Of a DNA stretch of 64,000 nt, positions 1 through 64,000 are shown piece after piece. The notes under the pieces are model-generated. The model worked only from the letters and a program-made list of their open reading frames with translations, searched no databases and was not told where the DNA came from. The translations under genes and the position numbers were made by a program. Source of the stretch: Nitrosopumilaceae archaeon (GTDB lineage: Archaea; Thermoproteota; Nitrososphaeria; Nitrososphaerales; Nitrosopumilaceae); contig OZ242376.1 in assembly GCA_965209085.1 (NCBI GenBank), positions 608,001 to 672,000 of the forward strand, in the 5' to 3' direction. Positions within the stretch are counted from its first letter, which is position 1; each line of letters starts with the position of its first letter.

Positions 1-3000
1 TTTGCCATACAGGTTTCAAACGCTGATGGTGCAACCCTGTCTGTAACAGAGAGTATCATATCGCAGAGCAATAACATATTCATCGATACAATCGCACCTG
101 AAATATCCCTCATCGGCAACTCATCTTTTACGGTAATTTTGAATTCAACTGATCCGTTCATCCCTGGTGCAATCATAACTGATGGGGACCCAAACTATCC
201 GAATACCTTTACTATCACAATCAACGGCACTTTGGATACTAGCGTGATAAACTCTACAGTAACGTACACGTATACTGCTGCAGCAGATGGGGCAGGGAAT
301 GCCGGTTCTAGTGTAACACGAACAGTTACAGTGGTTGAGGCTGAACCAATTACAATCAACTCGCTGACTATTGCAAGCTCGTCAGGCACCAATTATGCAA
401 ATGCAAACAAAACCATAACCGTCACACTTGCCACTGATGGTTCGGATCTTGGCAACTTTACTGGAACACTGCTTGGCAGATCATTTACAAATACTACAAA
501 CGGCGGCTCTGCTGAATTTACTGCCACTGTCGTATCCGGCGATGATGGAGATGCCACGTTTTCAATTACCGTGACAAACTCTAGTGGCAGCCAAATTTCA
601 ATAACAAATGCAAACATCACAGACGGCTCATATGTCACAATAGATACGATAAAACCCGTAATTGCCCTGACTGGAGGCAATGATTCTGTACTCCAGGGTG
701 AGACATATCAGGATCCGGGCACCATAGTATCAGATAGTAACAATGCATCATATGCCGGTCCAGTATCTGCCTCATCAATTGACACCTCTACACTTGGCGC
801 AAAAACCATTACCTATACTGGCACAGCAGATGCGGCAGGTAACGAACCGAATCAAATAACTAGAACAGTTACAGTATTGGCAAAACCGCTGGGTCTGAAT
901 TCGCTGACAATTGAATCAAACAACAATGTAAACACCTCTTTTGCCAAAGACGGGGATGTGATTACAGTAACGCTTGTTGCAAACGGCACGATTGGTAATG
1001 CTACAGGGGTAATTGCAGGCAATTCTGCTACATACACTGTCACCGGCAATAATGCATCAGATACGGTAACAGTTGATGGAACCTTTACTGATACTGCCAG
1101 CGTCACATTTTCGATTACCGTATACAACGAGGATAATTCCACATTTAGAACATTTACAAATACAAATCTGACCGGATCAAATATTGCCATAGATACAACT
1201 GCACCTAGTATAACATTAAACGGTGCAAACAACACCATTGTTATCATGAATCAACCATATGAGGATCCAAACGCCACAGCATCTGATACATCATATGCAA
1301 CAGGTAGCGTACAGGTATCCGGAGCTGGCAATGTAAATACTGCACTAGTTGGCAATTATACCCTCACCTATACTGCACCTGATGATTATGCAGGCAATAC
1401 AGGACCTGTCATAACACGGACTGTTACAGTACAGGATGCACCGCCAATAAATGTTAACTCGCTGAGTATTGCAAGCAATTCTGGAAATAATTATGCAAAT
1501 GCGGGCAAAACCGTAACTGTCACTCTTGTAACGGATGGCACAAATCTTAACAGCCTTACTGGAGTCTTGCTTGACAGATCATTTACAAATACTACAACCG
1601 GAGGCTCTGCTACGTTTGCCGGTACAGTCCAGTCCGGCGATGATGGAAATGCCACGTTTTCAATTACCGTGACAAACTCTAGTGGCAGCCAAATTTCAAT
1701 AACAAATGCAAACATCACAGACGGCTCATATGTCACAATAGATACGATAAAACCCGTAATTGCCCTGACTGGAGGCAATGATTCTGTACTCCAGGGTGAG
1801 ACATATCAGGATCCGGGCACAACTGTATCAGATATTAACAATGCATCATATGCAGGTCCCGTATCTGCCACATCAATAAACACCACGATACTTGGCCCAC
1901 AAAACATTACCTATACTGGCACAGCAGATGCGGCAGGTAACGAGCCGAATCAAATAACTAGAATAGTTACAGTATTTGCAAAACCTCTGGGTATAAATTC
2001 GCTGACAATTGAATCAAACAACAATGTAAACACCTCTTTTACCAAAGACGGGGATGTGATTACAGTAACGCTTGTTGCAAACGGCACGATTGGTAATGCT
2101 ACAGGAGTAATTGCAGGAGTAATTGCAAGCAATTCTGTTACATATGCTGTCACCAATAATACTGTATTGGCCACGGTAACAGTTGATGGAACCTTTGCCG
2201 ATACTGCCAGCGTCACATTTTCGATTACCGCATTCAACGAGGATAATTCCACATTTAGAACATTTACAAATGCAAATCTGACTGGATCAAATATTGCCAT
2301 AGATACAACTGCACCTAGCATAACATTAAACGGTGCAAACAACACCTTCGTTGTAACAAATTCCTCCTATACGGATCTAGGTGCCACGGCAACTGATATA
2401 TCATATGCAACAGGTAGCGTACAAGTATCCGGAGTCGGCACTGTAAATATTGCAACATCTGGCAACTATATTCTCACTTATACTGCACCTGATGATCCTG
2501 CAGGAAATCCAGGTAACACCATATCCCGTACTGTGATTGTTTCGGATGCGGCGCCGTTGGTGCTTGTAACTAAATTTATCCACTCTCCGAGTGGAACACT
2601 AACCCGTGGTACTGATTTTCCAACCAATATACCTCCTACTACCATCAATCTGTTTGAAACAAGTGGTAAAACATATGCCTTGTTAGCGGAAGGATCTGGC
2701 GGAGCATGGATTATTGCAGACGTTACAAATCCTGCATCACCTAGTGTAGTATTTAATAATGCCAGTTTCACACCTACATACAAAACATCCATCTTTACAA
2801 TAGATAATACCCAATATGCCATAGCTGCAGGCGGTATCGGCATTACTAGTATACTCGACATCAGCTCACCTGCATCCCCATCTGTTATTACAACACTTGT
2901 AAACGGCACAGACTATCCGCGACTATACAATGCACAAAGCGTTACAACCGTAACAATAGGTGCCTCAACTTTTGCACTGTTTGCATCTGGCAATCCTACA

Positions 3001-6000
3001 AACGGCGTCCAAATCATAGACGTTACAAACCCCCACAGCCCATCACATGTATCCTACCTTACCGATGATACGGATGGTTATTTGGAACTAGGAGGCGCAT
3101 TTGACATTACCACTGTAATAATCGGTGCATCAGTTTATGCCTTGGTGGCATCCAATAATGATGATGGCGTCCAAATCATAGACATTACAGACCCATACAA
3201 CCCATCAAATACATCAAGTGTAACAGATGGAATGGATGGCTATGATAAACTAGATGGTGCATATGGCATCACCACCGTAACTGTAGGATCATCAGTTTAT
3301 GCCTTGGTGGCATCCTTTAATGATGATAGCATCCAAATCATAAACATTACAGACCCATACAACCCATCAAATGCATCAAGCGTAACAGATGGAATAGATG
3401 GCTATGATGAACTAGATGGTCCATATAGGATCACCACCGTAACTGTAGGATCATCAGTTTATGCTTTGACAGTATCCATTATTGATGATGGCGTCCAAAT
3501 CATAGACATTACAGACCCATACAACCCCCAACCTGCATATTCTCCCACGGATAATACTGGCGGTTATGTAAATCTGGATAACCCAAGAGATGTCATTACT
3601 ACAACCATAAATGGCACAACATATGCATTTATAGCCTCAAATAATGACGGTCTCCAAATCATAAAACTGGAATCTGCACCACTGACTATATCTAGTAGCA
3701 ATACAAATCCAACATATGCCAAAACAGGTGATACACTCACCGTACAATTTACCGTAAATGACACAATCTCATCTAATTCAAGCCAAATACTGGGATTAAC
3801 CCCCACCGTATCCATAAGCGGTGCCGATTTTAGTGCAGCAATAACTGTACCCTCTGTACAAACAGAATCGTATGCAACCTTTGCAATACAGGTTTCAAAC
3901 ACTAATGGTGCAACCCTGTCTGTAACAGAGAGTGGCATATCGCAGAGTAGCAATATATTCATCGATACAATCGCACCTGAAATATCCCTCATCGGCAACT
4001 CATCTTTTACGGTAATTTTGAATTCAACTGATCCGTTCATCCCTGGTGCAATCATAACTGATGGGGACCCAAACTATCCGGATACCTTTACTATCACAAT
4101 CAACGGCACTTTGGACACTGGCGTGATAAACTCTACAGTAACGTATACGTATACTGCAGCTACTGATGGGGCAGGAAATGCCGGTTCTAGTGTAACACGA
4201 ACAGTTACAGTGGTTGAGGCTGAACCAATTACAATCAACTCGCTGACTATTGCAAGCTCATCAGGCACCAATTATGCAAATGCAGGCAAAACCATAACTG
4301 TCACACTTGCCACTGATGGTTCGGATCTTGGCAACTTTACTGGAACACTGCTTGGTAGATCATTTACAAATACTACAAACGGCGGCTCTGCTGAATTTAC
4401 TGCCACTGTCGTATCCGGCGATGATGGAGATGCCGCGTTTTCAATTACCGTGACAAACTCTAGTGGCAACCAAATTTCAATAACAAATGCAAACATCACA
4501 GACAGCTCATCTGTCACAATAGATACGATAAAACCCGTAATTGTTTTGACTGGCGGTGTAGGTTCTGTATTCCAGGGTGAGACATATCAGGATCCGGGCA
4601 CAACTGTATCAGATGGTAACAATACATCATATGCCGGTTCTGTATCTGCCTCATCAATTAACACCTCTACACTTGGTGTAAAAATCATTACCTATACTGG
4701 CACAGCAGATGCGGCAGGTAACGAGCCGGATCAAATAACTAGAATAGTTACAGTATTGGCAAAACCTCTGGGTATAAATTCGCTGACAATTGAATCAAAC
4801 AACAATGTAAACACCTCTTTTGCCAAAGACGGGGATGTGATTACAGTAACGCTTGTTGCAAACGGCACGATTGATTATGCAATAGGAACAATTGCCAGCA
4901 ATTCTGCTACATACACTGTCACCGGCAATAATGCATCAGTTATGGTAACAGTTGATGGAACCTTTACCGATACTGCCAGCGTCACATTTTCGATTACCGT
5001 ATACAACGAGGATAATTCCACATTTAGAGTATTTACAAATACAGACCTGACTGGATCAAATATTGCCATAGATACAACTGCACCTAGTATAACATTAAAC
5101 GGTGCAAACAACACCATTGTTAACATGAATCAACCATATGAGGATCCAAACGCCACAGCATCTGATGCATCATATGCAACAGGTAGCGTACAGGTATCCG
5201 GAGCCGGCAATGTAGATACTACAACAAATGCCATCTATACTCTCACTTATACTGCACCTGATGATCCTGCAGGTAATATTGGACCGGTCATAACACGGAC
5301 TGTTACAGTACATGATGCACCGCCAATAAATGTTAACTCGCTGAGTATTGCAAGCAATTCTGGAAATAATTATGCAAATGAGAGCAAAACTGTAACCGTC
5401 ACTCTTGTAACGGATGGTACAAATCTTAACAGCCTTACTGGAGTCTTGCTTGGCAGATCATTTACAAATACTACAACCGGGGGCTCTGCTACGTTTACCG
5501 GTACAGTCCAGTCCGGCGATGACGGAAATGCCACGTTTTCAATTACTGCTACAAACTCTAGTGGCAGCCAAATTTCAATAACAAATGCTGACATCACAGA
5601 TGGCTCATATGTCACAATAGATACGATAAAACCCGTAATTAACCTGACTGGAGGCAATGATTTTGTACTCCAGGGTGAGACATATCAGGATCCGGGCACA
5701 ACTGTATCAGATGATGGCAATGCATCATATGCCGGTCCAGTATCTGCCTCATCAATTGACACCTCTACACTTGGCGCAAAAACCATTACCTATACTGGCA
5801 CAGCGGATGCGGCAGGTAACGAGCCGAATCAAATAACTAGAATAGTTACAGTATTGGCAAAACCTTTGGGTATAAATTCGCTGACAATTGAATCAAATAA
5901 CAATGTAAACACCTCTTTTGCCAAAGACGGGGATGTGATTACAGTAACGCTTGCTGTAAACGGCACGATTGGTAATGTTACAGGAGTAATTGCAGGCAAT

Positions 6001-9000
6001 TCTGCTACATACAATGTCACTGGCAATAATGCATCAGCTACGGTAACAGTTGATGGAGCCTTTACTGATACTGTCAGCGTCACATTTTCGATTACCGCAT
6101 ACAACGAGGATAATTCCACATTTAGAACATTTACAAATACAGACCTGACTGGATCAAATATTGCCATAGATACAACTGCACCTAGTATAACATTAAACGG
6201 TGCAAACAATACTCTAGTTTTCACAAATTCCACATATGTGGATAAAAACGCCACAGCATCTGATGCATCATATGCAACAGGTAGCGTACAGGTATCCGGA
6301 GCCGGCACTGTAAATACTGCAACAGCTGGCAATTATACCCTCACTTATACTGCACCTGTTGATCCTGCAGGTAATATTGGACCTGTCATAACACGGACTG
6401 TTACAGTACAGAATGCACCGCCAATAAATGTTAACTCGCTGAGTATTGCAAGCAATTCTGGAAATAATTATGCAAATGCGGGCAAAACTGTAACCGTCAC
6501 TCTTGTAACGGATGGTACAAATCTTAACAGCCTTACTGGAGTCTTGCTTGGCAGATCATTTACAAATACTACAACCGGGGGCTCTGCTACGTTTACCGGT
6601 ACAGTCCAGTCCGGCGATGATGGAAATGCCACGTTTTCAATTACTGCTACAAACTCTAGTGGCAACAAAATCACATTAACAAATAGTGATATCACAGATA
6701 GCTCATCTATCATAATAGATACGATAAAACCCGTAATTAACCTGACTGGAGGCAATGATTCTGTACTCCAGGGTGAGACATATCCGGATCCGGGCACAAC
6801 TGTATCAGATGATGGCAATGCATCATATGCCGGTCCAGTATCTGCCTCATCAATTGACACCTCTACACTTGGCGCAAAAACCATTACCTATACTGGCACA
6901 GCAGATGCGGCAGGTAACGAGCCGGATCAAATAACTAGAATAGTTACAGTATTTGCAAAACCTCTGGGTATAAATTCGCTAACAATTGAATCAAATAACA
7001 ATGTAAACACCTCTTTTGCCAAAGACGGGGATGTGATTACAGTAACGCTTGTTGCAAACGGCACGATTGGTAATGCTACAGGGGTAATTGCAGGCAATTC
7101 TGCTACATACACTGTCACCGGCAATAATGCATCAGCTACGGTAACAGTTGATGGAACCTTTACTGATACTGCCAGCGTCACATTTTCGATTACCGTATAC
7201 AACGAGGATAATTCCACATTTAGAACATTTACAAATACAAATCTGACCGGATCAAATATTGCCATAGATACAACTGCACCTAGTATAACATTAAACGGTG
7301 CAAACAACACCATTGTTATCATGAATCAACCATATGAGGATCCAAACGCCACAGCATCTGATACATCATATGCAACAGGTAGCGTACAGGTATCCGGAGC
7401 TGGCAATGTAAATACTGCACTAGTTGGCAATTATACCCTCACCTATACTGCACCTGATGATTATGCAGGCAATACAGGACCTGTCATAACACGGACTGTT
7501 ACAGTACAGGATGCACCGCCAATAAATGTTAACTCGCTGAGTATTGCAAGCAATTCTGGAAATAATTATGCAAATGCGGGCAAAACCGTAACTGTCACTC
7601 TTGTAACGGATGGCACAAATCTTAACAGCCTTACTGGAGTCTTGCTTGACAGATCATTTACAAATACTACAACCGGAGGCTCTGCTACGTTTGCCGGTAC
7701 AGTCCAGTCCGGCGATGATGGAAATGCCACGTTTTCAATTACCGTGACAAACTCTAGTGGCAGCCAAATTTCAATAACAAATGCAAACATCACAGACGGC
7801 TCATATGTCACAATAGATACGATAAAACCCGTAATTGCCCTGACTGGAGGCAATGATTCTGTACTCCAGGGTGAGACATATCAGGATCCGGGCACAACTG
7901 TATCAGATATTAACAATGCATCATATGCAGGTCCCGTATCTGCCACATCAATAAACACCACGATACTTGGCCCACAAAACATTACCTATACTGGCACAGC
8001 AGATGCGGCAGGTAACGAGCCGAATCAAATAACTAGAATAGTTACAGTATTTGCAAAACCTCTGGGTATAAATTCGCTGACAATTGAATCAAACAACAAT
8101 GTAAACACCTCTTTTACCAAAGACGGGGATGTGATTACAGTAACGCTTGTTGCAAACGGCACGATTGGTAATGCTACAGGAGTAATTGCAAGCAATTCTG
8201 TTACATATGCTGTCACCAATAATACTGTATTGGCCACGGTAACAGTTGATGGAACCTTTGCCGATACTGCCAGCGTCACATTTTCGATTACCGCATTCAA
8301 CGAGGATAATTCCACATTTAGAACATTTACAAATGCAAATCTGACTGGATCAAATATTGCCATAGATACAACTGCACCTAGCATAACATTAAACGGTGCA
8401 AACAACACCTTCGTTGTAACAAATTCCTCCTATACGGATCTAGGTGCCACGGCAACTGATATATCATATGCAACAGGTAGCGTACAAGTATCCGGAGTCG
8501 GCACTGTAAATATTGCAACATCTGGCAACTATATTCTCACTTATACTGCACCTGATGATCCTGCAGGAAATCCAGGTAACACCATATCCCGTACTGTGAT
8601 TGTTTCGGATGCGGCGCCGTTGGTGCTTGTAACTAAATTTATCCACTCTCCGAGTGGAACACTAACCCGTGGTACTGATTTTCCAACCAATATACCTCCT
8701 ACTACCATCAATCTGTTTGAAACAAGTGGTAAAACATATGCCTTGTTAGCGGAAGGATCTGGCGGAGCATGGATTATTGCAGACGTTACAAATCCTGCAT
8801 CACCTAGTGTAGTATTTAATAATGCCAGTTTCACACCTACATACAAAACATCCATCTTTACAATAGATAATACCCAATATGCCATAGCTGCAGGCGGTAT
8901 CGGCATTACTAGTATACTCGACATCAGCTCACCTGCATCCCCATCTGTTATTACAACACTTGTAAACGGCACAGACTATCCGCGACTATACAATGCACAA

Positions 9001-12000
9001 AGCGTTACAACCGTAACAATAGGTGCCTCAACTTTTGCACTGTTTGCATCTGGCAATCCTACAAACGGCGTCCAAATCATAGACGTTACAAACCCCCACA
9101 GCCCATCACATGTATCCTACCTTACCGATGATACGGATGGTTATTTGGAACTAGGAGGCGCATTTGACATTACCACTGTAATAATCGGTGCATCAGTTTA
9201 TGCCTTGGTGGCATCCAATAATGATGATGGCGTCCAAATCATAGACATTACAGACCCATACAACCCATCAAATACATCAAGTGTAACAGATGGAATGGAT
9301 GGCTATGATAAACTAGATGGTGCATATGGCATCACCACCGTAACTGTAGGATCATCAGTTTATGCCTTGGTGGCATCCTTTAATGATGATAGCATCCAAA
9401 TCATAAACATTACAGACCCATACAACCCATCAAATGCATCAAGCGTAACAGATGGAATAGATGGCTATGATGAACTAGATGGTCCATATAGGATCACCAC
9501 CGTAACTGTAGGATCATCAGTTTATGCTTTGACAGTATCCATTATTGATGATGGCGTCCAAATCATAGACATTACAGACCCATACAACCCCCAACCTGCA
9601 TATTCTCCCACGGATAATACTGGCGGTTATGTAAATCTGGATAACCCAAGAGATGTCATTACTACAACCATAAATGGCACAACATATGCATTTATAGCCT
9701 CAAATAATGACGGTCTCCAAATCATAAAACTGGAATCTGCACCACTGACTATATCTAGTAGCAATACAAATCCAACATATGCCAAAACAGGTGATACACT
9801 CACCGTACAATTTACCGTAAATGACACAATCTCATCTAATTCAAGCCAAATACTGGGATTAACCCCCACCGTATCCATAAGCGGTGCCGATTTTAGTGCA
9901 GCAATAACTGTACCCTCTGTACAAACAGAATCGTATGCAACCTTTGCAATACAGGTTTCAAACACTAATGGTGCAACCCTGTCTGTAACAGAGAGTGGCA
10001 TATCGCAGAGTAGCAATATATTCATCGATACAATCGCACCTGAAATATCCCTCATCGGCAACTCATCTTTTACGGTAATTTTGAATTCAACTGATCCGTT
10101 CATCCCTGGTGCAATCATAACTGATGGGGACCCAAACTATCCGGATACCTTTACTATCACAATCAACGGCACTTTGGACACTGGCGTGATAAACTCTACA
10201 GTAACGTATACGTATACTGCAGCTACTGATGGGGCAGGAAATGCCGGTTCTAGTGTAACACGAACAGTTACAGTGGTTGAGGCTGAACCAATTACAATCA
10301 ACTCGCTGACTATTGCAAGCTCATCAGGCACCAATTATGCAAATGCAGGCAAAACCATAACTGTCACACTTGCCACTGATGGTTCGGATCTTGGCAACTT
10401 TACTGGAACACTGCTTGGTAGATCATTTACAAATACTACAAACGGCGGCTCTGCTGAATTTACTGCCACTGTCGTATCCGGCGATGATGGAGATGCCGCG
10501 TTTTCAATTACCGTGACAAACTCTAGTGGCAACCAAATTTCAATAACAAATGCAAACATCACAGACAGCTCATCTGTCACAATAGATACGATAAAACCCG
10601 TAATTGTTTTGACTGGCGGTGTAGGTTCTGTATTCCAGGGTGAGACATATCAGGATCCGGGCACAACTGTATCAGATGGTAACAATACATCATATGCCGG
10701 TTCTGTATCTGCCTCATCAATTAACACCTCTACACTTGGTGTAAAAATCATTACCTATACTGGCACAGCAGATGCGGCAGGTAACGAGCCGGATCAAATA
10801 ACTAGAATAGTTACAGTATTGGCAAAACCTCTGGGTATAAATTCGCTGACAATTGAATCAAACAACAATGTAAACACCTCTTTTGCCAAAGACGGGGATG
10901 TGATTACAGTAACGCTTGTTGCAAACGGCACGATTGATTATGCAATAGGAACAATTGCCAGCAATTCTGCTACATACACTGTCACCGGCAATAATGCATC
11001 AGTTATGGTAACAGTTGATGGAACCTTTACCGATACTGCCAGCGTCACATTTTCGATTACCGTATACAACGAGGATAATTCCACATTTAGAGTATTTACA
11101 AATACAGACCTGACTGGATCAAATATTGCCATAGATACAACTGCACCTAGTATAACATTAAACGGTGCAAACAACACCATTGTTAACATGAATCAACCAT
11201 ATGAGGATCCAAACGCCACAGCATCTGATGCATCATATGCAACAGGTAGCGTACAGGTATCCGGAGCCGGCAATGTAGATACTACAACAAATGCCATCTA
11301 TACTCTCACTTATACTGCACCTGATGATCCTGCAGGTAATATTGGACCGGTCATAACACGGACTGTTACAGTACATGATGCACCGCCAATAAATGTTAAC
11401 TCGCTGAGTATTGCAAGCAATTCTGGAAATAATTATGCAAATGAGAGCAAAACTGTAACCGTCACTCTTGTAACGGATGGTACAAATCTTAACAGCCTTA
11501 CTGGAGTCTTGCTTGGCAGATCATTTACAAATACTACAACCGGGGGCTCTGCTACGTTTACCGGTACAGTCCAGTCCGGCGATGACGGAAATGCCACGTT
11601 TTCAATTACTGCTACAAACTCTAGTGGCAGCCAAATTTCAATAACAAATGCTGACATCACAGATGGCTCATATGTCACAATAGATACGATAAAACCCGTA
11701 ATTAACCTGACTGGAGGCAATGATTTTGTACTCCAGGGTGAGACATATCAGGATCCGGGCACAACTGTATCAGATGATGGCAATGCATCATATGCCGGTC
11801 CAGTATCTGCCTCATCAATTGACACCTCTACACTTGGCGCAAAAACCATTACCTATACTGGCACAGCGGATGCGGCAGGTAACGAGCCGAATCAAATAAC
11901 TAGAATAGTTACAGTATTGGCAAAACCTTTGGGTATAAATTCGCTGATAATTGAATCAAACAACAGTGTAAACACCTCTTTTGCCAAAGACGGGGATGTG

Positions 12001-15000
12001 ATTACAGTAACGCTTGCTGTAAACGGCACGATTGGTAATGTTACAGGAGTAATTGCAGGCAATTCTGCTACATACAATGTCACTGGCAATAATGCATCAG
12101 CTACGGTAACAGTTGATGGAGCCTTTACTGATACTGTCAGCGTCACATTTTCGATTACCGCATACAACGAGGATAATTCCACATTTAGAACATTTACAAA
12201 TACAGACCTGACTGGATCAAATATTGCCATAGATACAACTGCACCTAGTATAACATTAAACGGTGCAAACAATACTCTAGTTTTCACAAATTCCACATAT
12301 GTGGATAAAAACGCCACAGCATCTGATGCATCATATGCAACAGGTAGCGTACAGGTATCCGGAGCCGGCACTGTAAATACTGCAACAGCTGGCAATTATA
12401 CCCTCACTTATACTGCACCTGTTGATCCTGCAGGTAATATTGGACCTGTCATAACACGGACTGTTACAGTACAGAATGCACCGCCAATAAATGTTAACTC
12501 GCTGAGTATTGCAAGCAATTCTGGAAATAATTATGCAAATGCGGGCAAAACTGTAACCGTCACTCTTGTAACGGATGGTACAAATCTTAACAGCCTTACT
12601 GGAGTCTTGCTTGGCAGATCATTTACAAATACTACAACCGGGGGCTCTGCTACGTTTACCGGTACAGTCCAGTCCGGCGATGATGGAAATGCCACGTTTT
12701 CAATTACTGCTACAAACTCTAGTGGCAACAAAATCACATTAACAAATAGTGATATCACAGATAGCTCATCTATCATAATAGATACGATAAAACCCGTAAT
12801 TAACCTGACTGGAGGCAATGATTCTGTACTCCAGGGTGAGACATATCAGGATCCGGGCACAACTGTATCAGATGATGGCAATGCATCATATGCCGGTCCA
12901 GTATCTGCCTCATCAATTGACACCTCTACACTTGGCACAAAAACCATTACCTATACTGGCACAGCAGATGCGGCAGGTAACGAGCCGAATCAAATAACTA
13001 GAATAGTTACAGTATTTGCAAAACCTCTGGGTATAAATTCGCTGACAATTGAATCAAACAACAATGTAAACACCTCTTTTGCCAAAGACGGGGATGTGAT
13101 TACAGTAACGCTTGTTGCAAACGGCACGATTGGTAATGTTACAGGGGTAATTGTAGGCAATTCTGCTACATACACTGTCACCGGCAATAATGCATCAGCT
13201 ACGGTAACAGTTGATGGAACCTTTGCCGATACTGCCAGCGTCACATTTTCGATTAACGCATCCAACGCGGATAATCTTGCATATAAAATATTTACAGATA
13301 CAAATCTGACTGGATCAAATATTGCCATAGATACAACTGCACCTAGTATAACATTAAACGGTGCAAACAACACCATTGTTTTCACAAATTCCACATATGT
13401 GGATAAAAACGCCACAGCATCTGATACATCATATGCAACAGGTAGCGTACAGGTATCCGGAGTCGGCAATGTAAATATTGCAACATCTGGCAACTATATT
13501 CTCACTTATACTGCACCTGATGATCCTGCAGGAAATCCAGGTAACACCATATCCCGTACTGTGATTGTTTCGGATGTGGCGCCGTTGATGCTTGAAACTA
13601 AATTTATCCACTCTCCGAGTGGAACACTAACAAGAGATACTGATTTTGCATTCAATATAATTACTAGAAGCATCAATCTGTTTGAAACAAGTGATAAAAC
13701 ATATGCTTTGTTAACGCGAGGATCTACCGGAGCATGGATTATTGCAGACGTTACAAATCCTGCATTACCTAGTATAGTATTTAGTAATATCTCTTTCGCA
13801 TCTGCATACAAAACATCCATCATTACAATAGATAATACCACATATGCCATAGCTGCAGGTGGTAAAGATTCTACTCGTATAATCGACATCAGCTCACCTG
13901 CATCCCCCTCTGTTATTGCAACACTTGTAAACGGCACAGACTATCCGCGACTATACAATGCACAAAGCGTTACAACCGTAACAATAGGTGCCTCAACTTT
14001 TGCACTGTTTGCATCGGACCATCCTTCAAACGGCGTCCAAATCATAAACGTTACAAACCCTCACAACCCCTTACCTGTATCACACATCACCGATAATGTG
14101 GATGGTTATTCGAAACTAGCAGGCGCACATGACATCACCACTGTAACAATCGGTACATCAGTTTATGCCTTGGCGGTAGGCTTTTCGGATTCTAGCGTCC
14201 AAATCATAAACATTACAGACCCATACAACCCATCAAATGCATCAAGCGTAACAGACGGAAATGAAGGCTATGATACACTATATGGTCCAATTAGCATCAC
14301 CACCGTAACTGTAGGATCATCCGTTTATGCCTTGGTGGCATCCCTTTATGATGATGGCGTCCAAATCATAAACATTACAGACCCATACAACCCATCAAAT
14401 GCATCAAGCGTAACAGACGGAAATGAAGGCTATGATACACTAGATGCTCCATATAGCATCACCACCGTAACTGTAGGATCATCCGTTTATGCCTTGGTGG
14501 CATCCCTTTATGATGATGGCGTCCAAATCATAAACATTACAGACCCATACAACCCCAAACCTGCATCTTCCATCGTGGATAATACTGGCGGTTATACAAA
14601 TCTAGAAAACCCAAGAGCTGTTATTACTGCAACCATAAATGGCACAACATATGCATTTATAGCCTCAAATGCTGAGGGTCTCCAAATCATAAAACTGGAA
14701 TCACCACCACCGGTTAACATAACTAGCAACAATACAAATCCAGCATATGCAAAAACAGGCGATACACTCACCGTACAATTTACCATAAATGACACAATCT
14801 CATCTCATACAAGCCAAATACTGGGATTAACCCCTAATGTAGCCCTAGATGGTGCCAATTATAGTGCCACATTAACCGTACCCTCTGTACAAACAGAATC
14901 GTATGCAACCTTTGCCATACAGGTTTCAAACGCTGATGGTGCAACCCTGTCTGTAACAGAGAGTATCATATCGCAGAGCAATAACATATTCATCGATACA

Positions 15001-18000
15001 ATCGCACCTGAAATATCCCTCATCGGCAACTCATCTTTTACGGTAATTTTGAATTCAACTGATCCGTTCATCCCTGGTGCAATCATAACTGATGGGGACC
15101 CAAACTATCCGAATACCTTTACTATCACAATCAACGGCACTTTGGATACTAGCGTGATAAACTCTACAGTAACGTACACGTATACTGCTGCAGCAGATGG
15201 GGCAGGGAATGCCGGTTCTAGTGTAACACGAACAGTTACAGTGGTTGAGGCTGAACCAATTACAATCAACTCGCTGACTATTGCAAGCTCGTCAGGCACC
15301 AATTATGCAAATGCAAACAAAACCATAACCGTCACACTTGCCACTGATGGTTCGGATCTTGGCAACTTTACTGGAACACTGCTTGGCAGATCATTTACAA
15401 ATACTACAAACGGCGGCTCTGCTGAATTTACTGCCACTGTCGTATCCGGCGATGATGGAGATGCCACGTTTTCAATTACCGTGACAAACTCTAGTGGCAG
15501 CCAAATTTCAATAACAAATGCAAACATCACAGACGGCTCATATGTCACAATAGATACGATAAAACCCGTAATTGCCCTGACTGGAGGCAATGATTCTGTA
15601 CTCCAGGGTGAGACATATCAGGATCCGGGCACCATAGTATCAGATAGTAACAATGCATCATATGCCGGTCCAGTATCTGCCTCATCAATTGACACCTCTA
15701 CACTTGGCGCAAAAACCATTACCTATACTGGCACAGCAGATGCGGCAGGTAACGAACCGAATCAAATAACTAGAACAGTTACAGTATTGGCAAAACCGCT
15801 GGGTCTGAATTCGCTGACAATTGAATCAAACAACAATGTAAACACCTCTTTTGCCAAAGACGGGGATGTGATTACAGTAACGCTTGTTGCAAACGGCACG
15901 ATTGGTAATGCTACAGGGGTAATTGCAGGCAATTCTGCTACATACACTGTCACCGGCAATAATGCATCAGATACGGTAACAGTTGATGGAACCTTTACTG
16001 ATACTGCCAGCGTCACATTTTCGATTACCGTATACAACGAGGATAATTCCACATTTAGAACATTTACAAATACAAATCTGACCGGATCAAATATTGCCAT
16101 AGATACAACTGCACCTAGTATAACATTAAACGGTGCAAACAACACCATTGTTATCATGAATCAACCATATGAGGATCCAAACGCCACAGCATCTGATACA
16201 TCATATGCAACAGGTAGCGTACAGGTATCCGGAGCTGGCAATGTAAATACTGCACTAGTTGGCAATTATACCCTCACCTATACTGCACCTGATGATTATG
16301 CAGGCAATACAGGACCTGTCATAACACGGACTGTTACAGTACAGGATGCACCGCCAATAAATGTTAACTCGCTGAGTATTGCAAGCAATTCTGGAAATAA
16401 TTATGCAAATGCGGGCAAAACCGTAACTGTCACTCTTGTAACGGATGGCACAAATCTTAACAGCCTTACTGGAGTCTTGCTTGACAGATCATTTACAAAT
16501 ACTACAACCGGAGGCTCTGCTACGTTTGCCGGTACAGTCCAGTCCGGCGATGATGGAAATGCCACGTTTTCAATTACCGTGACAAACTCTAGTGGCAGCC
16601 AAATTTCAATAACAAATGCAAACATCACAGACGGCTCATATGTCACAATAGATACGATAAAACCCGTAATTGCCCTGACTGGAGGCAATGATTCTGTACT
16701 CCAGGGTGAGACATATCAGGATCCGGGCACAACTGTATCAGATATTAACAATGCATCATATGCAGGTCCCGTATCTGCCACATCAATAAACACCACGATA
16801 CTTGGCCCACAAAACATTACCTATACTGGCACAGCAGATGCGGCAGGTAACGAGCCGAATCAAATAACTAGAATAGTTACAGTATTTGCAAAACCTCTGG
16901 GTATAAATTCGCTGACAATTGAATCAAACAACAATGTAAACACCTCTTTTACCAAAGACGGGGATGTGATTACAGTAACGCTTGTTGCAAACGGCACGAT
17001 TGGTAATGCTACAGGAGTAATTGCAGGAGTAATTGCAAGCAATTCTGTTACATATGCTGTCACCAATAATACTGTATTGGCCACGGTAACAGTTGATGGA
17101 ACCTTTGCCGATACTGCCAGCGTCACATTTTCGATTACCGCATTCAACGAGGATAATTCCACATTTAGAACATTTACAAATGCAAATCTGACTGGATCAA
17201 ATATTGCCATAGATACAACTGCACCTAGCATAACATTAAACGGTGCAAACAACACCTTCGTTGTAACAAATTCCTCCTATACGGATCTAGGTGCCACGGC
17301 AACTGATATATCATATGCAACAGGTAGCGTACAAGTATCCGGAGTCGGCACTGTAAATATTGCAACATCTGGCAACTATATTCTCACTTATACTGCACCT
17401 GATGATCCTGCAGGAAATCCAGGTAACACCATATCCCGTACTGTGATTGTTTCGGATGCGGCGCCGTTGGTGCTTGTAACTAAATTTATCCACTCTCCGA
17501 GTGGAACACTAACCCGTGGTACTGATTTTCCAACCAATATACCTCCTACTACCATCAATCTGTTTGAAACAAGTGGTAAAACATATGCCTTGTTAGCGGA
17601 AGGATCTGGCGGAGCATGGATTATTGCAGACGTTACAAATCCTGCATCACCTAGTGTAGTATTTAATAATGCCAGTTTCACACCTACATACAAAACATCC
17701 ATCTTTACAATAGATAATACCCAATATGCCATAGCTGCAGGCGGTATCGGCATTACTAGTATACTCGACATCAGCTCACCTGCATCCCCATCTGTTATTA
17801 CAACACTTGTAAACGGCACAGACTATCCGCGACTATACAATGCACAAAGCGTTACAACCGTAACAATAGGTGCCTCAACTTTTGCACTGTTTGCATCTGG
17901 CAATCCTACAAACGGCGTCCAAATCATAGACGTTACAAACCCCCACAGCCCATCACATGTATCCTACCTTACCGATGATACGGATGGTTATTTGGAACTA

Positions 18001-21000
18001 GGAGGCGCATTTGACATTACCACTGTAATAATCGGTGCATCAGTTTATGCCTTGGTGGCATCCAATAATGATGATGGCGCCCAAATCATAGACATTACAG
18101 ACCCATACAACCCATCAAATACATCAAGTGTAACAGATGGAATGGATGGCTATGATAAACTAGATGGTGCATATGGCATCACCACCGTAACTGTAGGATC
18201 ATCAGTTTATGCCTTGGTGGCATCCTTTAATGATGATAGCATCCAAATCATAAACATTACAGACCCATACAACCCATCAAATGCATCAAGCGTAACAGAT
18301 GGAATAGATGGCTATGATGAACTAGATGGTCCATATAGGATCACCACCGTAACTGTAGGATCATCAGTTTATGCTTTGACAGTATCCATTATTGATGATG
18401 GCGTCCAAATCATAGACATTACAGACCCATACAACCCCCAACCTGCATATTCTCCCACGGATAATACTGGCGGTTATGTAAATCTGGATAACCCAAGAGA
18501 TGTCATTACTACAACCATAAATGGCACAACATATGCATTTATAGCCTCAAATAATGACGGTCTCCAAATCATAAAACTGGAATCTGCACCACTGACTATA
18601 TCTAGTAGCAATACAAATCCAACATATGCCAAAACAGGTGATACACTCACCGTACAATTTACCGTAAATGACACAATCTCATCTAATTCAAGCCAAATAC
18701 TGGGATTAACCCCCACCGTATCCATAAGCGGTGCCGATTTTAGTGCAGCAATAACTGTACCCTCTGTACAAACAGAATCGTATGCAACCTTTGCAATACA
18801 GGTTTCAAACACTAATGGTGCAACCCTGTCTGTAACAGAGAGTGGCATATCGCAGAGTAGCAATATATTCATCGATACAATCGCACCTGAAATATCCCTC
18901 ATCGGCAACTCATCTTTTACGGTAATTTTGAATTCAACTGATCCGTTCATCCCTGGTGCGATCATAACTGATGGGGACCCAAACTATCCGGATACCTTTA
19001 CTATCACAATCAACGGCACTTTGGACACTGGCGTGATAAACTCTACAGTAACGTATACGTATACTGCAGCTACTGATGGGGCAGGAAATGCCGGTTCTAG
19101 TGTAACACGAACAGTTACAGTGGTTGAGGCTGAACCAATTACAATCAACTCGCTGACTATTGCAAGCTCATCAGGCACCAATTATGCAAATGCAGGCAAA
19201 ACCATAACTGTCACACTTGCCACTGATGGTTCGGATCTTGGCAACTTTACTGGAACACTGCTTGGTAGATCATTTACAAATACTACAAACGGCGGCTCTG
19301 CTGAATTTACTGCCACTGTCGTATCCGGCGATGATGGAGATGCCGCGTTTTCAATTACCGTGACAAACTCTAGTGGCAACCAAATTTCAATAACAAATGC
19401 AAACATCACAGACAGCTCATCTGTCACAATAGATACGATAAAACCCGTAATTGTTTTGACTGGCGGTGTAGGTTCTGTATTCCAGGGTGAGACATATCAG
19501 GATCCGGGCACAACTGTATCAGATGGTAACAATACATCATATGCCGGTTCTGTATCTGCCTCATCAATTAACACCTCTACACTTGGTGTAAAAATCATTA
19601 CCTATACTGGCACAGCAGATGCGGCAGGTAACGAGCCGGATCAAATAACTAGAATAGTTACAGTATTGGCAAAACCTCTGGGTATAAATTCGCTGACAAT
19701 TGAATCAAACAACAATGTAAACACCTCTTTTGCCAAAGACGGGGATGTGATTACAGTAACGCTTGTTGCAAACGGCACGATTGATTATGCAATAGGAACA
19801 ATTGCCAGCAATTCTGCTACATACACTGTCACCGGCAATAATGCATCAGTTATGGTAACAGTTGATGGAACCTTTACCGATACTGCCAGCGTCACATTTT
19901 CGATTACCGTATACAACGAGGATAATTCCACATTTAGAGTATTTACAAATACAGACCTGACTGGATCAAATATTGCCATAGATACAACTGCACCTAGTAT
20001 AACATTAAACGGTGCAAACAACACCATTGTTAACATGAATCAACCATATGAGGATCCAAACGCCACAGCATCTGATGCATCATATGCAACAGGTAGCGTA
20101 CAGGTATCCGGAGCCGGCAATGTAGATACTACAACAAATGCCATCTATACTCTCACTTATACTGCACCTGATGATCCTGCAGGTAATATTGGACCGGTCA
20201 TAACACGGACTGTTACAGTACATGATGCACCGCCAATAAATGTTAACTCGCTGAGTATTGCAAGCAATTCTGGAAATAATTATGCAAATGAGAGCAAAAC
20301 TGTAACCGTCACTCTTGTAACGGATGGTACAAATCTTAACAGCCTTACTGGAGTCTTGCTTGGCAGATCATTTACAAATACTACAACCGGGGGCTCTGCT
20401 ACGTTTACCGGTACAGTCCAGTCCGGCGATGACGGAAATGCCACGTTTTCAATTACTGCTACAAACTCTAGTGGCAGCCAAATTTCAATAACAAATGCTG
20501 ACATCACAGATGGCTCATATGTCACAATAGATACGATAAAACCCGTAATTAACCTGACTGGAGGCAATGATTTTGTACTCCAGGGTGAGACATATCAGGA
20601 TCCGGGCACAACTGTATCAGATGATGGCAATGCATCATATGCCGGTCCAGTATCTGCCTCATCAATTGACACCTCTACACTTGGCGCAAAAACCATTACC
20701 TATACTGGCACAGCGGATGCGGCAGGTAACGAGCCGAATCAAATAACTAGAATAGTTACAGTATTGGCAAAACCTTTGGGTATAAATTCGCTGACAATTG
20801 AATCAAATAACAATGTAAACACCTCTTTTGCCAAAGACGGGGATGTGATTACAGTAACGCTTGCTGTAAACGGCACGATTGGTAATGTTACAGGAGTAAT
20901 TGCAGGCAATTCTGCTACATACAATGTCACCGGCAATAATGCATCAGCTACGGTAACAGTTGATGGAGCCTTTACTGATACTGTCAGCGTCACATTTTCG

Positions 21001-24000
21001 ATTACCGCATACAACGAGGATAATTCCACATTTAGAACATTTACAAATACAGACCTGACTGGATCAAATATTGCCATAGATACAACTGCACCTAGTATAA
21101 CATTAAACGGTGCAAACAATACTCTAGTTTTCACAAATTCCACATATGTGGATAAAAACGCCACAGCATCTGATGCATCATATGCAACAGGTAGCGTACA
21201 GGTATCCGGAGCCGGCACTGTAAATACTGCAACAGCTGGCAATTATACCCTCACTTATACTGCACCTGTTGATCCTGCAGGTAATATTGGACCTGTCATA
21301 ACACGGACTGTTACAGTACAGAATGCACCGCCAATAAATATCAACTCGCTGAGTATTGCAAGCAATTCTGGAAATAATTATGCAAATGCGGGCAAAACTG
21401 TAACCGTCACTCTTGTAACGGATGGTACAAATCTTAACAGCCTTACTGGAGTCTTGCTTGGCAGATCATTTACAAATACTACAACCGGGGGCTCTGCTAC
21501 GTTTACCGGTACAGTCCAGTCCGGCGATGATGGAAATGCCACGTTTTCAATTACTGCTACAAACTCTAGTGGCAACAAAATCACATTAACAAATAGTGAT
21601 ATCACAGATAGCTCATCTATCATAATAGATACGATAAAACCCGTAATTAACCTGACTGGAGGCAATGATTCTGTACTCCAGGGTGAGACATATCCGGATC
21701 CGGGCACAACTGTATCAGATGATGGCAATGCATCATATGCCGGTCCAGCATCTGCCTCATCAATTGACACCTCTACACTTGGCACAAAAACCATTACCTA
21801 TACTGGCACAGCAGATGCGGCAGGTAACGAGCCGAATCAAATAACTAGAATAGTTACAGTATTTGCAAAACCTCTGGGTCTGAATTCGCTGACAATTGAA
21901 TCAAACAACAATGTAAACACCTCTTTTGCCAAAGACGGGGATGTGATTACAGTAACGCTTGTTGCAAACGGCACGATTGGTAATGTTACAGGGGTAATTG
22001 CAAGCAATTCTGCTACATATGCTGTCACCGATAATACTGTATTGGCCACGGTAACAGTTGATGGAACCTTTACTGATACTGCCAGCGTCACATTTTCGAT
22101 TACCGCATTCAACGAGGATAATTTCACATTTAGAACATTTACAAATACAAATCTGACTGGATCAAATATTGCCATAGATACAACTGCACCTAGTATAACA
22201 TTAAACGGTGCAAACAACACCATTGTTTTCACAAATTCCACATATGTGGATAAAAACGCCACAGCATCTGATGCATCATATGCAACAGGTAGCGTACAAG
22301 TATCCGGAGCCGGCAATGTAAATACTGCAATAGTTGGCAATTATACCCTCACTTATACAGCACCTGATGATCCTGCTGGTAATATTGGACCTGTCATAAC
22401 ACGGACTGTTACAGTACAGGATGCACCACCAATTAAAATTAACGCATTAACCTTTACATCTTCCAACCAAAACACCCAATACGCAAAAGCTGGTGATGCG
22501 CTGACTCTAACGTTGGTGATAAACGATACCATTACAAGCGATACGGTACAAATTCAAAACGGTCCACTCACTACTAATTCTTCGTCAGGTAGTACCCTCG
22601 CAGCAAGTCGTGTAATTCCAACTAGTACAATCGAATCAAACGCCACTTTTACCATTACGGTTACAAATGCCAACGGAGTAACCCTGAATATAACAGAAAA
22701 CGATCTACCCGGCTCCAACATATTTGTCGATACAATACCTCCAAGCATAACACTGGTAGGATCTGCAGACTATACCATAGCCCAAAACGATAATACAGCT
22801 TTGGTTCCAGACGCCAATGTATCTGACGGAGATCCAAACTATTCAGACAGTTACACCCTCACAAAAAACGCTACACTTGATGTTACAGTACTAGGTTCTG
22901 TTTATAATTACACGTATACAGCAAATAATGATTCTGCAGGAAATCCAGGAGATAGTGTGAACCGAATCATCAGGATAGTAGATGAAACAGACCCGACTTT
23001 GGCAAACCTGACCATATACAGCGACAACTCTGTCACATCCCTTGCAACCATAAACGATATTCTAACCATAACAATTACCGCCAATGAGGCACTCAAGGAG
23101 GCAAACGTTACGCTTCTAAATGCCACCTATATTATGACCATAAATGGCGTCATTGCAAGTGCAAACGTAACGGTAACTGTTGAAGCTCCACAAGGGGAAG
23201 TCGCCTTTAACATCACCGCTTTTGATCTTGCAGGAAACAACTTGACTGTAGACCAAACAGATAGCTCTGTAAACGTCACAATAGACCGCACAGATCCAGT
23301 CCTAGCAACTTTAACCATATCAAGCGACAACCCCACCCCTACACTTGCAACCATAAATGATATTCTAACCATAACAATCACCGCCGATGAGATACTCAAA
23401 AAAGCAGACATTACGATTCTAGGTGAAACTTACACAATGAGCACAAACGGCACCACCATTGCAAGTGCGGATGTAACGGTAAACGCACAAGATCTAGAAG
23501 GGCAGGTCACCTTTAACATCACCGCCTTTGATCTTGCAGAAAATAACTTGACAGCAACCCAAACAAATAGCCCTACAAACGTCACAATAGACCGCACAAA
23601 CCCACAGCTGATGAATCTGACCATATACAGCGACAACACTGTCCCATCCTTTGCAACCTTGAACGATAATCTGACCATAACAATCACCGCCAGTGAGGCA
23701 CTCAAAGAGGCAAACATTACGGTTCTAGGTAATACTTATACAATGAACGTAATTGACACAACTGCAAGTGCAAATGTAACGGTAGATACACAATCTTCGG
23801 AAGGGAATGTCACCTTTGATATCACAGCAGCTGATCTTGCAGGAAACACTCTGAATGCAGATCAGAGAAATCTAACATCTTCAAACGTCACAATAGACCG
23901 CACCGCACCAGGTGATGCAGATCTCAGAGTTAGCAGCAACAATGCAGACCAGACGCTTGCAAAGGCAGGTGATATGATAAACATCACCCTAGTGGCAACA

Positions 24001-27000
24001 GAACCAATCATGAACGCAATTTTACAAATATTTGATAATGACAATATCACCATGACTGTAACAAATGATACTGCGTTTGCAAACGTTACTGTCCCGCAAA
24101 ATGCTTCAAACGGACTGATAATGTTCAACATTACAGCAGACGATAGCTCTAGCAATACATTTTCCGTAACACAGAAAAACATCACATCCGGCGTAGTCCG
24201 AGTTGATACAATAGATCCGAAACTGTCAACTTTGAGCATATCCAGCGACAATTCAAACTCTACTTTTGCAACCATAGATGATATTATCGCCATAACAATC
24301 ACCGCCGATGAGATACTCAAAAAAGCAGACATTACGATTCTAGGTGAAACTTACACAATGAGCACAAACGGCACCACCATTGCAAGTGCGGATGTAACGG
24401 TAAACGCACAAGATCCAGAGGGACTGGTCACCTTTAACATCACCGCCTTTGATCTTGCAGAAAATAACTTGACAGCAACCCAAACAAATAGCCCTACAAA
24501 CGTCACAATAGACCGCACAAACCCAGAGCTGACAAACCTGATCATATACAGCAACAACTCTAACCCCATCCTTGCAACCATAAATGATAATCTAACCATA
24601 ACAATTACCGCTGATGAGACACTCAAAAATGCAAACATTACAATTCTAAATGCCATCTATACAATGGCCATAAACGGCACCATGGCAAGTGCAAACGTAA
24701 CGGTAACTGCACAAGATCCGCAAGGATTGGTCTCCTTTAACATCACCGCCTTTGATCTTGCAGAAAACATTCTGACTGCAAACCACACAAATCTAAACTC
24801 TACAAATGTCATAATAGATAGCGCAGCACCTGGGAATGTAACTCTAACAGTTTATAGCAACAATGACAACTCGTCGCTTGCAAAGATAGGTGATGCGATA
24901 AACATAACCATAAATGTAGCAGAGCCAATCATGATGGCAACTTTGCAAATATTTGATGATGATAATATCGTCATGACTGTAACAAATGATACTGCGTCTG
25001 TAAACATCACCGTCCCGCAAAATGCTTCAAACGGACAGATAATGTTCAACATTACAGCAGAAGATAATTCTGGCAACACATTTTCTGTAACACAGACAAA
25101 CATCACATCCGGCGGAGTCCGAATCGATACAATAGATCCGGAACTGGCAAACCTGACCATATACAGCGACAATTCAAACTCTACTCTTGCAACAATAAAC
25201 GATACTTTGAGAATAACAATTACCGCCAATGAGACACTCAAAGGGGCAAACGTTACGGTTCTAGATATGACCTATAATATGACCATAAACGGTGACACTG
25301 CAAGTGCAAACGTAACTGTAACTGCACAAGATCCGCAAGGATTGGTACCATTTACCATCACAGCCTTTGATCTTGCAGAAAACATTCTGACTGCAAACCA
25401 CACAAATCTAAACTCTACAAACGTCACAATAGACCGCACAAACCCAGTTCAGATGAACCTGACCATATACAGCGACAATTCAAACTCTACTCTTGCAACA
25501 ATAAACGATACTCTAACCATAACAATTACCGCTAGTGAGGCACTCAAAGAGGCAAACGTTACGGTTCTTGGTGGCACATATGTGATGACAATAACTGGCA
25601 CCGTGGCAAACGCATCCCTGACTGTAAACTCTACTCATCCGGACGGACAAGTCACCTTTAACATCACAGCCTTTGATCTTGCAGGAAACAGCCTGACTGC
25701 AAACCAGACAAATCTAAACTCCTCAAACGTCACAATTGACAGCACAAATCCACAGCTGACAAACCTAACCATATACAGCAACAATCAGAATATGTCACTT
25801 GCAAAGGCCGGAGATGTGATAAACATTACCCTTTATGCATCAGAGCAAATCAACAATGTGACTCTGTCAATCCTCAATAGCACCATCAACATGAGCATAA
25901 CAAACGATACTGCCACTGCAAACTATACGGTTGCACAAAATGATACAAACGGACCTGTATCATTCAACATTACAGCATATGATAACACGGACAATACGCT
26001 TACCGTAACACAAAGCGACCTCACATCCGAGAATGTCATAACCGATACAATCAATCCGCAACTGGCAAACCTAACCATATACAGCAGCAACCCTGATGCA
26101 TCACTTGCAACCACAGGCAATACACTAAACATTACAATCACCGCAAACGAGGCACTACAGGGGGCAAACGTCACTGTTTTGAATACAACATATGTGATGA
26201 CCATAAACGGCACCGCGGCAAACGCATCCCTGACTGTAAATGCAAACGATACGGACGGACAAGTCACATTTAACATCACAGCATTTGATCTTGCAGGAAA
26301 CAATCTGACGGCAAACCAAACACAGCTAAACTCATCAAACGTCACAATAGACAAAAGTACACCTGGCGTGAGCAATCTAACCGTATACAGCAGCAATCAG
26401 AATGCATCGCTTGCAAAGGCCGGAGATGTGATAAACATTACCCTGCGTGCATCAGAGCAAATCAACAATGTGACCCTGTCAATCCTCAACAGCACCATTG
26501 CCATGAGCATAACAAACGATACTGCCACTGCAAACTATACGGTTGAACAAAATGACACAAACGGACCTGTATCATTTAGCATTACAGCATATGATAATAC
26601 TGGCAACGAGTTTATCGTAACACAAAGCAGCATTACAACCGGCAGCGTTACAATTGATACAGCAGATCCGCAGTTGCAAACCCTGACCATATACAGCAAC
26701 AACCCCATAACCGATCATGCAAAAACGGGACATTTGCTAAACATTACAATCACCGCAAACGAGGCACTACGGGGGGCAAACGTCACTGTTCTAAATGCCA
26801 CATATGTGATGACCATAAACGGCACCACGGCAAACGCATCCCTGACTGTAAATGCAAACGATACGGACGGACAAGTCACATTTAACATCACAGCATTTGA
26901 TCTTGCAGGAAACAGCCTTGTAACAAACCAGACGCAGCTAAACTCATCAAACGTCACAATAGACAACACAAACCCCGAACTGACAAACCTGACCATATAC

Positions 27001-30000
27001 AGCAGCAACCCTGATGCATCACTTGCAACCACAGGCGACACACTAAACATTACAATCACCGCAAACGAGGCACTGCAGGGGGCAAACGTCACTGTTCTAA
27101 ATGCCACATATGTGATGACCATAAACGGCACCACTGCAAGTGTAAACGTAACAGTAGATGCACAATCTTTGGAAGGACCAGTTGACTTTAACATAACAAT
27201 CATTGATCTTGTAGGAAACAATATGACTGTAAATGAAACAAATCTAAACTCATCAAACGTCACAATAGACCGCACAAACCCACAGCTGATGAATCTGACC
27301 ATATACAGCGACAACCCTGTCCCATCATTTGCAACCTTGAACGATAATCTGACCATAACAATTACCGCCAATGAGGCACTCAAAGCGGCAGACATTGCGG
27401 TTCTAGGTACAACCTATACAATGAACATATCTGGCACAACTGCAACTGCGACTGTAACAGTAACTGCACTATCTTCAGAGGGGAATGTCACCTTTGATAT
27501 CACAGCAGCTGATCTTGCAGGAAACACTCTGAGTGCAAATCAGATAAATCTAACATCTTCAAACGTCACAATAGACCACACCGCACCAAGTGGTGTAAAT
27601 CTCATAGTTCACAGCGACAATGCGGACCCGACGCTTGCAAAGGCAGGCGATGTGATAAACATCACCCTAATGGCAGCAGAACCAATCATGAATGCAACTT
27701 TACAAATATTTGATAATGACAATATAACCATGACTGTAACAAATGATACTGCGTCTGTAAACATCACCGTCCCGCAAAATGCTGCAAACGGACAGATAAT
27801 GTTCAACATTACAGCAGAAGATATCTCTGGCAACACATTTTCTGTAACACAGACAAACATCACATCCGGCGGAGTCCAAATCGATACAATAGATCCGAAA
27901 CTGACAAACCTGAGCATATCCAGTGACAATTCAAACTCTACTATTGCAACCATAAACGATACTTTAACCATAACAATTACCGCCGATGAGACACTCAAAG
28001 GGGCAAACGTTACGGTTCTAGGTACAACCTATACAATGAACATAAACAATGACACTGCAAGTGCAAACGTAACGGTAAACTCGACAAATCCTGAAGGAAA
28101 CGTCACATTTAACATCACAGCCTTTGATCTTGCAGGAAACACTCTGAGTGCAAATCAGATAAATCTAACATCTTCAAACGTCACAATAGACCGCACAAAC
28201 CCACAGCTGATGAATCTGACCATATACAGCGACAACCCTGTCCCATCCTTTGCAACCTTGAACGATAATCTGACCATAACAATTACCGCCAATGAGGCAC
28301 TCAAAGCGGCAGACATTGCGGTTCTAGGTACAACCTATACAATGAACATATCTGGCACAACTGCAACTGCGACTGTAACAGTAACTGCACTATCTTCAGA
28401 GGGGAATGTCACCTTTGATATCACAGCAGCTGATCTTGCAGGAAACACTCTGAGTGCAAATCAGATAAATCTAACATCTTCAAACGTCACAATAGACCAC
28501 ACCGCACCAAGTGGTGTAAATCTCATAGTTCACAGCGACAATGCGGACCCGACGCTTGCAAAGGCAGGCGATGTGATAAACATCACCCTAATGGCAGCAG
28601 AACCAATCATGAATGCAACTTTACAAATATTTGATAATGACAATATAACCATGACTGTAACAAATGATACTGCGTCTGCAAACATTCCCGTCCCGCAAAA
28701 TGCTGCAAACGGACAGATAATGTTCAACATTACAGCAGAAGATATCTCTGGCAACACATTTTCTGTAACACAGACAAACATCACATCCGGCGGAGTCCAA
28801 ATCGATACAATAGATCCGAAACTGACAAACCTGAGCATATCCAGTGACAATCCAAACTCTACTCTTGCAACCATAAACGATACTTTAACCATAACAATTA
28901 CCGCCAATGAGACACTCAAAGCGGCAAACATTACGATTCTAGGTGAAACTTATACAATGAACGTAACTGGCACAACTGCAAGTGCAGACGTTACGGTAAA
29001 CGCGATAAATCCTGAAGGAAACGTCACCTTTAACATCACAGCATTTGATCTTGCAGGAAACACTCTGAGTGCAAATCAGATAAATCTAACATCTTCAAAC
29101 GTCACAATAGACCGCACAGACCCACAGCTGATGAATCTGACCATATACAGCGACAACCCTGTCCCATCCTTTGCAACCTTGAACGATAATCTGACCATAA
29201 CAATCACCGCCAGTGAGGCACTCAAAGAGGCAAACATTACGGTTCTAGGTAATACTTATACAATGAACGTAATTGGCACAACTGCAAGTGCAAATGTAAC
29301 GGTAGATACACAATCTTCGGAAGGGAATGTCACCTTTGACATCACAGCAGCTGATCTTGCAGGAAACACTCTGAGTGTAAATCAGAGAAATCTAACATCC
29401 TCAAACGTCACAATAGACCGCACCGCACCAGGTGATGCAGATCTCATAGTTCGCAGCAACAATGCAGACCCGGCGCTTGCAAAGGCAGGTGATATGATAA
29501 ACATTACCCTAGTGGCAACAGAACCAATCATGAGCGCAATTTTACAAATATTTGATGATGACAATGTCACCATGAGTGTAACAAATGATACTGCGTTTGC
29601 AAACGTTACTGTCCCGCAAAATGCTTTAAACGGAAAGATAATGTTCAACATTACAGCAGAAGATAATTCTGGCAACACATTTTCTGTAACACAGACAAAC
29701 ATCACATCCGGCGGAGCCCGAATCGATACAATAGATCCGAAACTGTCAACTTTGAGCATATCCAGCGACAATTCAAACTCTACTTTTGCAACCATAGATG
29801 ATATTATCACCATAACAATTACCGCCGATGAGGAACTCAAAGGAGCAAACGTTACGGTTCTAGGTACAACCCACATAATGAACATAAACGTCACCACTGC
29901 AAGTGCGACTGTAACGGTAGAAGCAGGAAACACAGAAGGATTGGTCACATTTACCATCACAGCATTTGATCTTGCAGAAAACATTCTGACTGCAAACCAC

Positions 30001-33000
30001 ACAAATCTAAACTCTACAAACGTCACAATAGACCGCACAAACCCAGTTCAGATGAACCTGACCATATACAGCGACAATTCAAACTCTACTCTTGCAACAA
30101 TAAACGATACTCTAACCATAACAATTACCGCTAGTGAGGCACTCAAAGAGGCAAACGTTACGGTTCTTGGTGGCACATATGTGATGACAATAACTGGCAC
30201 CGTGGCAAACGCATCCCTGACTGTAAACTCTACTCATCCGGACGGACAAGTCACCTTTAACATCACAGCCTTTGATCTTGCAGGAAACAGCCTGACTGCA
30301 AACCAGACAAATCTAAACTCCTCAAACGTCACAATTGACAGCACAAATCCACAGCTGACAAACCTAACCATATACAGCAGCAATCAGAATATGTCACTTG
30401 CAAAGGCCGGAGATGTGATAAACATTACCCTTTATGCATCAGAGCAAATCAACAATGTGACTCTGTCAATCCTCAATAGCACCATCAACATGAGCATAAC
30501 AAACGATACTGCCACTGCAAACTATACGGTTGCACAAAATGATACAAACGGACCTGTATCATTCAACATTACAGCATATGATAACACGGACAATACGCTT
30601 ACCGTAACACAAAGCGACCTCACATCCGAGAATGTCATAACCGATACAATCAATCCGCAACTGGCAAACCTAACCATATACAGCAGCAACCCTGATGCAT
30701 CACTTGCAACCACAGGCAATACACTAAACATTACAATCACCGCAAACGAGGCACTGCAGGGGGCAAACGTCACTGTTCTAAATGCCACATATGTGATGAC
30801 CATAAACGGCACCACGGCAAACGCATCACTGACTGTAAATGCAAACAATACGGACGGACAAGTCACATTTAACATTACAGCATTTGATCTTGCAGGAAAC
30901 AGCCTTGTAACAAACCAGACGCAGCTAAACTCATCAAACGTCACAATAGACAAAAGTATACCTGGCGTGAGCAATCTAACCGTATACAGTAGCAATCAGA
31001 ATGCATCGTTTGCAAAGGCCGGAGATGTGATAAACATTACCCTGCGTGCATCAGAGCAAATCAACAATGTGACCCTGTCAATCCTCAACAGCACCATTGC
31101 CATGAGCATAACAAACGATACTGCCACTGCAAACTATACGGTTGAACAAAATGACACAAACGGACCTGTATCATTTAACATTACAGCATATGATAATACT
31201 GGCAACAAGTTTATCGTAACACAAAGTAGCATTATAACCGGCAGCGTTACAATTGATACAGCAGATCCGCAGCTGCAAACCCTGACCATATACAGCAGTA
31301 ACTCTGATGCATCACTTGCAACCACAGGCGACACACTAAACATTACAATTACCGCAAACGAGGCACTACAGGGGGCAAATGTCACTGTTCTAAATGACAC
31401 ATATGTGATGACCATAAACGGCACCACGGCAAACGCATCCCTGACTGTAAACCCTGCTCATCCTGATGGACAAGTCACATTTAACATCACAGCATTTGAT
31501 CTTGCAGGAAACAGCCTGACTGCAAACCAGACAAATCTAAACTCTTCAAACGTCACAATAGATGACACAAACCCCGAACTGACAAACCTGACCATATACA
31601 GCAGCAACTCTGATGCATCACTTGCAACCACAGGCGACACACTAAACATTACAATCACCGCAAACGAGGCACTACAGGGGGCAAACGTCACTGTTCTAAA
31701 TGCCACATATGTGATGACCATAAACGGCACCACGGCAAACGCATCCCTGATTGTAAATGATACACATCCTGAAGGAATAGTGACCTTTAACATCACAGCC
31801 TTTGATCTTGCAGGAAACATTCTGAGTGCAAATCACACAAATCTAAACTCTTCAAACGTCACAATAGACCGCACAAACCCACAGCTGATGAATCTGACCA
31901 TATACAGCGACAACCCTGTCCCATCCTTTGCAACCTTGAACGATAATCTGACCATAACAATTACCGCCAATGAGGCACTCAAAGCGGCAGACATTGCGGT
32001 TCTAGGTACAACCTATACAATGAACATATCTGGCACAACTGCAACTGCGACTGTAACAGTAACTGCACTATCTTCAGAGGGGAATGTCACCTTTGATATC
32101 ACAGCAGCTGATCTTGCAGAAAACACTCTGAGTGCAAATCACACAAATCTAAACTCTTCAAACGTCACAATAGACCGCACAAACCCACAGCTGATGAATC
32201 TGACCATATACAGCGACAACCATGTCCCATCCTTTGCAACCTTGAACGATAATCTGACCATAACAATTACCGCCAATGAGGCACTCAAAGCGGCAGACAT
32301 TGCGGTTCTAGGTACAACCTATACAATGAACATATCTGGCACAACTGCAACTGCGACTGTAACAGTAACTGCACTATCTTCAGAGGGGAATGTCACCTTT
32401 GATATCACAGCAGCTGATCTTGCAGGAAACACTCTGAGTGCAAATCAGATAAATCTAACATCTTCAAACGTCACAATAGACCGCACCGCACCAAGTGGTG
32501 TAAATCTCATAGTTCACAGCGACAATGCGGACCCGACGCTTACAAAGGCAGGCGATGTGATAAACATCACCCTAATGGCAGCAGAACCAATCATGAATGC
32601 AACTTTACAAATATTTGATAATGACAATATAACCATGACTGTAACAAATGATACTGCGTCTGCAAACATTCCCGTCCCGCAAAATGCTTCAAACGGACAG
32701 ATAATGTTCAACATTACAGCAGAAGATATCTCTGGCAATACATTTTCTGTAACACAGGCAAACATCACATCCGGCGAAGTCCGAGTTGATACAATAGATC
32801 CGAAACTGACAAACCTGAGCATATCCAGTGACAATTCAAACTCTACTATTGCAACCATAAACGATACTTTAACCATAACAATTACCGCCGATGAGGCACT
32901 CAAAGGGGCAAACGTTACGGTTCTAGGTACAACCTATACAATGAACATAAACAATGACACTGCAAGTGCAAACGTAACGGTAAACTCGACAAATCCTGAA

Positions 33001-36000
33001 GGAAACGTCACATTTAACATCACAGCCTTTGATCTTGCAGGAAACATTCTGAGTGCAAATCACACAAATCTAAACTCTTCAAACGTCACAATAGACCGCA
33101 CAAACCCACAGCTGATGAATCTGACCATATACAGCGACAACCATGTCCCATCCTTTGCAACCTTGAACGATAATCTGACCATAACAATTACCGCCAATGA
33201 GGCACTCAAAGCGGCAGACATTGCGGTTCTAGGTACAACCTATACAATGAACATATCTGGCACAACTGCAACTGCGACTGTAACAGTAACTGCACTATCT
33301 TCAGAGGGGAATGTCACCTTTGATATCACAGCAGCTGATCTTGCAGGAAACACTCTGAGTGCAAATCACACAAATCTAAACTCTTCAAACGTCACAATAG
33401 ACCGCACCGCACCAAGTGGTGTAAATCTCATAGTTCACAGCGACAATGCGGACCCGACGCTTGCAAAGGCAGGCGATGTGATAAACATCACCCTAATGGC
33501 AGCAGAACCAATCATGAATGCAACTTTACAAATATTTGATAATGACAATATAACCATGACTGTAACAAATGATACTGCGTCTGCAAACATTCCCGTCCCG
33601 CAAAATGCTTCAAACGGACAGATAATGTTCAACATTACAGCAGAAGATATCTCTGGCAATACATTTTCTGTAACACAGGCAAACATCACATCCGGCGAAG
33701 TCCGAGTTGATACAATAGATCCGAAACTGACAAACCTGAGCATATCCAGTGACAATTCAAACTCTACTATTGCAACCATAAACGATACTTTAACCATAAC
33801 AATTACCGCCGATGAGGCACTCAAAGGGGCAAACGTTACGGTTCTAGGTGAATTATATACAATGGCCATATCTGGCACAACTGCAACTGCTACTGTAACA
33901 GTAACTGCACTATCTTCAGAGGGGAATGTCACCTTTGATATCACAGCAGCTGATCTTGCAGAAAACACTCTGAGTGCAAATCAGATAAATCTAACATCTT
34001 CAAACGTCACAATAGACCGCACAGATCCCAAATTGACAGACCTGACAGTGTCTAGCAACAACCGTAACTCTGCCTTTGCAACCATAAACGATACTTTAAC
34101 CATAACAATTACCGCCAATGAGGCACTCAAAAATGCCAGTTTTACATCTCTAAATATCACCGATATTATGATCATAAACGGCTTCACTGCAAGTGTAAAC
34201 GTAACGGTAACTGTTGAAGCTCCCCAAGGGATCGTCAACTTTACCATCACCGCTTTTGATCTTGCAGGAAACAACCTGAGAGTAAACCAAACAAATAGCT
34301 CTAAAAACATCACAATAGACTCTGACATACCAACAGTGGGAATTCTGATTTTGAATAGCAGTAACGCCAATGCGTTACTTGCAAAGGCTGGAGACATGAT
34401 AAACATCACCTTGAGTGTATCTGAGGAAATCAACAACGCGACCCTATCCATCTTAAATCGCGGCCTCATCAACATGATTGTGGATAACATTACTGCCACT
34501 GCCAACATCATAGTTAAATCAAACGATAAAAACGGACCGGTTGAATTTACCATCACAGTATATGATATTGCCGGCAACACATTTAGCGTAACACAAGATT
34601 CCAACTCATCCCTCAACTTTGTAATCGATACGGCTGATCCAAGTCTGACAAACTTGGCCATATCCAGCAGCAACTCTAACCCTGCCCTTGCAACCATAGG
34701 CGATACCCTGACCCTAACAATCACCGCCGATGAGGCACTCAAAAAAGCCAACGTTACGGTTCTAGGTACAACCTATACAATGAACATAAACAATGACACT
34801 GCAAGTGCAAACGTAACGGTAAACTCGACAAATCCTGAAGGAAACGTCACATTTAACATCACAGCCTTTGATCTTGCAGGAAACATTCTGAGTGCAAATC
34901 ACACAAATCTAAACTCTTCAAACGTCATAATAGACTACACAGACCCAGTTTTGACAAACCTGATCATATCCAGCAGCAACCCCACCTCTACTCTTGCAAC
35001 CATAAACGATATTCTAACCATAACAATTACAGCCGATGAGACACTCAAAAAAGCAAACGTTACGATTCTAGGTACAACCCACATAATGCGCATAAACGGT
35101 AACACTGCAAGTGCAGACGTTACAGTAAACGGTCAAGACCCAGAAGGGCAGGTCACATTTAACCTCACAGCATTTGATCTTGCAGAAAACACCATGACTG
35201 AAGATCATACAAATCTAAACTCTGCAAACGTCACAATAGATTACACCATACCTGCAGTGGTCCACCTATCCGTGAACAGCAGCAACCCTGACCCATCGCT
35301 TGCAAAAGCTGATGATATACTAAACCTCACTTTGAGAGCATCAGAGCAAATCAATAATGCAACCGTGCAAATCATGGGCAATCTTATCAACATGAGCGTA
35401 AATAACGATACTGCCACTGCAAACGTTACGGTTTTACAAAACGGTACAAACGGAAATGCCACATTCACCATTACAACGTATGATAATGCCGGAAACGAGC
35501 TTGTCATAACGCAGGCAAGTCTCACATTCAGAAACGTCGTAATAGATACGGCAAACCCGCAGCTAGAAGATCTGAGAATATATAGTAATAATAACAGAAC
35601 CGATTATGCACAAACTGGCCAAATGTTAAACATTACAATTACCGTCGATGAGACACTCCAAAGTGCAAACATTACAATTCTAAACTCCACTTATACTATG
35701 ACAGTAAACGGCGCTGTGGCAAATGCAACTCTGATCATAGGTGAAAATCCTCAAGAAGGACTTGTATCCTTTAACATTACAACATTTGATCTTGCAGGAA
35801 ACAATATGAGTGCAAACCACACGAATCTGGAATCCTCAAACGTCATTATAGACAACATACAGCCTACAATAAGTCTTATCGGAGCCGAGACGGTGTTAGT
35901 GTCGCTTGGTATACTGTATGCTGATGAGGGAGCAAGTACAGCCGATGTGGACCCTGAATATGGAAACACCATAATATATACAATCTTTAGAAACATGACG

Positions 36001-37614
36001 GCAGAAACCACCATACCTGGAACGTACGTACTGCAATACGAGGCACCAAATGATATGGCAGGAAACGTGGGCTTGAAAATAAACAGAACCATTCATGTGA
36101 TAAACCATACTGATACTGAATCTCTCACTCTTGACACCGCCTCTACTGACTCAAACTCATCAGTATCCATATTCCCTACTGAGAAAGCTCAGATAGACGT
36201 TGATGATTCAGGACGCAACTATACAATTATCGTATACTCACCTAGTGTATTGCTAAATCTGACCGCGGCTGCAACGTTTGATCTGATCGAGAATACAACT
36301 GGCCAAAACAATACCATCACCGTGAAAACAAACACGCACCCACTTGTAGTAATAGTCAATCCGTCAATAACAGTATACGTCCAAAGTAATACCAACATAT
36401 CCTCACTGGAAAATTCCAATGCCAGCGACAGCTTTGTCTTTGTTCACGTAAGCAATGACCATGTATATCTAGGCTCCAATGATGCCTCTTTTGAATTTGA
36501 AAACAATGCCCTAAGAATTGTCTTTACGGATCTGCCTCATAATTGGATACCAATGTACAAAAATCACACACGCGAGTCATTCAGCAATATTGTAGAATAT
36601 AAAAACTCAGCCATTGCAATAAACAACGCATCACAAGCGCTTGAAATCCTGAATAATGATTCATCATATTATGGTTCAATGTATGTGCGCGACGGCTCTA
36701 CGGTCACAATATGGACTGCACACGCATCAAATTGGACAGGTACTACCCCCGTAATTATAGAGCCGACACCTGCCCCCGTCATTACAGAGCCGACACCTGC
36801 CCCCATCATTAGAGCCGGCGGCGGTAACAGCAGAAGCGGTGGAAGCGGTGGTGGTGGCGGTGGTGGCGGCGGCACCATTACCAGCGAAACCCCGTATACG
36901 CTGATACCAACTGGAAGGATTACCATACAGGCAGAATCTGATGCATACAGTCCTGGAGGAATAGTAAAGGTTGCCGGCATACTGATAGATTCACTCACAC
37001 CATTCCCGATTACATTAAAGGTGACAAATGCTCTTGGAAATCTCATAAACATAGGCCAGATAATGCCAAATAATGATTCCACATGGTCATACCAGTTCAA
37101 ACTCTCTCCAAAGGCAAAGGATGACACATACTTTGTAAGCGTACTGTATGCAAAGGCAGTAGCTCAGATCAACTTTACCGTAGACTCTAAACTCCACGCA
37201 TACCCTACTCTGAAAACAGTTGAAATCACAGACTATGATATTACAGGAGGTACAGTACTTGGAATATATACAAATTATGAGACAGGCTCTGTATTGGTAA
37301 AAATAAACGCAACCGAGGATGGCATACTTGGAATCTCTTTGCTTCGAGCTGTCATAAACTCGACTGGCAATAATACACTTGACAAGGAATTCTTCGTTAC
37401 AGTTGATGATGAAATCAACTCTTTTGAAGAAGTTGAGAGTACCTCTGAATACAGGAGATTAAACATAGAGTTTTCAGCTGGTGCACAGTCGATAGAAATA
37501 ATCGGTACAAGCGTGATACCTGAATTTGGAACCGTGGCACTGGCAATCTTGGCAGTTGCCCTGATATCCGTTACTGCCATTACATCAAGACTGGTACGCA
37601 ATCCGATAGAATAA
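1..37614 (+). CDS. Giant cell-surface protein/adhesin, 5'-partial (>12,500 aa): DUF5011/HYR-like and other Ig-like repeats, four LVIVD beta-propellers, C-terminal PEFG-CTERM anchor
   Basis: Frame 1 is open from base 1 (FAIQVSNADG...), so the track start at 139 is an internal TTG (Leu). Motifs: APSITLNG..Y.D..ATASD..YTLTYTA.D.AGN..RTVTV (DUF5011-like), FNITAFDLAGN (Ig-like), DGVQIIDITDPYNP (LVIVD). Ends IPEFGTVALAILAVALISVTAITSRLVRNPIE (PEFG, TM helix, basic tail). Confidence 0.93.
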   Translation, partial: FAIQVSNADGATLSVTESIISQSNNIFIDTIAPEISLIGNSSFTVILNSTDPFIPGAIITDGDPNYPNTFTITINGTLDTSVINSTVTYTYTAAADGAGNAGSSVTRTVTVVEAEPITINSLTIASSSGTNYANANKTITVTLATDGSDLGNFTGTLLGRSFTNTTNGGSAEFTATVVSGDDGDATFSITVTNSSGSQISITNANITDGSYVTIDTIKPVIALTGGNDSVLQGETYQDPGTIVSDSNNASYAGPVSASSIDTSTLGAKTITYTGTADAAGNEPNQITRTVTVLAKPLGLNSLTIESNNNVNTSFAKDGDVITVTLVANGTIGNATGVIAGNSATYTVTGNNASDTVTVDGTFTDTASVTFSITVYNEDNSTFRTFTNTNLTGSNIAIDTTAPSITLNGANNTIVIMNQPYEDPNATASDTSYATGSVQVSGAGNVNTALVGNYTLTYTAPDDYAGNTGPVITRTVTVQDAPPINVNSLSIASNSGNNYANAGKTVTVTLVTDGTNLNSLTGVLLDRSFTNTTTGGSATFAGTVQSGDDGNATFSITVTNSSGSQISITNANITDGSYVTIDTIKPVIALTGGNDSVLQGETYQDPGTTVSDINNASYAGPVSATSINTTILGPQNITYTGTADAAGNEPNQITRIVTVFAKPLGINSLTIESNNNVNTSFTKDGDVITVTLVANGTIGNATGVIAGVIASNSVTYAVTNNTVLATVTVDGTFADTASVTFSITAFNEDNSTFRTFTNANLTGSNIAIDTTAPSITLNGANNTFVVTNSSYTDLGATATDISYATGSVQVSGVGTVNIATSGNYILTYTAPDDPAGNPGNTISRTVIVSDAAPLVLVTKFIHSPSGTLTRGTDFPTNIPPTTINLFETSGKTYALLAEGSGGAWIIADVTNPASPSVVFNNASFTPTYKTSIFTIDNTQYAIAAGGIGITSILDISSPASPSVITTLVNGTDYPRLYNAQSVTTVTIGASTFALFASGNPTNGVQIIDVTNPHSPSHVSYLTDDTDGYLELGGAFDITTVIIGASVYALVASNNDDGVQIIDITDPYNPSNTSSVTDGMDGYDKLDGAYGITTVTVGSSVYALVASFNDDSIQIINITDPYNPSNASSVTDGIDGYDELDGPYRITTVTVGSSVYALTVSIIDDGVQIIDITDPYNPQPAYSPTDNTGGYVNLDNPRDVITTTINGTTYAFIASNNDGLQIIKLESAPLTISSSNTNPTYAKTGDTLTVQFTVNDTISSNSSQILGLTPTVSISGADFSAAITVPSVQTESYATFAIQVSNTNGATLSVTESGISQSSNIFIDTIAPEISLIGNSSFTVILNSTDPFIPGAIITDGDPNYPDTFTITINGTLDTGVINSTVTYTYTAATDGAGNAGSSVTRTVTVVEAEPITINSLTIASSSGTNYANAGKTITVTLATDGSDLGNFTGTLLGRSFTNTTNGGSAEFTATVVSGDDGDAAFSITVTNSSGNQISITNANITDSSSVTIDTIKPVIVLTGGVGSVFQGETYQDPGTTVSDGNNTSYAGSVSASSINTSTLGVKIITYTGTADAAGNEPDQITRIVTVLAKPLGINSLTIESNNNVNTSFAKDGDVITVTLVANGTIDYAIGTIASNSATYTVTGNNASVMVTVDGTFTDTASVTFSITVYNEDNSTFRVFTNTDLTGSNIAIDTTAPSITLNGANNTIVNMNQPYEDPNATASDASYATGSVQVSGAGNVDTTTNAIYTLTYTAPDDPAGNIGPVITRTVTVHDAPPINVNSLSIASNSGNNYANESKTVTVTLVTDGTNLNSLTGVLLGRSFTNTTTGGSATFTGTVQSGDDGNATFSITATNSSGSQISITNADITDGSYVTIDTIKPVINLTGGNDFVLQGETYQDPGTTVSDDGNASYAGPVSASSIDTSTLGAKTITYTGTADAAGNEPNQITRIVTVLAKPLGINSLTIESNNNVNTSFAKDGDVITVTLAVNGTIGNVTGVIAGNSATYNVTGNNASATVTVDGAFTDTVSVTFSITAYNEDNSTFRTFTNTDLTGSNIAIDTTAPSITLNGANNTLVFTNSTYVDKNATASDASYATGSVQVSGAGTVNTATAGNYTLTYTAPVDPAGNIGPVITRTVTVQNAPPINVNSLSIASNSGNNYANAGKTVTVTLVTDGTNLNSLTGVLLGRSFTNTTTGGSATFTGTVQSGDDGNATFSITATNSSGNKITLTNSDITDSSSIIIDTIKPVINLTGGNDSVLQGETYPDPGTTVSDDGNASYAGPVSASSIDTSTLGAKTITYTGTADAAGNEPDQITRIVTVFAKPLGINSLTIESNNNVNTSFAKDGDVITVTLVANGTIGNATGVIAGNSATYTVTGNNASATVTVDGTFTDTASVTFSITVYNEDNSTFRTFTNTNLTGSNIAIDTTAPSITLNGANNTIVIMNQPYEDPNATASDTSYATGSVQVSGAGNVNTALVGNYTLTYTAPDDYAGNTGPVITRTVTVQDAPPINVNSLSIASNSGNNYANAGKTVTVTLVTDGTNLNSLTGVLLDRSFTNTTTGGSATFAGTVQSGDDGNATFSITVTNSSGSQISITNANITDGSYVTIDTIKPVIALTGGNDSVLQGETYQDPGTTVSDINNASYAGPVSATSINTTILGPQNITYTGTADAAGNEPNQITRIVTVFAKPLGINSLTIESNNNVNTSFTKDGDVITVTLVANGTIGNATGVIASNSVTYAVTNNTVLATVTVDGTFADTASVTFSITAFNEDNSTFRTFTNANLTGSNIAIDTTAPSITLNGANNTFVVTNSSYTDLGATATDISYATGSVQVSGVGTVNIATSGNYILTYTAPDDPAGNPGNTISRTVIVSDAAPLVLVTKFIHSPSGTLTRGTDFPTNIPPTTINLFETSGKTYALLAEGSGGAWIIADVTNPASPSVVFNNASFTPTYKTSIFTIDNTQYAIAAGGIGITSILDISSPASPSVITTLVNGTDYPRLYNAQSVTTVTIGASTFALFASGNPTNGVQIIDVTNPHSPSHVSYLTDDTDGYLELGGAFDITTVIIGASVYALVASNNDDGVQIIDITDPYNPSNTSSVTDGMDGYDKLDGAYGITTVTVGSSVYALVASFNDDSIQIINITDPYNPSNASSVTDGIDGYDELDGPYRITTVTVGSSVYALTVSIIDDGVQIIDITDPYNPQPAYSPTDNTGGYVNLDNPRDVITTTINGTTYAFIASNNDGLQIIKLESAPLTISSSNTNPTYAKTGDTLTVQFTVNDTISSNSSQILGLTPTVSISGADFSAAITVPSVQTESYATFAIQVSNTNGATLSVTESGISQSSNIFIDTIAPEISLIGNSSFTVILNSTDPFIPGAIITDGDPNYPDTFTITINGTLDTGVINSTVTYTYTAATDGAGNAGSSVTRTVTVVEAEPITINSLTIASSSGTNYANAGKTITVTLATDGSDLGNFTGTLLGRSFTNTTNGGSAEFTATVVSGDDGDAAFSITVTNSSGNQISITNANITDSSSVTIDTIKPVIVLTGGVGSVFQGETYQDPGTTVSDGNNTSYAGSVSASSINTSTLGVKIITYTGTADAAGNEPDQITRIVTVLAKPLGINSLTIESNNNVNTSFAKDGDVITVTLVANGTIDYAIGTIASNSATYTVTGNNASVMVTVDGTFTDTASVTFSITVYNEDNSTFRVFTNTDLTGSNIAIDTTAPSITLNGANNTIVNMNQPYEDPNATASDASYATGSVQVSGAGNVDTTTNAIYTLTYTAPDDPAGNIGPVITRTVTVHDAPPINVNSLSIASNSGNNYANESKTVTVTLVTDGTNLNSLTGVLLGRSFTNTTTGGSATFTGTVQSGDDGNATFSITATNSSGSQISITNADITDGSYVTIDTIKPVINLTGGNDFVLQGETYQDPGTTVSDDGNASYAGPVSASSIDTSTLGAKTITYTGTADAAGNEPNQITRIVTVLAKPLGINSLIIESNNSVNTSFAKDGDVITVTLAVNGTIGNVTGVIAGNSATYNVTGNNASATVTVDGAFTDTVSVTFSITAYNEDNSTFRTFTNTDLTGSNIAIDTTAPSITLNGANNTLVFTNSTYVDKNATASDASYATGSVQVSGAGTVNTATAGNYTLTYTAPVDPAGNIGPVITRTVTVQNAPPINVNSLSIASNSGNNYANAGKTVTVTLVTDGTNLNSLTGVLLGRSFTNTTTGGSATFTGTVQSGDDGNATFSITATNSSGNKITLTNSDITDSSSIIIDTIKPVINLTGGNDSVLQGETYQDPGTTVSDDGNASYAGPVSASSIDTSTLGTKTITYTGTADAAGNEPNQITRIVTVFAKPLGINSLTIESNNNVNTSFAKDGDVITVTLVANGTIGNVTGVIVGNSATYTVTGNNASATVTVDGTFADTASVTFSINASNADNLAYKIFTDTNLTGSNIAIDTTAPSITLNGANNTIVFTNSTYVDKNATASDTSYATGSVQVSGVGNVNIATSGNYILTYTAPDDPAGNPGNTISRTVIVSDVAPLMLETKFIHSPSGTLTRDTDFAFNIITRSINLFETSDKTYALLTRGSTGAWIIADVTNPALPSIVFSNISFASAYKTSIITIDNTTYAIAAGGKDSTRIIDISSPASPSVIATLVNGTDYPRLYNAQSVTTVTIGASTFALFASDHPSNGVQIINVTNPHNPLPVSHITDNVDGYSKLAGAHDITTVTIGTSVYALAVGFSDSSVQIINITDPYNPSNASSVTDGNEGYDTLYGPISITTVTVGSSVYALVASLYDDGVQIINITDPYNPSNASSVTDGNEGYDTLDAPYSITTVTVGSSVYALVASLYDDGVQIINITDPYNPKPASSIVDNTGGYTNLENPRAVITATINGTTYAFIASNAEGLQIIKLESPPPVNITSNNTNPAYAKTGDTLTVQFTINDTISSHTSQILGLTPNVALDGANYSATLTVPSVQTESYATFAIQVSNADGATLSVTESIISQSNNIFIDTIAPEISLIGNSSFTVILNSTDPFIPGAIITDGDPNYPNTFTITINGTLDTSVINSTVTYTYTAAADGAGNAGSSVTRTVTVVEAEPITINSLTIASSSGTNYANANKTITVTLATDGSDLGNFTGTLLGRSFTNTTNGGSAEFTATVVSGDDGDATFSITVTNSSGSQISITNANITDGSYVTIDTIKPVIALTGGNDSVLQGETYQDPGTIVSDSNNASYAGPVSASSIDTSTLGAKTITYTGTADAAGNEPNQITRTVTVLAKPLGLNSLTIESNNNVNTSFAKDGDVITVTLVANGTIGNATGVIAGNSATYTVTGNNASDTVTVDGTFTDTASVTFSITVYNEDNSTFRTFTNTNLTGSNIAIDTTAPSITLNGANNTIVIMNQPYEDPNATASDTSYATGSVQVSGAGNVNTALVGNYTLTYTAPDDYAGNTGPVITRTVTVQDAPPINVNSLSIASNSGNNYANAGKTVTVTLVTDGTNLNSLTGVLLDRSFTNTTTGGSATFAGTVQSGDDGNATFSITVTNSSGSQISITNANITDGSYVTIDTIKPVIALTGGNDSVLQGETYQDPGTTVSDINNASYAGPVSATSINTTILGPQNITYTGTADAAGNEPNQITRIVTVFAKPLGINSLTIESNNNVNTSFTKDGDVITVTLVANGTIGNATGVIAGVIASNSVTYAVTNNTVLATVTVDGTFADTASVTFSITAFNEDNSTFRTFTNANLTGSNIAIDTTAPSITLNGANNTFVVTNSSYTDLGATATDISYATGSVQVSGVGTVNIATSGNYILTYTAPDDPAGNPGNTISRTVIVSDAAPLVLVTKFIHSPSGTLTRGTDFPTNIPPTTINLFETSGKTYALLAEGSGGAWIIADVTNPASPSVVFNNASFTPTYKTSIFTIDNTQYAIAAGGIGITSILDISSPASPSVITTLVNGTDYPRLYNAQSVTTVTIGASTFALFASGNPTNGVQIIDVTNPHSPSHVSYLTDDTDGYLELGGAFDITTVIIGASVYALVASNNDDGAQIIDITDPYNPSNTSSVTDGMDGYDKLDGAYGITTVTVGSSVYALVASFNDDSIQIINITDPYNPSNASSVTDGIDGYDELDGPYRITTVTVGSSVYALTVSIIDDGVQIIDITDPYNPQPAYSPTDNTGGYVNLDNPRDVITTTINGTTYAFIASNNDGLQIIKLESAPLTISSSNTNPTYAKTGDTLTVQFTVNDTISSNSSQILGLTPTVSISGADFSAAITVPSVQTESYATFAIQVSNTNGATLSVTESGISQSSNIFIDTIAPEISLIGNSSFTVILNSTDPFIPGAIITDGDPNYPDTFTITINGTLDTGVINSTVTYTYTAATDGAGNAGSSVTRTVTVVEAEPITINSLTIASSSGTNYANAGKTITVTLATDGSDLGNFTGTLLGRSFTNTTNGGSAEFTATVVSGDDGDAAFSITVTNSSGNQISITNANITDSSSVTIDTIKPVIVLTGGVGSVFQGETYQDPGTTVSDGNNTSYAGSVSASSINTSTLGVKIITYTGTADAAGNEPDQITRIVTVLAKPLGINSLTIESNNNVNTSFAKDGDVITVTLVANGTIDYAIGTIASNSATYTVTGNNASVMVTVDGTFTDTASVTFSITVYNEDNSTFRVFTNTDLTGSNIAIDTTAPSITLNGANNTIVNMNQPYEDPNATASDASYATGSVQVSGAGNVDTTTNAIYTLTYTAPDDPAGNIGPVITRTVTVHDAPPINVNSLSIASNSGNNYANESKTVTVTLVTDGTNLNSLTGVLLGRSFTNTTTGGSATFTGTVQSGDDGNATFSITATNSSGSQISITNADITDGSYVTIDTIKPVINLTGGNDFVLQGETYQDPGTTVSDDGNASYAGPVSASSIDTSTLGAKTITYTGTADAAGNEPNQITRIVTVLAKPLGINSLTIESNNNVNTSFAKDGDVITVTLAVNGTIGNVTGVIAGNSATYNVTGNNASATVTVDGAFTDTVSVTFSITAYNEDNSTFRTFTNTDLTGSNIAIDTTAPSITLNGANNTLVFTNSTYVDKNATASDASYATGSVQVSGAGTVNTATAGNYTLTYTAPVDPAGNIGPVITRTVTVQNAPPININSLSIASNSGNNYANAGKTVTVTLVTDGTNLNSLTGVLLGRSFTNTTTGGSATFTGTVQSGDDGNATFSITATNSSGNKITLTNSDITDSSSIIIDTIKPVINLTGGNDSVLQGETYPDPGTTVSDDGNASYAGPASASSIDTSTLGTKTITYTGTADAAGNEPNQITRIVTVFAKPLGLNSLTIESNNNVNTSFAKDGDVITVTLVANGTIGNVTGVIASNSATYAVTDNTVLATVTVDGTFTDTASVTFSITAFNEDNFTFRTFTNTNLTGSNIAIDTTAPSITLNGANNTIVFTNSTYVDKNATASDASYATGSVQVSGAGNVNTAIVGNYTLTYTAPDDPAGNIGPVITRTVTVQDAPPIKINALTFTSSNQNTQYAKAGDALTLTLVINDTITSDTVQIQNGPLTTNSSSGSTLAASRVIPTSTIESNATFTITVTNANGVTLNITENDLPGSNIFVDTIPPSITLVGSADYTIAQNDNTALVPDANVSDGDPNYSDSYTLTKNATLDVTVLGSVYNYTYTANNDSAGNPGDSVNRIIRIVDETDPTLANLTIYSDNSVTSLATINDILTITITANEALKEANVTLLNATYIMTINGVIASANVTVTVEAPQGEVAFNITAFDLAGNNLTVDQTDSSVNVTIDRTDPVLATLTISSDNPTPTLATINDILTITITADEILKKADITILGETYTMSTNGTTIASADVTVNAQDLEGQVTFNITAFDLAENNLTATQTNSPTNVTIDRTNPQLMNLTIYSDNTVPSFATLNDNLTITITASEALKEANITVLGNTYTMNVIDTTASANVTVDTQSSEGNVTFDITAADLAGNTLNADQRNLTSSNVTIDRTAPGDADLRVSSNNADQTLAKAGDMINITLVATEPIMNAILQIFDNDNITMTVTNDTAFANVTVPQNASNGLIMFNITADDSSSNTFSVTQKNITSGVVRVDTIDPKLSTLSISSDNSNSTFATIDDIIAITITADEILKKADITILGETYTMSTNGTTIASADVTVNAQDPEGLVTFNITAFDLAENNLTATQTNSPTNVTIDRTNPELTNLIIYSNNSNPILATINDNLTITITADETLKNANITILNAIYTMAINGTMASANVTVTAQDPQGLVSFNITAFDLAENILTANHTNLNSTNVIIDSAAPGNVTLTVYSNNDNSSLAKIGDAINITINVAEPIMMATLQIFDDDNIVMTVTNDTASVNITVPQNASNGQIMFNITAEDNSGNTFSVTQTNITSGGVRIDTIDPELANLTIYSDNSNSTLATINDTLRITITANETLKGANVTVLDMTYNMTINGDTASANVTVTAQDPQGLVPFTITAFDLAENILTANHTNLNSTNVTIDRTNPVQMNLTIYSDNSNSTLATINDTLTITITASEALKEANVTVLGGTYVMTITGTVANASLTVNSTHPDGQVTFNITAFDLAGNSLTANQTNLNSSNVTIDSTNPQLTNLTIYSNNQNMSLAKAGDVINITLYASEQINNVTLSILNSTINMSITNDTATANYTVAQNDTNGPVSFNITAYDNTDNTLTVTQSDLTSENVITDTINPQLANLTIYSSNPDASLATTGNTLNITITANEALQGANVTVLNTTYVMTINGTAANASLTVNANDTDGQVTFNITAFDLAGNNLTANQTQLNSSNVTIDKSTPGVSNLTVYSSNQNASLAKAGDVINITLRASEQINNVTLSILNSTIAMSITNDTATANYTVEQNDTNGPVSFSITAYDNTGNEFIVTQSSITTGSVTIDTADPQLQTLTIYSNNPITDHAKTGHLLNITITANEALRGANVTVLNATYVMTINGTTANASLTVNANDTDGQVTFNITAFDLAGNSLVTNQTQLNSSNVTIDNTNPELTNLTIYSSNPDASLATTGDTLNITITANEALQGANVTVLNATYVMTINGTTASVNVTVDAQSLEGPVDFNITIIDLVGNNMTVNETNLNSSNVTIDRTNPQLMNLTIYSDNPVPSFATLNDNLTITITANEALKAADIAVLGTTYTMNISGTTATATVTVTALSSEGNVTFDITAADLAGNTLSANQINLTSSNVTIDHTAPSGVNLIVHSDNADPTLAKAGDVINITLMAAEPIMNATLQIFDNDNITMTVTNDTASVNITVPQNAANGQIMFNITAEDISGNTFSVTQTNITSGGVQIDTIDPKLTNLSISSDNSNSTIATINDTLTITITADETLKGANVTVLGTTYTMNINNDTASANVTVNSTNPEGNVTFNITAFDLAGNTLSANQINLTSSNVTIDRTNPQLMNLTIYSDNPVPSFATLNDNLTITITANEALKAADIAVLGTTYTMNISGTTATATVTVTALSSEGNVTFDITAADLAGNTLSANQINLTSSNVTIDHTAPSGVNLIVHSDNADPTLAKAGDVINITLMAAEPIMNATLQIFDNDNITMTVTNDTASANIPVPQNAANGQIMFNITAEDISGNTFSVTQTNITSGGVQIDTIDPKLTNLSISSDNPNSTLATINDTLTITITANETLKAANITILGETYTMNVTGTTASADVTVNAINPEGNVTFNITAFDLAGNTLSANQINLTSSNVTIDRTDPQLMNLTIYSDNPVPSFATLNDNLTITITASEALKEANITVLGNTYTMNVIGTTASANVTVDTQSSEGNVTFDITAADLAGNTLSVNQRNLTSSNVTIDRTAPGDADLIVRSNNADPALAKAGDMINITLVATEPIMSAILQIFDDDNVTMSVTNDTAFANVTVPQNALNGKIMFNITAEDNSGNTFSVTQTNITSGGARIDTIDPKLSTLSISSDNSNSTFATIDDIITITITADEELKGANVTVLGTTHIMNINVTTASATVTVEAGNTEGLVTFTITAFDLAENILTANHTNLNSTNVTIDRTNPVQMNLTIYSDNSNSTLATINDTLTITITASEALKEANVTVLGGTYVMTITGTVANASLTVNSTHPDGQVTFNITAFDLAGNSLTANQTNLNSSNVTIDSTNPQLTNLTIYSSNQNMSLAKAGDVINITLYASEQINNVTLSILNSTINMSITNDTATANYTVAQNDTNGPVSFNITAYDNTDNTLTVTQSDLTSENVITDTINPQLANLTIYSSNPDASLATTGNTLNITITANEALQGANVTVLNATYVMTINGTTANASLTVNANNTDGQVTFNITAFDLAGNSLVTNQTQLNSSNVTIDKSIPGVSNLTVYSSNQNASFAKAGDVINITLRASEQINNVTLSILNSTIAMSITNDTATANYTVEQNDTNGPVSFNITAYDNTGNKFIVTQSSIITGSVTIDTADPQLQTLTIYSSNSDASLATTGDTLNITITANEALQGANVTVLNDTYVMTINGTTANASLTVNPAHPDGQVTFNITAFDLAGNSLTANQTNLNSSNVTIDDTNPELTNLTIYSSNSDASLATTGDTLNITITANEALQGANVTVLNATYVMTINGTTANASLIVNDTHPEGIVTFNITAFDLAGNILSANHTNLNSSNVTIDRTNPQLMNLTIYSDNPVPSFATLNDNLTITITANEALKAADIAVLGTTYTMNISGTTATATVTVTALSSEGNVTFDITAADLAENTLSANHTNLNSSNVTIDRTNPQLMNLTIYSDNHVPSFATLNDNLTITITANEALKAADIAVLGTTYTMNISGTTATATVTVTALSSEGNVTFDITAADLAGNTLSANQINLTSSNVTIDRTAPSGVNLIVHSDNADPTLTKAGDVINITLMAAEPIMNATLQIFDNDNITMTVTNDTASANIPVPQNASNGQIMFNITAEDISGNTFSVTQANITSGEVRVDTIDPKLTNLSISSDNSNSTIATINDTLTITITADEALKGANVTVLGTTYTMNINNDTASANVTVNSTNPEGNVTFNITAFDLAGNILSANHTNLNSSNVTIDRTNPQLMNLTIYSDNHVPSFATLNDNLTITITANEALKAADIAVLGTTYTMNISGTTATATVTVTALSSEGNVTFDITAADLAGNTLSANHTNLNSSNVTIDRTAPSGVNLIVHSDNADPTLAKAGDVINITLMAAEPIMNATLQIFDNDNITMTVTNDTASANIPVPQNASNGQIMFNITAEDISGNTFSVTQANITSGEVRVDTIDPKLTNLSISSDNSNSTIATINDTLTITITADEALKGANVTVLGELYTMAISGTTATATVTVTALSSEGNVTFDITAADLAENTLSANQINLTSSNVTIDRTDPKLTDLTVSSNNRNSAFATINDTLTITITANEALKNASFTSLNITDIMIINGFTASVNVTVTVEAPQGIVNFTITAFDLAGNNLRVNQTNSSKNITIDSDIPTVGILILNSSNANALLAKAGDMINITLSVSEEINNATLSILNRGLINMIVDNITATANIIVKSNDKNGPVEFTITVYDIAGNTFSVTQDSNSSLNFVIDTADPSLTNLAISSSNSNPALATIGDTLTLTITADEALKKANVTVLGTTYTMNINNDTASANVTVNSTNPEGNVTFNITAFDLAGNILSANHTNLNSSNVIIDYTDPVLTNLIISSSNPTSTLATINDILTITITADETLKKANVTILGTTHIMRINGNTASADVTVNGQDPEGQVTFNLTAFDLAENTMTEDHTNLNSANVTIDYTIPAVVHLSVNSSNPDPSLAKADDILNLTLRASEQINNATVQIMGNLINMSVNNDTATANVTVLQNGTNGNATFTITTYDNAGNELVITQASLTFRNVVIDTANPQLEDLRIYSNNNRTDYAQTGQMLNITITVDETLQSANITILNSTYTMTVNGAVANATLIIGENPQEGLVSFNITTFDLAGNNMSANHTNLESSNVIIDNIQPTISLIGAETVLVSLGILYADEGASTADVDPEYGNTIIYTIFRNMTAETTIPGTYVLQYEAPNDMAGNVGLKINRTIHVINHTDTESLTLDTASTDSNSSVSIFPTEKAQIDVDDSGRNYTIIVYSPSVLLNLTAAATFDLIENTTGQNNTITVKTNTHPLVVIVNPSITVYVQSNTNISSLENSNASDSFVFVHVSNDHVYLGSNDASFEFENNALRIVFTDLPHNWIPMYKNHTRESFSNIVEYKNSAIAINNASQALEILNNDSSYYGSMYVRDGSTVTIWTAHASNWTGTTPVIIEPTPAPVITEPTPAPIIRAGGGNSRSGGSGGGGGGGGGTITSETPYTLIPTGRITIQAESDAYSPGGIVKVAGILIDSLTPFPITLKVTNALGNLINIGQIMPNNDSTWSYQFKLSPKAKDDTYFVSVLYAKAVAQINFTVDSKLHAYPTLKTVEITDYDITGGTVLGIYTNYETGSVLVKINATEDGILGISLLRAVINSTGNNTLDKEFFVTVDDEINSFEEVESTSEYRRLNIEFSAGAQSIEIIGTSVIPEFGTVALAILAVALISVTAITSRLVRNPIE
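2569..3672 (+). other. LVIVD-repeat 7-bladed beta-propeller, variant A copy 1 (domain of giant CDS)
   Basis: Seven blade-end motifs: WIIADVTNP, ILDISSP, VQIIDVTNP, VQIIDITDP, IQIINITDP, VQIIDITDP, LQIIKLE. Confidence 0.8.
8632..9735 (+). other. LVIVD beta-propeller, variant A copy 2
   Basis: Same sequence as 2569-3672 at +6063. Confidence 0.8.
13597..14700 (+). other. LVIVD beta-propeller, variant B
   Basis: Same length (1104 bp) and framework as variant A, with clustered loop substitutions. Confidence 0.8.
17479..18582 (+). other. LVIVD beta-propeller, variant A copy 3
   Basis: Copy of 2569-3672 at +14910, with V>A at 18080. Confidence 0.8.
22980..35860 (+). repeat. Array of about 40 ~100-aa Ig-like repeats (~300-312 bp) with higher-order duplications
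   Basis: Recurrent NLTIYS.N...LA...D.L.ITITA.E.L..ANVT..FNITAFDLAGN; offsets of 921 bp (27609/28530, 32514/33435) and 4599 bp (25923/30522). Confidence 0.9.
36751..36873 (+). repeat. Pro/Thr 27-bp tandem duplication followed by a poly-Gly linker
   Basis: VIIEPTPAP VITEPTPAP, then GGGNSRSGGSGGGGGGGGG. Confidence 0.85.
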
Positions 37615-37974
37615 TGCATATAACCTTTGATTGGGCATTTTAGAATGCGTGCATACTATAAGGGTAGAATTCATCCACTATCATACGCATCTGAGAATTA
37701 TAATCCGCACAGGGTATACGTTGCAATAGAGTATGCCACGCTATCCGAATTTGGCACCGCATGTAAGGTGATGATAAAATGAGCCCCTCTTATCCTATCA
37801 TTTTTAATGCAAAAAACGTTCTCATTGTACAAAAGTCGCACCACTGAATTATTAATTTTGGGCTTTACGAATAATTGAGAAATGGATGATTTATGTATTA
37901 AATTTGCTTTTTTGGTTAATTGTGCATAAACTCTACCGTACAAAAAAAACCAAGTTTTTCAAAAAAACACCAAA

Positions 37975-39024
37975 TTATGATGATGCACCGGCCGGCTCTA
38001 AACCGCGCGCAATTCTTACAGCATCAGCTAAACCATCAGCATATCCTATGCACAAAACGGCAAGATCCTCCTCTCCCTGCTCTAAAAACCGTTCAGCATC
38101 CTTGGCATACCTTGAGGCACCATCAAGCACCTCTGCAAGATGTGCATCATTTTTGCACAATTTTTCAGCATCCTTTATCGCCTGTTCAATCATTGGCACG
38201 TATTTTTTTAACATTTGCTTTGGAATACTCGGGGTAAACTCTGAATTATCTGATGGCTCATCAAGGCATTCGGCAAGAGCTTTGATTGAATCTGACTCTG
38301 TAAAATGCAAACTTCCCGGAATGATTATTGCATGCGGTGGGGCGCCAAATTCAACTTTTGCAAGAGTTGATATCTTCCCCGCAGTTATCTTTTGATCCGT
38401 ACCCCCTATCCTTGATGCCACCATGCAAAAAATTCCATCCCCTGCTGCCCCCCGGCGCTGGCCATTTTCAGTATCCTGGAGAATCCTCAGCGCATTTGCC
38501 GGATTTAAAAAATACCCCTTATCCTGGTTGTATTCAAGTAACAGTATGGTATGCGAGCCTTGGACCATATTTTTGTATATTGTATAATAGGGGGTGGTAT
38601 ACTGGCCGGCATTATCCATCATGGTGACCATCCTGCCCACCTTGTACTGGTGCAGACCGCACTCGCCTATCATTGCAGTTAATGCCGAAGCTCCATGAAT
38701 GGTGCGAGCCTTTATTCCCAATAATGCTGCCCTTACGCGCAGCTCTATATGCGTGGTTGCAGCATACGAATCACCCCATGAAATCAGGGATACCGTACCT
38801 TTTTTTGCCTTCTCTAAAATCATGCCGCCATCCTCAACTGCCCATCTTTTTACAGCATGTGTTTTACCTGGTGCAATTTTTTCAATCTCATCAAAGTATT
38901 CGGCATCCGTGGGACTTGTAAACTGTTCTACAAATACAGCATCTGATTCCAGTATTGCATTTTTTGCCTGCAATGTCAGCGATTTTACCCCGCAGAGTCC
39001 AGCTCCTATAAACCAGAGGGTCAT
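37975..39024 (-). CDS. dph5: Diphthine synthase with C-terminal DUF357-like domain
   Basis: LWFIGAGL, EQFTS, GDSYAATTHIEL, IHGASALTA, GLHQYKVGR, HTILLLE, FGAPPHAIIIPGSLHFTE; C-terminal AVLCIGYADGLADA. Confidence 0.92.
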   Translation of the reverse strand: MTLWFIGAGLCGVKSLTLQAKNAILESDAVFVEQFTSPTDAEYFDEIEKIAPGKTHAVKRWAVEDGGMILEKAKKGTVSLISWGDSYAATTHIELRVRAALLGIKARTIHGASALTAMIGECGLHQYKVGRMVTMMDNAGQYTTPYYTIYKNMVQGSHTILLLEYNQDKGYFLNPANALRILQDTENGQRRGAAGDGIFCMVASRIGGTDQKITAGKISTLAKVEFGAPPHAIIIPGSLHFTESDSIKALAECLDEPSDNSEFTPSIPKQMLKKYVPMIEQAIKDAEKLCKNDAHLAEVLDGASRYAKDAERFLEQGEEDLAVLCIGYADGLADAVRIARGLEPAGASS

Positions 39025-40139
39025 TTCTTTTTTTTATCGTGCAGCCGTTTCAAGTTGCCTAGCACGCATTTTAAGACCTCTATTCCGCGAAGATACTCAT
39101 TTATCGAGACTGATTCATTGACAGTATGCGATGCGTGCGGGTCCCCAGGTCCGTACGTGACAACCGGTATGTTAAACCTGTTTCCAACCACGTTCATATC
39201 CCCGGTACCGGTCTTGCGTATAAGCTGGATTCTATTGACATTAGCAGCTGCTGCACTCAGATTAAATGCGCGAACCAGGGGTGAGTTATGGTCTGCCTCA
39301 AAGGGTTCAGTCTCATCAAGTATGGAATGAAACGCCTCAACGCCCCTCTCCTTTGATGCAGACTGGACAGCATTTGAGACCTGCTCCTCTATCTGCCCGC
39401 AGCTTGTTCCAACGGGGATGCGTATGTCTATTGTAGCGCGGCACTCTCCGGGGGTTACATTATGACTTGTACCTCCATTTATCTCAGTCAAGGTGGCAGT
39501 AACTGCCTGCCATTTGGCAGTATCCTCATCCATATTCTCAACATTCTCCTTTATGCGTTTGACAAAATACACAGCCTCCTCTATGGCGTTCTTTGAGAGC
39601 CACGGGGCACTGGCGTGCGAGCTATCCGGCGCCTTTATGCGCAAACTTGTGGCAAGCCTTCCCTTGTATGCAATGGTGACTTTGCCCGTACCGCTAGGCT
39701 CGCCAAATATTGCATAATCAATGTCGAGCTTTTTTGATGCAATATTTTTAATTCCAGTGGCGCTTCCCTCCTCATCCACGGCTCCGACAAACATTACAGT
39801 ACCCATGTTCTCATCAATGGATGCTGCTGCAAACAGCATTGCCATCAGGGGGGCTTTGGCATCAGAGGCGCCGCGGCCAAACAATCTATCCTTATCTCTT
39901 TTGACTGTAATTTTACCCGGAACTGTATCCATATGACCGCACAGCATTATGGTAGGTGAGCCGTTCCCCTTTACTGCCAAAACATTGCCCACATCATCTG
40001 TGCGTATGTCATGAAATCCCAAATCAGTACACACTCTTGCAATATATTCTGCCATGGGTTTTTCTGCAAGTGATGGCGTGTACAATCCAAGGGTGTGGAT
40101 GAGCGCCTTTACTGCAAAATCATCTGTTAGATTTGACAA
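39021..40139 (-). CDS. lysK: [LysW]-lysine/[LysW]-ornithine hydrolase (M20 peptidase)
   Basis: CGHMDTVPG, GRGASDAK, VDEEG, GEPS, HAS, YGPGD..SHT motifs; lys operon context. Confidence 0.92.
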   Translation of the reverse strand: MSNLTDDFAVKALIHTLGLYTPSLAEKPMAEYIARVCTDLGFHDIRTDDVGNVLAVKGNGSPTIMLCGHMDTVPGKITVKRDKDRLFGRGASDAKAPLMAMLFAAASIDENMGTVMFVGAVDEEGSATGIKNIASKKLDIDYAIFGEPSGTGKVTIAYKGRLATSLRIKAPDSSHASAPWLSKNAIEEAVYFVKRIKENVENMDEDTAKWQAVTATLTEINGGTSHNVTPGECRATIDIRIPVGTSCGQIEEQVSNAVQSASKERGVEAFHSILDETEPFEADHNSPLVRAFNLSAAAANVNRIQLIRKTGTGDMNVVGNRFNIPVVTYGPGDPHASHTVNESVSINEYLRGIEVLKCVLGNLKRLHDKKKK

Positions 40140-40988
40140 TTATTTTCCAGCTCCTGCCGCATACTCTATCATGAGTTTTGCAATATCCACCCCGCATACG
40201 CGCACGGTATTTTTAAACTCGGTGGTATTGTTCACCTCGTGCACCAAAAGACCGCGCTCACTCTCCATTAGATCAACACCTACAATATTCCCCCCGACTG
40301 CCTCTTTTGCCTTTATGCAAATATTTTCCATCTCTGATGTTACAGGACATTTCTCAGCTCTTCCGCCAAGTGACATGTTTGTCTTCCACTCACCTGTCCC
40401 CGAATACCGGTATATTGCAGCCACTACGCTGTCTCCTATAACTATGGCACGTATGTCCCTCTCTGGGCGTTTGACAAACTCTTCAAGATAGTGTATCTGG
40501 TATATGGGGTGGAGGTTTTCGCGCGCATCAAGTATTGCATCAGCTGATTCAGCATCCTGCACCTTTGCAACCATGCGGCCCCAGCTGCCAACAGTCGGCT
40601 TTGAGACTATGGGGTATCCTCGCATCTCCATAGTCTCAATGGCGCCTGATTTTGAAAACGCAACATCAGCTTTTGGAGTTGGAACATTGTATTTGCGAAG
40701 CAGCATGTGCGAGTAGAGTTTGTTCCCAGCATAAATGCCAGTCTTTAAGGGGTTTATCACCTTGCATCCTGCCCCTTCAAGCGCAGCTGTTGCATGGACA
40801 TTTCTGTAATAGCTGACGCATCTTTGCAAAACAACGCCATACTCTGGAGCATCCGCATCCAAATCAAAATGCTCTTCTCTGCAATCTCTCATGCAAACTG
40901 TAATGTTGGATTTTTTTGAAGCCTCTGCAAGGGATTTTTCCTCCCACCGTACCGTATCGTACAGGACTGTGACCCCCTGATAGGTCAC
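40140..40988 (-). CDS. lysX: Alpha-aminoadipate--LysW ligase (ATP-grasp, RimK family)
   Basis: RWEEK, LQRCVS, KPTVGSWGR, RDIRAIVIG, WKTN, EVNNTTEFKNT (Asn-Thr, LysX-type signature). Confidence 0.9.
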   Translation of the reverse strand: MTYQGVTVLYDTVRWEEKSLAEASKKSNITVCMRDCREEHFDLDADAPEYGVVLQRCVSYYRNVHATAALEGAGCKVINPLKTGIYAGNKLYSHMLLRKYNVPTPKADVAFSKSGAIETMEMRGYPIVSKPTVGSWGRMVAKVQDAESADAILDARENLHPIYQIHYLEEFVKRPERDIRAIVIGDSVVAAIYRYSGTGEWKTNMSLGGRAEKCPVTSEMENICIKAKEAVGGNIVGVDLMESERGLLVHEVNNTTEFKNTVRVCGVDIAKLMIEYAAGAGK

Positions 40989-41152
40989 TGTCCCCAGTCC
41001 TCGCCTACACTCTGTGCCGGTTTTAGGATGAATTTGTCCCCATCCTTTCTCAACTCAAAGCTTGCGCCGCACTCGGGGCAGGTGGTAATCTCGCCTGCCA
41101 TCGAATCTGAAGGTATTGAGATATCTGCATCACATTCTTCACATTTTGCCAA
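40985..41152 (-). CDS. lysW: LysW amino-group carrier protein, 55 aa, C-terminus EDWGQ (not in ORF track)
   Basis: Hand translation from TTG at 41152: MAKCEECDADISIPSDSMAGEITTCPECGASFELRKDGDKFILKPAQSVGEDWGQ*. Two CxxC motifs; stop overlaps the lysX start (GTGA). Confidence 0.93.
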   Translation of the reverse strand: MAKCEECDADISIPSDSMAGEITTCPECGASFELRKDGDKFILKPAQSVGEDWGQ

Positions 41153-41153
41153 T

Positions 41154-42341
41154 CTATTCACCACCGTTTGAGCGTCTCTTATCGCCTATTATCTTTTTTT
41201 CCACCCTCTCATCAAGTGGTATGTCTATGAGATCGCCCATTCTAAGATCTTTAAGCCCAGCTGCTAACCGTTTTGCCGACTTTGCATCAGCATCAAGACC
41301 CAACATGGACAAAAGATATGCAGACCCTGTCTTTCCTGCCAGCTCGCCAAATACTATTCTTCTGTGGTTGCCAACGGTTCTAGGGGGTATGGGCTCATAA
41401 GCTGCTGGATTTTTCAAAATGGCAGCTAGGTGCGTACCAGCTTTATGTTTGTATGCTGATGATCCGACAATGGGTTTTGAATCATAGGGCGCAATTTTGG
41501 TATAATCCTCTATGAGGCGCGATAAATCCTGCAGCATGTCAAGTCGGAAATCATTTGGGGATTTAAACAGGTATGTCAGACCCACTGCAACCTCAGCTAG
41601 TGCGGGAATTCCTGTTCTCTCGCCAATGCCGTCAATTGTAGTGTGTATCTGGCTGACTCCTGCCTCGCATGCGGCAAACGCGTTTGCAAGTGCAAATCCC
41701 ATATCGTTGTGAGCGTGCACGTCCAGGGCGACATTTGTAATTTTGCGCACCCTGCTTACAAAATTATACATTCCGCGCGGCCGCAGTATCCCGACAGTAT
41801 CTGGAAGACTGATGCGGTCAACTCCGGCTTTGGTTATGGTGCGGCACATTTTATCCATGAATTCCGGTTCTGCCCGACTTCCATCCTCTATTGTAAACCG
41901 TATTTTAAGACCGTGTGATTTTGCATACTCTACTGTATCAACTGCCCTCTCCAGGGCCTGCTCTTGCGTTATTCTCAGTTTGTCGCGCAAATGCACTTTT
42001 GATATTCCAAGGTATGCTGCCACCCATTTTGCATCACAGTCAAGGGATACGTCAATATCTTCGCGCAATGCCCTGCCATGGGATACGATATCTGCACTCA
42101 GTCCCTGTTTGATTATAGTCTTTACTGCTTTTTTATGATCATTTGATATCACAGGAGATATCTCTATTTGATCAACTCCAAAGTAATCAAGCATCCATGC
42201 TATCTGTATGCGCTGTTTGTTTGTAAATGAAACCCCGGGGTGCTGCTCACCTTCCCGCAACGTACTATCTAGCACTGATATTTTTTTTTGGTTTGAATCG
42301 TATTCATTGTATGCATCCGCATACATGTTTGGATTTTCCAT
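41154..42341 (-). CDS. lysS: Homocitrate synthase (LeuA/HMGL-like family)
   Basis: LDSTLREGEQ, LPDTVG, HAHNDMG, GIGERTG, HKAGTH; start at ATG 42341 or GTG 42353. Confidence 0.85.
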   Translation of the reverse strand: MENPNMYADAYNEYDSNQKKISVLDSTLREGEQHPGVSFTNKQRIQIAWMLDYFGVDQIEISPVISNDHKKAVKTIIKQGLSADIVSHGRALREDIDVSLDCDAKWVAAYLGISKVHLRDKLRITQEQALERAVDTVEYAKSHGLKIRFTIEDGSRAEPEFMDKMCRTITKAGVDRISLPDTVGILRPRGMYNFVSRVRKITNVALDVHAHNDMGFALANAFAACEAGVSQIHTTIDGIGERTGIPALAEVAVGLTYLFKSPNDFRLDMLQDLSRLIEDYTKIAPYDSKPIVGSSAYKHKAGTHLAAILKNPAAYEPIPPRTVGNHRRIVFGELAGKTGSAYLLSMLGLDADAKSAKRLAAGLKDLRMGDLIDIPLDERVEKKIIGDKRRSNGGE

Positions 42342-42357
42342 AAAGTTATTCACAGAA

Positions 42358-42418
42358 TGGCGGATATAAACATATTTGAGCGGATTCCGCTATTTTTTAC
42401 CATAAACATAGCGGATTT
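42358..42418 (-). promoter_or_regulatory. Putative internal promoter for lysS-lysW-lysX-lysK with palindromic operator-like sites
   Basis: TTTATAT on the minus strand at 42365-42371, 24-30 nt before ATG 42341; palindrome AGCGGA-T-TCCGCT at 42379-42391; TCCGCTAT..ATAGCGGA inverted repeat 42386-42415. Confidence 0.5.
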
Positions 42419-42423
42419 CACTA

Positions 42424-42840
42424 TTATACCGTGCGCAGTATTATCACAGTATTTGTATCAGATACGCCTGTAACTTTGCGCAGCGCATCAATGCTGCCGT
42501 TTAATGATGCAATGTTTTCTGCACTCATTATTACTGCAATATCATACTGTCCGGTAATTTCATAGACTGTGCGAATATCGGATAGTTTTTTTAATTTTTT
42601 TGAAACAAGCGCAGTATCAGCTGCTGAATCAACTGAGACTAAAACTATGGCCTTTGTTGAATTTGCATCATCCTGCTCTACGGTAAACCGCCTTATTGTA
42701 CCTGCATCCTGCATATTTTTTATGCGCCGTCTAACTGCTGTCTCTGAGAGTCTTGTTGCCTCCCCTATAGAGGATACTGATTCGCGGGAATTGTTACTAA
42801 GAATCTGCAGTATTTTTTTGTCAGTTGAATCATTTTGCAT
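42424..42840 (-). CDS. lysM: Lrp/AsnC-family regulator LysM
   Basis: DSTDKKILQIL..NSR, LSETAVRRRIKNM HTH, YEITGQYDI; likely start ATG 42840 overlapping the lysJ end. Confidence 0.88.
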   Translation of the reverse strand: MQNDSTDKKILQILSNNSRESVSSIGEATRLSETAVRRRIKNMQDAGTIRRFTVEQDDANSTKAIVLVSVDSAADTALVSKKLKKLSDIRTVYEITGQYDIAVIMSAENIASLNGSIDALRKVTGVSDTNTVIILRTV

Positions 42841-44008
42841 TCTGTCTTTCCTCCTCCATTGATAACAGCTCATCAAGTATGCCTAAAACCTTTTGCACTT
42901 GCACCTGCGAGATTGAAAGCGGCGGAAGAAAACGCAGTACGTTTCTTCCGGAATACAGCAACAGTACGCCTTTTTTTATACCATCCATGAGAATATCCTT
43001 TACATCAAATTTCAACTCTACGCCAATCATCAGCCCCATGCCGCGCACCTCTCTGATTATGGAATGTTTTTTTGCCAGCTTTTTTAAACCGTCAATTAAA
43101 ATCCCTCCAACGAATGCAGCATTATCTATTAGAGCATCCTCTTTAAGCGATGTAATTGCAGCACTAGCTGCGGCACACGCAAGCGGATTTCCGCCAAACG
43201 TCGAGGAGTGCTCGCCTTTTGACATTGATGCAATAATTTCAGGTTTTACAAGAGTTGCCCCCATTGGAACCCCGCCTGCAATTCCTTTAGCAATGCATAA
43301 AATATCCGGTATGGTATTCCAGTGCTCGCATGCCCACATGCGCCCCGTACGGCCAAGACCGCACTGTATCTCATCAAAGACTAGCAACGCTCCTCTCTTA
43401 TCGCATATTTTCCGTGCCTCTTGTAAAAATCCCTCAGGAGCTACATGAATTCCACTCTCTCCCTGGATTGGCTCCATTATCACCATTGCAGTCTCATCAT
43501 TTACTGCATTTTGCAGCGCATCTGTATTGCCAAAGGGCACAAACTCGACTTTATCAACTAGGGGTGCAAAGCTTTTCCTATACTTTGGATTAAACGTCAG
43601 TGAGAGCGCCCCCATGGATTTTCCATGATATGATCCCCTCATTGCAACCATGTGTTTCTTACCTGTATACTTGCGGGCAAATTTTATGGCAGCCTCTACA
43701 GCTTCGGCCCCGCTGTTGTTTAGGTGAACCTGTGATAGGCCCTCCGGCGCCATTGAAATCAGTTTTTTCAAAAACCGCAGGCGGGTGGTATTATACATTG
43801 AGCCGTGCACGGTGATAATCTCATCCAACTGTTCCCGGAGCGCCTTTACAACGCGCTCGTTTCTATGACCAACAAGGGCTACGCCATACCCGCCCATGCA
43901 GTCGATGTATTCTTTTCCACTCTCATCCCAGACGATGGAGCCTTTGCCTTTGCGTATTGTAACTGGAAATTTCTGATACAAATTTCCCATAAATTCCTCC
44001 TCACTCAT
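42830..44008 (-). CDS. lysJ: [LysW]-aminoadipate/glutamate semialdehyde transaminase (class III aminotransferase)
   Basis: NSGAEAVEAAIK, SYHGKS, MEPIQGESG, FDEIQCGLGRTG, AKGIAGG, HSSTFGGNP; start ATG 44008 in an ATGA overlap with lysZ. Confidence 0.92.
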   Translation of the reverse strand: MSEEEFMGNLYQKFPVTIRKGKGSIVWDESGKEYIDCMGGYGVALVGHRNERVVKALREQLDEIITVHGSMYNTTRLRFLKKLISMAPEGLSQVHLNNSGAEAVEAAIKFARKYTGKKHMVAMRGSYHGKSMGALSLTFNPKYRKSFAPLVDKVEFVPFGNTDALQNAVNDETAMVIMEPIQGESGIHVAPEGFLQEARKICDKRGALLVFDEIQCGLGRTGRMWACEHWNTIPDILCIAKGIAGGVPMGATLVKPEIIASMSKGEHSSTFGGNPLACAAASAAITSLKEDALIDNAAFVGGILIDGLKKLAKKHSIIREVRGMGLMIGVELKFDVKDILMDGIKKGVLLLYSGRNVLRFLPPLSISQVQVQKVLGILDELLSMEEERQNAK

Positions 44009-44808
44009 TGCTCTATCACCGTGCATTCCCTGTGATTAAGAGCAGCTGAGATTGGATTTTCCCTCTTGCCGTTTGCAATCAGTGCCTCGCCCACGCCCAT
44101 TTCAATTGCCTCAGTTGATGCCAATATTTTTTTTTCCATTCCAGGACCAATTGTGGGTATAATCTCTTTTGCGCGCTTTAAATTCAGATGCTTTACAAGA
44201 TTTTTCTCACCATCCAACAATCCGTCCACGTTTGTGATGAAAATGACGCATTTTGATTTTGTAGCACCTGCAATGTATGCTGCCGCCCTGTCCCCGTCCA
44301 CGTTTAAAAAATCCGACTCCTCACTTGCTGCCACAGGTGAGATTACGGGGACCATTTTATTTTCCACCAGATATTTTAAAAAATTGGAATTTACCCCAGT
44401 TATCCTGCCAGTATATCCGCCATCAATTGCCTGCTTTCTCCCCTTTTCGTTTACGATGAGCAGCCGTTTTTTGCGCTCTGCCTGTATCAGGCGTCCGTCA
44501 ATTCCTGAGAGTCCGACTGCGTTTATGCCGTTTTTCTGCAAAATCCGCACAATGTTTTTGCCAATGCGGCCTGCCATTACCATTGTAAATATCTCCGATG
44601 TCCGCATATCCGTATACCTGCTCTTTATTCCGCTCGGGGATGTGACAAATTCCGGTTTCACTCCTAGCTGTAATGATACCCGGCTTACCTCTTTTGCCCC
44701 CCCGTGAACTAAAATTAGACCCTGCTTGAGGGCGGTTTTTTTCATATCATCAATGACTGATTCGTGCAGCTCATCTACAACACTGCCGCCTATCTTTATT
44801 GTAATCAT
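44005..44808 (-). CDS. lysZ: [LysW]-aminoadipate/glutamate kinase
   Basis: MITIKIGGS, LVHGGA, SRYTD, GGYTGRI, LNVDGDRAA, GMEKKI. Confidence 0.92.
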   Translation of the reverse strand: MITIKIGGSVVDELHESVIDDMKKTALKQGLILVHGGAKEVSRVSLQLGVKPEFVTSPSGIKSRYTDMRTSEIFTMVMAGRIGKNIVRILQKNGINAVGLSGIDGRLIQAERKKRLLIVNEKGRKQAIDGGYTGRITGVNSNFLKYLVENKMVPVISPVAASEESDFLNVDGDRAAAYIAGATKSKCVIFITNVDGLLDGEKNLVKHLNLKRAKEIIPTIGPGMEKKILASTEAIEMGVGEALIANGKRENPISAALNHRECTVIEQ

Positions 44809-44812
44809 TATT

Positions 44813-45859
44813 TTACACCGGCGTGAGCGGAGTATATGATATACCCGTTGCCTCATCAAGTCCAAACATTACGTTCATGTTTTGAATTGCAGAGCCTGCC
44901 GCTCCTTTCATAAGATTATCCGATGCTGAGAGTACCACCAAACGGTTGTTATCCCTGTCAATGTCAAAACCAATGTCGCAAAAATTCGAGCCTACAAGGA
45001 ATTTTGGATCCGGAAATTTGTAGAGTCCTTTTTTATCCCGTATCAGCCGAATGTGTCTCTCATTACCGTACGCTGCGCGGTATATCTTCCAAATCTCTTT
45101 TTCATCAATGTCTTTTTTCAAAAACGTATGACTGGTGCACAAAATACCCCGGACCACATCAACTGCGTGCGGACTCATTGCAACGCCAATCTTTTCTCCG
45201 GCAATCTCGCTTAGCTCCTGTTCTATCTCTCCGGTATGTCTGTGCCCTGAGGGTTTGTACGGGCGTATTACCCCCGCCCGCATGGCGTGCGCTGTCCCAG
45301 CACCGGCTCCGGCACCTGATGAGCCTATCTTTGAATCAACAATGATGTGTTTTGTATCAATAATATTCTCGCGAATCAGGGGGGCTAGTGCAAGCGTTGC
45401 AGTTACTGCCATGCATCCGGGGCATGATACAATTTTTGCATCTTTGATTTTATCGCGGTGCAGCTCAGGTATGCCAAAGACTGATTTGGCCAAATAGTCC
45501 GGATGCGGATGCTCCCAGCCGTACCACTTGCCGTAATCGTCCGGATTGTGCAGGCGGTAATCTGCACTCAGGTCAATTACCTTTGTGCCCAAATCGTAGA
45601 ATGTTTTTACAATTCCAGTTGCTGTTCCGTGCGGTACTGCGGTAAATACAACATCGCACTCTGATGATATTTTATCATAGTTTAGATCTGAAAATTTTAT
45701 GTCTGTAAACCCCTTTAGGCTCGGCTGTATCCTGTGAAGATACTCTCCGGCATGCTGCCTGGAAGTTACCGTTACAATCTCAGCTTTTGGGTGGTTTATC
45801 AGCAGCCTTATGGTCTCGCCTCCCACGTATCCTGAAGCTCCAATTATGCCCACTTTCAT
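44813..45859 (-). CDS. lysY: [LysW]-aminoadipyl/glutamyl-phosphate reductase (ArgC family)
   Basis: GASGYVGGE, IDLSADYRL, SCPGC, GSSGAG, HRHTGEI, DNLMKGAAG. Confidence 0.93.
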   Translation of the reverse strand: MKVGIIGASGYVGGETIRLLINHPKAEIVTVTSRQHAGEYLHRIQPSLKGFTDIKFSDLNYDKISSECDVVFTAVPHGTATGIVKTFYDLGTKVIDLSADYRLHNPDDYGKWYGWEHPHPDYLAKSVFGIPELHRDKIKDAKIVSCPGCMAVTATLALAPLIRENIIDTKHIIVDSKIGSSGAGAGAGTAHAMRAGVIRPYKPSGHRHTGEIEQELSEIAGEKIGVAMSPHAVDVVRGILCTSHTFLKKDIDEKEIWKIYRAAYGNERHIRLIRDKKGLYKFPDPKFLVGSNFCDIGFDIDRDNNRLVVLSASDNLMKGAAGSAIQNMNVMFGLDEATGISYTPLTPV

Positions 45860-45905
45860 GGTTTGGATTCAAACATGGCTTAATTTATCTTAAAGGTGGG
45901 AGATA

Positions 45906-46802
45906 TTGATAAAAAGGCAAGAACTTGATAGCAATTCTAATGAAAAAAGGTTGATTGGATTGAGATCGCAAAAATTTACAAGAGATAAACTGGCTAGTCG
46001 GATGATTGTGGGGGATACTTTGGATTGTTTAGATAAGATACGCAAAAATAGTATAAAATTGATTGTTACGTCTCCACCATATAATATTGGCAAAGAATAT
46101 GAAAAACAGGAACAATTATCAAAATATTTGAAAAATCAAAAACATGTAATAACGAAATGTATTGATAAATTACGCAATGATGGATCAATGTGCTGGCAAG
46201 TTGGAAGTTTTATTGAAAATGGAGGCACCATACCGTTGGATGTGGTATTGTATTCAATATTTACTGATTTGGGTTTAAAGTTGCGTAATAGAGTAATATG
46301 GCATTTTGGTCATGGACTGCATTGTTCTAAAAGATTATCTGGCAGGTATGAAACAATTTTATGGTTCACAAAAACAGATGACTATACATTCAATTTAGAT
46401 CCCATACGCGTACCCTCAAAATATCCAAACAAGCGATATTTTTCAGGTAAGAAAAAAGGTCAGTTGAGCTGCAATCCGTTAGGCAAGAACCCATCTGACG
46501 TATGGGAGATACCAAATGTTAAACACAATCATGTTGAAAAAACAGAACATCCTGCACAATTTCCAGTGGAACTAGTTGAACGGCTAGTATTATCATTAAC
46601 CAACAAAGGCGACACTGTTTTGGATCCATATATGGGATCCGGGTCTAGCGCCATAGCTGCACTAAAACATAACCGTAAAAGTGTCGGTATTGAAAGAGAG
46701 AAAAAATATGTACAGATTATGAATAAACGATTAACGCTACTAGGTCAAAATAAGCTAGAAACACGACCTATGAATAAGCCAATACATGAGCCAAACAAGT
46801 GA
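45906..46802 (+). CDS. Site-specific DNA methyltransferase (N6_N4 family, beta class, probably m4C)
   Basis: VTSPPYNIG precedes HPAQFP and DPYMGSGS (beta order); GKNPSDVW. Confidence 0.9.
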   Translation: MIKRQELDSNSNEKRLIGLRSQKFTRDKLASRMIVGDTLDCLDKIRKNSIKLIVTSPPYNIGKEYEKQEQLSKYLKNQKHVITKCIDKLRNDGSMCWQVGSFIENGGTIPLDVVLYSIFTDLGLKLRNRVIWHFGHGLHCSKRLSGRYETILWFTKTDDYTFNLDPIRVPSKYPNKRYFSGKKKGQLSCNPLGKNPSDVWEIPNVKHNHVEKTEHPAQFPVELVERLVLSLTNKGDTVLDPYMGSGSSAIAALKHNRKSVGIEREKKYVQIMNKRLTLLGQNKLETRPMNKPIHEPNK

Positions 46803-47295
46803 AAATCAAAGAGAGATATTCCAATCTAAAGGGGGTTTGAATGTAAGATACCTTGAAATTTCAAAAGAAATCGACATGGTGATATCTAACCGGGAGAAAA
46901 ATAAGATTGGCAGGAAATACCATGATCCAAAAAAACTGTACACGGATTTTAAAACAGCATTCGCAAAATTTGAATATGCAAAAGCGTTTTTGTCACTCAA
47001 AAAACAACTGAAATATCCAGCACGGGGAAATGGCAAGCAGATGGATTATTCCAAAGTTTGTGCGCTCAAAGTTCAATTTGGCAAATATTCATTCATGTTT
47101 TATGGCATGTCCAAATTTCAGCAGGCATGTGATGAAAATTTGATAAATGTCAGAATTGAAATTGTCGCAACTTGTGAGATGAACAAAGAGATGTCCGGCG
47201 GTGTGTCATATGAAGAACAGTTGGTAAATGACATAACGGCACCACATAGGCATTACCCATCAGCTCCTGTAAAGATTATAATGATAGAGCCATAG
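46786..47295 (+). pseudogene. Degenerate BglII/BstYI-like type II restriction endonuclease
   Basis: DYSK..ALKVQFGKYSFMFY and EMSGGVSY..PVKII resemble the BglII-like family; the catalytic E-x-Q reads K-V-Q; overlaps the MTase end. Confidence 0.7.
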
Positions 47296-47305
47296 ATCGC
47301 CCACA

Positions 47306-47515
47306 TTGACTTGTAATGGCAAATGCAAACCGTTTAAAAAAATACGGCAATATAATACACCTAATTCCAGATATTGTCAGAATTGCAACATATTCATGGA
47401 ATTGGATAGTGTTCTTTGCCCATGTTGTAATGGCCGGCTCAAAACACGTCCTAGGCACTCAAGCAGACGTAGAGCATATAATGAGAGAATGGGCATAAAT
47501 CTAAATATTGAATGA
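47306..47515 (+). CDS. Small Cys-rich (putative zinc-binding) protein of a thaumarchaeal hypothetical family
   Basis: TCNGKC..RYCQNCNIF..LCPCCNGRLKTRPR pattern. Confidence 0.7.
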   Translation: MTCNGKCKPFKKIRQYNTPNSRYCQNCNIFMELDSVLCPCCNGRLKTRPRHSSRRRAYNERMGINLNIE

Positions 47516-47727
47516 ATTTCAAAATATGCATTCGTATCTATAAAGTCACAAGTTTGGAGAATCATAAAGTGATAAATTTAAACTGCGTAATGCAAGATAA
47601 CATTATGGAAAAAATAAAATCTGGGGCAATACATGAATAACTTTGATACCCTACTGATCATGATTCTCAAAAAATCCAAACTGTGATAAAATCCTGGCAC
47701 TCTACATTTACAGGATAATATTCTCAC

Positions 47728-48483
47728 TTATCGCAGTCCCCATCTGCGCATTATTCTATTCTCCAGCCTTGTAAATACGACTGCATCAACAATCATTCCA
47801 ATTACCATTATGACAAGCATTATGGCCATAACCTGTGATACATCAACTGTCTGTCTGCCAACGTTGAGCAAAAACCCAAGACCCAAAAATGAAAACAAAA
47901 TCTCAGCTCCAATTACGCCGCGCCACGCAAACGCCCATCCCTGCTTGAATCCTGAAAAAATATAGGGAAATGCTGCGGGAATTAAAACTGAAAAGACCAG
48001 TTTGTGCCCTCCTGCCCCCATATTGCGGGCAGCTTCAAGATAGTGCGGATCTATGTTTTTGACTCCAGAATGCGTGTTTATCGTAACTGCAAAAACGGCA
48101 CCTATTACAGTTACAAAAATAATTCCAGCATCTGTAACTCCAAACCATATGAGGGCAAGCGGTACCCATGCAACAGAGGGTATTGACTGCAAACCTAGCA
48201 CCAGCGAGCCGATAGTCTGATTTACAGTCTCCACGCGCGCCATGAGCACACCCAACACCACTCCGCCTATTATCGCCATGGAAAGACCTGCAATCAGACG
48301 AAGCAGGCTTGTAGCAATTCCATAAAACAAACTGCCATCAAGTGCGCCGTATGCTAAATCCTCGGCTATCTCATAGGGGGATGGAAATATCTGATCGGGC
48401 CAGAGATCAAAACTGGCAGTTATCTGCCAGAGTGCAATCACTGTGGAAAAAAATATGATTTTTTTAAACATGTGCGATGACAA
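47728..48483 (-). CDS. ABC transporter permease (SsuC/TauC/nitrate type)
   Basis: LQSIPSVAWVPLA, EAARNMGA loop, WRGVIGAE. Confidence 0.9.
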   Translation of the reverse strand: MSSHMFKKIIFFSTVIALWQITASFDLWPDQIFPSPYEIAEDLAYGALDGSLFYGIATSLLRLIAGLSMAIIGGVVLGVLMARVETVNQTIGSLVLGLQSIPSVAWVPLALIWFGVTDAGIIFVTVIGAVFAVTINTHSGVKNIDPHYLEAARNMGAGGHKLVFSVLIPAAFPYIFSGFKQGWAFAWRGVIGAEILFSFLGLGFLLNVGRQTVDVSQVMAIMLVIMVIGMIVDAVVFTRLENRIMRRWGLR

Positions 48484-49236
48484 TTATTTTGGCACCTCTG
48501 CAAGCTTTGCACGTATTTGTTTTTGTACATCAATAAGATTCTCATCCCCCGAATGCCTAGGTCTTGGAGCATCCACTTTGAATTCGCCCTTTACATATGC
48601 GGGTCTATTCCCAAAGACAATGATTCGCGTTCCAAGTACTGCCGCCTCTGCCACATTGTGCGTCACAAAGAGTATGGTCTTTTTTGTGCGCATCCAAATA
48701 TCCTGCATCTCCCCCAACAGATGATCCCTTGTTTGCGCATCCAAAGATGCAAACGGCTCATCCATGAGCAGCACGTCCGGATCCATTACAAGTGCGCGAG
48801 CTATGGCAACCCTTTGTTTCATGCCAGTGGAGAGCTGATACGTGTAATATTCTGCAAATTTATCCAACTGCATCATCTCAAGGTATCTTGCGGATATCTG
48901 CGTGCACTCTTTTTGCGGAATTCCGGAAATTTTCAGGCCAAACTCTACATTATCTTTTACCTTTAGCCACGGGAACAGCGCCCCCTCCTGAAACACCATT
49001 ATGCGGCCAGGTCCCGTACCCTCAACTATCTTGCCGTTTACCAAAATCTTACCGGAATCTGGTTTTTCAAGACCTGCTAGAATGCGCAAAAACGTGGATT
49101 TGCCACAGCCGGATGGACCAACAATGCAGACAAACTCTCCAGAATTTGCATCAAGACTAATCCCATCTATGGCCTTTAACACGTGCTTTTCATGCTTGAA
49201 ATATTTTACAATATCTCTTGCCTCTATCTCTGGCAT
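48484..49236 (-). CDS. ABC transporter ATP-binding protein (SsuB/TauB type)
   Basis: GPSGCGKS, LSTGMKQR, LLMDEPF, FVTH. Confidence 0.92.
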   Translation of the reverse strand: MPEIEARDIVKYFKHEKHVLKAIDGISLDANSGEFVCIVGPSGCGKSTFLRILAGLEKPDSGKILVNGKIVEGTGPGRIMVFQEGALFPWLKVKDNVEFGLKISGIPQKECTQISARYLEMMQLDKFAEYYTYQLSTGMKQRVAIARALVMDPDVLLMDEPFASLDAQTRDHLLGEMQDIWMRTKKTILFVTHNVAEAAVLGTRIIVFGNRPAYVKGEFKVDAPRPRHSGDENLIDVQKQIRAKLAEVPK

Positions 49237-50231
49237 TACTCTGCAACCTCTGTACTGTAATAAATTCCGTCAAGATTGTATTGCCCGCGTCCAAGATATC
49301 CCAAAGAATGGGCTCTGCTAGCAAACTCCTCAACTGACTCTGGAATAATATCCGATGTAATCTCTATTCTGGATAATGACTCTGATATAATCTCCTCTCT
49401 AAATGATGATCCAAATTCACGTTTTATAAATTCGTACAAAATCCTAGAACTCTCTTCGGGATTTTCATTTATCCATGATACTGATTCTTCATGCCCGTTT
49501 AGCCATCCCTGCACTATATGGGGATTCTCCATTACGTATTTTGTGCGCGCAACAAGCAGCACCGATGCAAACTTGCCATTATCCCACAGCTGACTCTCCT
49601 CAAATATTCTCACACCGTTTAAATCCTCCACCAAAAGTGTTGCCCAGGGTTCAGGAACCCACGCTGCATCAACATCGCCTTTTGAAAATAATGTATAAAT
49701 GTCCGGATTTGGAACATTAATCACGTATACTGTTCCGCCCCGTTCAGCTTCGGATAATCCATTCTCATGCAGGTGATATCTGAGTGAGACATCCTGCGTG
49801 TTTGCAATCTGCGGTGCTGCAACGCGCATTTTATCAAGTTTTGCAATAGAGTCAATACCTGAATCTGATTGTACCACAAAGCTTGCCCCGCCGCTTGCAG
49901 CGCCTCCAAGAATTACCACCTCGCCATCTGATCTGAGAAATCCGTTGACTGCCGGTCCTGGACCCACGTATGCCATATCTGATGATTTGGAAAATAACGA
50001 CTCTATTGCCTGCGGGCCGCTGTCATAAATTTTCAATTCAATATCAATATCGGGAATTTCTTTTGCAAAAATTCCTCGTTCCATACCTATTATGGGTGCA
50101 GCATGTCCTGCATTTGCAAATGCTGTAACGCGAAGGGCAGGTTTGGCATTATCTGATTCTTGAACATACATTGCTGTAGCAAAAAGTACAACAGCCAAAC
50201 TGATCCCCGTTATCACATACACAACTTTCAT
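49236..50231 (-). CDS. ABC transporter substrate-binding protein (SsuA/NMT1-like)
   Basis: N-terminal hydrophobic anchor; AYVGPGP, NTQDV, AWVPEPW. Confidence 0.88.
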   Translation of the reverse strand: MKVVYVITGISLAVVLFATAMYVQESDNAKPALRVTAFANAGHAAPIIGMERGIFAKEIPDIDIELKIYDSGPQAIESLFSKSSDMAYVGPGPAVNGFLRSDGEVVILGGAASGGASFVVQSDSGIDSIAKLDKMRVAAPQIANTQDVSLRYHLHENGLSEAERGGTVYVINVPNPDIYTLFSKGDVDAAWVPEPWATLLVEDLNGVRIFEESQLWDNGKFASVLLVARTKYVMENPHIVQGWLNGHEESVSWINENPEESSRILYEFIKREFGSSFREEIISESLSRIEITSDIIPESVEEFASRAHSLGYLGRGQYNLDGIYYSTEVAE

Positions 50232-50248
50232 AAAAAAAAGCGTATGCA

Positions 50249-50266
50249 GATCATTAAATAATGATC
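50249..50266. promoter_or_regulatory. Perfect inverted repeat in the divergent ABC/argG promoter region (candidate operator)
   Basis: GATCATTA-AA-TAATGATC, 18-35 nt upstream of the substrate-binding gene start. Confidence 0.4.
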
Positions 50267-50346
50267 GGATTTTAGCTATAGCTTCATGTTTTAATAGCCA
50301 TCAGGCAGTTTGCATACAATGGTAAAAATACACAAGGTGATGAAAT

Positions 50347-51546
50347 ATGTCTAAAAAAGCGATACTTGCTTTTTCAGGCGGCCTTGATACCTCTGTGGTG
50401 GTAAAATATCTCTCCGAAGAGTACGGTCTTGATACAATTACCCTTACAGTGGATGTCGGACAGCAGGATGATTATCGCAAAGTTGCGGCAAAATCCAAAA
50501 AACTTGGGGCGATAAAACATGTGCACATTGATGCAAGAAATGAATTTGTAACAGATTACGTGTATTTGGCCATACAGGCAAACGCTCTATACCAGAAAAA
50601 ATATTCAATGGCAACTGCCCTTGCACGGCCGCTTATTGCAAAAAAACTGGTTGCCGTTGCCCGAAAAGAAAACGCGTCAGCTTTGGCACACGGGTGCTCT
50701 GGAAAGGGAAACGATCAAGTGCGGTTTGATAATACATTGCATGCGTACTCTAAACTGCCGGTAATTGCGCCGATAAGAGATTTAAACCTTGATAGAAAAA
50801 CAGAGCTTGCATTTGCAAAAAAACACGGCATAAAGATAGATGCGGTGGCAAAAAAATTCAGCATTGATCAAAATCTGTGGGGTCGGGCAATCGAGGGCGG
50901 AATAATGGAGGATGCATCAAATGAGCCCCCCAAGAGTGCGTTTGAATGGGTAAAAATAACTGATGCGCTTAAAAATCCCTCATACGTGCGGATTGGATTT
51001 TTCTGCGGCATACCTGTATCAGTTGACGGTAAAAAGATGAATCCGGTATCTCTTGTGGAATATTTGAATAATAAAGCCGGAGCTGCCGGAGTTGGCATAT
51101 CTGATCACATTGAGGATAGAATCGTTGGGATAAAATCGCGTGAAATCTACGAGGCGCCAGCTGCTGCATGCATAATAGAGGCCCACCGGGATCTTGAAAA
51201 AATGGTCCACACAAAACATCAGACGCGCTTCAAGGGTGCAGTTGATGAGCAGTGGGCCGAGATTGCGTATTCAGGATTGTGGGAGGATCCGCTGCGCAAT
51301 GACCTTGATGCATACCTTGTACAGAGCCAAAAACGCGTCACAGGAGAGGTAAAACTGCGCATGCATTATGGCAGTTTGCGGGTGGTGGGCCGCTCTTCAA
51401 AATATTCCCTATATGATGTTAAATCCTCCACGTACGGGGCAGATTCAACCTTTGATCAGCGTCTAGCTACTGGGTTTGTGACCCTTTGGGGTTTACAGTC
51501 AACAGAAGCTAATAAATTACAAGGTTCAAGGTCAGCAAAAATATGA
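50347..51546 (+). CDS. argG: Argininosuccinate synthase
   Basis: LAFSGGLDTS, ALARPLIA, HGCSGKGNDQVRF, SIDQNLWGR, GIKSREIYEAP. Confidence 0.96.
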   Translation: MSKKAILAFSGGLDTSVVVKYLSEEYGLDTITLTVDVGQQDDYRKVAAKSKKLGAIKHVHIDARNEFVTDYVYLAIQANALYQKKYSMATALARPLIAKKLVAVARKENASALAHGCSGKGNDQVRFDNTLHAYSKLPVIAPIRDLNLDRKTELAFAKKHGIKIDAVAKKFSIDQNLWGRAIEGGIMEDASNEPPKSAFEWVKITDALKNPSYVRIGFFCGIPVSVDGKKMNPVSLVEYLNNKAGAAGVGISDHIEDRIVGIKSREIYEAPAAACIIEAHRDLEKMVHTKHQTRFKGAVDEQWAEIAYSGLWEDPLRNDLDAYLVQSQKRVTGEVKLRMHYGSLRVVGRSSKYSLYDVKSSTYGADSTFDQRLATGFVTLWGLQSTEANKLQGSRSAKI

Positions 51547-51710
51547 ACTGCCCAGAATGTGACGCTTCAATAAATGTCCCAAAAGATGCTGCAACAGGCG
51601 AGATTGTCTCCTGCCCTGACTGCGGAGCTGACTATGAGATATCCATAAAGGACGGTTCTAAAATGGAACTAAAAAAAGCAGAGAGCATAGGCGAAGACTG
51701 GGGAGAGTAA
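51543..51710 (+). CDS. lysW: LysW/ArgW amino-group carrier protein, 55 aa, canonical EDWGE (not in ORF track)
   Basis: Hand translation: MNCPECDASINVPKDAATGEIVSCPDCGADYEISIKDGSKMELKKAESIGEDWGE*; overlaps the argG stop and the argX start. Confidence 0.95.
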   Translation: MNCPECDASINVPKDAATGEIVSCPDCGADYEISIKDGSKMELKKAESIGEDWGE

Positions 51711-52567
51711 TGTCCAAAATCAGCATCATCTTTGATAGACTGCGGATTGAGGAAAAATTACTCTCAAAACAGGCCTTGGATATGGGTCTGCAAGTTGAAA
51801 TGGTCGATGCCAAATCCTCGCATATTAATACTGACAATAAGGCAAATGATTTTGATTTTGGCGATGGCGCACTTGAGAGGTGCATTAGCTATTTTCGCGG
51901 CCTGCATTATACCGCATGCCTTGAATTTTTAAAAATTCCCGTGATAAACAAACTAGCTGTTGCTAGCGTGTGCGGGAATAAAATGATGATGACATTAAAG
52001 CTGGCCGAATATAAAATTCCATCACCTAGGACATTTTTTGCATTTACGCGCGAATCAGCATTGGAGATGGCAGATAATGCCGGATACCCGCTTGTGATAA
52101 AACCGCTTGTTGGAAGCTGGGGGCGGGGCGTTGCAAAAATATCCAACCGTGAAACGCTTGAAGCGGTAACTGAATCCAGGGATATATCTGATGGCGCATA
52201 CGATAGGATATACTATCTGCAGAAAATGGTAAAACGCCCCCCGCGCGATATACGCGTTATCACCGTGGGGGGGCGCGCAATTGCGGCAATGTATAGAAAA
52301 TCATCCGGAGGATTTAAGACAAACGTCGCACTTGGTGCTGACCCTGAACCGTGTAAAATAACAAAAGAGATGGAGGATTTGGCCGTAAAATCCTCTGATG
52401 CAGTGGGCGGCGGAATCTTAGGCGTTGACATGATGGAGGATGAAGAGCGCGGCCTTGTCGTACATGAAGTAAACAATACAGTCGAATTCAAAGGCATATC
52501 AAAGACCACTGAGATAAACATTCCAAAAGAAATGATAGAGTATCTTCTTTATTTCATTCGTAAATAG
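51710..52567 (+). CDS. argX: Glutamate--LysW ligase (ATP-grasp), LysX paralog
   Basis: KPLVGSWGR, RDIRVI, EVNNTVEFKGI (Gly in the specificity motif, ArgX-type); adjacent to argG. Confidence 0.82.
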   Translation: MSKISIIFDRLRIEEKLLSKQALDMGLQVEMVDAKSSHINTDNKANDFDFGDGALERCISYFRGLHYTACLEFLKIPVINKLAVASVCGNKMMMTLKLAEYKIPSPRTFFAFTRESALEMADNAGYPLVIKPLVGSWGRGVAKISNRETLEAVTESRDISDGAYDRIYYLQKMVKRPPRDIRVITVGGRAIAAMYRKSSGGFKTNVALGADPEPCKITKEMEDLAVKSSDAVGGGILGVDMMEDEERGLVVHEVNNTVEFKGISKTTEINIPKEMIEYLLYFIRK

Positions 52568-52576
52568 CAGCGTACC

Positions 52577-53032
52577 TTAGAGCCTGCAATTTTTTCTCAT
52601 ATACTCTTGATGATATTCCTCTGCCTTGTAAAACTCGCCTGCGGGGAGAATCTGGGTTACTATGGCATCCTTGTGGACGCCTGATTCCGCAATGCGTTTT
52701 TTTACAGCATTTGCTATTTCCTGCTGTTTTGTATCGTGTGCAAATACAACGGATCTGTACTGTGTTCCGACATCCGGACCCTGTCTGTTGGGAGTTGTGG
52801 GATCATGGTTTGCCCAAAACACCTCTAGCAAATCCTCGTATGAGACTTTGTCCGGGTTGTAATCAATTTGGACTGATTCGGCATGTCCTGTTTTACCTGT
52901 GCATACTTGCTCATAGGTGGGATCTCCAAGATCGCCTCCGGCGTATCCTACAGCAGTGGATACAACTCCGGGAATCTTACCAAACACATGCTCTACGTGC
53001 CAAAAGCATCCTGCACCAAACGTGGCTCTCAC
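52577..53032 (-). CDS. msrA: Peptide methionine sulfoxide reductase A
   Basis: [39 protein letters not shown]. Confidence 0.95.
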
Positions 53033-53430
53033 ACAGTATGCACGTGCATATATCTAGTTTAAACTTGTTTATGCGGGGTTCTGTGTAATGCATGGGGGTT
53101 GTGCGTAGGTGTGTATTTTCGGGGGTTTTTGCTTTATATGTAAAATAGTGTGTAAATTCGGGGGTTGGTACAAGCATCACGTGGATATTTGCGATCAGGG
53201 TTTTTTTGAAATAGCGATCTAGTTTTAGACGAGTCAAACTCTTACGAAAATCATTAGATGTGAAATTTCAGGGTTTTTACAGAATCTGCGATCAGAAAGG
53301 TATGAATTCACCATTTGGTTATGAGATCTGTTTAACAATATGCCTACGAAAGTATCAATTTTGAGAGATTTTTTCATATATTAGATCGAAGTATGTGATT
53401 TTGGAAGATTTTCGATCAGAGTAGGGTATA

Positions 53431-54378
53431 CTATGAATATCTAAATAAATTCTGCTCAAACCACTTGTATGTCATTGTCAATCCTTCTTCCAGGGTAAAT
53501 TTTGGCTTCCACATTGGGGATTGACTCTCAATGTCAAATGATATGGGTTTGCCATCGACCAGCTCGCCCGGTTCATATTCGCCAGATTTGATATTGATGT
53601 CACTTTTACCAATTTTTGTAACCATTTTTGCTAGAGTCGTATTCTTGACAATATTGTTTCCAGCATTTCCTGCACAGTGCAGTGTTTGACCTATGTACTG
53701 GTCTAGATTTTCTATTAATTTTGCATAAAATTCAATAATGTCATCTCCAAATGTCCACAATCTCTTGGCATTTGGAGATCTGACGGTTATATCCCTGCCT
53801 TTTAACACATTCAATATCAACTGGGCCGGAAATTCATCACTTCTCATTCTAGCCCCATATCCACTACCTACCCGTGTTATCACGCAGGGTACTCCATGAG
53901 CTTTGTGGTATGTACTGTAAAGTAGTTCTGCGGCAGCCTTGGTCCAGCCATATACAGAAGAGGGGTTTGGGAGCATTTTTGAAACATATACGGATCCTGC
54001 AGGATGTCCATACAGCGTATTAAAGGAGCTGGGATAGATTATTGTGGGTTTTTTTGCATCCATCTTGCTGACCGTTTCCAAAATCCGAAATGATGGGGCG
54101 AGGTTTGCAGTAAACGTATGTGTTGGGCTAGATGTTCCAAGTGGTCGATCTGCCACCCCTATTCCACTGTCTACTATCACATCAATTCCTTGAAGATCCT
54201 CTAACAGTAGGTCATTTGAGGCCTTCCAGATGTATTTTATTTGATCCTGTACATTGTTTAATCTCCATGCTTCATCAATTCTGCATGTCCATACAACTGA
54301 CGGCCATGCCCATTTTGAGGAATTTTTCAGTAAGTGCAGAGCCGATTACTCCTGTACCCCCATTATCAGAATATTCAT
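53431..54378 (-). pseudogene. NAD-dependent epimerase/dehydratase (extended SDR), frameshifted
   Basis: ATG 54378 gives MNILIMG; a G5 run one base short breaks GGTGVIG; a second shift near 54285 returns to the track ORF frame, which keeps YGWTK (YxxxK). Confidence 0.8.
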
Positions 54379-54379
54379 T

Positions 54380-54457
54380 AGACTTCATGCATAATGGGCC
54401 AAATTCACAATTTTTACGAATAAAAATGACTGATTTTAATGATTATGCATGAGGTCT
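54380..54457. mobile_element. 78-bp MITE, copy 1
   Basis: TIRs AGACTTCATGCATAAT / ATTATGCATGAGGTCT; 3-bp target duplication ATT. Confidence 0.85.
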
Positions 54458-54496
54458 ATTATTTATCAAGTTGTAGAAATTACTGCCATCTAATAA

Positions 54497-55718
54497 TATA
54501 GTATAAGAAGTTATTAATTACGTTTAACCACTCTGTAACAAAAATTTAATCGCTACGTTTAGATCGCACCAGATTTAAGAGCAAATATGACGCGACAGAA
54601 CAGAATTCCGACAGGCATCGAGTTCATGCCAAACATGAGCATCACATATCTTAGAAATTGTTATGCAAAAGAAAAGATTCCAGTTGCAAAACAGCGTCTT
54701 CTCTCATGGATTAAAAGAAAACAGGACAAAACAATGGAGAAGATTGGCGAGGAGCTTGGCGTAAAAGAGACAACAGTATGCAAATGGCTCATACGGGTAA
54801 TGGAGGATGGACTAGCCTCAAGATACAACATAAAACGTCTTGGCAGGGAATGCCATCTTTCAGAAAAACAGCTTGAAAAACTAACAAAGGATCTGATTGC
54901 CGGACCTGAAAAATGCGGATATAGTCAGTCCGCATGGTCTACTGTAATGGTAACGGATCACATTTGGAAAAAATTCAAGGTACAATATGTCCCACGTTCT
55001 GTACAAAATCTACTCAAACGTCTTGGATTTACAATTCAAAAACCCCGTCAGTACCATCCCAAAGCTGCATCAAAGAGTGAACAGGAACGCTTTAAAAAAA
55101 AACTAGGCACATATTGGCACAAAGAGAGGCACACGGAGCAGTAACTGTATCCATGGATGAGATTCATCTTTACCCAACAACCAATATCCGTAACGCATGG
55201 TACCTCATAGGCAGCAAACCCCAAGTTCCATTAGATCCGACCAGACACAGAATAACCATGTTTGGAGCTTTAAGCAAGGATTCTTTCATATTCGAGTTTT
55301 ACGATAAAGCAAACAAAGACAGTCATTTGGATTTTATAAAAATCCTGGAAAAAGAGTTTGGCCGTGTGACAATAGTGCATGATAATGCATCTTATCATCG
55401 TCACCGTGACGTATTTGAATACATCAAATCTAGAAAAGGACGAATCAGTTTAATTTATCTTCCACCGTATACGCCAGAGCTGAACCCAATAGAAATCCAG
55501 TGGCGTGTTTTACGAAAATGCATATCAAATGGGCATTTTGAATCGATCAGACACCTGAAAAAGAAAATTGACCGGGTCATATTGTCTAATCAGATGAAAC
55601 TTGTCAAACTGCACGATTATCTAATTTTTTAGAAACAATAATGTGGGGTAATTGTTACTATGGAGATTGTATTCGGTGTGTTTGTGATAAAATGTAAATT
55701 ATAAATTCTTATACTATA
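54497..55718 (+). mobile_element. IS630-family element, apparently intact
   Basis: TIRs TATAGTATAAGAA.TTAT at both ends, including TA duplications; encodes a split transposase. Confidence 0.9.
54587..55632 (+). CDS. IS630 transposase (orfA 54587-55144 plus orfB, joined by a -1 frameshift)
   Basis: HTH region in orfA; TTT-A9 at 55091-55102; orfB in the -1 frame has SMDE, HDNASYH, PELNPIE. Confidence 0.88.
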
Positions 55719-55812
55719 TTATCTCCATTTAGATCTAAATATGTTAACTTTTGAAAAATATTTGTGCTAATATAATTACATGGTTTATTAATGTGTGATA
55801 TAAAATCAATAT

Positions 55813-56496
55813 ATGCATGATGATGAATTTAAGAAGGTGTGTATTGAACAGAAATGGAATTCAAATCTTGCACAAGAATATTATGATATAATATCTAAAA
55901 TATTTGATGATGCATTAGAGAATGATGCCGAATTTAATAAAAAATTCATAGATAGACAAAATGAATTTCATCGTACAGCACTTCCGAATTATAACAATTG
56001 GTTAGAATTATGTGAAAAAATAAGAATAAACATTAATGTAAAAAGTGATGAAGTGGATCTAATTTTTCTTATACGTTATTTGATAACAGTGGAGAGTTTG
56101 GCTTCACATTATGCCACTGTACTATACTATGCATGTTACAAAGCATATGATAATAAAAATAAAGCATATCATGAATCATTTAACACCATACACAATTACG
56201 TTTTACTTGGACCCAAGTTAAAATACCTTGAAAATAAGGGTTTAGCAAAATACACCAATAGTATAAATCGCTTTCTTCGTAATCAAATAGGACATATGAC
56301 TTTTAAAATAAATAATGGTAAAATTGAAATTCCTGAAGATCAGTCAGATCAGCATGGTTATAAAAAAGTGAATATAGAACAAATGGGGACTGATTTGGAT
56401 ATGCATATTTTGGCCATGTATGCTGCCATATGGCGTTATTATAGTCGATATTCTAAAGTCCCGTTTTATAATTCTGATTTTATAACTCATTTATAA
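55813..56496 (+). CDS. Hypothetical protein with HEPN-like RxxxxH motif
   Basis: 227-aa AT-rich ORF, apparently helical, containing LRNQIGH. Confidence 0.6.
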   Translation: MHDDEFKKVCIEQKWNSNLAQEYYDIISKIFDDALENDAEFNKKFIDRQNEFHRTALPNYNNWLELCEKIRININVKSDEVDLIFLIRYLITVESLASHYATVLYYACYKAYDNKNKAYHESFNTIHNYVLLGPKLKYLENKGLAKYTNSINRFLRNQIGHMTFKINNGKIEIPEDQSDQHGYKKVNIEQMGTDLDMHILAMYAAIWRYYSRYSKVPFYNSDFITHL

Positions 56497-56497
56497 T

Positions 56498-56575
56498 AGA
56501 CTTCATGCATAATGGGCCAAATTCACAATTTTTACGAATAAAAATGATGGATTTTAATGATTATGCATGAGGTCT
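56498..56575. mobile_element. 78-bp MITE, copy 2
   Basis: Two substitutions relative to copy 1; target duplication AAT. Confidence 0.85.
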
Positions 56576-56773
56576 AATATCATATTTTAGATTAAACAAA
56601 CGAAATCACTCATCTTGCCATTTGTTTGGAGATAATCTGTCAGATGTGACATCTTGGCTCAAACTGTTTATTTTTATCATCTGGCTTTAAAAATCACATC
56701 CAGTACGAGCTAATTATAAAGCTAGAAATACGATAAATTTGATCAAGGCAAATTTTCTCTCAAAAGGTACAGA

Positions 56774-57151
56774 TTACCTAGTTCCAAAATAATCAAAACG
56801 CGTAAAAAATGGAAATACTTTACTTCGTAATCTGCCGATAAATTTTCCAAAATCCAGTGAAAATGCGATAACCGTGGTCTCTAATGTATTTTTTATAGAA
56901 GAATCATGATCAATTGTTTTTATCATCCATCGATCAATAACACATTCGGACAAAACCACAAATCCTGCCCAAGATGCCGTAAAACTCCAAGAAACTAGTT
57001 TGGCGAATGAGAGTCCGATAAAAATTATTGAGTCCATCAACAAAGTTTCTGTTATATTTGGATAGTTGTAGAAACTGTTTTTTGTGAATATTTGGCAAGA
57101 TGGAATCCCCCAACGACCATCTGAAAAACCGTTTGTAGCTTCTAGATCCAT
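56774..57151 (-). pseudogene. Possible decayed membrane-protein gene fragment
   Basis: Hydrophobic stretch IIFIGLSFAKLVSWSFTASWAGFVVL; stops upstream in frame; only a faint MscS-like look. Confidence 0.25.
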
Positions 57152-57238
57152 TTCTCCACCAGTTGTGATGCACTATTGCATTATGCACTACTTTGAATCG
57201 TTTTTTTGTCCTTTTAGTATGTGTAAACAAAAATCAAT

Positions 57239-58532
57239 AGGCCTTATGCATAATCAATCACTGAGACATACGGTTCCGACTATGACGCTGTCATGATCAA
57301 AGTACACATGGCCTAAAACCTTCAAGCAGACAACAAAATAAATCAAAATATCATATGCATGACAAAAAGCAGAATATTATGCGTGACTGTATGCACAAAG
57401 ATGTGCTACTTGATTTGAGCGCAAACTTTTTCCAACGGTTCGATATACTTGCGATCCTTTAACATGATGTGCAGATTGGTCAGTCCTGTAACCACTTGGA
57501 TTTCTGTATAAAACGCATCCATTGTATCATCATATACGGCACTCATTCTGCGGAACCATTTGAGCCGGTTTATGGCATGCTCTACTTTTATGCGCTTACG
57601 ACTGATTCTCTTGCTGTATTCACGTTCTGTCTCTGTCAATCCCTTACCCTTTGGTTTTTTGTACGGCTGCTTTGAGATAATGCCCCGATAGTCTTTTTCC
57701 ACGGACAGATATCCCTTGTCAGTATATAGCATAATTTGGCGCTCTTTTTTTGTATCAGAGTTTTTCATGCCATTGGTCCATTTGCCAAAATTTGGCGGAT
57801 TACGCCGCAGTACCTCCATGTCATGTACTGAGCCATCTTCAGGTCCGCCAATGTCAAGTACCAACCCGTCTTTGTTTGAGGTTATCTGTACGTTGTAGAC
57901 GTGCCTCTTACGCTTTCCAGAGTATACTACCTCTTGGTTTTCCTGCGGTCTTTGAACCTGTACAAACGTGGCATCAAGATATAGCTCGCCGCCGCCTCTG
58001 CCGGGTACGAATTTTTTAAACAACTCGCTTGTACGTATTGTCCGTATTGCAGCACCAATATTCTTAGCCGTTGGAAGAATATTCATCAACAATTCATCAG
58101 AAAAGGTCAGATATCTGCTGATGGTGCTCTGATCAACGCCTGCAATGGCCGCAAGCAATTCCTGTTTAGGATTGTTGCGTTTGCGGCACAGTGTGACAAA
58201 CAAAATTTGAGATGCAGTGAGAATACAGGTGTTTCCAGGATCGTCGACATCATCTGAAAAGCGGGGGACCTTGGGCGAATATTCGATAACTTTTTCAAAC
58301 CGTTCCTGAATCCATTCAAACTCTTCACGGTTCATTCCAGTCGTCCCGTACAAATAATTGTCATCGTCAATTATGTGGTTCAAATATTCGTAGGCAGATT
58401 GTTGCTTTTCGACCTCATTATCATGTATCGTTTTTTTGTAGTGTTGAATTTCTGCTTCAAGCTTGGAGATCATCTCTGTTTGCTGGGCGATTATACGCTT
58501 GTCTGGGGCACACATGCTGTACGAATGTGATA
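57239..58532 (-). mobile_element. IS5-family (ISL2/Harbinger-like) element, 5' end interrupted
   Basis: End AGGCCTTATGCATAATCA at 57239 preceded by AAT; no matching second TIR found upstream of the transposase. Confidence 0.75.
57406..58515 (-). CDS. IS5/ISL2-group transposase (DDE_Tnp_4-like)
   Basis: GVDQSTISRY HTH, LDATFVQVQRP, YSGKRKRH, GSVHD, TDKGY, RIKVEHAINRLK. Confidence 0.9.
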   Translation of the reverse strand: MCAPDKRIIAQQTEMISKLEAEIQHYKKTIHDNEVEKQQSAYEYLNHIIDDDNYLYGTTGMNREEFEWIQERFEKVIEYSPKVPRFSDDVDDPGNTCILTASQILFVTLCRKRNNPKQELLAAIAGVDQSTISRYLTFSDELLMNILPTAKNIGAAIRTIRTSELFKKFVPGRGGGELYLDATFVQVQRPQENQEVVYSGKRKRHVYNVQITSNKDGLVLDIGGPEDGSVHDMEVLRRNPPNFGKWTNGMKNSDTKKERQIMLYTDKGYLSVEKDYRGIISKQPYKKPKGKGLTETEREYSKRISRKRIKVEHAINRLKWFRRMSAVYDDTMDAFYTEIQVVTGLTNLHIMLKDRKYIEPLEKVCAQIK

Positions 58533-58542
58533 CTAACCATAT

Positions 58543-59662
58543 GTGCCCAAGAAATCAAGGAATTCAGATGGTTGCTTAAATGATAAATCCGTATCAGTCA
58601 ACAAACGCAAGCCCAAAAACAAAGCTCAAAATGCAAACAAAAACACTAGGGTGTTTAAGAGCAAGTCCATGTTTGTTGGAATTGACTCCCATAAAGAATT
58701 TCTCCAGATAGCAGCAATTGACGGCAAAGGCAAACTGATCTTAAACACGCGTGTTGAAAACAGACACGCGGACATTAGAAAGTTTTTCCAAATAAGCATA
58801 CCCGAGGGTTCAAAGATGGTAATGGAGTCATCATCTGTCTGGTACGGACTGTTCCGATACATGACCGACAGACTGGATCTTGATGTGATTCTCTCAAACC
58901 CATATCAGACAAAGGCCATTGCCGCATCCACTAAAAAAACAGACAAAGTTGATGCGCAAATTTTGGCAAATTTGCTGCGAGGAGGATATATCAACGAGTG
59001 CTATGTTCCAGGTAAAAAGATTGTAGAGCAAAGACAACTGGTCCGATACAGGCACAAACTTGTACAGGCGAGAACAAATATGAAAAATTCCATACATGGA
59101 ATACTGCTCCAAAAAGGAATTAAAATTCCAGGACGTACGTTTTCGTACAAATACATTGCAAGCCTTTAAGCCATAAACGACTATCGAATAGACGGTTTTC
59201 TTGCATCCATTGGCCTTTATGACAATCAGATACAAAAAGCCAATGTACTGATCTACAAGTGCACGTACAAGCCGGTATGCCGATATACTCAAAACTGTCC
59301 CAGGAATTGCAGATTTTACGGCATTAACGATTGCATCTGAGATTGATAATGTTGAGAGATTCTCTGATCCTGAAAAGCTAAAATCATACGTAGGACTTGC
59401 ACCATCGGTCCGCAATTCTGCCAATCTCGTACATCATGGACACATAACAAAAAGAGGAAGCAGAATGCTCAGGTGGGTTCTAGTTGAGGCAATACGCTCG
59501 CACGTACTACATGCACCAAAAAGTGACATTTCAATATTTTACAAGCGGCTTGCAAGAAAGAGAGGAAACTCCAAGGCTGCAGTTGCAGCAGCTGGAAAAA
59601 TGCTAAAGGTGATTTACTGGTTACTAAAGGAGAATCGGGATTTTGAACAAAATTACAGTTAG
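58543..59662 (+). pseudogene. IS110 transposase/recombinase with a nonsense codon and a frameshift
   Basis: FVGIDSHK, VMESS, KTDKVDA; TAA at 59167; frameshift near 59270; then VPGIA..SEID..RF..YVGLAPSVRNS..GHITKRGSRMLRWVLVEA. Confidence 0.9.
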
Positions 59663-59867
59663 TTGCACGGCCGCGGCGCAGTATATGGAGATAGTGCTCC
59701 GAGATTCTAACTGCGGTAAGCTCTAACAAGTGGATGAAGATGGTTGTGGGGATAATGCCCCGAATGGATATATGTCTCTCATTCTTTAATTGGAAAAATA
59801 GCCCCTAGTGGATACTGTACAAAAATATGGAAAAACGCAAGGAATACTTAAAAAAGAGGCACATGGA
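59663..59867 (+). ncRNA. Candidate IS110 bridge RNA/seekRNA
   Basis: About 200-nt non-coding end with two hairpin-capped internal loops; segments ATGGTT and ATGGATA match the element's own ends; homologous copy at 62226. Boundaries are uncertain. Confidence 0.55.
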
Positions 59868-60989
59868 TATACTGCGGATCAAAAGTAACTGCAATCTACA
59901 GCTTTTCTCATAACAAAATCCATTATTGATACTTTGAATCGTACAGTTCTAAAATATTCTGAAATTGTATATTTCATATTCTCAAATGTTTCATAATATT
60001 CAGTGACGGCCAACGCACGTTTGGCCTGATACCAACATTCTTCAACGGCACTCAGAAACGGTGAACTTGTAGGGAAAAACAAAAGCTTTACCTCATCTTT
60101 ATTCTCAGATATATATTTTTTAATAATTTTGGATTTTCTGTGTTGTGCAGTTCTATCCGTAATTATGCAAATTTTTCCAAATTTTTGATGAGCCATTTTT
60201 AAAAACTTGAGAAATGATTTTGCATCAAACAAATCATAGTTTGCAAACATCTGCCTGCTATCCGATAAGAGTACTCCAAAGACAACAATTTTTTTGTGAG
60301 AACCTGTGGATTTTACGTAACAATTTTTGCTTATTTCAATCCAGAGTTTCTTGCCGGATAATGAATCGTATTTTATTATACATTCATCCTGAACGCCTAC
60401 TGCAAATCCACGCTCTTCAAGTAGGCATATTTGACGCCTAGTGTTTTGCGACCAGTTGTAGCAGACTGATGCCGGCGCTGCATTGACATGAATTCTTTTT
60501 GGAGCCTTGCTGACAAATGAGAATTTGTGGAGTCTTTTTCTGATGTTTGATATGTGATATTTTACTCCGGTTTTGCGTTTAATGTTGTGCATTACCTGTT
60601 TTGGATCAACTGAACCGTTCTCTCGTCTTGTCATGTCAATAATTTTTTTAAATCGTATATTTGATAATAATAAAGGCCTGCCCGATTTGGGCAGGGTTTT
60701 AAGACCGTCTAATCCAAGCTCGTCATATCGTTGCATGCATTCTTTGCCCCAGTTGTAGCTTTTCATCAGTAATTCCGAAGCTTTAGCTATATGGGGATGT
60801 TTTGGTATTTGACCATGCTTACAAGATATATTTTTGATATCTCTTTTCTGTCTTTGACATGCCTGCTTGCATTATACAGTTCCTGATGTTCTTTGTTCAT
60901 GATTGATTCATACCCGAGGTGATCCAAATATCTTGCGGTTACATTGTGCCTAGAGTCATAAATTGCAGTTACTTTTGCGTGTCAGTATA
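59868..60989 (-). mobile_element. IS630-family element nested in the IS110 right end
   Basis: 28-bp TIRs TATACTG-N5-CAAAAGTAACTGCAAT at 59868 and (reverse) 60989, including TA duplications. Confidence 0.92.
59879..60900 (-). pseudogene. IS630 transposase with a 2-bp insertion near the 5' end
   Basis: ATG 60900 gives MNKEHQELY...IPI*; an extra TA near 60790 breaks the frame; the downstream ORF has SGRP, QDE, TDR, PFLSAVEECW. Confidence 0.8.
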
Positions 60990-61061
60990 CTTGGGGTTTT
61001 TATTCCAAAAAATACCGCATATGTTGAAAATCCCATTTGAAATGCAATGTTGTTCAAATCC

Positions 61062-61600
61062 CACATGGCAAGAATCTTTTTGTTCTCTACGTTTACAGCT
61101 AGCGCTATTCGGATAAACCTGATTCAAATTTTCCACTTTATGCGCCTTTGCTCCATGCTTTCGCCTGCATTTATTTCGCTGCAATCAAATGCAACCTCTA
61201 TATTCTCCGTCTCTTTTGTAATGGAGTTTGAAAACGTAAAGACACCATCGTGTTCTTTGTAACCTATATCAATTACAGATATCCTCCTCAATATCTGGAC
61301 AAACCCGATCCCAAAGGAATCGTTGGTCTATTTTGATAACAGACCGTCCATCTGTCTGTATCCGATGCCAAACACGGATCTGATAAACACCATTTGAAGT
61401 ATCAGTGATTCAGGACAGATGAATGGTTTGCCCGTTTTGTTTTTATTCATGCTGCAAAGCTCGGATTTCATTTGTGTGTAATCTGAGCTTACCCCGATTT
61501 TTCCCCTGGCTTACATATATTGCATCCGTGCAGTACGTCAACACAAGGGATGTGATCTGATCTTTTTGTGTTTCGGTCGGCATCAGTCATTTTAGGCAGG
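61062..61600 (-). pseudogene. Decayed, truncated IS5-family transposase (different group)
   Basis: Hand translation: ELCSMNKNKTGKPFICPESLI..GIGYRQMDG..VAFDCS..KW..FIRIALAVNVENKKILA with several stops. Confidence 0.7.
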
Positions 61601-61661
61601 GTTATGAAACAAAGTCATGCGATCTACAACTATAAATACATAAATTCTAATTCATCTGTTA

Positions 61662-62225
61662 TTGTCCATCAATATCAAATATCCAAAAATCATCGAATTG
61701 AGCAACGGTAAAAAAATACTGCTAACTGATGATGATTGGGAAAAACGTACATTAGTAATAGAAACAGACAAACTTGAATCTGAAGTTCGAACGATACTGA
61801 AAAAAGAAGGCTATGATGATACAAATTTGTTAGAATTTAAAAAATTGGAGCAGTTGGGTAATGGACTTATCAAACAAATCGATGAATGTCAAATACACAT
61901 TAGACTCTATTCACATAAGAATCACATACAGTTGGATGCAGAAGCCGAACTATCTAATAAGTATGTGGAACATTTATCATACGGATGGATTTCAGCATTT
62001 CAAGAAAGCTGGAATATTATAAATAAAAATTTTGGTAATGTTTGGATATATCATAAAGGTAACAAAAGATATGTTAAAAAAGTAATTTCAGAAACTATTC
62101 TGACATTAAATGATTCACAATCAAAAACAGATTATAAATTATTGATGGCATCTGGAATATTTGGAGCTATTATTGGGGCAGGTTTATTTTGGGCTCTTAA
62201 TCGTTATGCAAAAAAAGATACATGA
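61662..62225 (+). CDS. Hypothetical protein with C-terminal TM helix
   Basis: 187-aa ORF, TTG start about 25 nt after TATAAATA; ends LLMASGIFGAIIGAGLFWALNRYAKK. Confidence 0.65.
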   Translation: MSINIKYPKIIELSNGKKILLTDDDWEKRTLVIETDKLESEVRTILKKEGYDDTNLLEFKKLEQLGNGLIKQIDECQIHIRLYSHKNHIQLDAEAELSNKYVEHLSYGWISAFQESWNIINKNFGNVWIYHKGNKRYVKKVISETILTLNDSQSKTDYKLLMASGIFGAIIGAGLFWALNRYAKKDT

Positions 62226-62396
62226 CTCCGTTGCATAACTGCGGTAAGCTTTAACATGTGGATGAAGATGGTTGTGGGATTAAATCCCGAATGGATAGAT
62301 GTCTTTTTACTTTTTGACTGGAAACAGACACATAGCGAAAGCCATACCGCATGACACAAAAAAGCAAGAAACCTTTAAAAAGTATTCACATGGGTG
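62226..62396 (+). mobile_element. Orphan diverged copy of the IS110 non-coding right end
   Basis: AACTGCGGTAAGCT.TAACA.GTGGATGAAGATGGTTGTGGG...CCCGAATGGATA.ATGTC shared with 59709-59776; ends CACATGGG. Confidence 0.85.
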
Positions 62397-62403
62397 AACT
62401 CTA

Positions 62404-62737
62404 ATAAACTGACTCAAATGGTTCCGTAAAATGAGTGCCATATATGATGACATAATGGATGTGTTTTATACAGAAATTTAAGTGGTTACAGGATTGATCA
62501 ATCTGCACATCATGTAAAGGATCGCAAGTATGCCGAACCGTTGGAAAAAGTTTGTCCTCAAATCAAGTAGCACATCTTTGTGTATACAGTCACGCATAAT
62601 ATTCTGCTTTTTGTCATGCATGTGACATTTTAATTTATTTTGTTGTCTGTTTGAGATCATTATTCACTATGTGTTTTGATCATGGCAATGCCATAGTCAG
62701 AATCGTATGTCAATGTAATTGATTATGCATAAACTTT
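62404..62737 (+). mobile_element. Decayed 3' fragment of the ISL2-type element (inverted copy of ~57239-57572)
   Basis: CTCAAATGGTTCCG..GAACCGTTGGAAAAAGTTTG..CAAATCAAGTAGCACATCTTTG..GATTATGCATAA. Confidence 0.88.
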
Positions 62738-62831
62738 ATTTATTTCTGATTCAAATTCATTGCTGCATACATTGTATCTTTTATGGCTTATTTATTTTTA
62801 GCATTTTTCGTTCATTCCACTTAATAAAAAA

Positions 62832-63800
62832 TTAGTCAATTTTTAATATTTTTTGATTTGTATTTGTATATGGGAATTTAAAATCTATTTCACGTGGGAA
62901 CACAAGTTTAGATTTATAATTTTTATTATTTTCTAAAAAATTCTCAATTTTAGATTTGTTTTGGTAAATTATTGATTGAAGAATTCCAAAGTATGGTGTA
63001 AGATGTTTTTTATCACCTCGCCCACAATCTTTTTCATTTTTTAATATTAATTCAACATCTTCAGGAGTCATATTAATATTTTTTAATAATTGATCAATAT
63101 TTTGAATAAGCATGATTCTAATTTTTTTATTTGGTAATAGACTATCATCCCAATATTTTAAAATTTTTTCAATTTTTTTATATCTTATCAAGGTATTGTT
63201 AGTTTTTTTTACAAGTATAGATTTTTTATTATTATCTATTTGATTAATTGACAATTCGATATTCTCCAACATAGCTTTTATTTGATATGCTATACGCATT
63301 TCCCCCCAATCATTTTTTTTAGATTTGTAAATACGATCATGTGTCGCTAAAATCCACGCATGTTGTAAAAATGTTTTTATCTGTATCTCGAACAGTATGT
63401 CATGCATAGGACTATATGGTAATTTCGGATCATTTTTTAATTTACCATATAATCTAAGATCATCAAACTCAAATGAATCAGGTTCTTTATGTGTAAAATC
63501 TACACTCTTAGGTTTGACACGACATTCATTAAAGAAATTGGAGATTGATCTTCTTGCAGTATTAATTTCATCATTATTTTTAACAACAATTGTGCATGCA
63601 AAAAAATCTTCTAATTGGTCCACAAGGAATCTCCCAGTTTCTATCTTTAATGCGTATGATTCAATAGTTTTTAATCTGCTAAAATAATGCCAGTGTGGTT
63701 TTTTTCGTTCTTTGATTAGAGTATCAACTCTTTTTTTAACAAGTTTATTTATTTTTAGTTGTGGATCATAATGCACTTTAATAGAATTAAGTATTATCAT
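62832..63800 (-). CDS. RelA/SpoT-domain nucleotidyltransferase (small alarmone synthetase-like)
   Basis: SRLKTIES..KI, LEDFFACTIV, FEIQIKTFLQHAW..THDRIYK. Confidence 0.8.
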   Translation of the reverse strand: MIILNSIKVHYDPQLKINKLVKKRVDTLIKERKKPHWHYFSRLKTIESYALKIETGRFLVDQLEDFFACTIVVKNNDEINTARRSISNFFNECRVKPKSVDFTHKEPDSFEFDDLRLYGKLKNDPKLPYSPMHDILFEIQIKTFLQHAWILATHDRIYKSKKNDWGEMRIAYQIKAMLENIELSINQIDNNKKSILVKKTNNTLIRYKKIEKILKYWDDSLLPNKKIRIMLIQNIDQLLKNINMTPEDVELILKNEKDCGRGDKKHLTPYFGILQSIIYQNKSKIENFLENNKNYKSKLVFPREIDFKFPYTNTNQKILKID

Positions 63801-64000
63801 TTTTTAAATAATCCTTTAATGCATTATAACGGCCAATTCTTAAACCATGATCTGTAGTGGCGCCTATAGAATGTTTGAAATATAACCAAATAGGATCCAT
63901 TTGATCCACATTTTGACTCACATCATCTTTGTTGGATTTATAGTAGTTAACTTTAGAAATAAAGTGCAAATATTTCCTAACAAATTCATTTGGATTTGGC
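63787..64000 (-). CDS. 3' end of an unknown gene overlapping the RelA/SpoT-like gene (5'-partial)
   Basis: Frame open to the window edge (PNPNEFVRKYLHF...ATTDHGLRIGRYNALKDYL); 14-bp overlap. Confidence 0.65.
   Translation of the reverse strand, partial: PNPNEFVRKYLHFISKVNYYKSNKDDVSQNVDQMDPIWLYFKHSIGATTDHGLRIGRYNALKDYLKNDNT

What the first reader, a model, noticed from the sequence alone, without database searches (positions are those of the whole stretch)
40985..41152. LysW carrier ending in Gln (EDWGQ) at the residue that normally carries the substrate
Seen: an intact, translationally coupled lysW between lysS and lysX ends GAG GAC TGG GGA CAG TGA, while the second lysW (51543) ends EDWGE. 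Known: in Thermus and Sulfolobus, LysX/ArgX attach the substrate amino group to the gamma-carboxyl of the C-terminal Glu, which Gln lacks. Inference: the lysine branch may ligate to the alpha-carboxyl, need deamidation first (LysK hydrolysis could regenerate Glu), or use this LysW as a decoy, regulator or scaffold. Any of these would be different carrier chemistry. I recall EDWGQ paralogs in other thaumarchaea but cannot verify that here.
Basis: partly seen in the sequence, partly recalled or inferred. Interest (0 to 1): 0.72.

Follow-up and report, generated by a model that had tools for sequence, protein, structure and literature searches.

The report
Lysine carrier protein ending in glutamine
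The small carrier protein on which this ammonia-oxidising archaeon builds lysine is encoded with a terminal glutamine where the textbook carrier needs a glutamate, and the same variant is conserved across many archaea and bacteria, so an undescribed activation step or a different attachment chemistry must exist.

Summary
Window 40985-41152 (-) encodes a 55-aa zinc-ribbon LysW ending EDWGQ, coupled to homocitrate synthase upstream and LysX downstream; the second LysW (51543-51710) ends EDWGE. Contigs of four runs show no other letter at the Gln codon.

- **Conservation:** EDWGQ+stop occurs in 178 of 180 genomes sampled from the same family.
- **Not a decoy:** in one related genus it is the only LysW, beside two LysX-type ligases. 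In another genus both copies end in Gln.
- **Spread:** 74 of 80 further loci from many bacterial and archaeal phyla carry Gln-ended LysW inside lysine clusters.
- **Constraint:** intact tails end only in Glu or Gln. Near-identical carriers differ only at that residue in four independent groups. LysX does not co-vary with it.

Best reading, about 0.5: a masked glutamate, deamidated once as PupQ is by Dop, most likely by the pathway's own release hydrolase (LysK here), then used through the normal gamma linkage. Alpha-carboxyl ligation is the main rival. My full-text searches found nothing on it. It is a new variant of a known system, testable by mass spectrometry.

The parts
40985..41152 (-). 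lysW (lysine-cluster copy): a 55-aa zinc-ribbon amino-group carrier ending EDWGQ
   Evidence: Translation. NF041070 scores 86.1 bits against a cut-off of 75. It aligns end to end with solved LysW chains that end EDWGE.
40988..40990 (-). Terminal Gln codon CAG. Its G is also the first base of the lysX GTG start.
   Evidence: No other letter in contigs of 4 runs. The same codon is present in 29 of 29 family loci.
40985..40987 (-). TGA stop of lysW, overlapping the lysX start (GTGA overlap)
41154..42353 (-). Homocitrate synthase-like gene (lysS), whose stop lies 1 nt before the lysW start
   Evidence: TIGR02146 scores 369.2 bits, below the equivalog cut-off of 413.55. The context is conserved in relatives.
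40140..40988 (-). lysX, an ATP-grasp ligase with the GSWGR motif
   Evidence: TIGR02144 scores 312.5 bits against a cut-off of 275.6. GSWGR is visible in the translation and is invariant in at least 63 of 65 ligases.
39021..40139 (-). lysK, an M20 [LysW]-lysine/ornithine hydrolase and the candidate deamidase. Single copy in the genome.
   Evidence: TIGR01902 scores 252.7 bits against 163.1. NF003367 scores 273.3 bits, below its cut-off of 363. Single tblastn hit in the genome.
42424..42876 (-). LysM-like Lrp/AsnC regulator
   Evidence: NF040947 scores 161 bits, below the cut-off of 180.
42830..44026 (-). lysJ/argD aminotransferase
   Evidence: TIGR00707 scores 431.2 bits against 410.05.
44005..44865 (-). 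lysZ/argB [LysW]-aminoadipate/glutamate kinase. Single copy. The true start is probably about 19 codons inside the ORF.
   Evidence: NF010662 scores 273.2 bits against 194, matching from residue 20. Single tblastn hit.
44813..45859 (-). lysY/argC reductase, single copy
   Evidence: TIGR01850 scores 408.8 bits against 233.6. Single tblastn hit.
50347..51546 (+). argG, upstream of the second carrier
   Evidence: ORF. The argG-W-X order is conserved in relatives.
51543..51710 (+). Second LysW (arginine-cluster copy, 'ArgW') ending EDWGE
   Evidence: Translation. NF041070 scores 90.4 bits.
51710..52567 (+). ArgX-type ATP-grasp ligase, 43% identical to LysX
   Evidence: TIGR02144 scores 296.0 bits against 275.6. 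Identity.

Best explanation
This is a working amino-group carrier protein (LysW) for the aminoadipate route to lysine. It is encoded with a C-terminal Gln in place of the Glu whose gamma-carboxyl normally receives the substrate.

Most likely mechanism, inferred and not shown: the Gln is a masked Glu.
1. The new protein is deamidated once at the side-chain amide. This gives the EDWGE form.
2. LysX then loads it with aminoadipate through the usual gamma-glutamyl amide.
3. LysZ, LysY and LysJ act on the tethered substrate, and LysK releases lysine.

Each LysK hydrolysis leaves a Glu, so only newly made carrier needs activation.

The most economical deamidase is the pathway's own release hydrolase, because it already hydrolyses an amide on exactly this carbonyl. 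That is LysK in this archaeon. In many bacteria it may be a class-II glutamine-amidotransferase-like Ntn hydrolase encoded inside the cluster. The logic is that of PupQ, which Dop deamidates and which Dop also removes from its targets.

Shown here: the gene, its conservation, its status as sole carrier in some genomes, the restriction of the last residue to Glu or Gln, and the absence of co-variation in LysX.

Inferred: the deamidation itself, the enzyme that performs it, and the gamma linkage.
For: 1. It is functional, not a decoy.
- EDWGQ+TAA/TGA occurs in 178 of 180 genomes of the same family, with reversed-pattern controls at 0. It is present in 29 of 29 fetched family loci and in 46 of 50 database homologues. 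The other four are 2 read-throughs, 1 adaptor chimera and 1 frameshift.
- In genus g24 one Gln-ended LysW stands with two LysX-family ligases in a single cluster, argG-argX-lysY-lysZ-lysJ-lysM-HCS-lysW-lysX-lysK.
- In g31, 12 of 14 genomes have two EDWGQ matches and 0 of 14 have EDWGE. In two of them both copies were read directly.
- CAA and CAG are both used for the Gln, so the amino acid itself is conserved.

2. The side-chain carbonyl matters.
- Among the 130 short representatives of the 150 best hits, 84 end DWGE, 20 end DWGQ, 6 have variant tails that still end in E or Q, and 20 have no intact tail. No intact tail ends in any other residue.

3. Glu and Gln interchange easily.
- Four independent groups of equal-length LysW at least 85% identical differ only in the last residue.
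- Within genus g13 one genome's second copy ends in Q and another's in E.
- G131 is a natural Q-to-E revertant with an intact cluster.

4. The ligase does not change with the carrier's last residue.
- No LysX column separates 41 Gln-paired from 6 Glu-paired sequences. The single hit was the overlapping codon read in the lysX frame.
- G131 LysX shows 0 departures from residues that are at least 95% conserved in 35 Gln-paired LysX.

5. LysZ, LysY and LysK are single-copy in this genome. They must therefore serve both the Gln- and the Glu-encoded carrier, which is simplest if both carry the same linkage.

6. In bacterial Gln-type clusters a gene of about 210 aa that starts Met-Cys sits between lysY and lysZ.
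- It matches Pfam GATase_4 at 35.7 bits against 23, and distantly resembles EgtC. It is present in 24 of 32 loci where that region is in view.
- In the Glu-type control it is present in 8 of 35 loci.
- None of 5 such bacterial genomes has a LysK over the curated cut-off.

7. Established chemistry and precedent.
- LysX joins the substrate amine to the gamma-carboxyl of the terminal Glu, and E54A in Natrinema ArgW gives arginine auxotrophy (passages of PMC10433800).
- PupQ is deamidated by Dop, which is also the depupylase (passages of PMC8599861).
Against: - No experiment or mass-spectrometry data were available, so deamidation is not shown.
- If the steady-state pool is Glu anyway, the strict retention of Gln in the lysine copy is hard to explain. 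Only 1 revertant was seen among 180 family genomes, while the arginine copy mostly keeps Glu. That pattern fits a permanent role for Gln better. Pup shows the same unexplained conservation, however.
- No LysK position distinguishes genomes with Gln carriers from genomes with only Glu carriers (5 against 6 sequences; the 6 separating columns are all heterogeneous).
- M20 hydrolases normally grip the leaving amino acid, which ammonia lacks.
- The Ntn gene is absent from this genome (0 hits). It also occurs with Glu-ended carriers, so it is not specific to Gln.
- The comparison of 24/32 with 8/35 mixes two collections and related genomes. It is suggestive only.
Confidence: 0.5

Rival explanations
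1. Alpha-carboxyl ligation. LysX (and ArgX where its carrier ends in Gln) activates the alpha-carboxylate of the terminal residue, as its relative RimK does on protein S6. The substrate is then a normal peptide extension, the Gln stays Gln for the carrier's whole life, and LysK acts as a carboxypeptidase.
For: - LysX and ArgX also match the RimK-family alpha-L-glutamate ligase model TIGR00768 at 282.7 and 256.4 bits against a cut-off of 143.4.
- RimK adds Glu to the C-terminus of S6 and makes poly-alpha-glutamate (abstract of PMC10375531 in the listing).
- A permanent Gln would explain its strict conservation in the lysine copy (178 of 180). It could also keep the lysine and arginine carriers apart in genomes that have one of each.
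- Q-to-E revertants remain compatible, since Glu also has an alpha-carboxylate.
Against: - The last residue is only ever Glu or Gln, which an alpha linkage does not require.
- The tail is not lengthened to compensate for a linkage three bonds shorter: the tail lengths are the same.
- A single LysZ, LysY and LysK would have to accept both alpha- and gamma-linked substrates, unless the whole lineage is alpha-type.
- E-to-Q flips at tips in several phyla, with no change in LysX, would each need five enzymes already adapted.
- The insulation argument fails where both carriers, or the only carrier, end in Gln.
Confidence: 0.15
2. Deamidation by a separate amidase encoded elsewhere in the genome, and not by LysK. 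After that the normal gamma chemistry follows.
For: It rests on the same comparative evidence as the best explanation. No determinant was found in LysK. The clusters of Gln-type and Glu-type archaea contain the same genes, so nothing in the cluster marks a dedicated enzyme.
Against: Repeated E-to-Q flips in distant phyla need an activity that is already present everywhere the pathway exists, and only the pathway's own enzymes meet that condition. No candidate was identified here, and I ran no genome-wide profiling.
Confidence: 0.15
3. Direct use of the amide by LysX. The ligase would either phosphorylate the Gln side-chain oxygen with ATP or, with ADP and phosphate, convert the amide to the acyl-phosphate. 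The substrate amine then displaces ammonia. This is a one-off transamidation without a free Glu intermediate.
For: A side-chain amide oxygen attacking ATP has been proposed for PupQ in Dop (passages of PMC8599861). It needs no extra enzyme, and LysX is the gene translationally coupled to the Gln codon.
Against: I know of no ATP-grasp enzyme that does this (from recall, not searched). LysX shows no residue change between Gln- and Glu-paired forms. This rival is purely chemical speculation.
Confidence: 0.08
4. Inert paralogue, decoy, regulator or scaffold, or a sequencing error.
For: None beyond the missing carboxylate.
Against: It is the sole LysW in g24 and in 4 of 5 bacterial genomes searched. 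It is conserved in 216 of 301 class genomes. Contigs of four runs agree at the codon.
Confidence: 0.02

Closest known systems
LysW/ArgW amino-group carrier proteins of Thermus thermophilus, Sulfurisphaera tokodaii/Sulfolobus and Thermococcus kodakarensis (PDB 3wwl, 3vpb, 5k2m)
   Same: - Size, four-Cys zinc ribbon, acidic tail and the EDWG motif are shared.
- The alignment runs end to end and the protein passes NF041070.
- It is followed by an ATP-grasp ligase with GSWGR and lies in a cluster with lysZ/Y/J/K.
   Different: The last residue is Gln, not the Glu whose gamma-carboxyl is the attachment point in every characterised system (passages of PMC10433800). The two solved chains whose alignments were printed end EDWGE.
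Pup with Dop and PafA (pupylation in actinobacteria)
   Same: - A small protein is ligated through the side chain of its last residue.
- It is encoded with Gln in some lineages and Glu in others.
- The Gln form must be deamidated before ligation.
- The deamidase is the same enzyme that later cleaves the isopeptide (passages of PMC8599861).
   Different: There is no homology. Pup is disordered and its enzymes have the glutamine-synthetase fold. Here the ligase is ATP-grasp and the hydrolase is M20 (or Ntn). Deamidation of LysW is a hypothesis, not a result.
RimK and ribosomal protein S6
   Same: LysX belongs to the RimK family (TIGR00768). An amino acid is added to the C-terminal residue of a protein.
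   Different: RimK extends the alpha-carboxyl and adds several residues. Characterised LysX uses the gamma-carboxyl once. Which applies to Gln-ended LysW is the open question.
EgtC and other class-II (Ntn) glutamine amidotransferase-type hydrolases
   Same: This comparison concerns only the extra gene of the bacterial Gln-type clusters. It has a Met-Cys start, matches GATase_4 over the cut-off and shows distant EgtC similarity. EgtC cleaves a gamma-glutamyl amide (recalled, not read here).
   Different: It scores far below the EgtC cut-off, 54.7 against 218.65 bits. It is absent from this window's genome. Its role in the lysine pathway is inferred from position only.

Membership tests
LysW/ArgW amino-group carrier protein (NCBIfam NF041070; Pfam PF21344) | Profile match over the curated cut-off | tested here: met
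   86.1 bits against 75. Homologues carry PF21344.
LysW/ArgW amino-group carrier protein | Protein of about 55 aa with a CxxC...CxxC zinc ribbon | tested here: met
   CEEC...CPEC in the translation.
LysW/ArgW amino-group carrier protein | C-terminal EDWGE motif with a terminal Glu | tested here: not met
   EDWG is present but the last residue is Gln. The motif definition comes from PMC10433800.
LysW/ArgW amino-group carrier protein | Encoded next to a LysX/ArgX ATP-grasp ligase bearing GSWGR, with lysZ/Y/J/K | tested here: met
LysW/ArgW amino-group carrier protein | Substrate amine bound to the gamma-carboxyl of the last residue | not testable with these tools
   Needs mass spectrometry or NMR of the loaded carrier.
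LysX (TIGR02144) for the downstream ligase | Profile match over the equivalog cut-off, and the GSWGR motif | tested here: met
   312.5 bits against 275.6. GSWGR seen.
[LysW]-lysine hydrolase LysK (NF003367) | Profile match over the equivalog cut-off | tested here: not met
   273.3 bits against 363. It does pass the subfamily model TIGR01902, 252.7 against 163.1. Its position after lysX is conserved.
Pup-type 'Gln-masked' ligatable tail (works like; not a member) | Gln converted to Glu before ligation by the de-conjugating enzyme | not testable with these tools
   Analogy only. Precedent read.

The most novel reading that the evidence does not exclude
Gln-ended LysW is never deamidated. Its ligase attaches aminoadipate (or glutamate) to the alpha-carboxyl, as RimK does. 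That would be a second, regiochemically distinct kind of carrier-protein amino-acid biosynthesis, running in ammonia-oxidising archaea and many bacteria. In Nitrosopumilaceae the Gln/Glu difference would keep the lysine and arginine carriers chemically separate while they share LysZ, LysY, LysJ and LysK.
Probability: 0.15. Interest if true: 0.9.

Novelty: new variant of a known kind. Interest (0 to 1): 0.75.

Why it matters
In every characterised LysW/ArgW system the terminal glutamate is the attachment point, and replacing it with alanine abolishes the pathway (PMC10433800).

Here the lysine carrier of globally abundant ammonia oxidisers is encoded without that carboxylate. So is the only carrier of one soil-type genus. 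So are carriers in Ignavibacteria, Acidobacteriota, Gemmatimonadota, Chloroflexota, Calditrichia, Asgard archaea and other groups.

Either a maturation step is missing from the textbook pathway, which would also affect genome-scale models such as the one in PMC6038301, or a different linkage is used. Both possibilities can be tested directly with a recombinant 55-residue protein, two or three enzymes and a mass spectrometer.

If the release hydrolase doubles as the activating deamidase, this would be a second, independent case of the Pup/Dop logic. It would also offer a simple rationale: carriers enter the cycle only where the unloading enzyme is active.

Tried and rejected
**Sequencing error or private mutation.** Rejected.

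**Decoy or regulator.** Rejected.

**Constraint from the overlapping lysX start.** GAG TGA would give the same GTG, so the first base of the Gln codon is free. Where there is no overlap, CAA is also used.

**Co-variation of LysX with the carrier's last residue.** The one separating column was the overlapped codon read in the lysX frame, upstream of its start. That is an artefact.

**Co-variation of LysK.** With 5 against 6 sequences, six columns separate the groups but none is homogeneous. The result is uninformative.

**A dedicated extra gene in the archaeal clusters.** None. Gln-type and Glu-type clusters hold the same genes.

**The bacterial Ntn gene in this genome.** 0 hits.

**Limits of my DNA patterns.** They covered TAA/TGA stops only and so missed TAG. 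Several second copies end EDWGE+TAG, and one ends EDWGQ+TAG. The tallies are therefore lower bounds. Genus g33 and parts of f2 and f5 remain only partly resolved.

**Expression.** No RNA holder was listed. All runs laid were contigs, so nothing can be said about transcripts.

**Literature searches.**
- 'EDWGQ': 0 papers.
- 'EDWGE': 12 papers, 2 of them relevant.
- LysW + Thaumarchaeota: 3 papers.
- LysW + C-terminal + glutamine: 19 papers; none of the 16 listed titles or abstract starts concerns a Gln-ended LysW.
- LysW + deamidation: 1 paper, unrelated by title.
- LysW + amino group carrier protein: 9 papers.
- 'Gln', 'glutamine', 'Nitroso' and 'Thaumarch' occur 0 times in PMC12998189.
- LysW/LysK/amidotransferase: none of the 15 listed papers holds 'amidotransferase'.

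The founding LysW papers (Horie 2009, Ouchi 2013, Yoshida 2015/2016, recalled only) are not in the searchable library. A Gln-ended sequence in one of their alignments would have escaped me.

**Unpublished genomes.** Genomes G132, G230 and G282 are included in the tallies (family f1, genus g15). Without them the family count would be 175 of 177. No other claim rests on them.
Full report
**What is there**

On the minus strand, 40985-41152 encodes a 55-residue protein with two CxxC pairs and the tail ...SVGEDWGQ.

- Its TTG start lies one base after the stop of a homocitrate-synthase-like gene.
- Its last codon and stop (CAG TGA) contain the GTG start of a LysX-type ATP-grasp ligase, which LysK follows.
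- Upstream on the same strand lie a LysM-like regulator, LysJ, LysZ and LysY.
- About 10 kb away on the plus strand, argG is followed by a second 55-residue LysW ending ...SIGEDWGE and by an ArgX-type ligase.
- Both carriers pass the curated cut-off of NCBIfam NF041070, and both ligases pass TIGR02144. LysZ, LysY and LysJ pass their models. LysK passes only the subfamily model.
- The genome is 1.69 Mb in one contig, with 41.2% G+C. It has exactly two LysW genes, two ligases and a single LysZ, LysY and LysK.

Contigs of four sequencing runs from four studies show no other letter at the Gln codon; one of those runs may be the assembly's own source.

**The glutamine is old, conserved and used**

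All 29 best-matching loci from other genomes of the same family end EDWGQ, always as CAG TGA with the lysX start overlapping. Of 50 database homologues, 46 end EDWGQ. The rest are two read-throughs, one adaptor chimera and one frameshift.

I searched 301 genomes of the class with two DNA patterns.

| Group | EDWGQ + TAA/TGA | EDWGE + TAA/TGA |
|---|---|---|
| All genomes | 216 of 301 | 195 of 301 |
| Own family (f1) | 178 of 180 | 142 of 180 |
| f2 | 4 of 9 | 5 of 9 |
| f3 | 32 of 39 | 12 of 39 |
| f5 | 1 of 4 | 4 of 4 |
| The deeper families (f7 to f15) | 0 of 64 | 29 of 64 |
| Reversed-pattern control | 0 | 0 |

Both patterns miss TAG stops. Four second copies that I read end EDWGE+TAG, and one ends EDWGQ+TAG. 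The figures are therefore lower bounds. Three unpublished genomes (G132, G230, G282) are counted in these tallies.

Three observations rule out a decoy.

- **Genus g24.** Of family f3, it has a single LysW in 8 of 8 genomes with the protein query and in 3 of 3 complete genomes with the family HMM. That LysW ends EDWGQ, using CAA or CAG. It sits in one cluster, argG-argX-lysY-lysZ-lysJ-lysM-HCS-lysW-lysX-lysK, with two ligases over the cut-off. This is the Sulfolobus arrangement of one carrier and two ligases, but with a Gln-ended carrier.
- **Genus g31.** 12 of 14 genomes have two EDWGQ matches and none has EDWGE. In two complete genomes I read both copies: one in the argG-W-X context and one in the HCS-W-X-K context, and both end in Gln.
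- **Outside the class.** A pattern chosen to exclude the archaeal 'VGEDWGQ' tail found 91 stretches in a one-genome-per-species collection. Of the 80 listed loci, 74 hold a zinc-ribbon ORF ending EDWGQ plus a true stop, mostly inside lysW-(HCS)-lysX-lysY-lysZ-lysJ clusters. The record titles name Melioribacter roseus, Stygiobacter electus, Thermoflexus hugenholtzii and MAGs of Ignavibacteria, Calditrichia, Acidobacteriota, Gemmatimonadota, Chloroflexota, KSB1, Planctomycetota, Desulfosarcina, Jordarchaeia, Methanosarcinales, Undinarchaeales and others. In 4 of 5 such bacterial genomes it is the only LysW.

**What constrains the mechanism**

1. The last residue is only Glu or Gln. Of the 150 best cluster representatives from a search of 1.84 billion proteins, 130 are short. 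Of these, 84 end DWGE, 20 end DWGQ, 6 have variant motifs that still end in E or Q, and 20 lack an intact tail. The length and carbonyl of the side chain are evidently required.

2. Glu and Gln swap easily.
   - Four independent groups of equal-length carriers at least 85% identical differ only in that residue. Two groups are archaeal and two bacterial.
   - Within genus g13 the second copy is Q in one genome and E in another.
   - G131 is a lone Q-to-E revertant among 67 genomes of its genus, with an intact cluster.

3. The ligase does not follow the swap. Among 65 distinct ligases found next to a carrier, no real column separates 41 Gln-paired from 6 Glu-paired LysX. The revertant's LysX departs nowhere from residues conserved in 35 Gln-paired LysX. 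47 positions, including GSWGR, are invariant in at least 63 of 65.

4. In this genome one LysZ, one LysY and one LysK must serve both carriers.

5. In the characterised systems the substrate amine is joined to the gamma-carboxyl of the terminal Glu. GSWGR recognises EDWGE, and E54A is lethal for the pathway (passages of PMC10433800). The two solved LysW chains whose alignments were printed end EDWGE and align end to end with this protein.

**Best explanation**

A change of linkage would need LysX, LysZ, LysY, LysJ and the release hydrolase to adapt together. The repeated flips at the tips of the tree, with no change in LysX, argue instead that the enzymes see the same chemical group whichever residue is encoded. 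The restriction to Glu or Gln says that this group is the side-chain carbonyl.

The simplest account is that Gln is a masked Glu, hydrolysed once before first use. The one activity present wherever the pathway exists, and which already hydrolyses an amide on this very carbonyl, is the release hydrolase. That would make an E-to-Q mutation nearly harmless from the start, which fits the many independent occurrences.

The precedent is exact in logic. Pup is encoded with Gln in some actinobacteria and Glu in others, and Dop both deamidates PupQ and removes Pup from its targets (passages of PMC8599861).

**A supporting observation from bacteria**

In 24 of the 32 Gln-type loci where lysY and lysZ are both in view, a gene of about 210 codons lies between them. 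It starts Met-Cys-Arg-Leu-Leu.

- It matches Pfam GATase_4 (class-II glutamine amidotransferase, Ntn type) over the cut-off, and distantly resembles EgtC.
- None of five such genomes has a LysK over its cut-off.
- By position it is a likely non-orthologous substitute for LysK. By ancestry it is an enzyme that hydrolyses glutamine amides.
- In a control set of Glu-ended carriers from metagenome contigs it occurs in 8 of 35 comparable loci, against LysK in 15.

The enzyme is therefore not specific to Gln carriers, but Gln carriers are enriched where it is present. The two sets come from different collections and contain relatives, so this is a lead and not a test. The gene is absent from this window's genome. 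Here LysK is the candidate.

**What speaks against it, and the rivals**

If every cycle regenerates Glu, the encoded Gln matters only for new protein. Yet it is kept in 178 of 180 family genomes while the arginine copy mostly keeps Glu. A permanent role for Gln would explain that better.

The main rival is alpha-carboxyl ligation, which the RimK ancestry of LysX makes chemically plausible (abstract of PMC10375531). Against it stand the Glu/Gln-only rule, the unchanged tail length, the shared downstream enzymes, and the genomes where both carriers or the only carrier end in Gln.

A separate amidase, or direct activation of the amide by LysX, cannot be excluded. I found no discriminating position in LysK.

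My odds:
- Masked Glu converted by the pathway's own hydrolase: about 0.5.
- Separate amidase: 0.15.
- Alpha ligation: 0.15.
- Direct amide use: 0.08.
- Inert protein or error: 0.02.
- The remainder is unassigned.

**Is it known?**

My full-text searches found no paper that mentions EDWGQ or a Gln-ended LysW. A metabolic model of Nitrosopumilus maritimus simply gap-fills the LysW steps (passages of PMC6038301). Annotation pipelines already name these proteins LysW/ArgW.

I can therefore say only that my searches found nothing.

**Verdict**

It is a new variant of a known system, with a hidden step or an altered linkage in a pathway thought to be complete, and it can be tested directly.

Noticed in passing
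L080-L155 (e.g. L109:2957-3598, minus strand), loci: In bacterial lysW clusters a gene of about 210 aa lies between lysY and lysZ. It starts Met-Cys and matches class-II glutamine amidotransferase (GATase_4), with distant similarity to EgtC. It is present in 24 of 32 Gln-type loci and 8 of 35 Glu-type loci where that region is in view. The genomes searched lack a LysK over its cut-off. It is possibly an undescribed replacement for LysK.
   Followed up: partly
window 1-37614 (+): One open frame of more than 12,537 codons runs off the 5' end of the window. It is made of long, near-identical repeats with Bact_surface_Ig-like domains (PF16403), then a Gly-rich stretch, and it ends in a hydrophobic C-terminal segment. 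It looks like a giant surface protein and fills more than half the window.
   Followed up: partly
L068-L070 (genomes G158, G120, G170): Genus g24 has lost the arginine-cluster carrier gene. argG is followed directly by argX, and the single Gln-ended lysW several kb downstream must serve both ligases.
   Followed up: yes
L056 (G131:C47:27500-39500): This is a single natural revertant. Its lysine-cluster lysW ends GAG TGA (Glu) in an otherwise typical cluster, whereas its genus otherwise has Gln in 66 of 67 genomes.
   Followed up: yes
window 54587-60766: A patch of mobile-element genes:
- a DDE_3 transposase split into an HTH ORF (54587-55144) and an overlapping DDE ORF (55114-55632);
- a DDE_Tnp_4 transposase (57406-58515, minus strand);
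- another DDE_3 transposase (59879-60766, minus strand).
All.
   Followed up: no
window 45906-47295 (+): An N6/N4 DNA methylase (PF01555) is followed by an overlapping 169-codon ORF of unknown function, directly beside the lysine cluster. This is possibly a restriction-modification pair.
   Followed up: no
window 62832-63800 (-): A 322-aa protein with a RelA/SpoT nucleotidyltransferase domain (PF04607, 37.1 bits) lies next to the mobile-element patch.
   Followed up: no
window 37975-39024 (-): The gene after lysK overlaps its stop. It combines a TP_methylase domain (diphthine-synthase-like by eye) with DUF357.
   Followed up: no
G304:C1:2541964-2542116 (genome of L091): A second, weaker LysW-like match in an Acidobacteriota genome lies inside a 403-codon open frame. 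It is possibly a fused carrier.
   Followed up: no
proteins P0012 and P0022: Two database homologues read through the stop after EDWGQ into the lysX region (EDWGQW...). The cause may be a TGA-to-TGG difference or a gene-calling artefact.
   Followed up: no

Follow-up and report, generated by a model that had tools for sequence, protein, structure and literature searches.

A probable two-module bridge RNA in the 3' end of a defective archaeal IS1111-type element

The window, by which we mean the whole 64,000-nucleotide stretch that was analyzed, comes from the genome of an ammonia-oxidizing archaeon, which encodes archaeal AmoA. It contains a copy of an insertion element, which we refer to as the W lineage, abutting an IS630-like element on its right; a fragment of a sister lineage, A, lies further downstream. 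The elements and their borders are as follows.

58527-58533, plus strand: left target half (LT) GTGATAC, matched by the loop-1 3' strand at 5/7 positions
58534-58535, plus strand: left core dinucleotide TA, the sole dinucleotide common to the left and right junctions in 4/4 copies
58536-59867, plus strand: IS1111-type element body (W lineage), 1332 bp without the core
58537-58547, plus strand: left subterminal inverted repeat CCATATGTGCC, which pairs with GGCACATGG
58669-59662, plus strand: broken transposase gene, stop codon TAG at 59660-62
59848-59855, plus strand: conserved TATA-box-like motif TTAAAAAA, facing outward, 23 nt short of where the right core copy ends
59858-59866, plus strand: right subterminal inverted repeat GGCACATGG, counterpart of CCATATGTGCC
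59868-59869, plus strand: right core TA, which also serves as the IS630-like element's TA target duplication
59870-59876, plus strand: right target half (RT) TACTGCG, the 7 bases with which the IS630-like left inverted repeat begins
59870-60987, minus strand: IS630-like element, the landing site of W, with a DDE_3 transposase at 59879-60766 (minus strand)
62226-62395, plus strand: truncated A right-end fragment, beginning inside the loop-1 hairpin, with donor hairpin GGGAU/AUCCC

The limits of the W body are where similarity to three other copies begins and ends (58536-59867), and contigs from three public DNA runs branch at these borders, at 58534/58535 and 59868/59870. The source sample of the genome may be among the three runs, so they are not independent; joints that would represent a circle junction or an empty W site were not seen in their contigs. 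The element ends read AACCAT at 58535-40 and ATGGATA at 59863-69. A CT core within a circle junction ATGGATA-CT-AACCAT had originally been proposed, but all four copies read flank-TA-ACCAT ... ATGGA-TA-TACTGCGG, and unoccupied IS630-like copies read flank-TA-TACTGCGG; the core is TA, and the C of the proposed CT is flank of the window copy only, the other copies having TC, CC, and CG before TA. The subterminal repeats are 9 bp long, the left one with a 2-bp insertion, and lie 1 nt in from the ends, within the class of ~7 to 17 bp typical of IS1111 elements. In the sister lineage they are CCATATGTGAA and TTCACATGG, so that both sides change in step between W and A. Of the two noncoding ends of W, the one downstream of the transposase gene is the longer (59663-59867, 205 nt; left, 58536-58668, 133 nt), as in the IS1111 group. 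With its RNA downstream of the gene and its subterminal repeats, W is assigned from its sequence to the IS110 family, and to the IS1111 type rather than the IS621 type.

The transposase gene of the window copy is broken, as had been stated, by a TAA in frame at 59167-59169 and by a deletion of 2 bp (AG) after 59257. The TAA is common to 4/4 W copies; the deletion is found in the window copy only among the four, and the contigs of all three DNA runs have AG at 59257. The DEDD_Tnp_IS110 domain (PF01548) is recognized in the window ORF 58543-59169 with 88.8 bits, and it is followed by Transposase_20 (PF02371), the domain order of IS110 transposases, both in the W copy L003 read through its stop with X (92.4 and 79.3 bits) and in an intact copy of the A lineage (98.1 and 77.3 bits). 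An intact paralogue scored 219 bits (cut-off, 140) against NCBIfam NF033542, "IS110 family RNA-guided transposase." Weak but specific matches to transposases of solved structure, those of IS621 and ISCro4, had E values of 6e-6 and 2e-8 and covered only the C-terminal domain well. Motifs MFVGID, VMESSS, KTDKxDA, and GLAPSVRNSA, candidates for the DEDD residues and the C-terminal serine, can be seen in the protein alignment; the last corresponds to the IS1111 C-terminal motif GL-P----S(t)G, with a final residue A and not G. The transposase protein is present in 61/301 genomes. A related locus, with 54% identity, occurs in a Nitrosopumilus MAG.

The noncoding 3' end of W carries a candidate RNA with two internal loops, the conserved arrangement of IS110-family RNAs. 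Its parts, all on the plus strand, are as follows.

59658-59777, plus strand: candidate bridge/seekRNA core (covariance model [CM] R1, 98.2 bits, E 1.5e-20)
59658-62 with 59723-27, plus strand: basal helix P1, part of the core
59671-59716, plus strand: putative target-binding module (loop 1), closed by helix P2, CCGCG (59671-75) with TGCGG (59712-16)
59676-86, plus strand: loop-1 5' strand GCGCAGTATA(U), complementary to the top strand of TA+TACTGCG
59687-700, plus strand: loop-1 hairpin GGAG-AUAGUG-CUCC
59702-11, plus strand: loop-1 3' strand AGAUUCUAAC, equal to the left-junction top strand at 8/10
59732-59777, plus strand: putative donor-binding module (loop 2), outer helix GGAUG (59732-36) with UGUCU (59773-77)
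59737-46, plus strand: donor 5' strand AAGAUGGUUG, reverse complement matching 58534-43 at 7/10
59748-61, plus strand: donor hairpin GGGG-AUAAUG-CCCC
59763-72, plus strand: donor 3' strand AAUGGAUAUA, matching 59862-71 at 9/10
59806-59817, plus strand: third small hairpin UAGU-GGAU-ACUG, UAGC-GAAA-GCUA in relatives

The letters quoted in the original prediction are present for both loops, CGCAGT-ATAT-GGAG-ATAGTG-CTCC-GAGATTCTA-ACTGCG at 59677-59715 and ATGGTT-GT-GGGG-ATAATG-CCCC-GA-ATGGATA at 59740-59770. The loop-1 helix proposed there, CGCAGT/ACTGCG, is replaced by CCGCG/TGCGG, which is kept in 18 relatives and is also picked by the RNAfold minimum free energy and centroid structures of the window copy; CGCAGT sits in the variable loop strand. 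RNAalifold on 18 sequences gave 25 pairs, and compensatory changes were present at 14. With the third hairpin, the weakest helix (78% of cells paired), there are 29 pairs and 93.2% of 512 cells are paired, compared with 32 to 47% after sliding the partners. Double changes were found at 16 pairs of the 18-sequence fold alignment, and the observed score was reached by 0/500 shuffles. Model R1 matched 20 places in the genome itself and, across the class, 24/151 genomes in 14/48 genera.

That this region is an ordinary 3' untranslated region or terminator, or a hairpin acting at the level of DNA, with its loops resembling the flanks by chance or through capture of a flank, is a reading to which we give almost no credence. 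Two negative results speak for it: the single-sequence fold is not more stable than shuffles (z, 0.77; 153/200 shuffles fold as well), and a permissive Rfam 15 search of window positions 57000-64000 gave four matches, all with E of at least 3.6 and none at 59650-59870. Against it, G-U pairs are retained in 16 to 18 of the 18 sequences (columns 25:63, 90:132, and 104:121), which fits an RNA made from this strand rather than a DNA cruciform. The arrangement and the covariation of the loop strands, described below, weigh further against it.

Loop 2 reads out the element's own ends, as had been noticed: one of its strands has the sequence of the right end, the other that of the left end in reverse complement. 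A "handshake"-like match between the final two bases of the 3' donor strand and the first two target bases is seen in W, L032, and L038 and is absent in most loci. The strongest guide match lies in loop 1, where an earlier search had found nothing for the right flank: read as its reverse complement ATATACTGCG, the stretch 59677-59686 (CGCAGTATAT) is identical at 10/10 positions to 59867-59876. This stretch of the right junction consists of TA and the tip of the IS630-like inverted repeat, and the chance of the match is ~4^-9 per register (nine informative bases). On the left side, the reported 6/8 match of GAGATTCT to the flank holds, and taking AGATTCTAAC (59702-11) against the left junction TGATACTAAC (58528-37) raises it to 8/10. 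The loop-1 strand complementary to the top strand precedes, in the 5' to 3' direction, the strand complementary to the bottom strand, the order of IS1111 seekRNAs. One strand of the loop is a direct match and the other a reverse complement, overlapping at TA, which is not expected from flank capture.

The loop strands covary with both target and donor sequences across relatives, as in other IS110 systems. For 17 loci, the longest run shared by the right flank and the reverse complement of the RNA region was 6.0 versus 4.5, a value reached by 0/20,000 permutations. Donor strands matched the ends at values reached by 1/50,000 and 0/50,000 permutations. The left flank in a fixed register gave 4.12 of 6 versus 1.42 (0/100,000 permutations), but a scan of the whole RNA region for the left flank was not significant, the observed matches and runs being reached by 14,130/20,000 and 2,249/20,000 permutations; the left-flank relation is significant only in the fixed-register test. 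Element anchors in these analyses were placed by hand. The 17-locus tests omit, among L032-L060, loci L042, L044, L045, L048, L049, L051, and L053-L060, where both ends could not be placed, the contig stopped short, or the gene was not followed by a two-loop RNA, and L037, which has an identical flank on both sides. An out-of-sample set, for which the right end was placed automatically from the donor loop alone, comprised 14/23 new loci, the other 9 being dropped for want of a unique right-end candidate; its right flanks gave a run of 5.43 versus 3.31 (0/100,000 permutations), with 4/14 loci coming from genomes that had also supplied a training locus. The permutation loci are relatives, so all these counts overstate independence. 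That relations of loop to flank and of loop to end hold in relatives of quite different sequence (0 to 1 of 20,000 to 100,000 permutations) speaks against an untranslated region or DNA hairpin. The original claim of an archaeal IS110-family element whose RNA carries target- and donor-binding loops is thus supported by the conserved fold, the covariation, and the PF01548-PF02371 architecture.

All four W copies (4/4) sit at the tip of an IS630-like repeat. Left ends of IS630-like elements are occupied in 4/7 cases and right ends (TACTGACACG) in 0/5. The constant right neighbor could also mean that W and the IS630-like element move as one composite by means of the IS630-like transposase, co-transposition then accounting for the right flank; the neighbor is the same element in 4/4 W copies, and TA stands on both sides of the composite, the duplication expected from an IS630-type move. 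We regard this as very improbable, since the left end of W lacks the IS630-like inverted repeat (TACTG..CAAAAGTAACTGCAAT) that the transposase would need there. In addition, the IS630 parts next to W copies have diverged further (93.3 to 98.1% alike) than the IS110 parts (97.8 to 99.5% alike) and form no group separate from the two unoccupied copies, and the loop strand equals the repeat tip at 10/10, the same loop position matching the right flank in unrelated lineages. The converse order of events, in which IS630-like elements inserted beside a preexisting W, was rejected because the right flanks of IS630-like elements have no common sequence and because of the same 10/10 match.

The left target guide is an exception to the match between loop and target, as it fits 3/4 full W copies poorly (6, 5, and 4 of 10, three positions being the constant TAA). 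If IS621-like pairing on both halves were required, the W lineage should not integrate well. In the window copy LT belongs to the end region of a multicopy DDE_Tnp_4 IS (gene 57406-58515, minus strand), a flank of which query bases 1-56 recur, 100% identical, at seven other places. The flanks of this copy are chimeric: other copies of the DDE_Tnp_4 IS continue with GATCATAG, and what borders the IS630-like element on the right is unrelated. Hence the good left match (8/10) may be in part the product of a rearrangement or of chance; by hand calculation, a left-half match of at least 5/7 has a chance of ~1% per copy.

The A lineage of the same genome has ends and donor-loop strands identical to those of W, intact transposases (~60% protein identity to W), and different target-loop strands; it lands in the end of a MITE. 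An intact A recombinase gene lies at genome positions 156522-157514 (minus strand). By eye, the right-flank match of the W type is offset by ~2 nt from that of the A type in its register against the loop. Among A subvariants, loop GAC goes with right flank G in 6/10 cases and C in 4/10, and loop GAG with C in 4/4, an association that is suggestive only (one-sided Fisher test, ~0.07, computed by hand). The A fragment in the window matches the CM at genome positions 670186-670306 (window 62186-62306) with 64.4 bits; its right end, now decayed, reads CACATGGGTG and then AACTCTAAT.

Could the RNA gene and transposase of W be dead, the loops merely recording a past specificity? The nonsense codon in 4/4 copies, the frameshift in the window copy, and the abundance of fragments of both lineages in the genome fit a decayed relic, which we think possible, if improbable. 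It is opposed by the state of the RNA regions of W, which score 97.6 to 98.2 bits against R1, near the 102 to 109 bits of copies with intact genes, and by the occurrence of the TAA in four copies at four sites, which implies that copying continued after the mutation arose. Two intact transposase paralogues, whose elements have the identical ends and donor loop, are also present in the genome; given these, repair of the W transposase, suggested originally, is unnecessary for a test. With all W copies sharing the nonsense codon, spread probably followed the mutation and was aided by an intact A recombinase, and we infer that W is mobilized in trans by that enzyme.

The reading that we hold with considerable confidence is that 58536-59867 is a defective archaeal IS1111-type copy whose 3' end encodes a two-module bridge RNA, with W targeted to the IS630-like tip and its spread probably assisted by A. 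The 3' noncoding end would be made, from the same strand as the transposase, into a bridge RNA (seekRNA) of ~120 nt plus the small third hairpin. In the target module, the 5' strand would pair with the core TA and right target half on the top strand, and the 3' strand, which equals the left target half and TA, with the bottom strand. The donor module would read the joined element ends, ...CACATGGA-TA-ACCATATGTG..., in the same way; the predicted circle junction of W is ...CACATGGA-TA-ACCATATG..., i.e., ...GGCACATGGA-TA-ACCATATGTGCC..., and that of A is ...TTCACATGGA-TA-ACCATATGTGAA.... If W works as IS621 and ISEc11 do, its DEDD/serine recombinase would, as a tetramer, hold the RNA and pair it with the excised circle and the target, and strand exchange would occur at TA. 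W would be programmed for the tip of the IS630-like left inverted repeat, TA-TACTGCG. Because an IS630-like element lands at any TA, only the right target half would be constant, and W copies would fit their left flanks poorly, as they do.

A bolder version, which we put forward tentatively and think doubtful, is that W is a nonautonomous, guide-swapped parasite of the A recombinase, homing almost solely by its right half-site (core plus 7 nt), and that the family bears an outward TATA promoter in its right end. Around TTAAAAAA, relatives share the consensus TTTA.AAA at a constant distance from the end, with a TATA-like hexamer in 23/31 loci, and the motif may serve as a promoter. If so, circularization would turn on transposase and RNA through a complete archaeal TATA-type promoter across the junction, corresponding in archaea to the split -35/-10 promoter at the junction of bacterial IS110 elements; the titles and abstract openings surveyed mention no TATA-box promoter in IS110-family elements. 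On this version the genome, a small archaeal one, would hold a natural reprogramming experiment, its two sister lineages having common ends, donor loop, and scaffold and different target loops.

IS1111 elements have a longer noncoding region downstream of the transposase (PMC11187229; PMC11208160), and W resembles the IS1111 seekRNAs of ISEc11, ISPa11, ISKpn4, and ISPst6 (Siddiquee et al. 2024, PMC11187229) in its downstream RNA and subterminal repeats. The same source gives a range of 330 to 350 aa for IS1111 transposases and, in its section 6, a motif GL-P----S(t)G with an occasional TA variant, SA being unmentioned there; the transposase here has 331 aa and a motif of that type. IS1111 seekRNAs place the segment complementary to the top strand 5' of that complementary to the bottom strand, the two overlapping in the target (PMC11187229), and the top- and bottom-strand matches of W are ordered and overlap likewise. 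W differs from these IS1111 seekRNAs in its archaeal host, its TA core, and a serine motif of SA, not SG or TG, and also in having a single well-matched target half. IS621 and ISCro4 (Durrant et al. 2024, PMC11208160; PDB 8wt6 and 9t56) likewise have an RNA with two internal loops and the same domain architecture, DEDD plus a C-terminal serine domain. In IS621, however, the RNA lies upstream, in the left end, with the guide order reversed relative to IS1111 (PMC11187229), the core is CT, and the target guides have 9 bases on the left and 4 on the right (PMC11208160); the W RNA is downstream, its core is TA, and the right guide is the long one (9 to 10 bases).

A known IS1111-type element reportedly targets the inverted repeat of a different transposable element, the same habit as that of W; W sits at the TA directly outside the IS630-like tip, so that one target half is not conserved, and the comparison is one of habit rather than of insertion positions. 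ISPpu9 (PMC12288879) likewise belongs to the IS110 family, has a small RNA gene, Ssr9, downstream of its transposase, lies in a repeated genomic element, and has extra RNA-only copies elsewhere in the genome; its host is bacterial, and its targets are REP sequences. A further study (10.64898/2026.10.21.760802) grouped into clusters the intergenic sequences adjacent to IS110 in 6,968 archaeal species. In the titles and abstract openings surveyed we found no bridge RNA described for Thaumarchaeota/Nitrososphaeria, although supplementary tables may well include these elements, for instance those of PMC11208160 (Supplementary Table 5), 10.1101/2024.06.21.599552 (Supplementary Table 3), and 10.64898/2026.10.21.760802 (cluster tables).

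The mechanistic class of bridge RNAs and IS110 elements is already known, and W adds an archaeal family to it, leaving the general picture of IS110-family function unchanged. It places a well-defined bridge/seekRNA family in ammonia-oxidizing archaea (Nitrososphaeria), with guides, TA core, ends, and targets that are legible in the sequences themselves. The genome supplies intact recombinase genes, two natural target loops on one scaffold, and many sites both occupied and empty, and so offers a convenient basis for studying an archaeal bridge recombinase, the extent to which the left target half is required, and the transcription of such elements in archaea.

The element at 58536-59867 and its near-identical copies (the W lineage) belong to a genome of one contig, 1.69 Mb in length. 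Its rRNAs find their best matches among archaeal Rfam models, it encodes an archaeal AmoA (394.7 bits; 0 of 14 control genomes match), and a Nitrosopumilus MAG contains a protein related to the transposase at 54% identity; the original prediction was therefore right to call the system thaumarchaeal. The element region (58534-59869) is flanked on both sides by other insertion sequences (ISs).

Neighbours of the window element
57406-58515, minus strand: gene of a DDE_Tnp_4 element, with HTH_Tnp_4
59879-60766, minus strand: gene of an IS630-like DDE_3 element

The first neighbour is multicopy: its ends recur with 100% identity at 7 further genomic positions.

Four near-identical W copies were located, together with fragments such as a left end at 672892.

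Copies of the W lineage
Copy 1: window copy
Copy 2: genome 856387-857775, minus strand
Copy 3: genome 1172063-1173451, minus strand
Copy 4: genome 730168-731145 and 732256-732668, split by another insertion

In a W-like right-end fragment (genome 329539-329668, plus strand; 85% identity), the donor hairpin has decayed (GGGA...TCAC) and the donor strands are altered; the fragment possibly represents a third, extinct lineage.

Similarity among the W copies begins at TA-ACCATATGTGCC and, in all four, continues past ...GGCACATGGA-TA into the left inverted repeat of the IS630-like element (TACTGCGGATCAAAAGTAACTGCAAT); their left flanks are mutually unrelated. Since IS630-like copies lacking W read flank-TA-TACTGCGG, TA is the dinucleotide at both junctions, and the circle junction should therefore be ...ATGGA-TA-ACCAT.... 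The core had been read as CT, the C of which is left flank of the window copy alone. W occupies four of the seven IS630-like left ends examined and none of the five right ends (TACTGACACG) examined. Duplication of W and the IS630-like element as one composite unit fits less well than repeated homing: the attached IS630 parts (93.3-98.1% identical) are more diverged than the W parts (97.8-99.5%), and do not group apart from two unoccupied full copies. Occupancy and divergence together thus fit repeated homing better.

In the window copy, ORF 58543-59169 matches DEDD_Tnp_IS110 (PF01548, 88.8 bits), and the remainder of the transposase gene continues in another frame to a stop at 59660-62. That this gene is broken, as originally proposed, was confirmed by two lesions. 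All four W copies have a TAA in frame where the window copy has 59167-69, between the DEDD and C-terminal domains; the sister lineage (A) has an arginine there; the window copy also lacks an AG after 59257, which is present in contigs of all three public runs compared. With the stop read as X, both PF01548 and PF02371 are found in a W copy.

The sister lineage A is larger than W, to which it is ∼60% identical in protein, and has ∼15 copies of the RNA region in this genome.

Features of the A lineage
Genome 156522-157514, minus strand: intact transposase, 331 aa
Genome 693766-694758, minus strand: intact transposase, 331 aa
Genome 156313-157647, minus strand: element
Genome 476687-478028, plus strand: element
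Genome 693557-694891, minus strand: element
Genome 963197-964538, plus strand: element
Window 62226-62395: fragment

The intact genes carry both Pfam domains and match NCBIfam NF033542, "IS110 family RNA-guided transposase" (219 bits); two other A transposase genes, at genome 476820-477812 and 963330-964322, are full length except for a common in-frame TGA at codon 38. The window fragment adjoins a C-terminal fragment of another DDE_Tnp_4/HTH_Tnp_4 IS copy (62430-62500, plus strand), and a 322-aa ORF with a RelA_SpoT domain (62832-63800, minus strand; PF04607, 37.1 bits), a small alarmone-synthetase-like protein, lies within an island where IS remnants abound. Common to A and W are the extreme ends, TA-ACCATATGTG ... 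CACATGGA-TA, the 3' noncoding scaffold, and the two strands of the donor loop. The lineages differ in both strands of loop 1, the target loop, and in the subterminal repeat (GTGCC/GGCAC in W versus GTGAA/TTCAC in A), both sides of which change together. A copies are inserted in the end of an ∼85-bp palindromic MITE (...TTATGCA-TA-[A/C]RSSTCTA), and the genome holds 84 uninterrupted sites of this form. Because all four W copies share the nonsense codon while occupying four different sites, and A has the same ends and donor loop, we infer that W is now nonautonomous and uses the A recombinase; seekRNAs are not strictly tied to closely related transposases, according to section 9 of PMC11187229.

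The alignment of the 3' noncoding region comprised W, two A copies, and relatives drawn from 15 further genomes in the class. RNAalifold on these 18 sequences gave five helices with 25 pairs, 14 of which show compensatory changes.

Helices predicted by RNAalifold
Helix 1: basal, often including the transposase stop codon
Helices 2-3: outer helix and hairpin around a 10+10-nt internal loop
Helices 4-5: second outer helix and hairpin around another 10+10-nt loop

When a small third hairpin is included, 93.2% of 512 cells pair, versus 32-47% with partners slid by 1-3 columns, and 16 pairs have changed on both sides; shuffles reached the observed values in 0/500 cases on four of five measures and in 35/500 on the fifth. 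Three G-U pairs, conserved in 16-18 of the 18 sequences, can be explained only by an RNA read from the transposase strand. By RNAfold, the complete fold of the window copy is not stabler than shuffles (z 0.77). In that copy, loop 1 has as its outer helix CCGCG (59671-75) with TGCGG (59712-16), also the choice of RNAfold; the CGCAGT/ACTGCG helix first proposed is a W-only alternative, made possible solely by a coincidental resemblance of the target (TACTGCGG) to the constant scaffold (AACUGCGG). A 123-position covariance model matches 20 places in the genome itself and, within the class, 24 of 151 genomes (14 of 48 genera). The transposase protein is present in 61 of 301 genomes, and no Rfam model matches the RNA region.

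In the window copy, 59677-86 is the reverse complement of 59867-76 (A + TA + TACTGCG) at 10/10 positions. Further matches pair 59702-11 (AGATTCTAAC) with the left junction 58528-37 (8/10), 59763-72 (AATGGATATA) with the right junction 59862-71 (9/10), and the reverse complement of 59737-46 with the left junction 58534-43 (7/10). The guide/target covariation named as a check in the original prediction was examined by permutation over 17 loci with different guides. The longest run between right flank and the reverse-complemented RNA upstream was 6.0, versus 4.5 with flanks of other loci (reached in 0/20,000 permutations), and the six bases before TA, set against the loop 3' strand in fixed register, gave 4.12 versus 1.42 (0/100,000). 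Both donor strands track the end variants ATGGATA, ATAGATA, ATGGGTA, and AAGGTAA (1/50,000 and 0/50,000). Out of sample, with the right end set from the donor loop alone (feasible in 14 of 23 further model matches), the run between flank and target loop was 5.43 versus 3.31 (0/100,000); as the loci are relatives and 4 of the 14 belong to genomes that had contributed before, the permutation counts are not probabilities. Four of these loci show, by eye, 7-9 consecutive matching flank bases, or 9-10 with the core. The direction of the guide/flank relation is unambiguous in the sequences compared. By eye, the right-hand match is offset in register by ∼2 nt between W-type and A-type loops. At L037 (G110:C20), a related locus, the 28 nt following the right end equal the 28 nt preceding the left end, which suggests tandem copies or a duplicated target.

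The W left guide fits the window copy only; in the three remaining full copies it scores 6, 5, and 4 of 10 positions, three of which are the constant TAA. The window-copy flanks are themselves mismatched: the left flank (58527-58535) is the end region of the DDE_Tnp_4 IS, other copies of which continue GATCATAG... after TA, and the sequence beyond the IS630-like element (60988-61010, CTTGGGGTTT) bears no relation to this. The flanks of the W-plus-IS630-like pair are not from one site, and a rearrangement has therefore happened here. Most simply read, insertion of the IS630-like element at arbitrary TAs would leave W nothing to rely on but TA and the 7-nt repeat tip. In the left flank of an unoccupied IS630-like copy (genome 1361701-1361741), GAGATTTCTAAC lies 3 nt from TA and, apart from an additional T, is similar to GAGATTCTAAC, the 3' strand of W loop 1; the likeness may be coincidental or may record some earlier event.

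By analogy with the known family, the element would excise as a circle joining ...ATGGA-TA-ACCAT..., and an RNA from the transposase strand would be held by recombinase dimers. The donor loop would pair with the joined ends and the target loop with flank-TA-TACTGCG, strand exchange taking place at TA. A conserved, outward-pointing TTTA.AAA box (59848-59855) is placed at a constant 23 nt short of where the right core copy ends, in GC-richer relatives too, and 23 of 31 loci (the window copy and 30 related) have a TATA-like hexamer at its position; hypothetically, it may be an outward archaeal promoter reading across the circle junction.

The guide order is that described for IS1111 seekRNAs in section 9 of PMC11187229, with the top-strand complement 5', the bottom-strand complement 3', and overlap at the core; that of IS621 is the reverse, according to the abstract of the same paper. 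The pairing logic is that of PMC11208160: left guide with bottom strand, right guide with top strand, core in both. By the sequence criteria, among them domain architecture, the two-loop RNA, and subterminal repeats, the element belongs to the IS110 family and its IS1111 group. Archaeal IS110 recombinases are already known (662 counted in 10.1101/2024.06.21.599552), bridge RNAs have been predicted in 93% of ISfinder IS1111 elements (PMC11208160), and 6,968 archaeal species have been mined for IS110-adjacent noncoding clusters (10.64898/2026.10.21.760802). No published description of the thaumarchaeal RNA was found among the titles, abstracts, and main-text passages searched. We conclude that an RNA element of a known family is well supported by comparative evidence. 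Worth testing at the bench are its TA core, half-site homing to the repeat tip of another IS, the coexistence of a defective, guide-swapped lineage with an intact one, and the possible right-end promoter.
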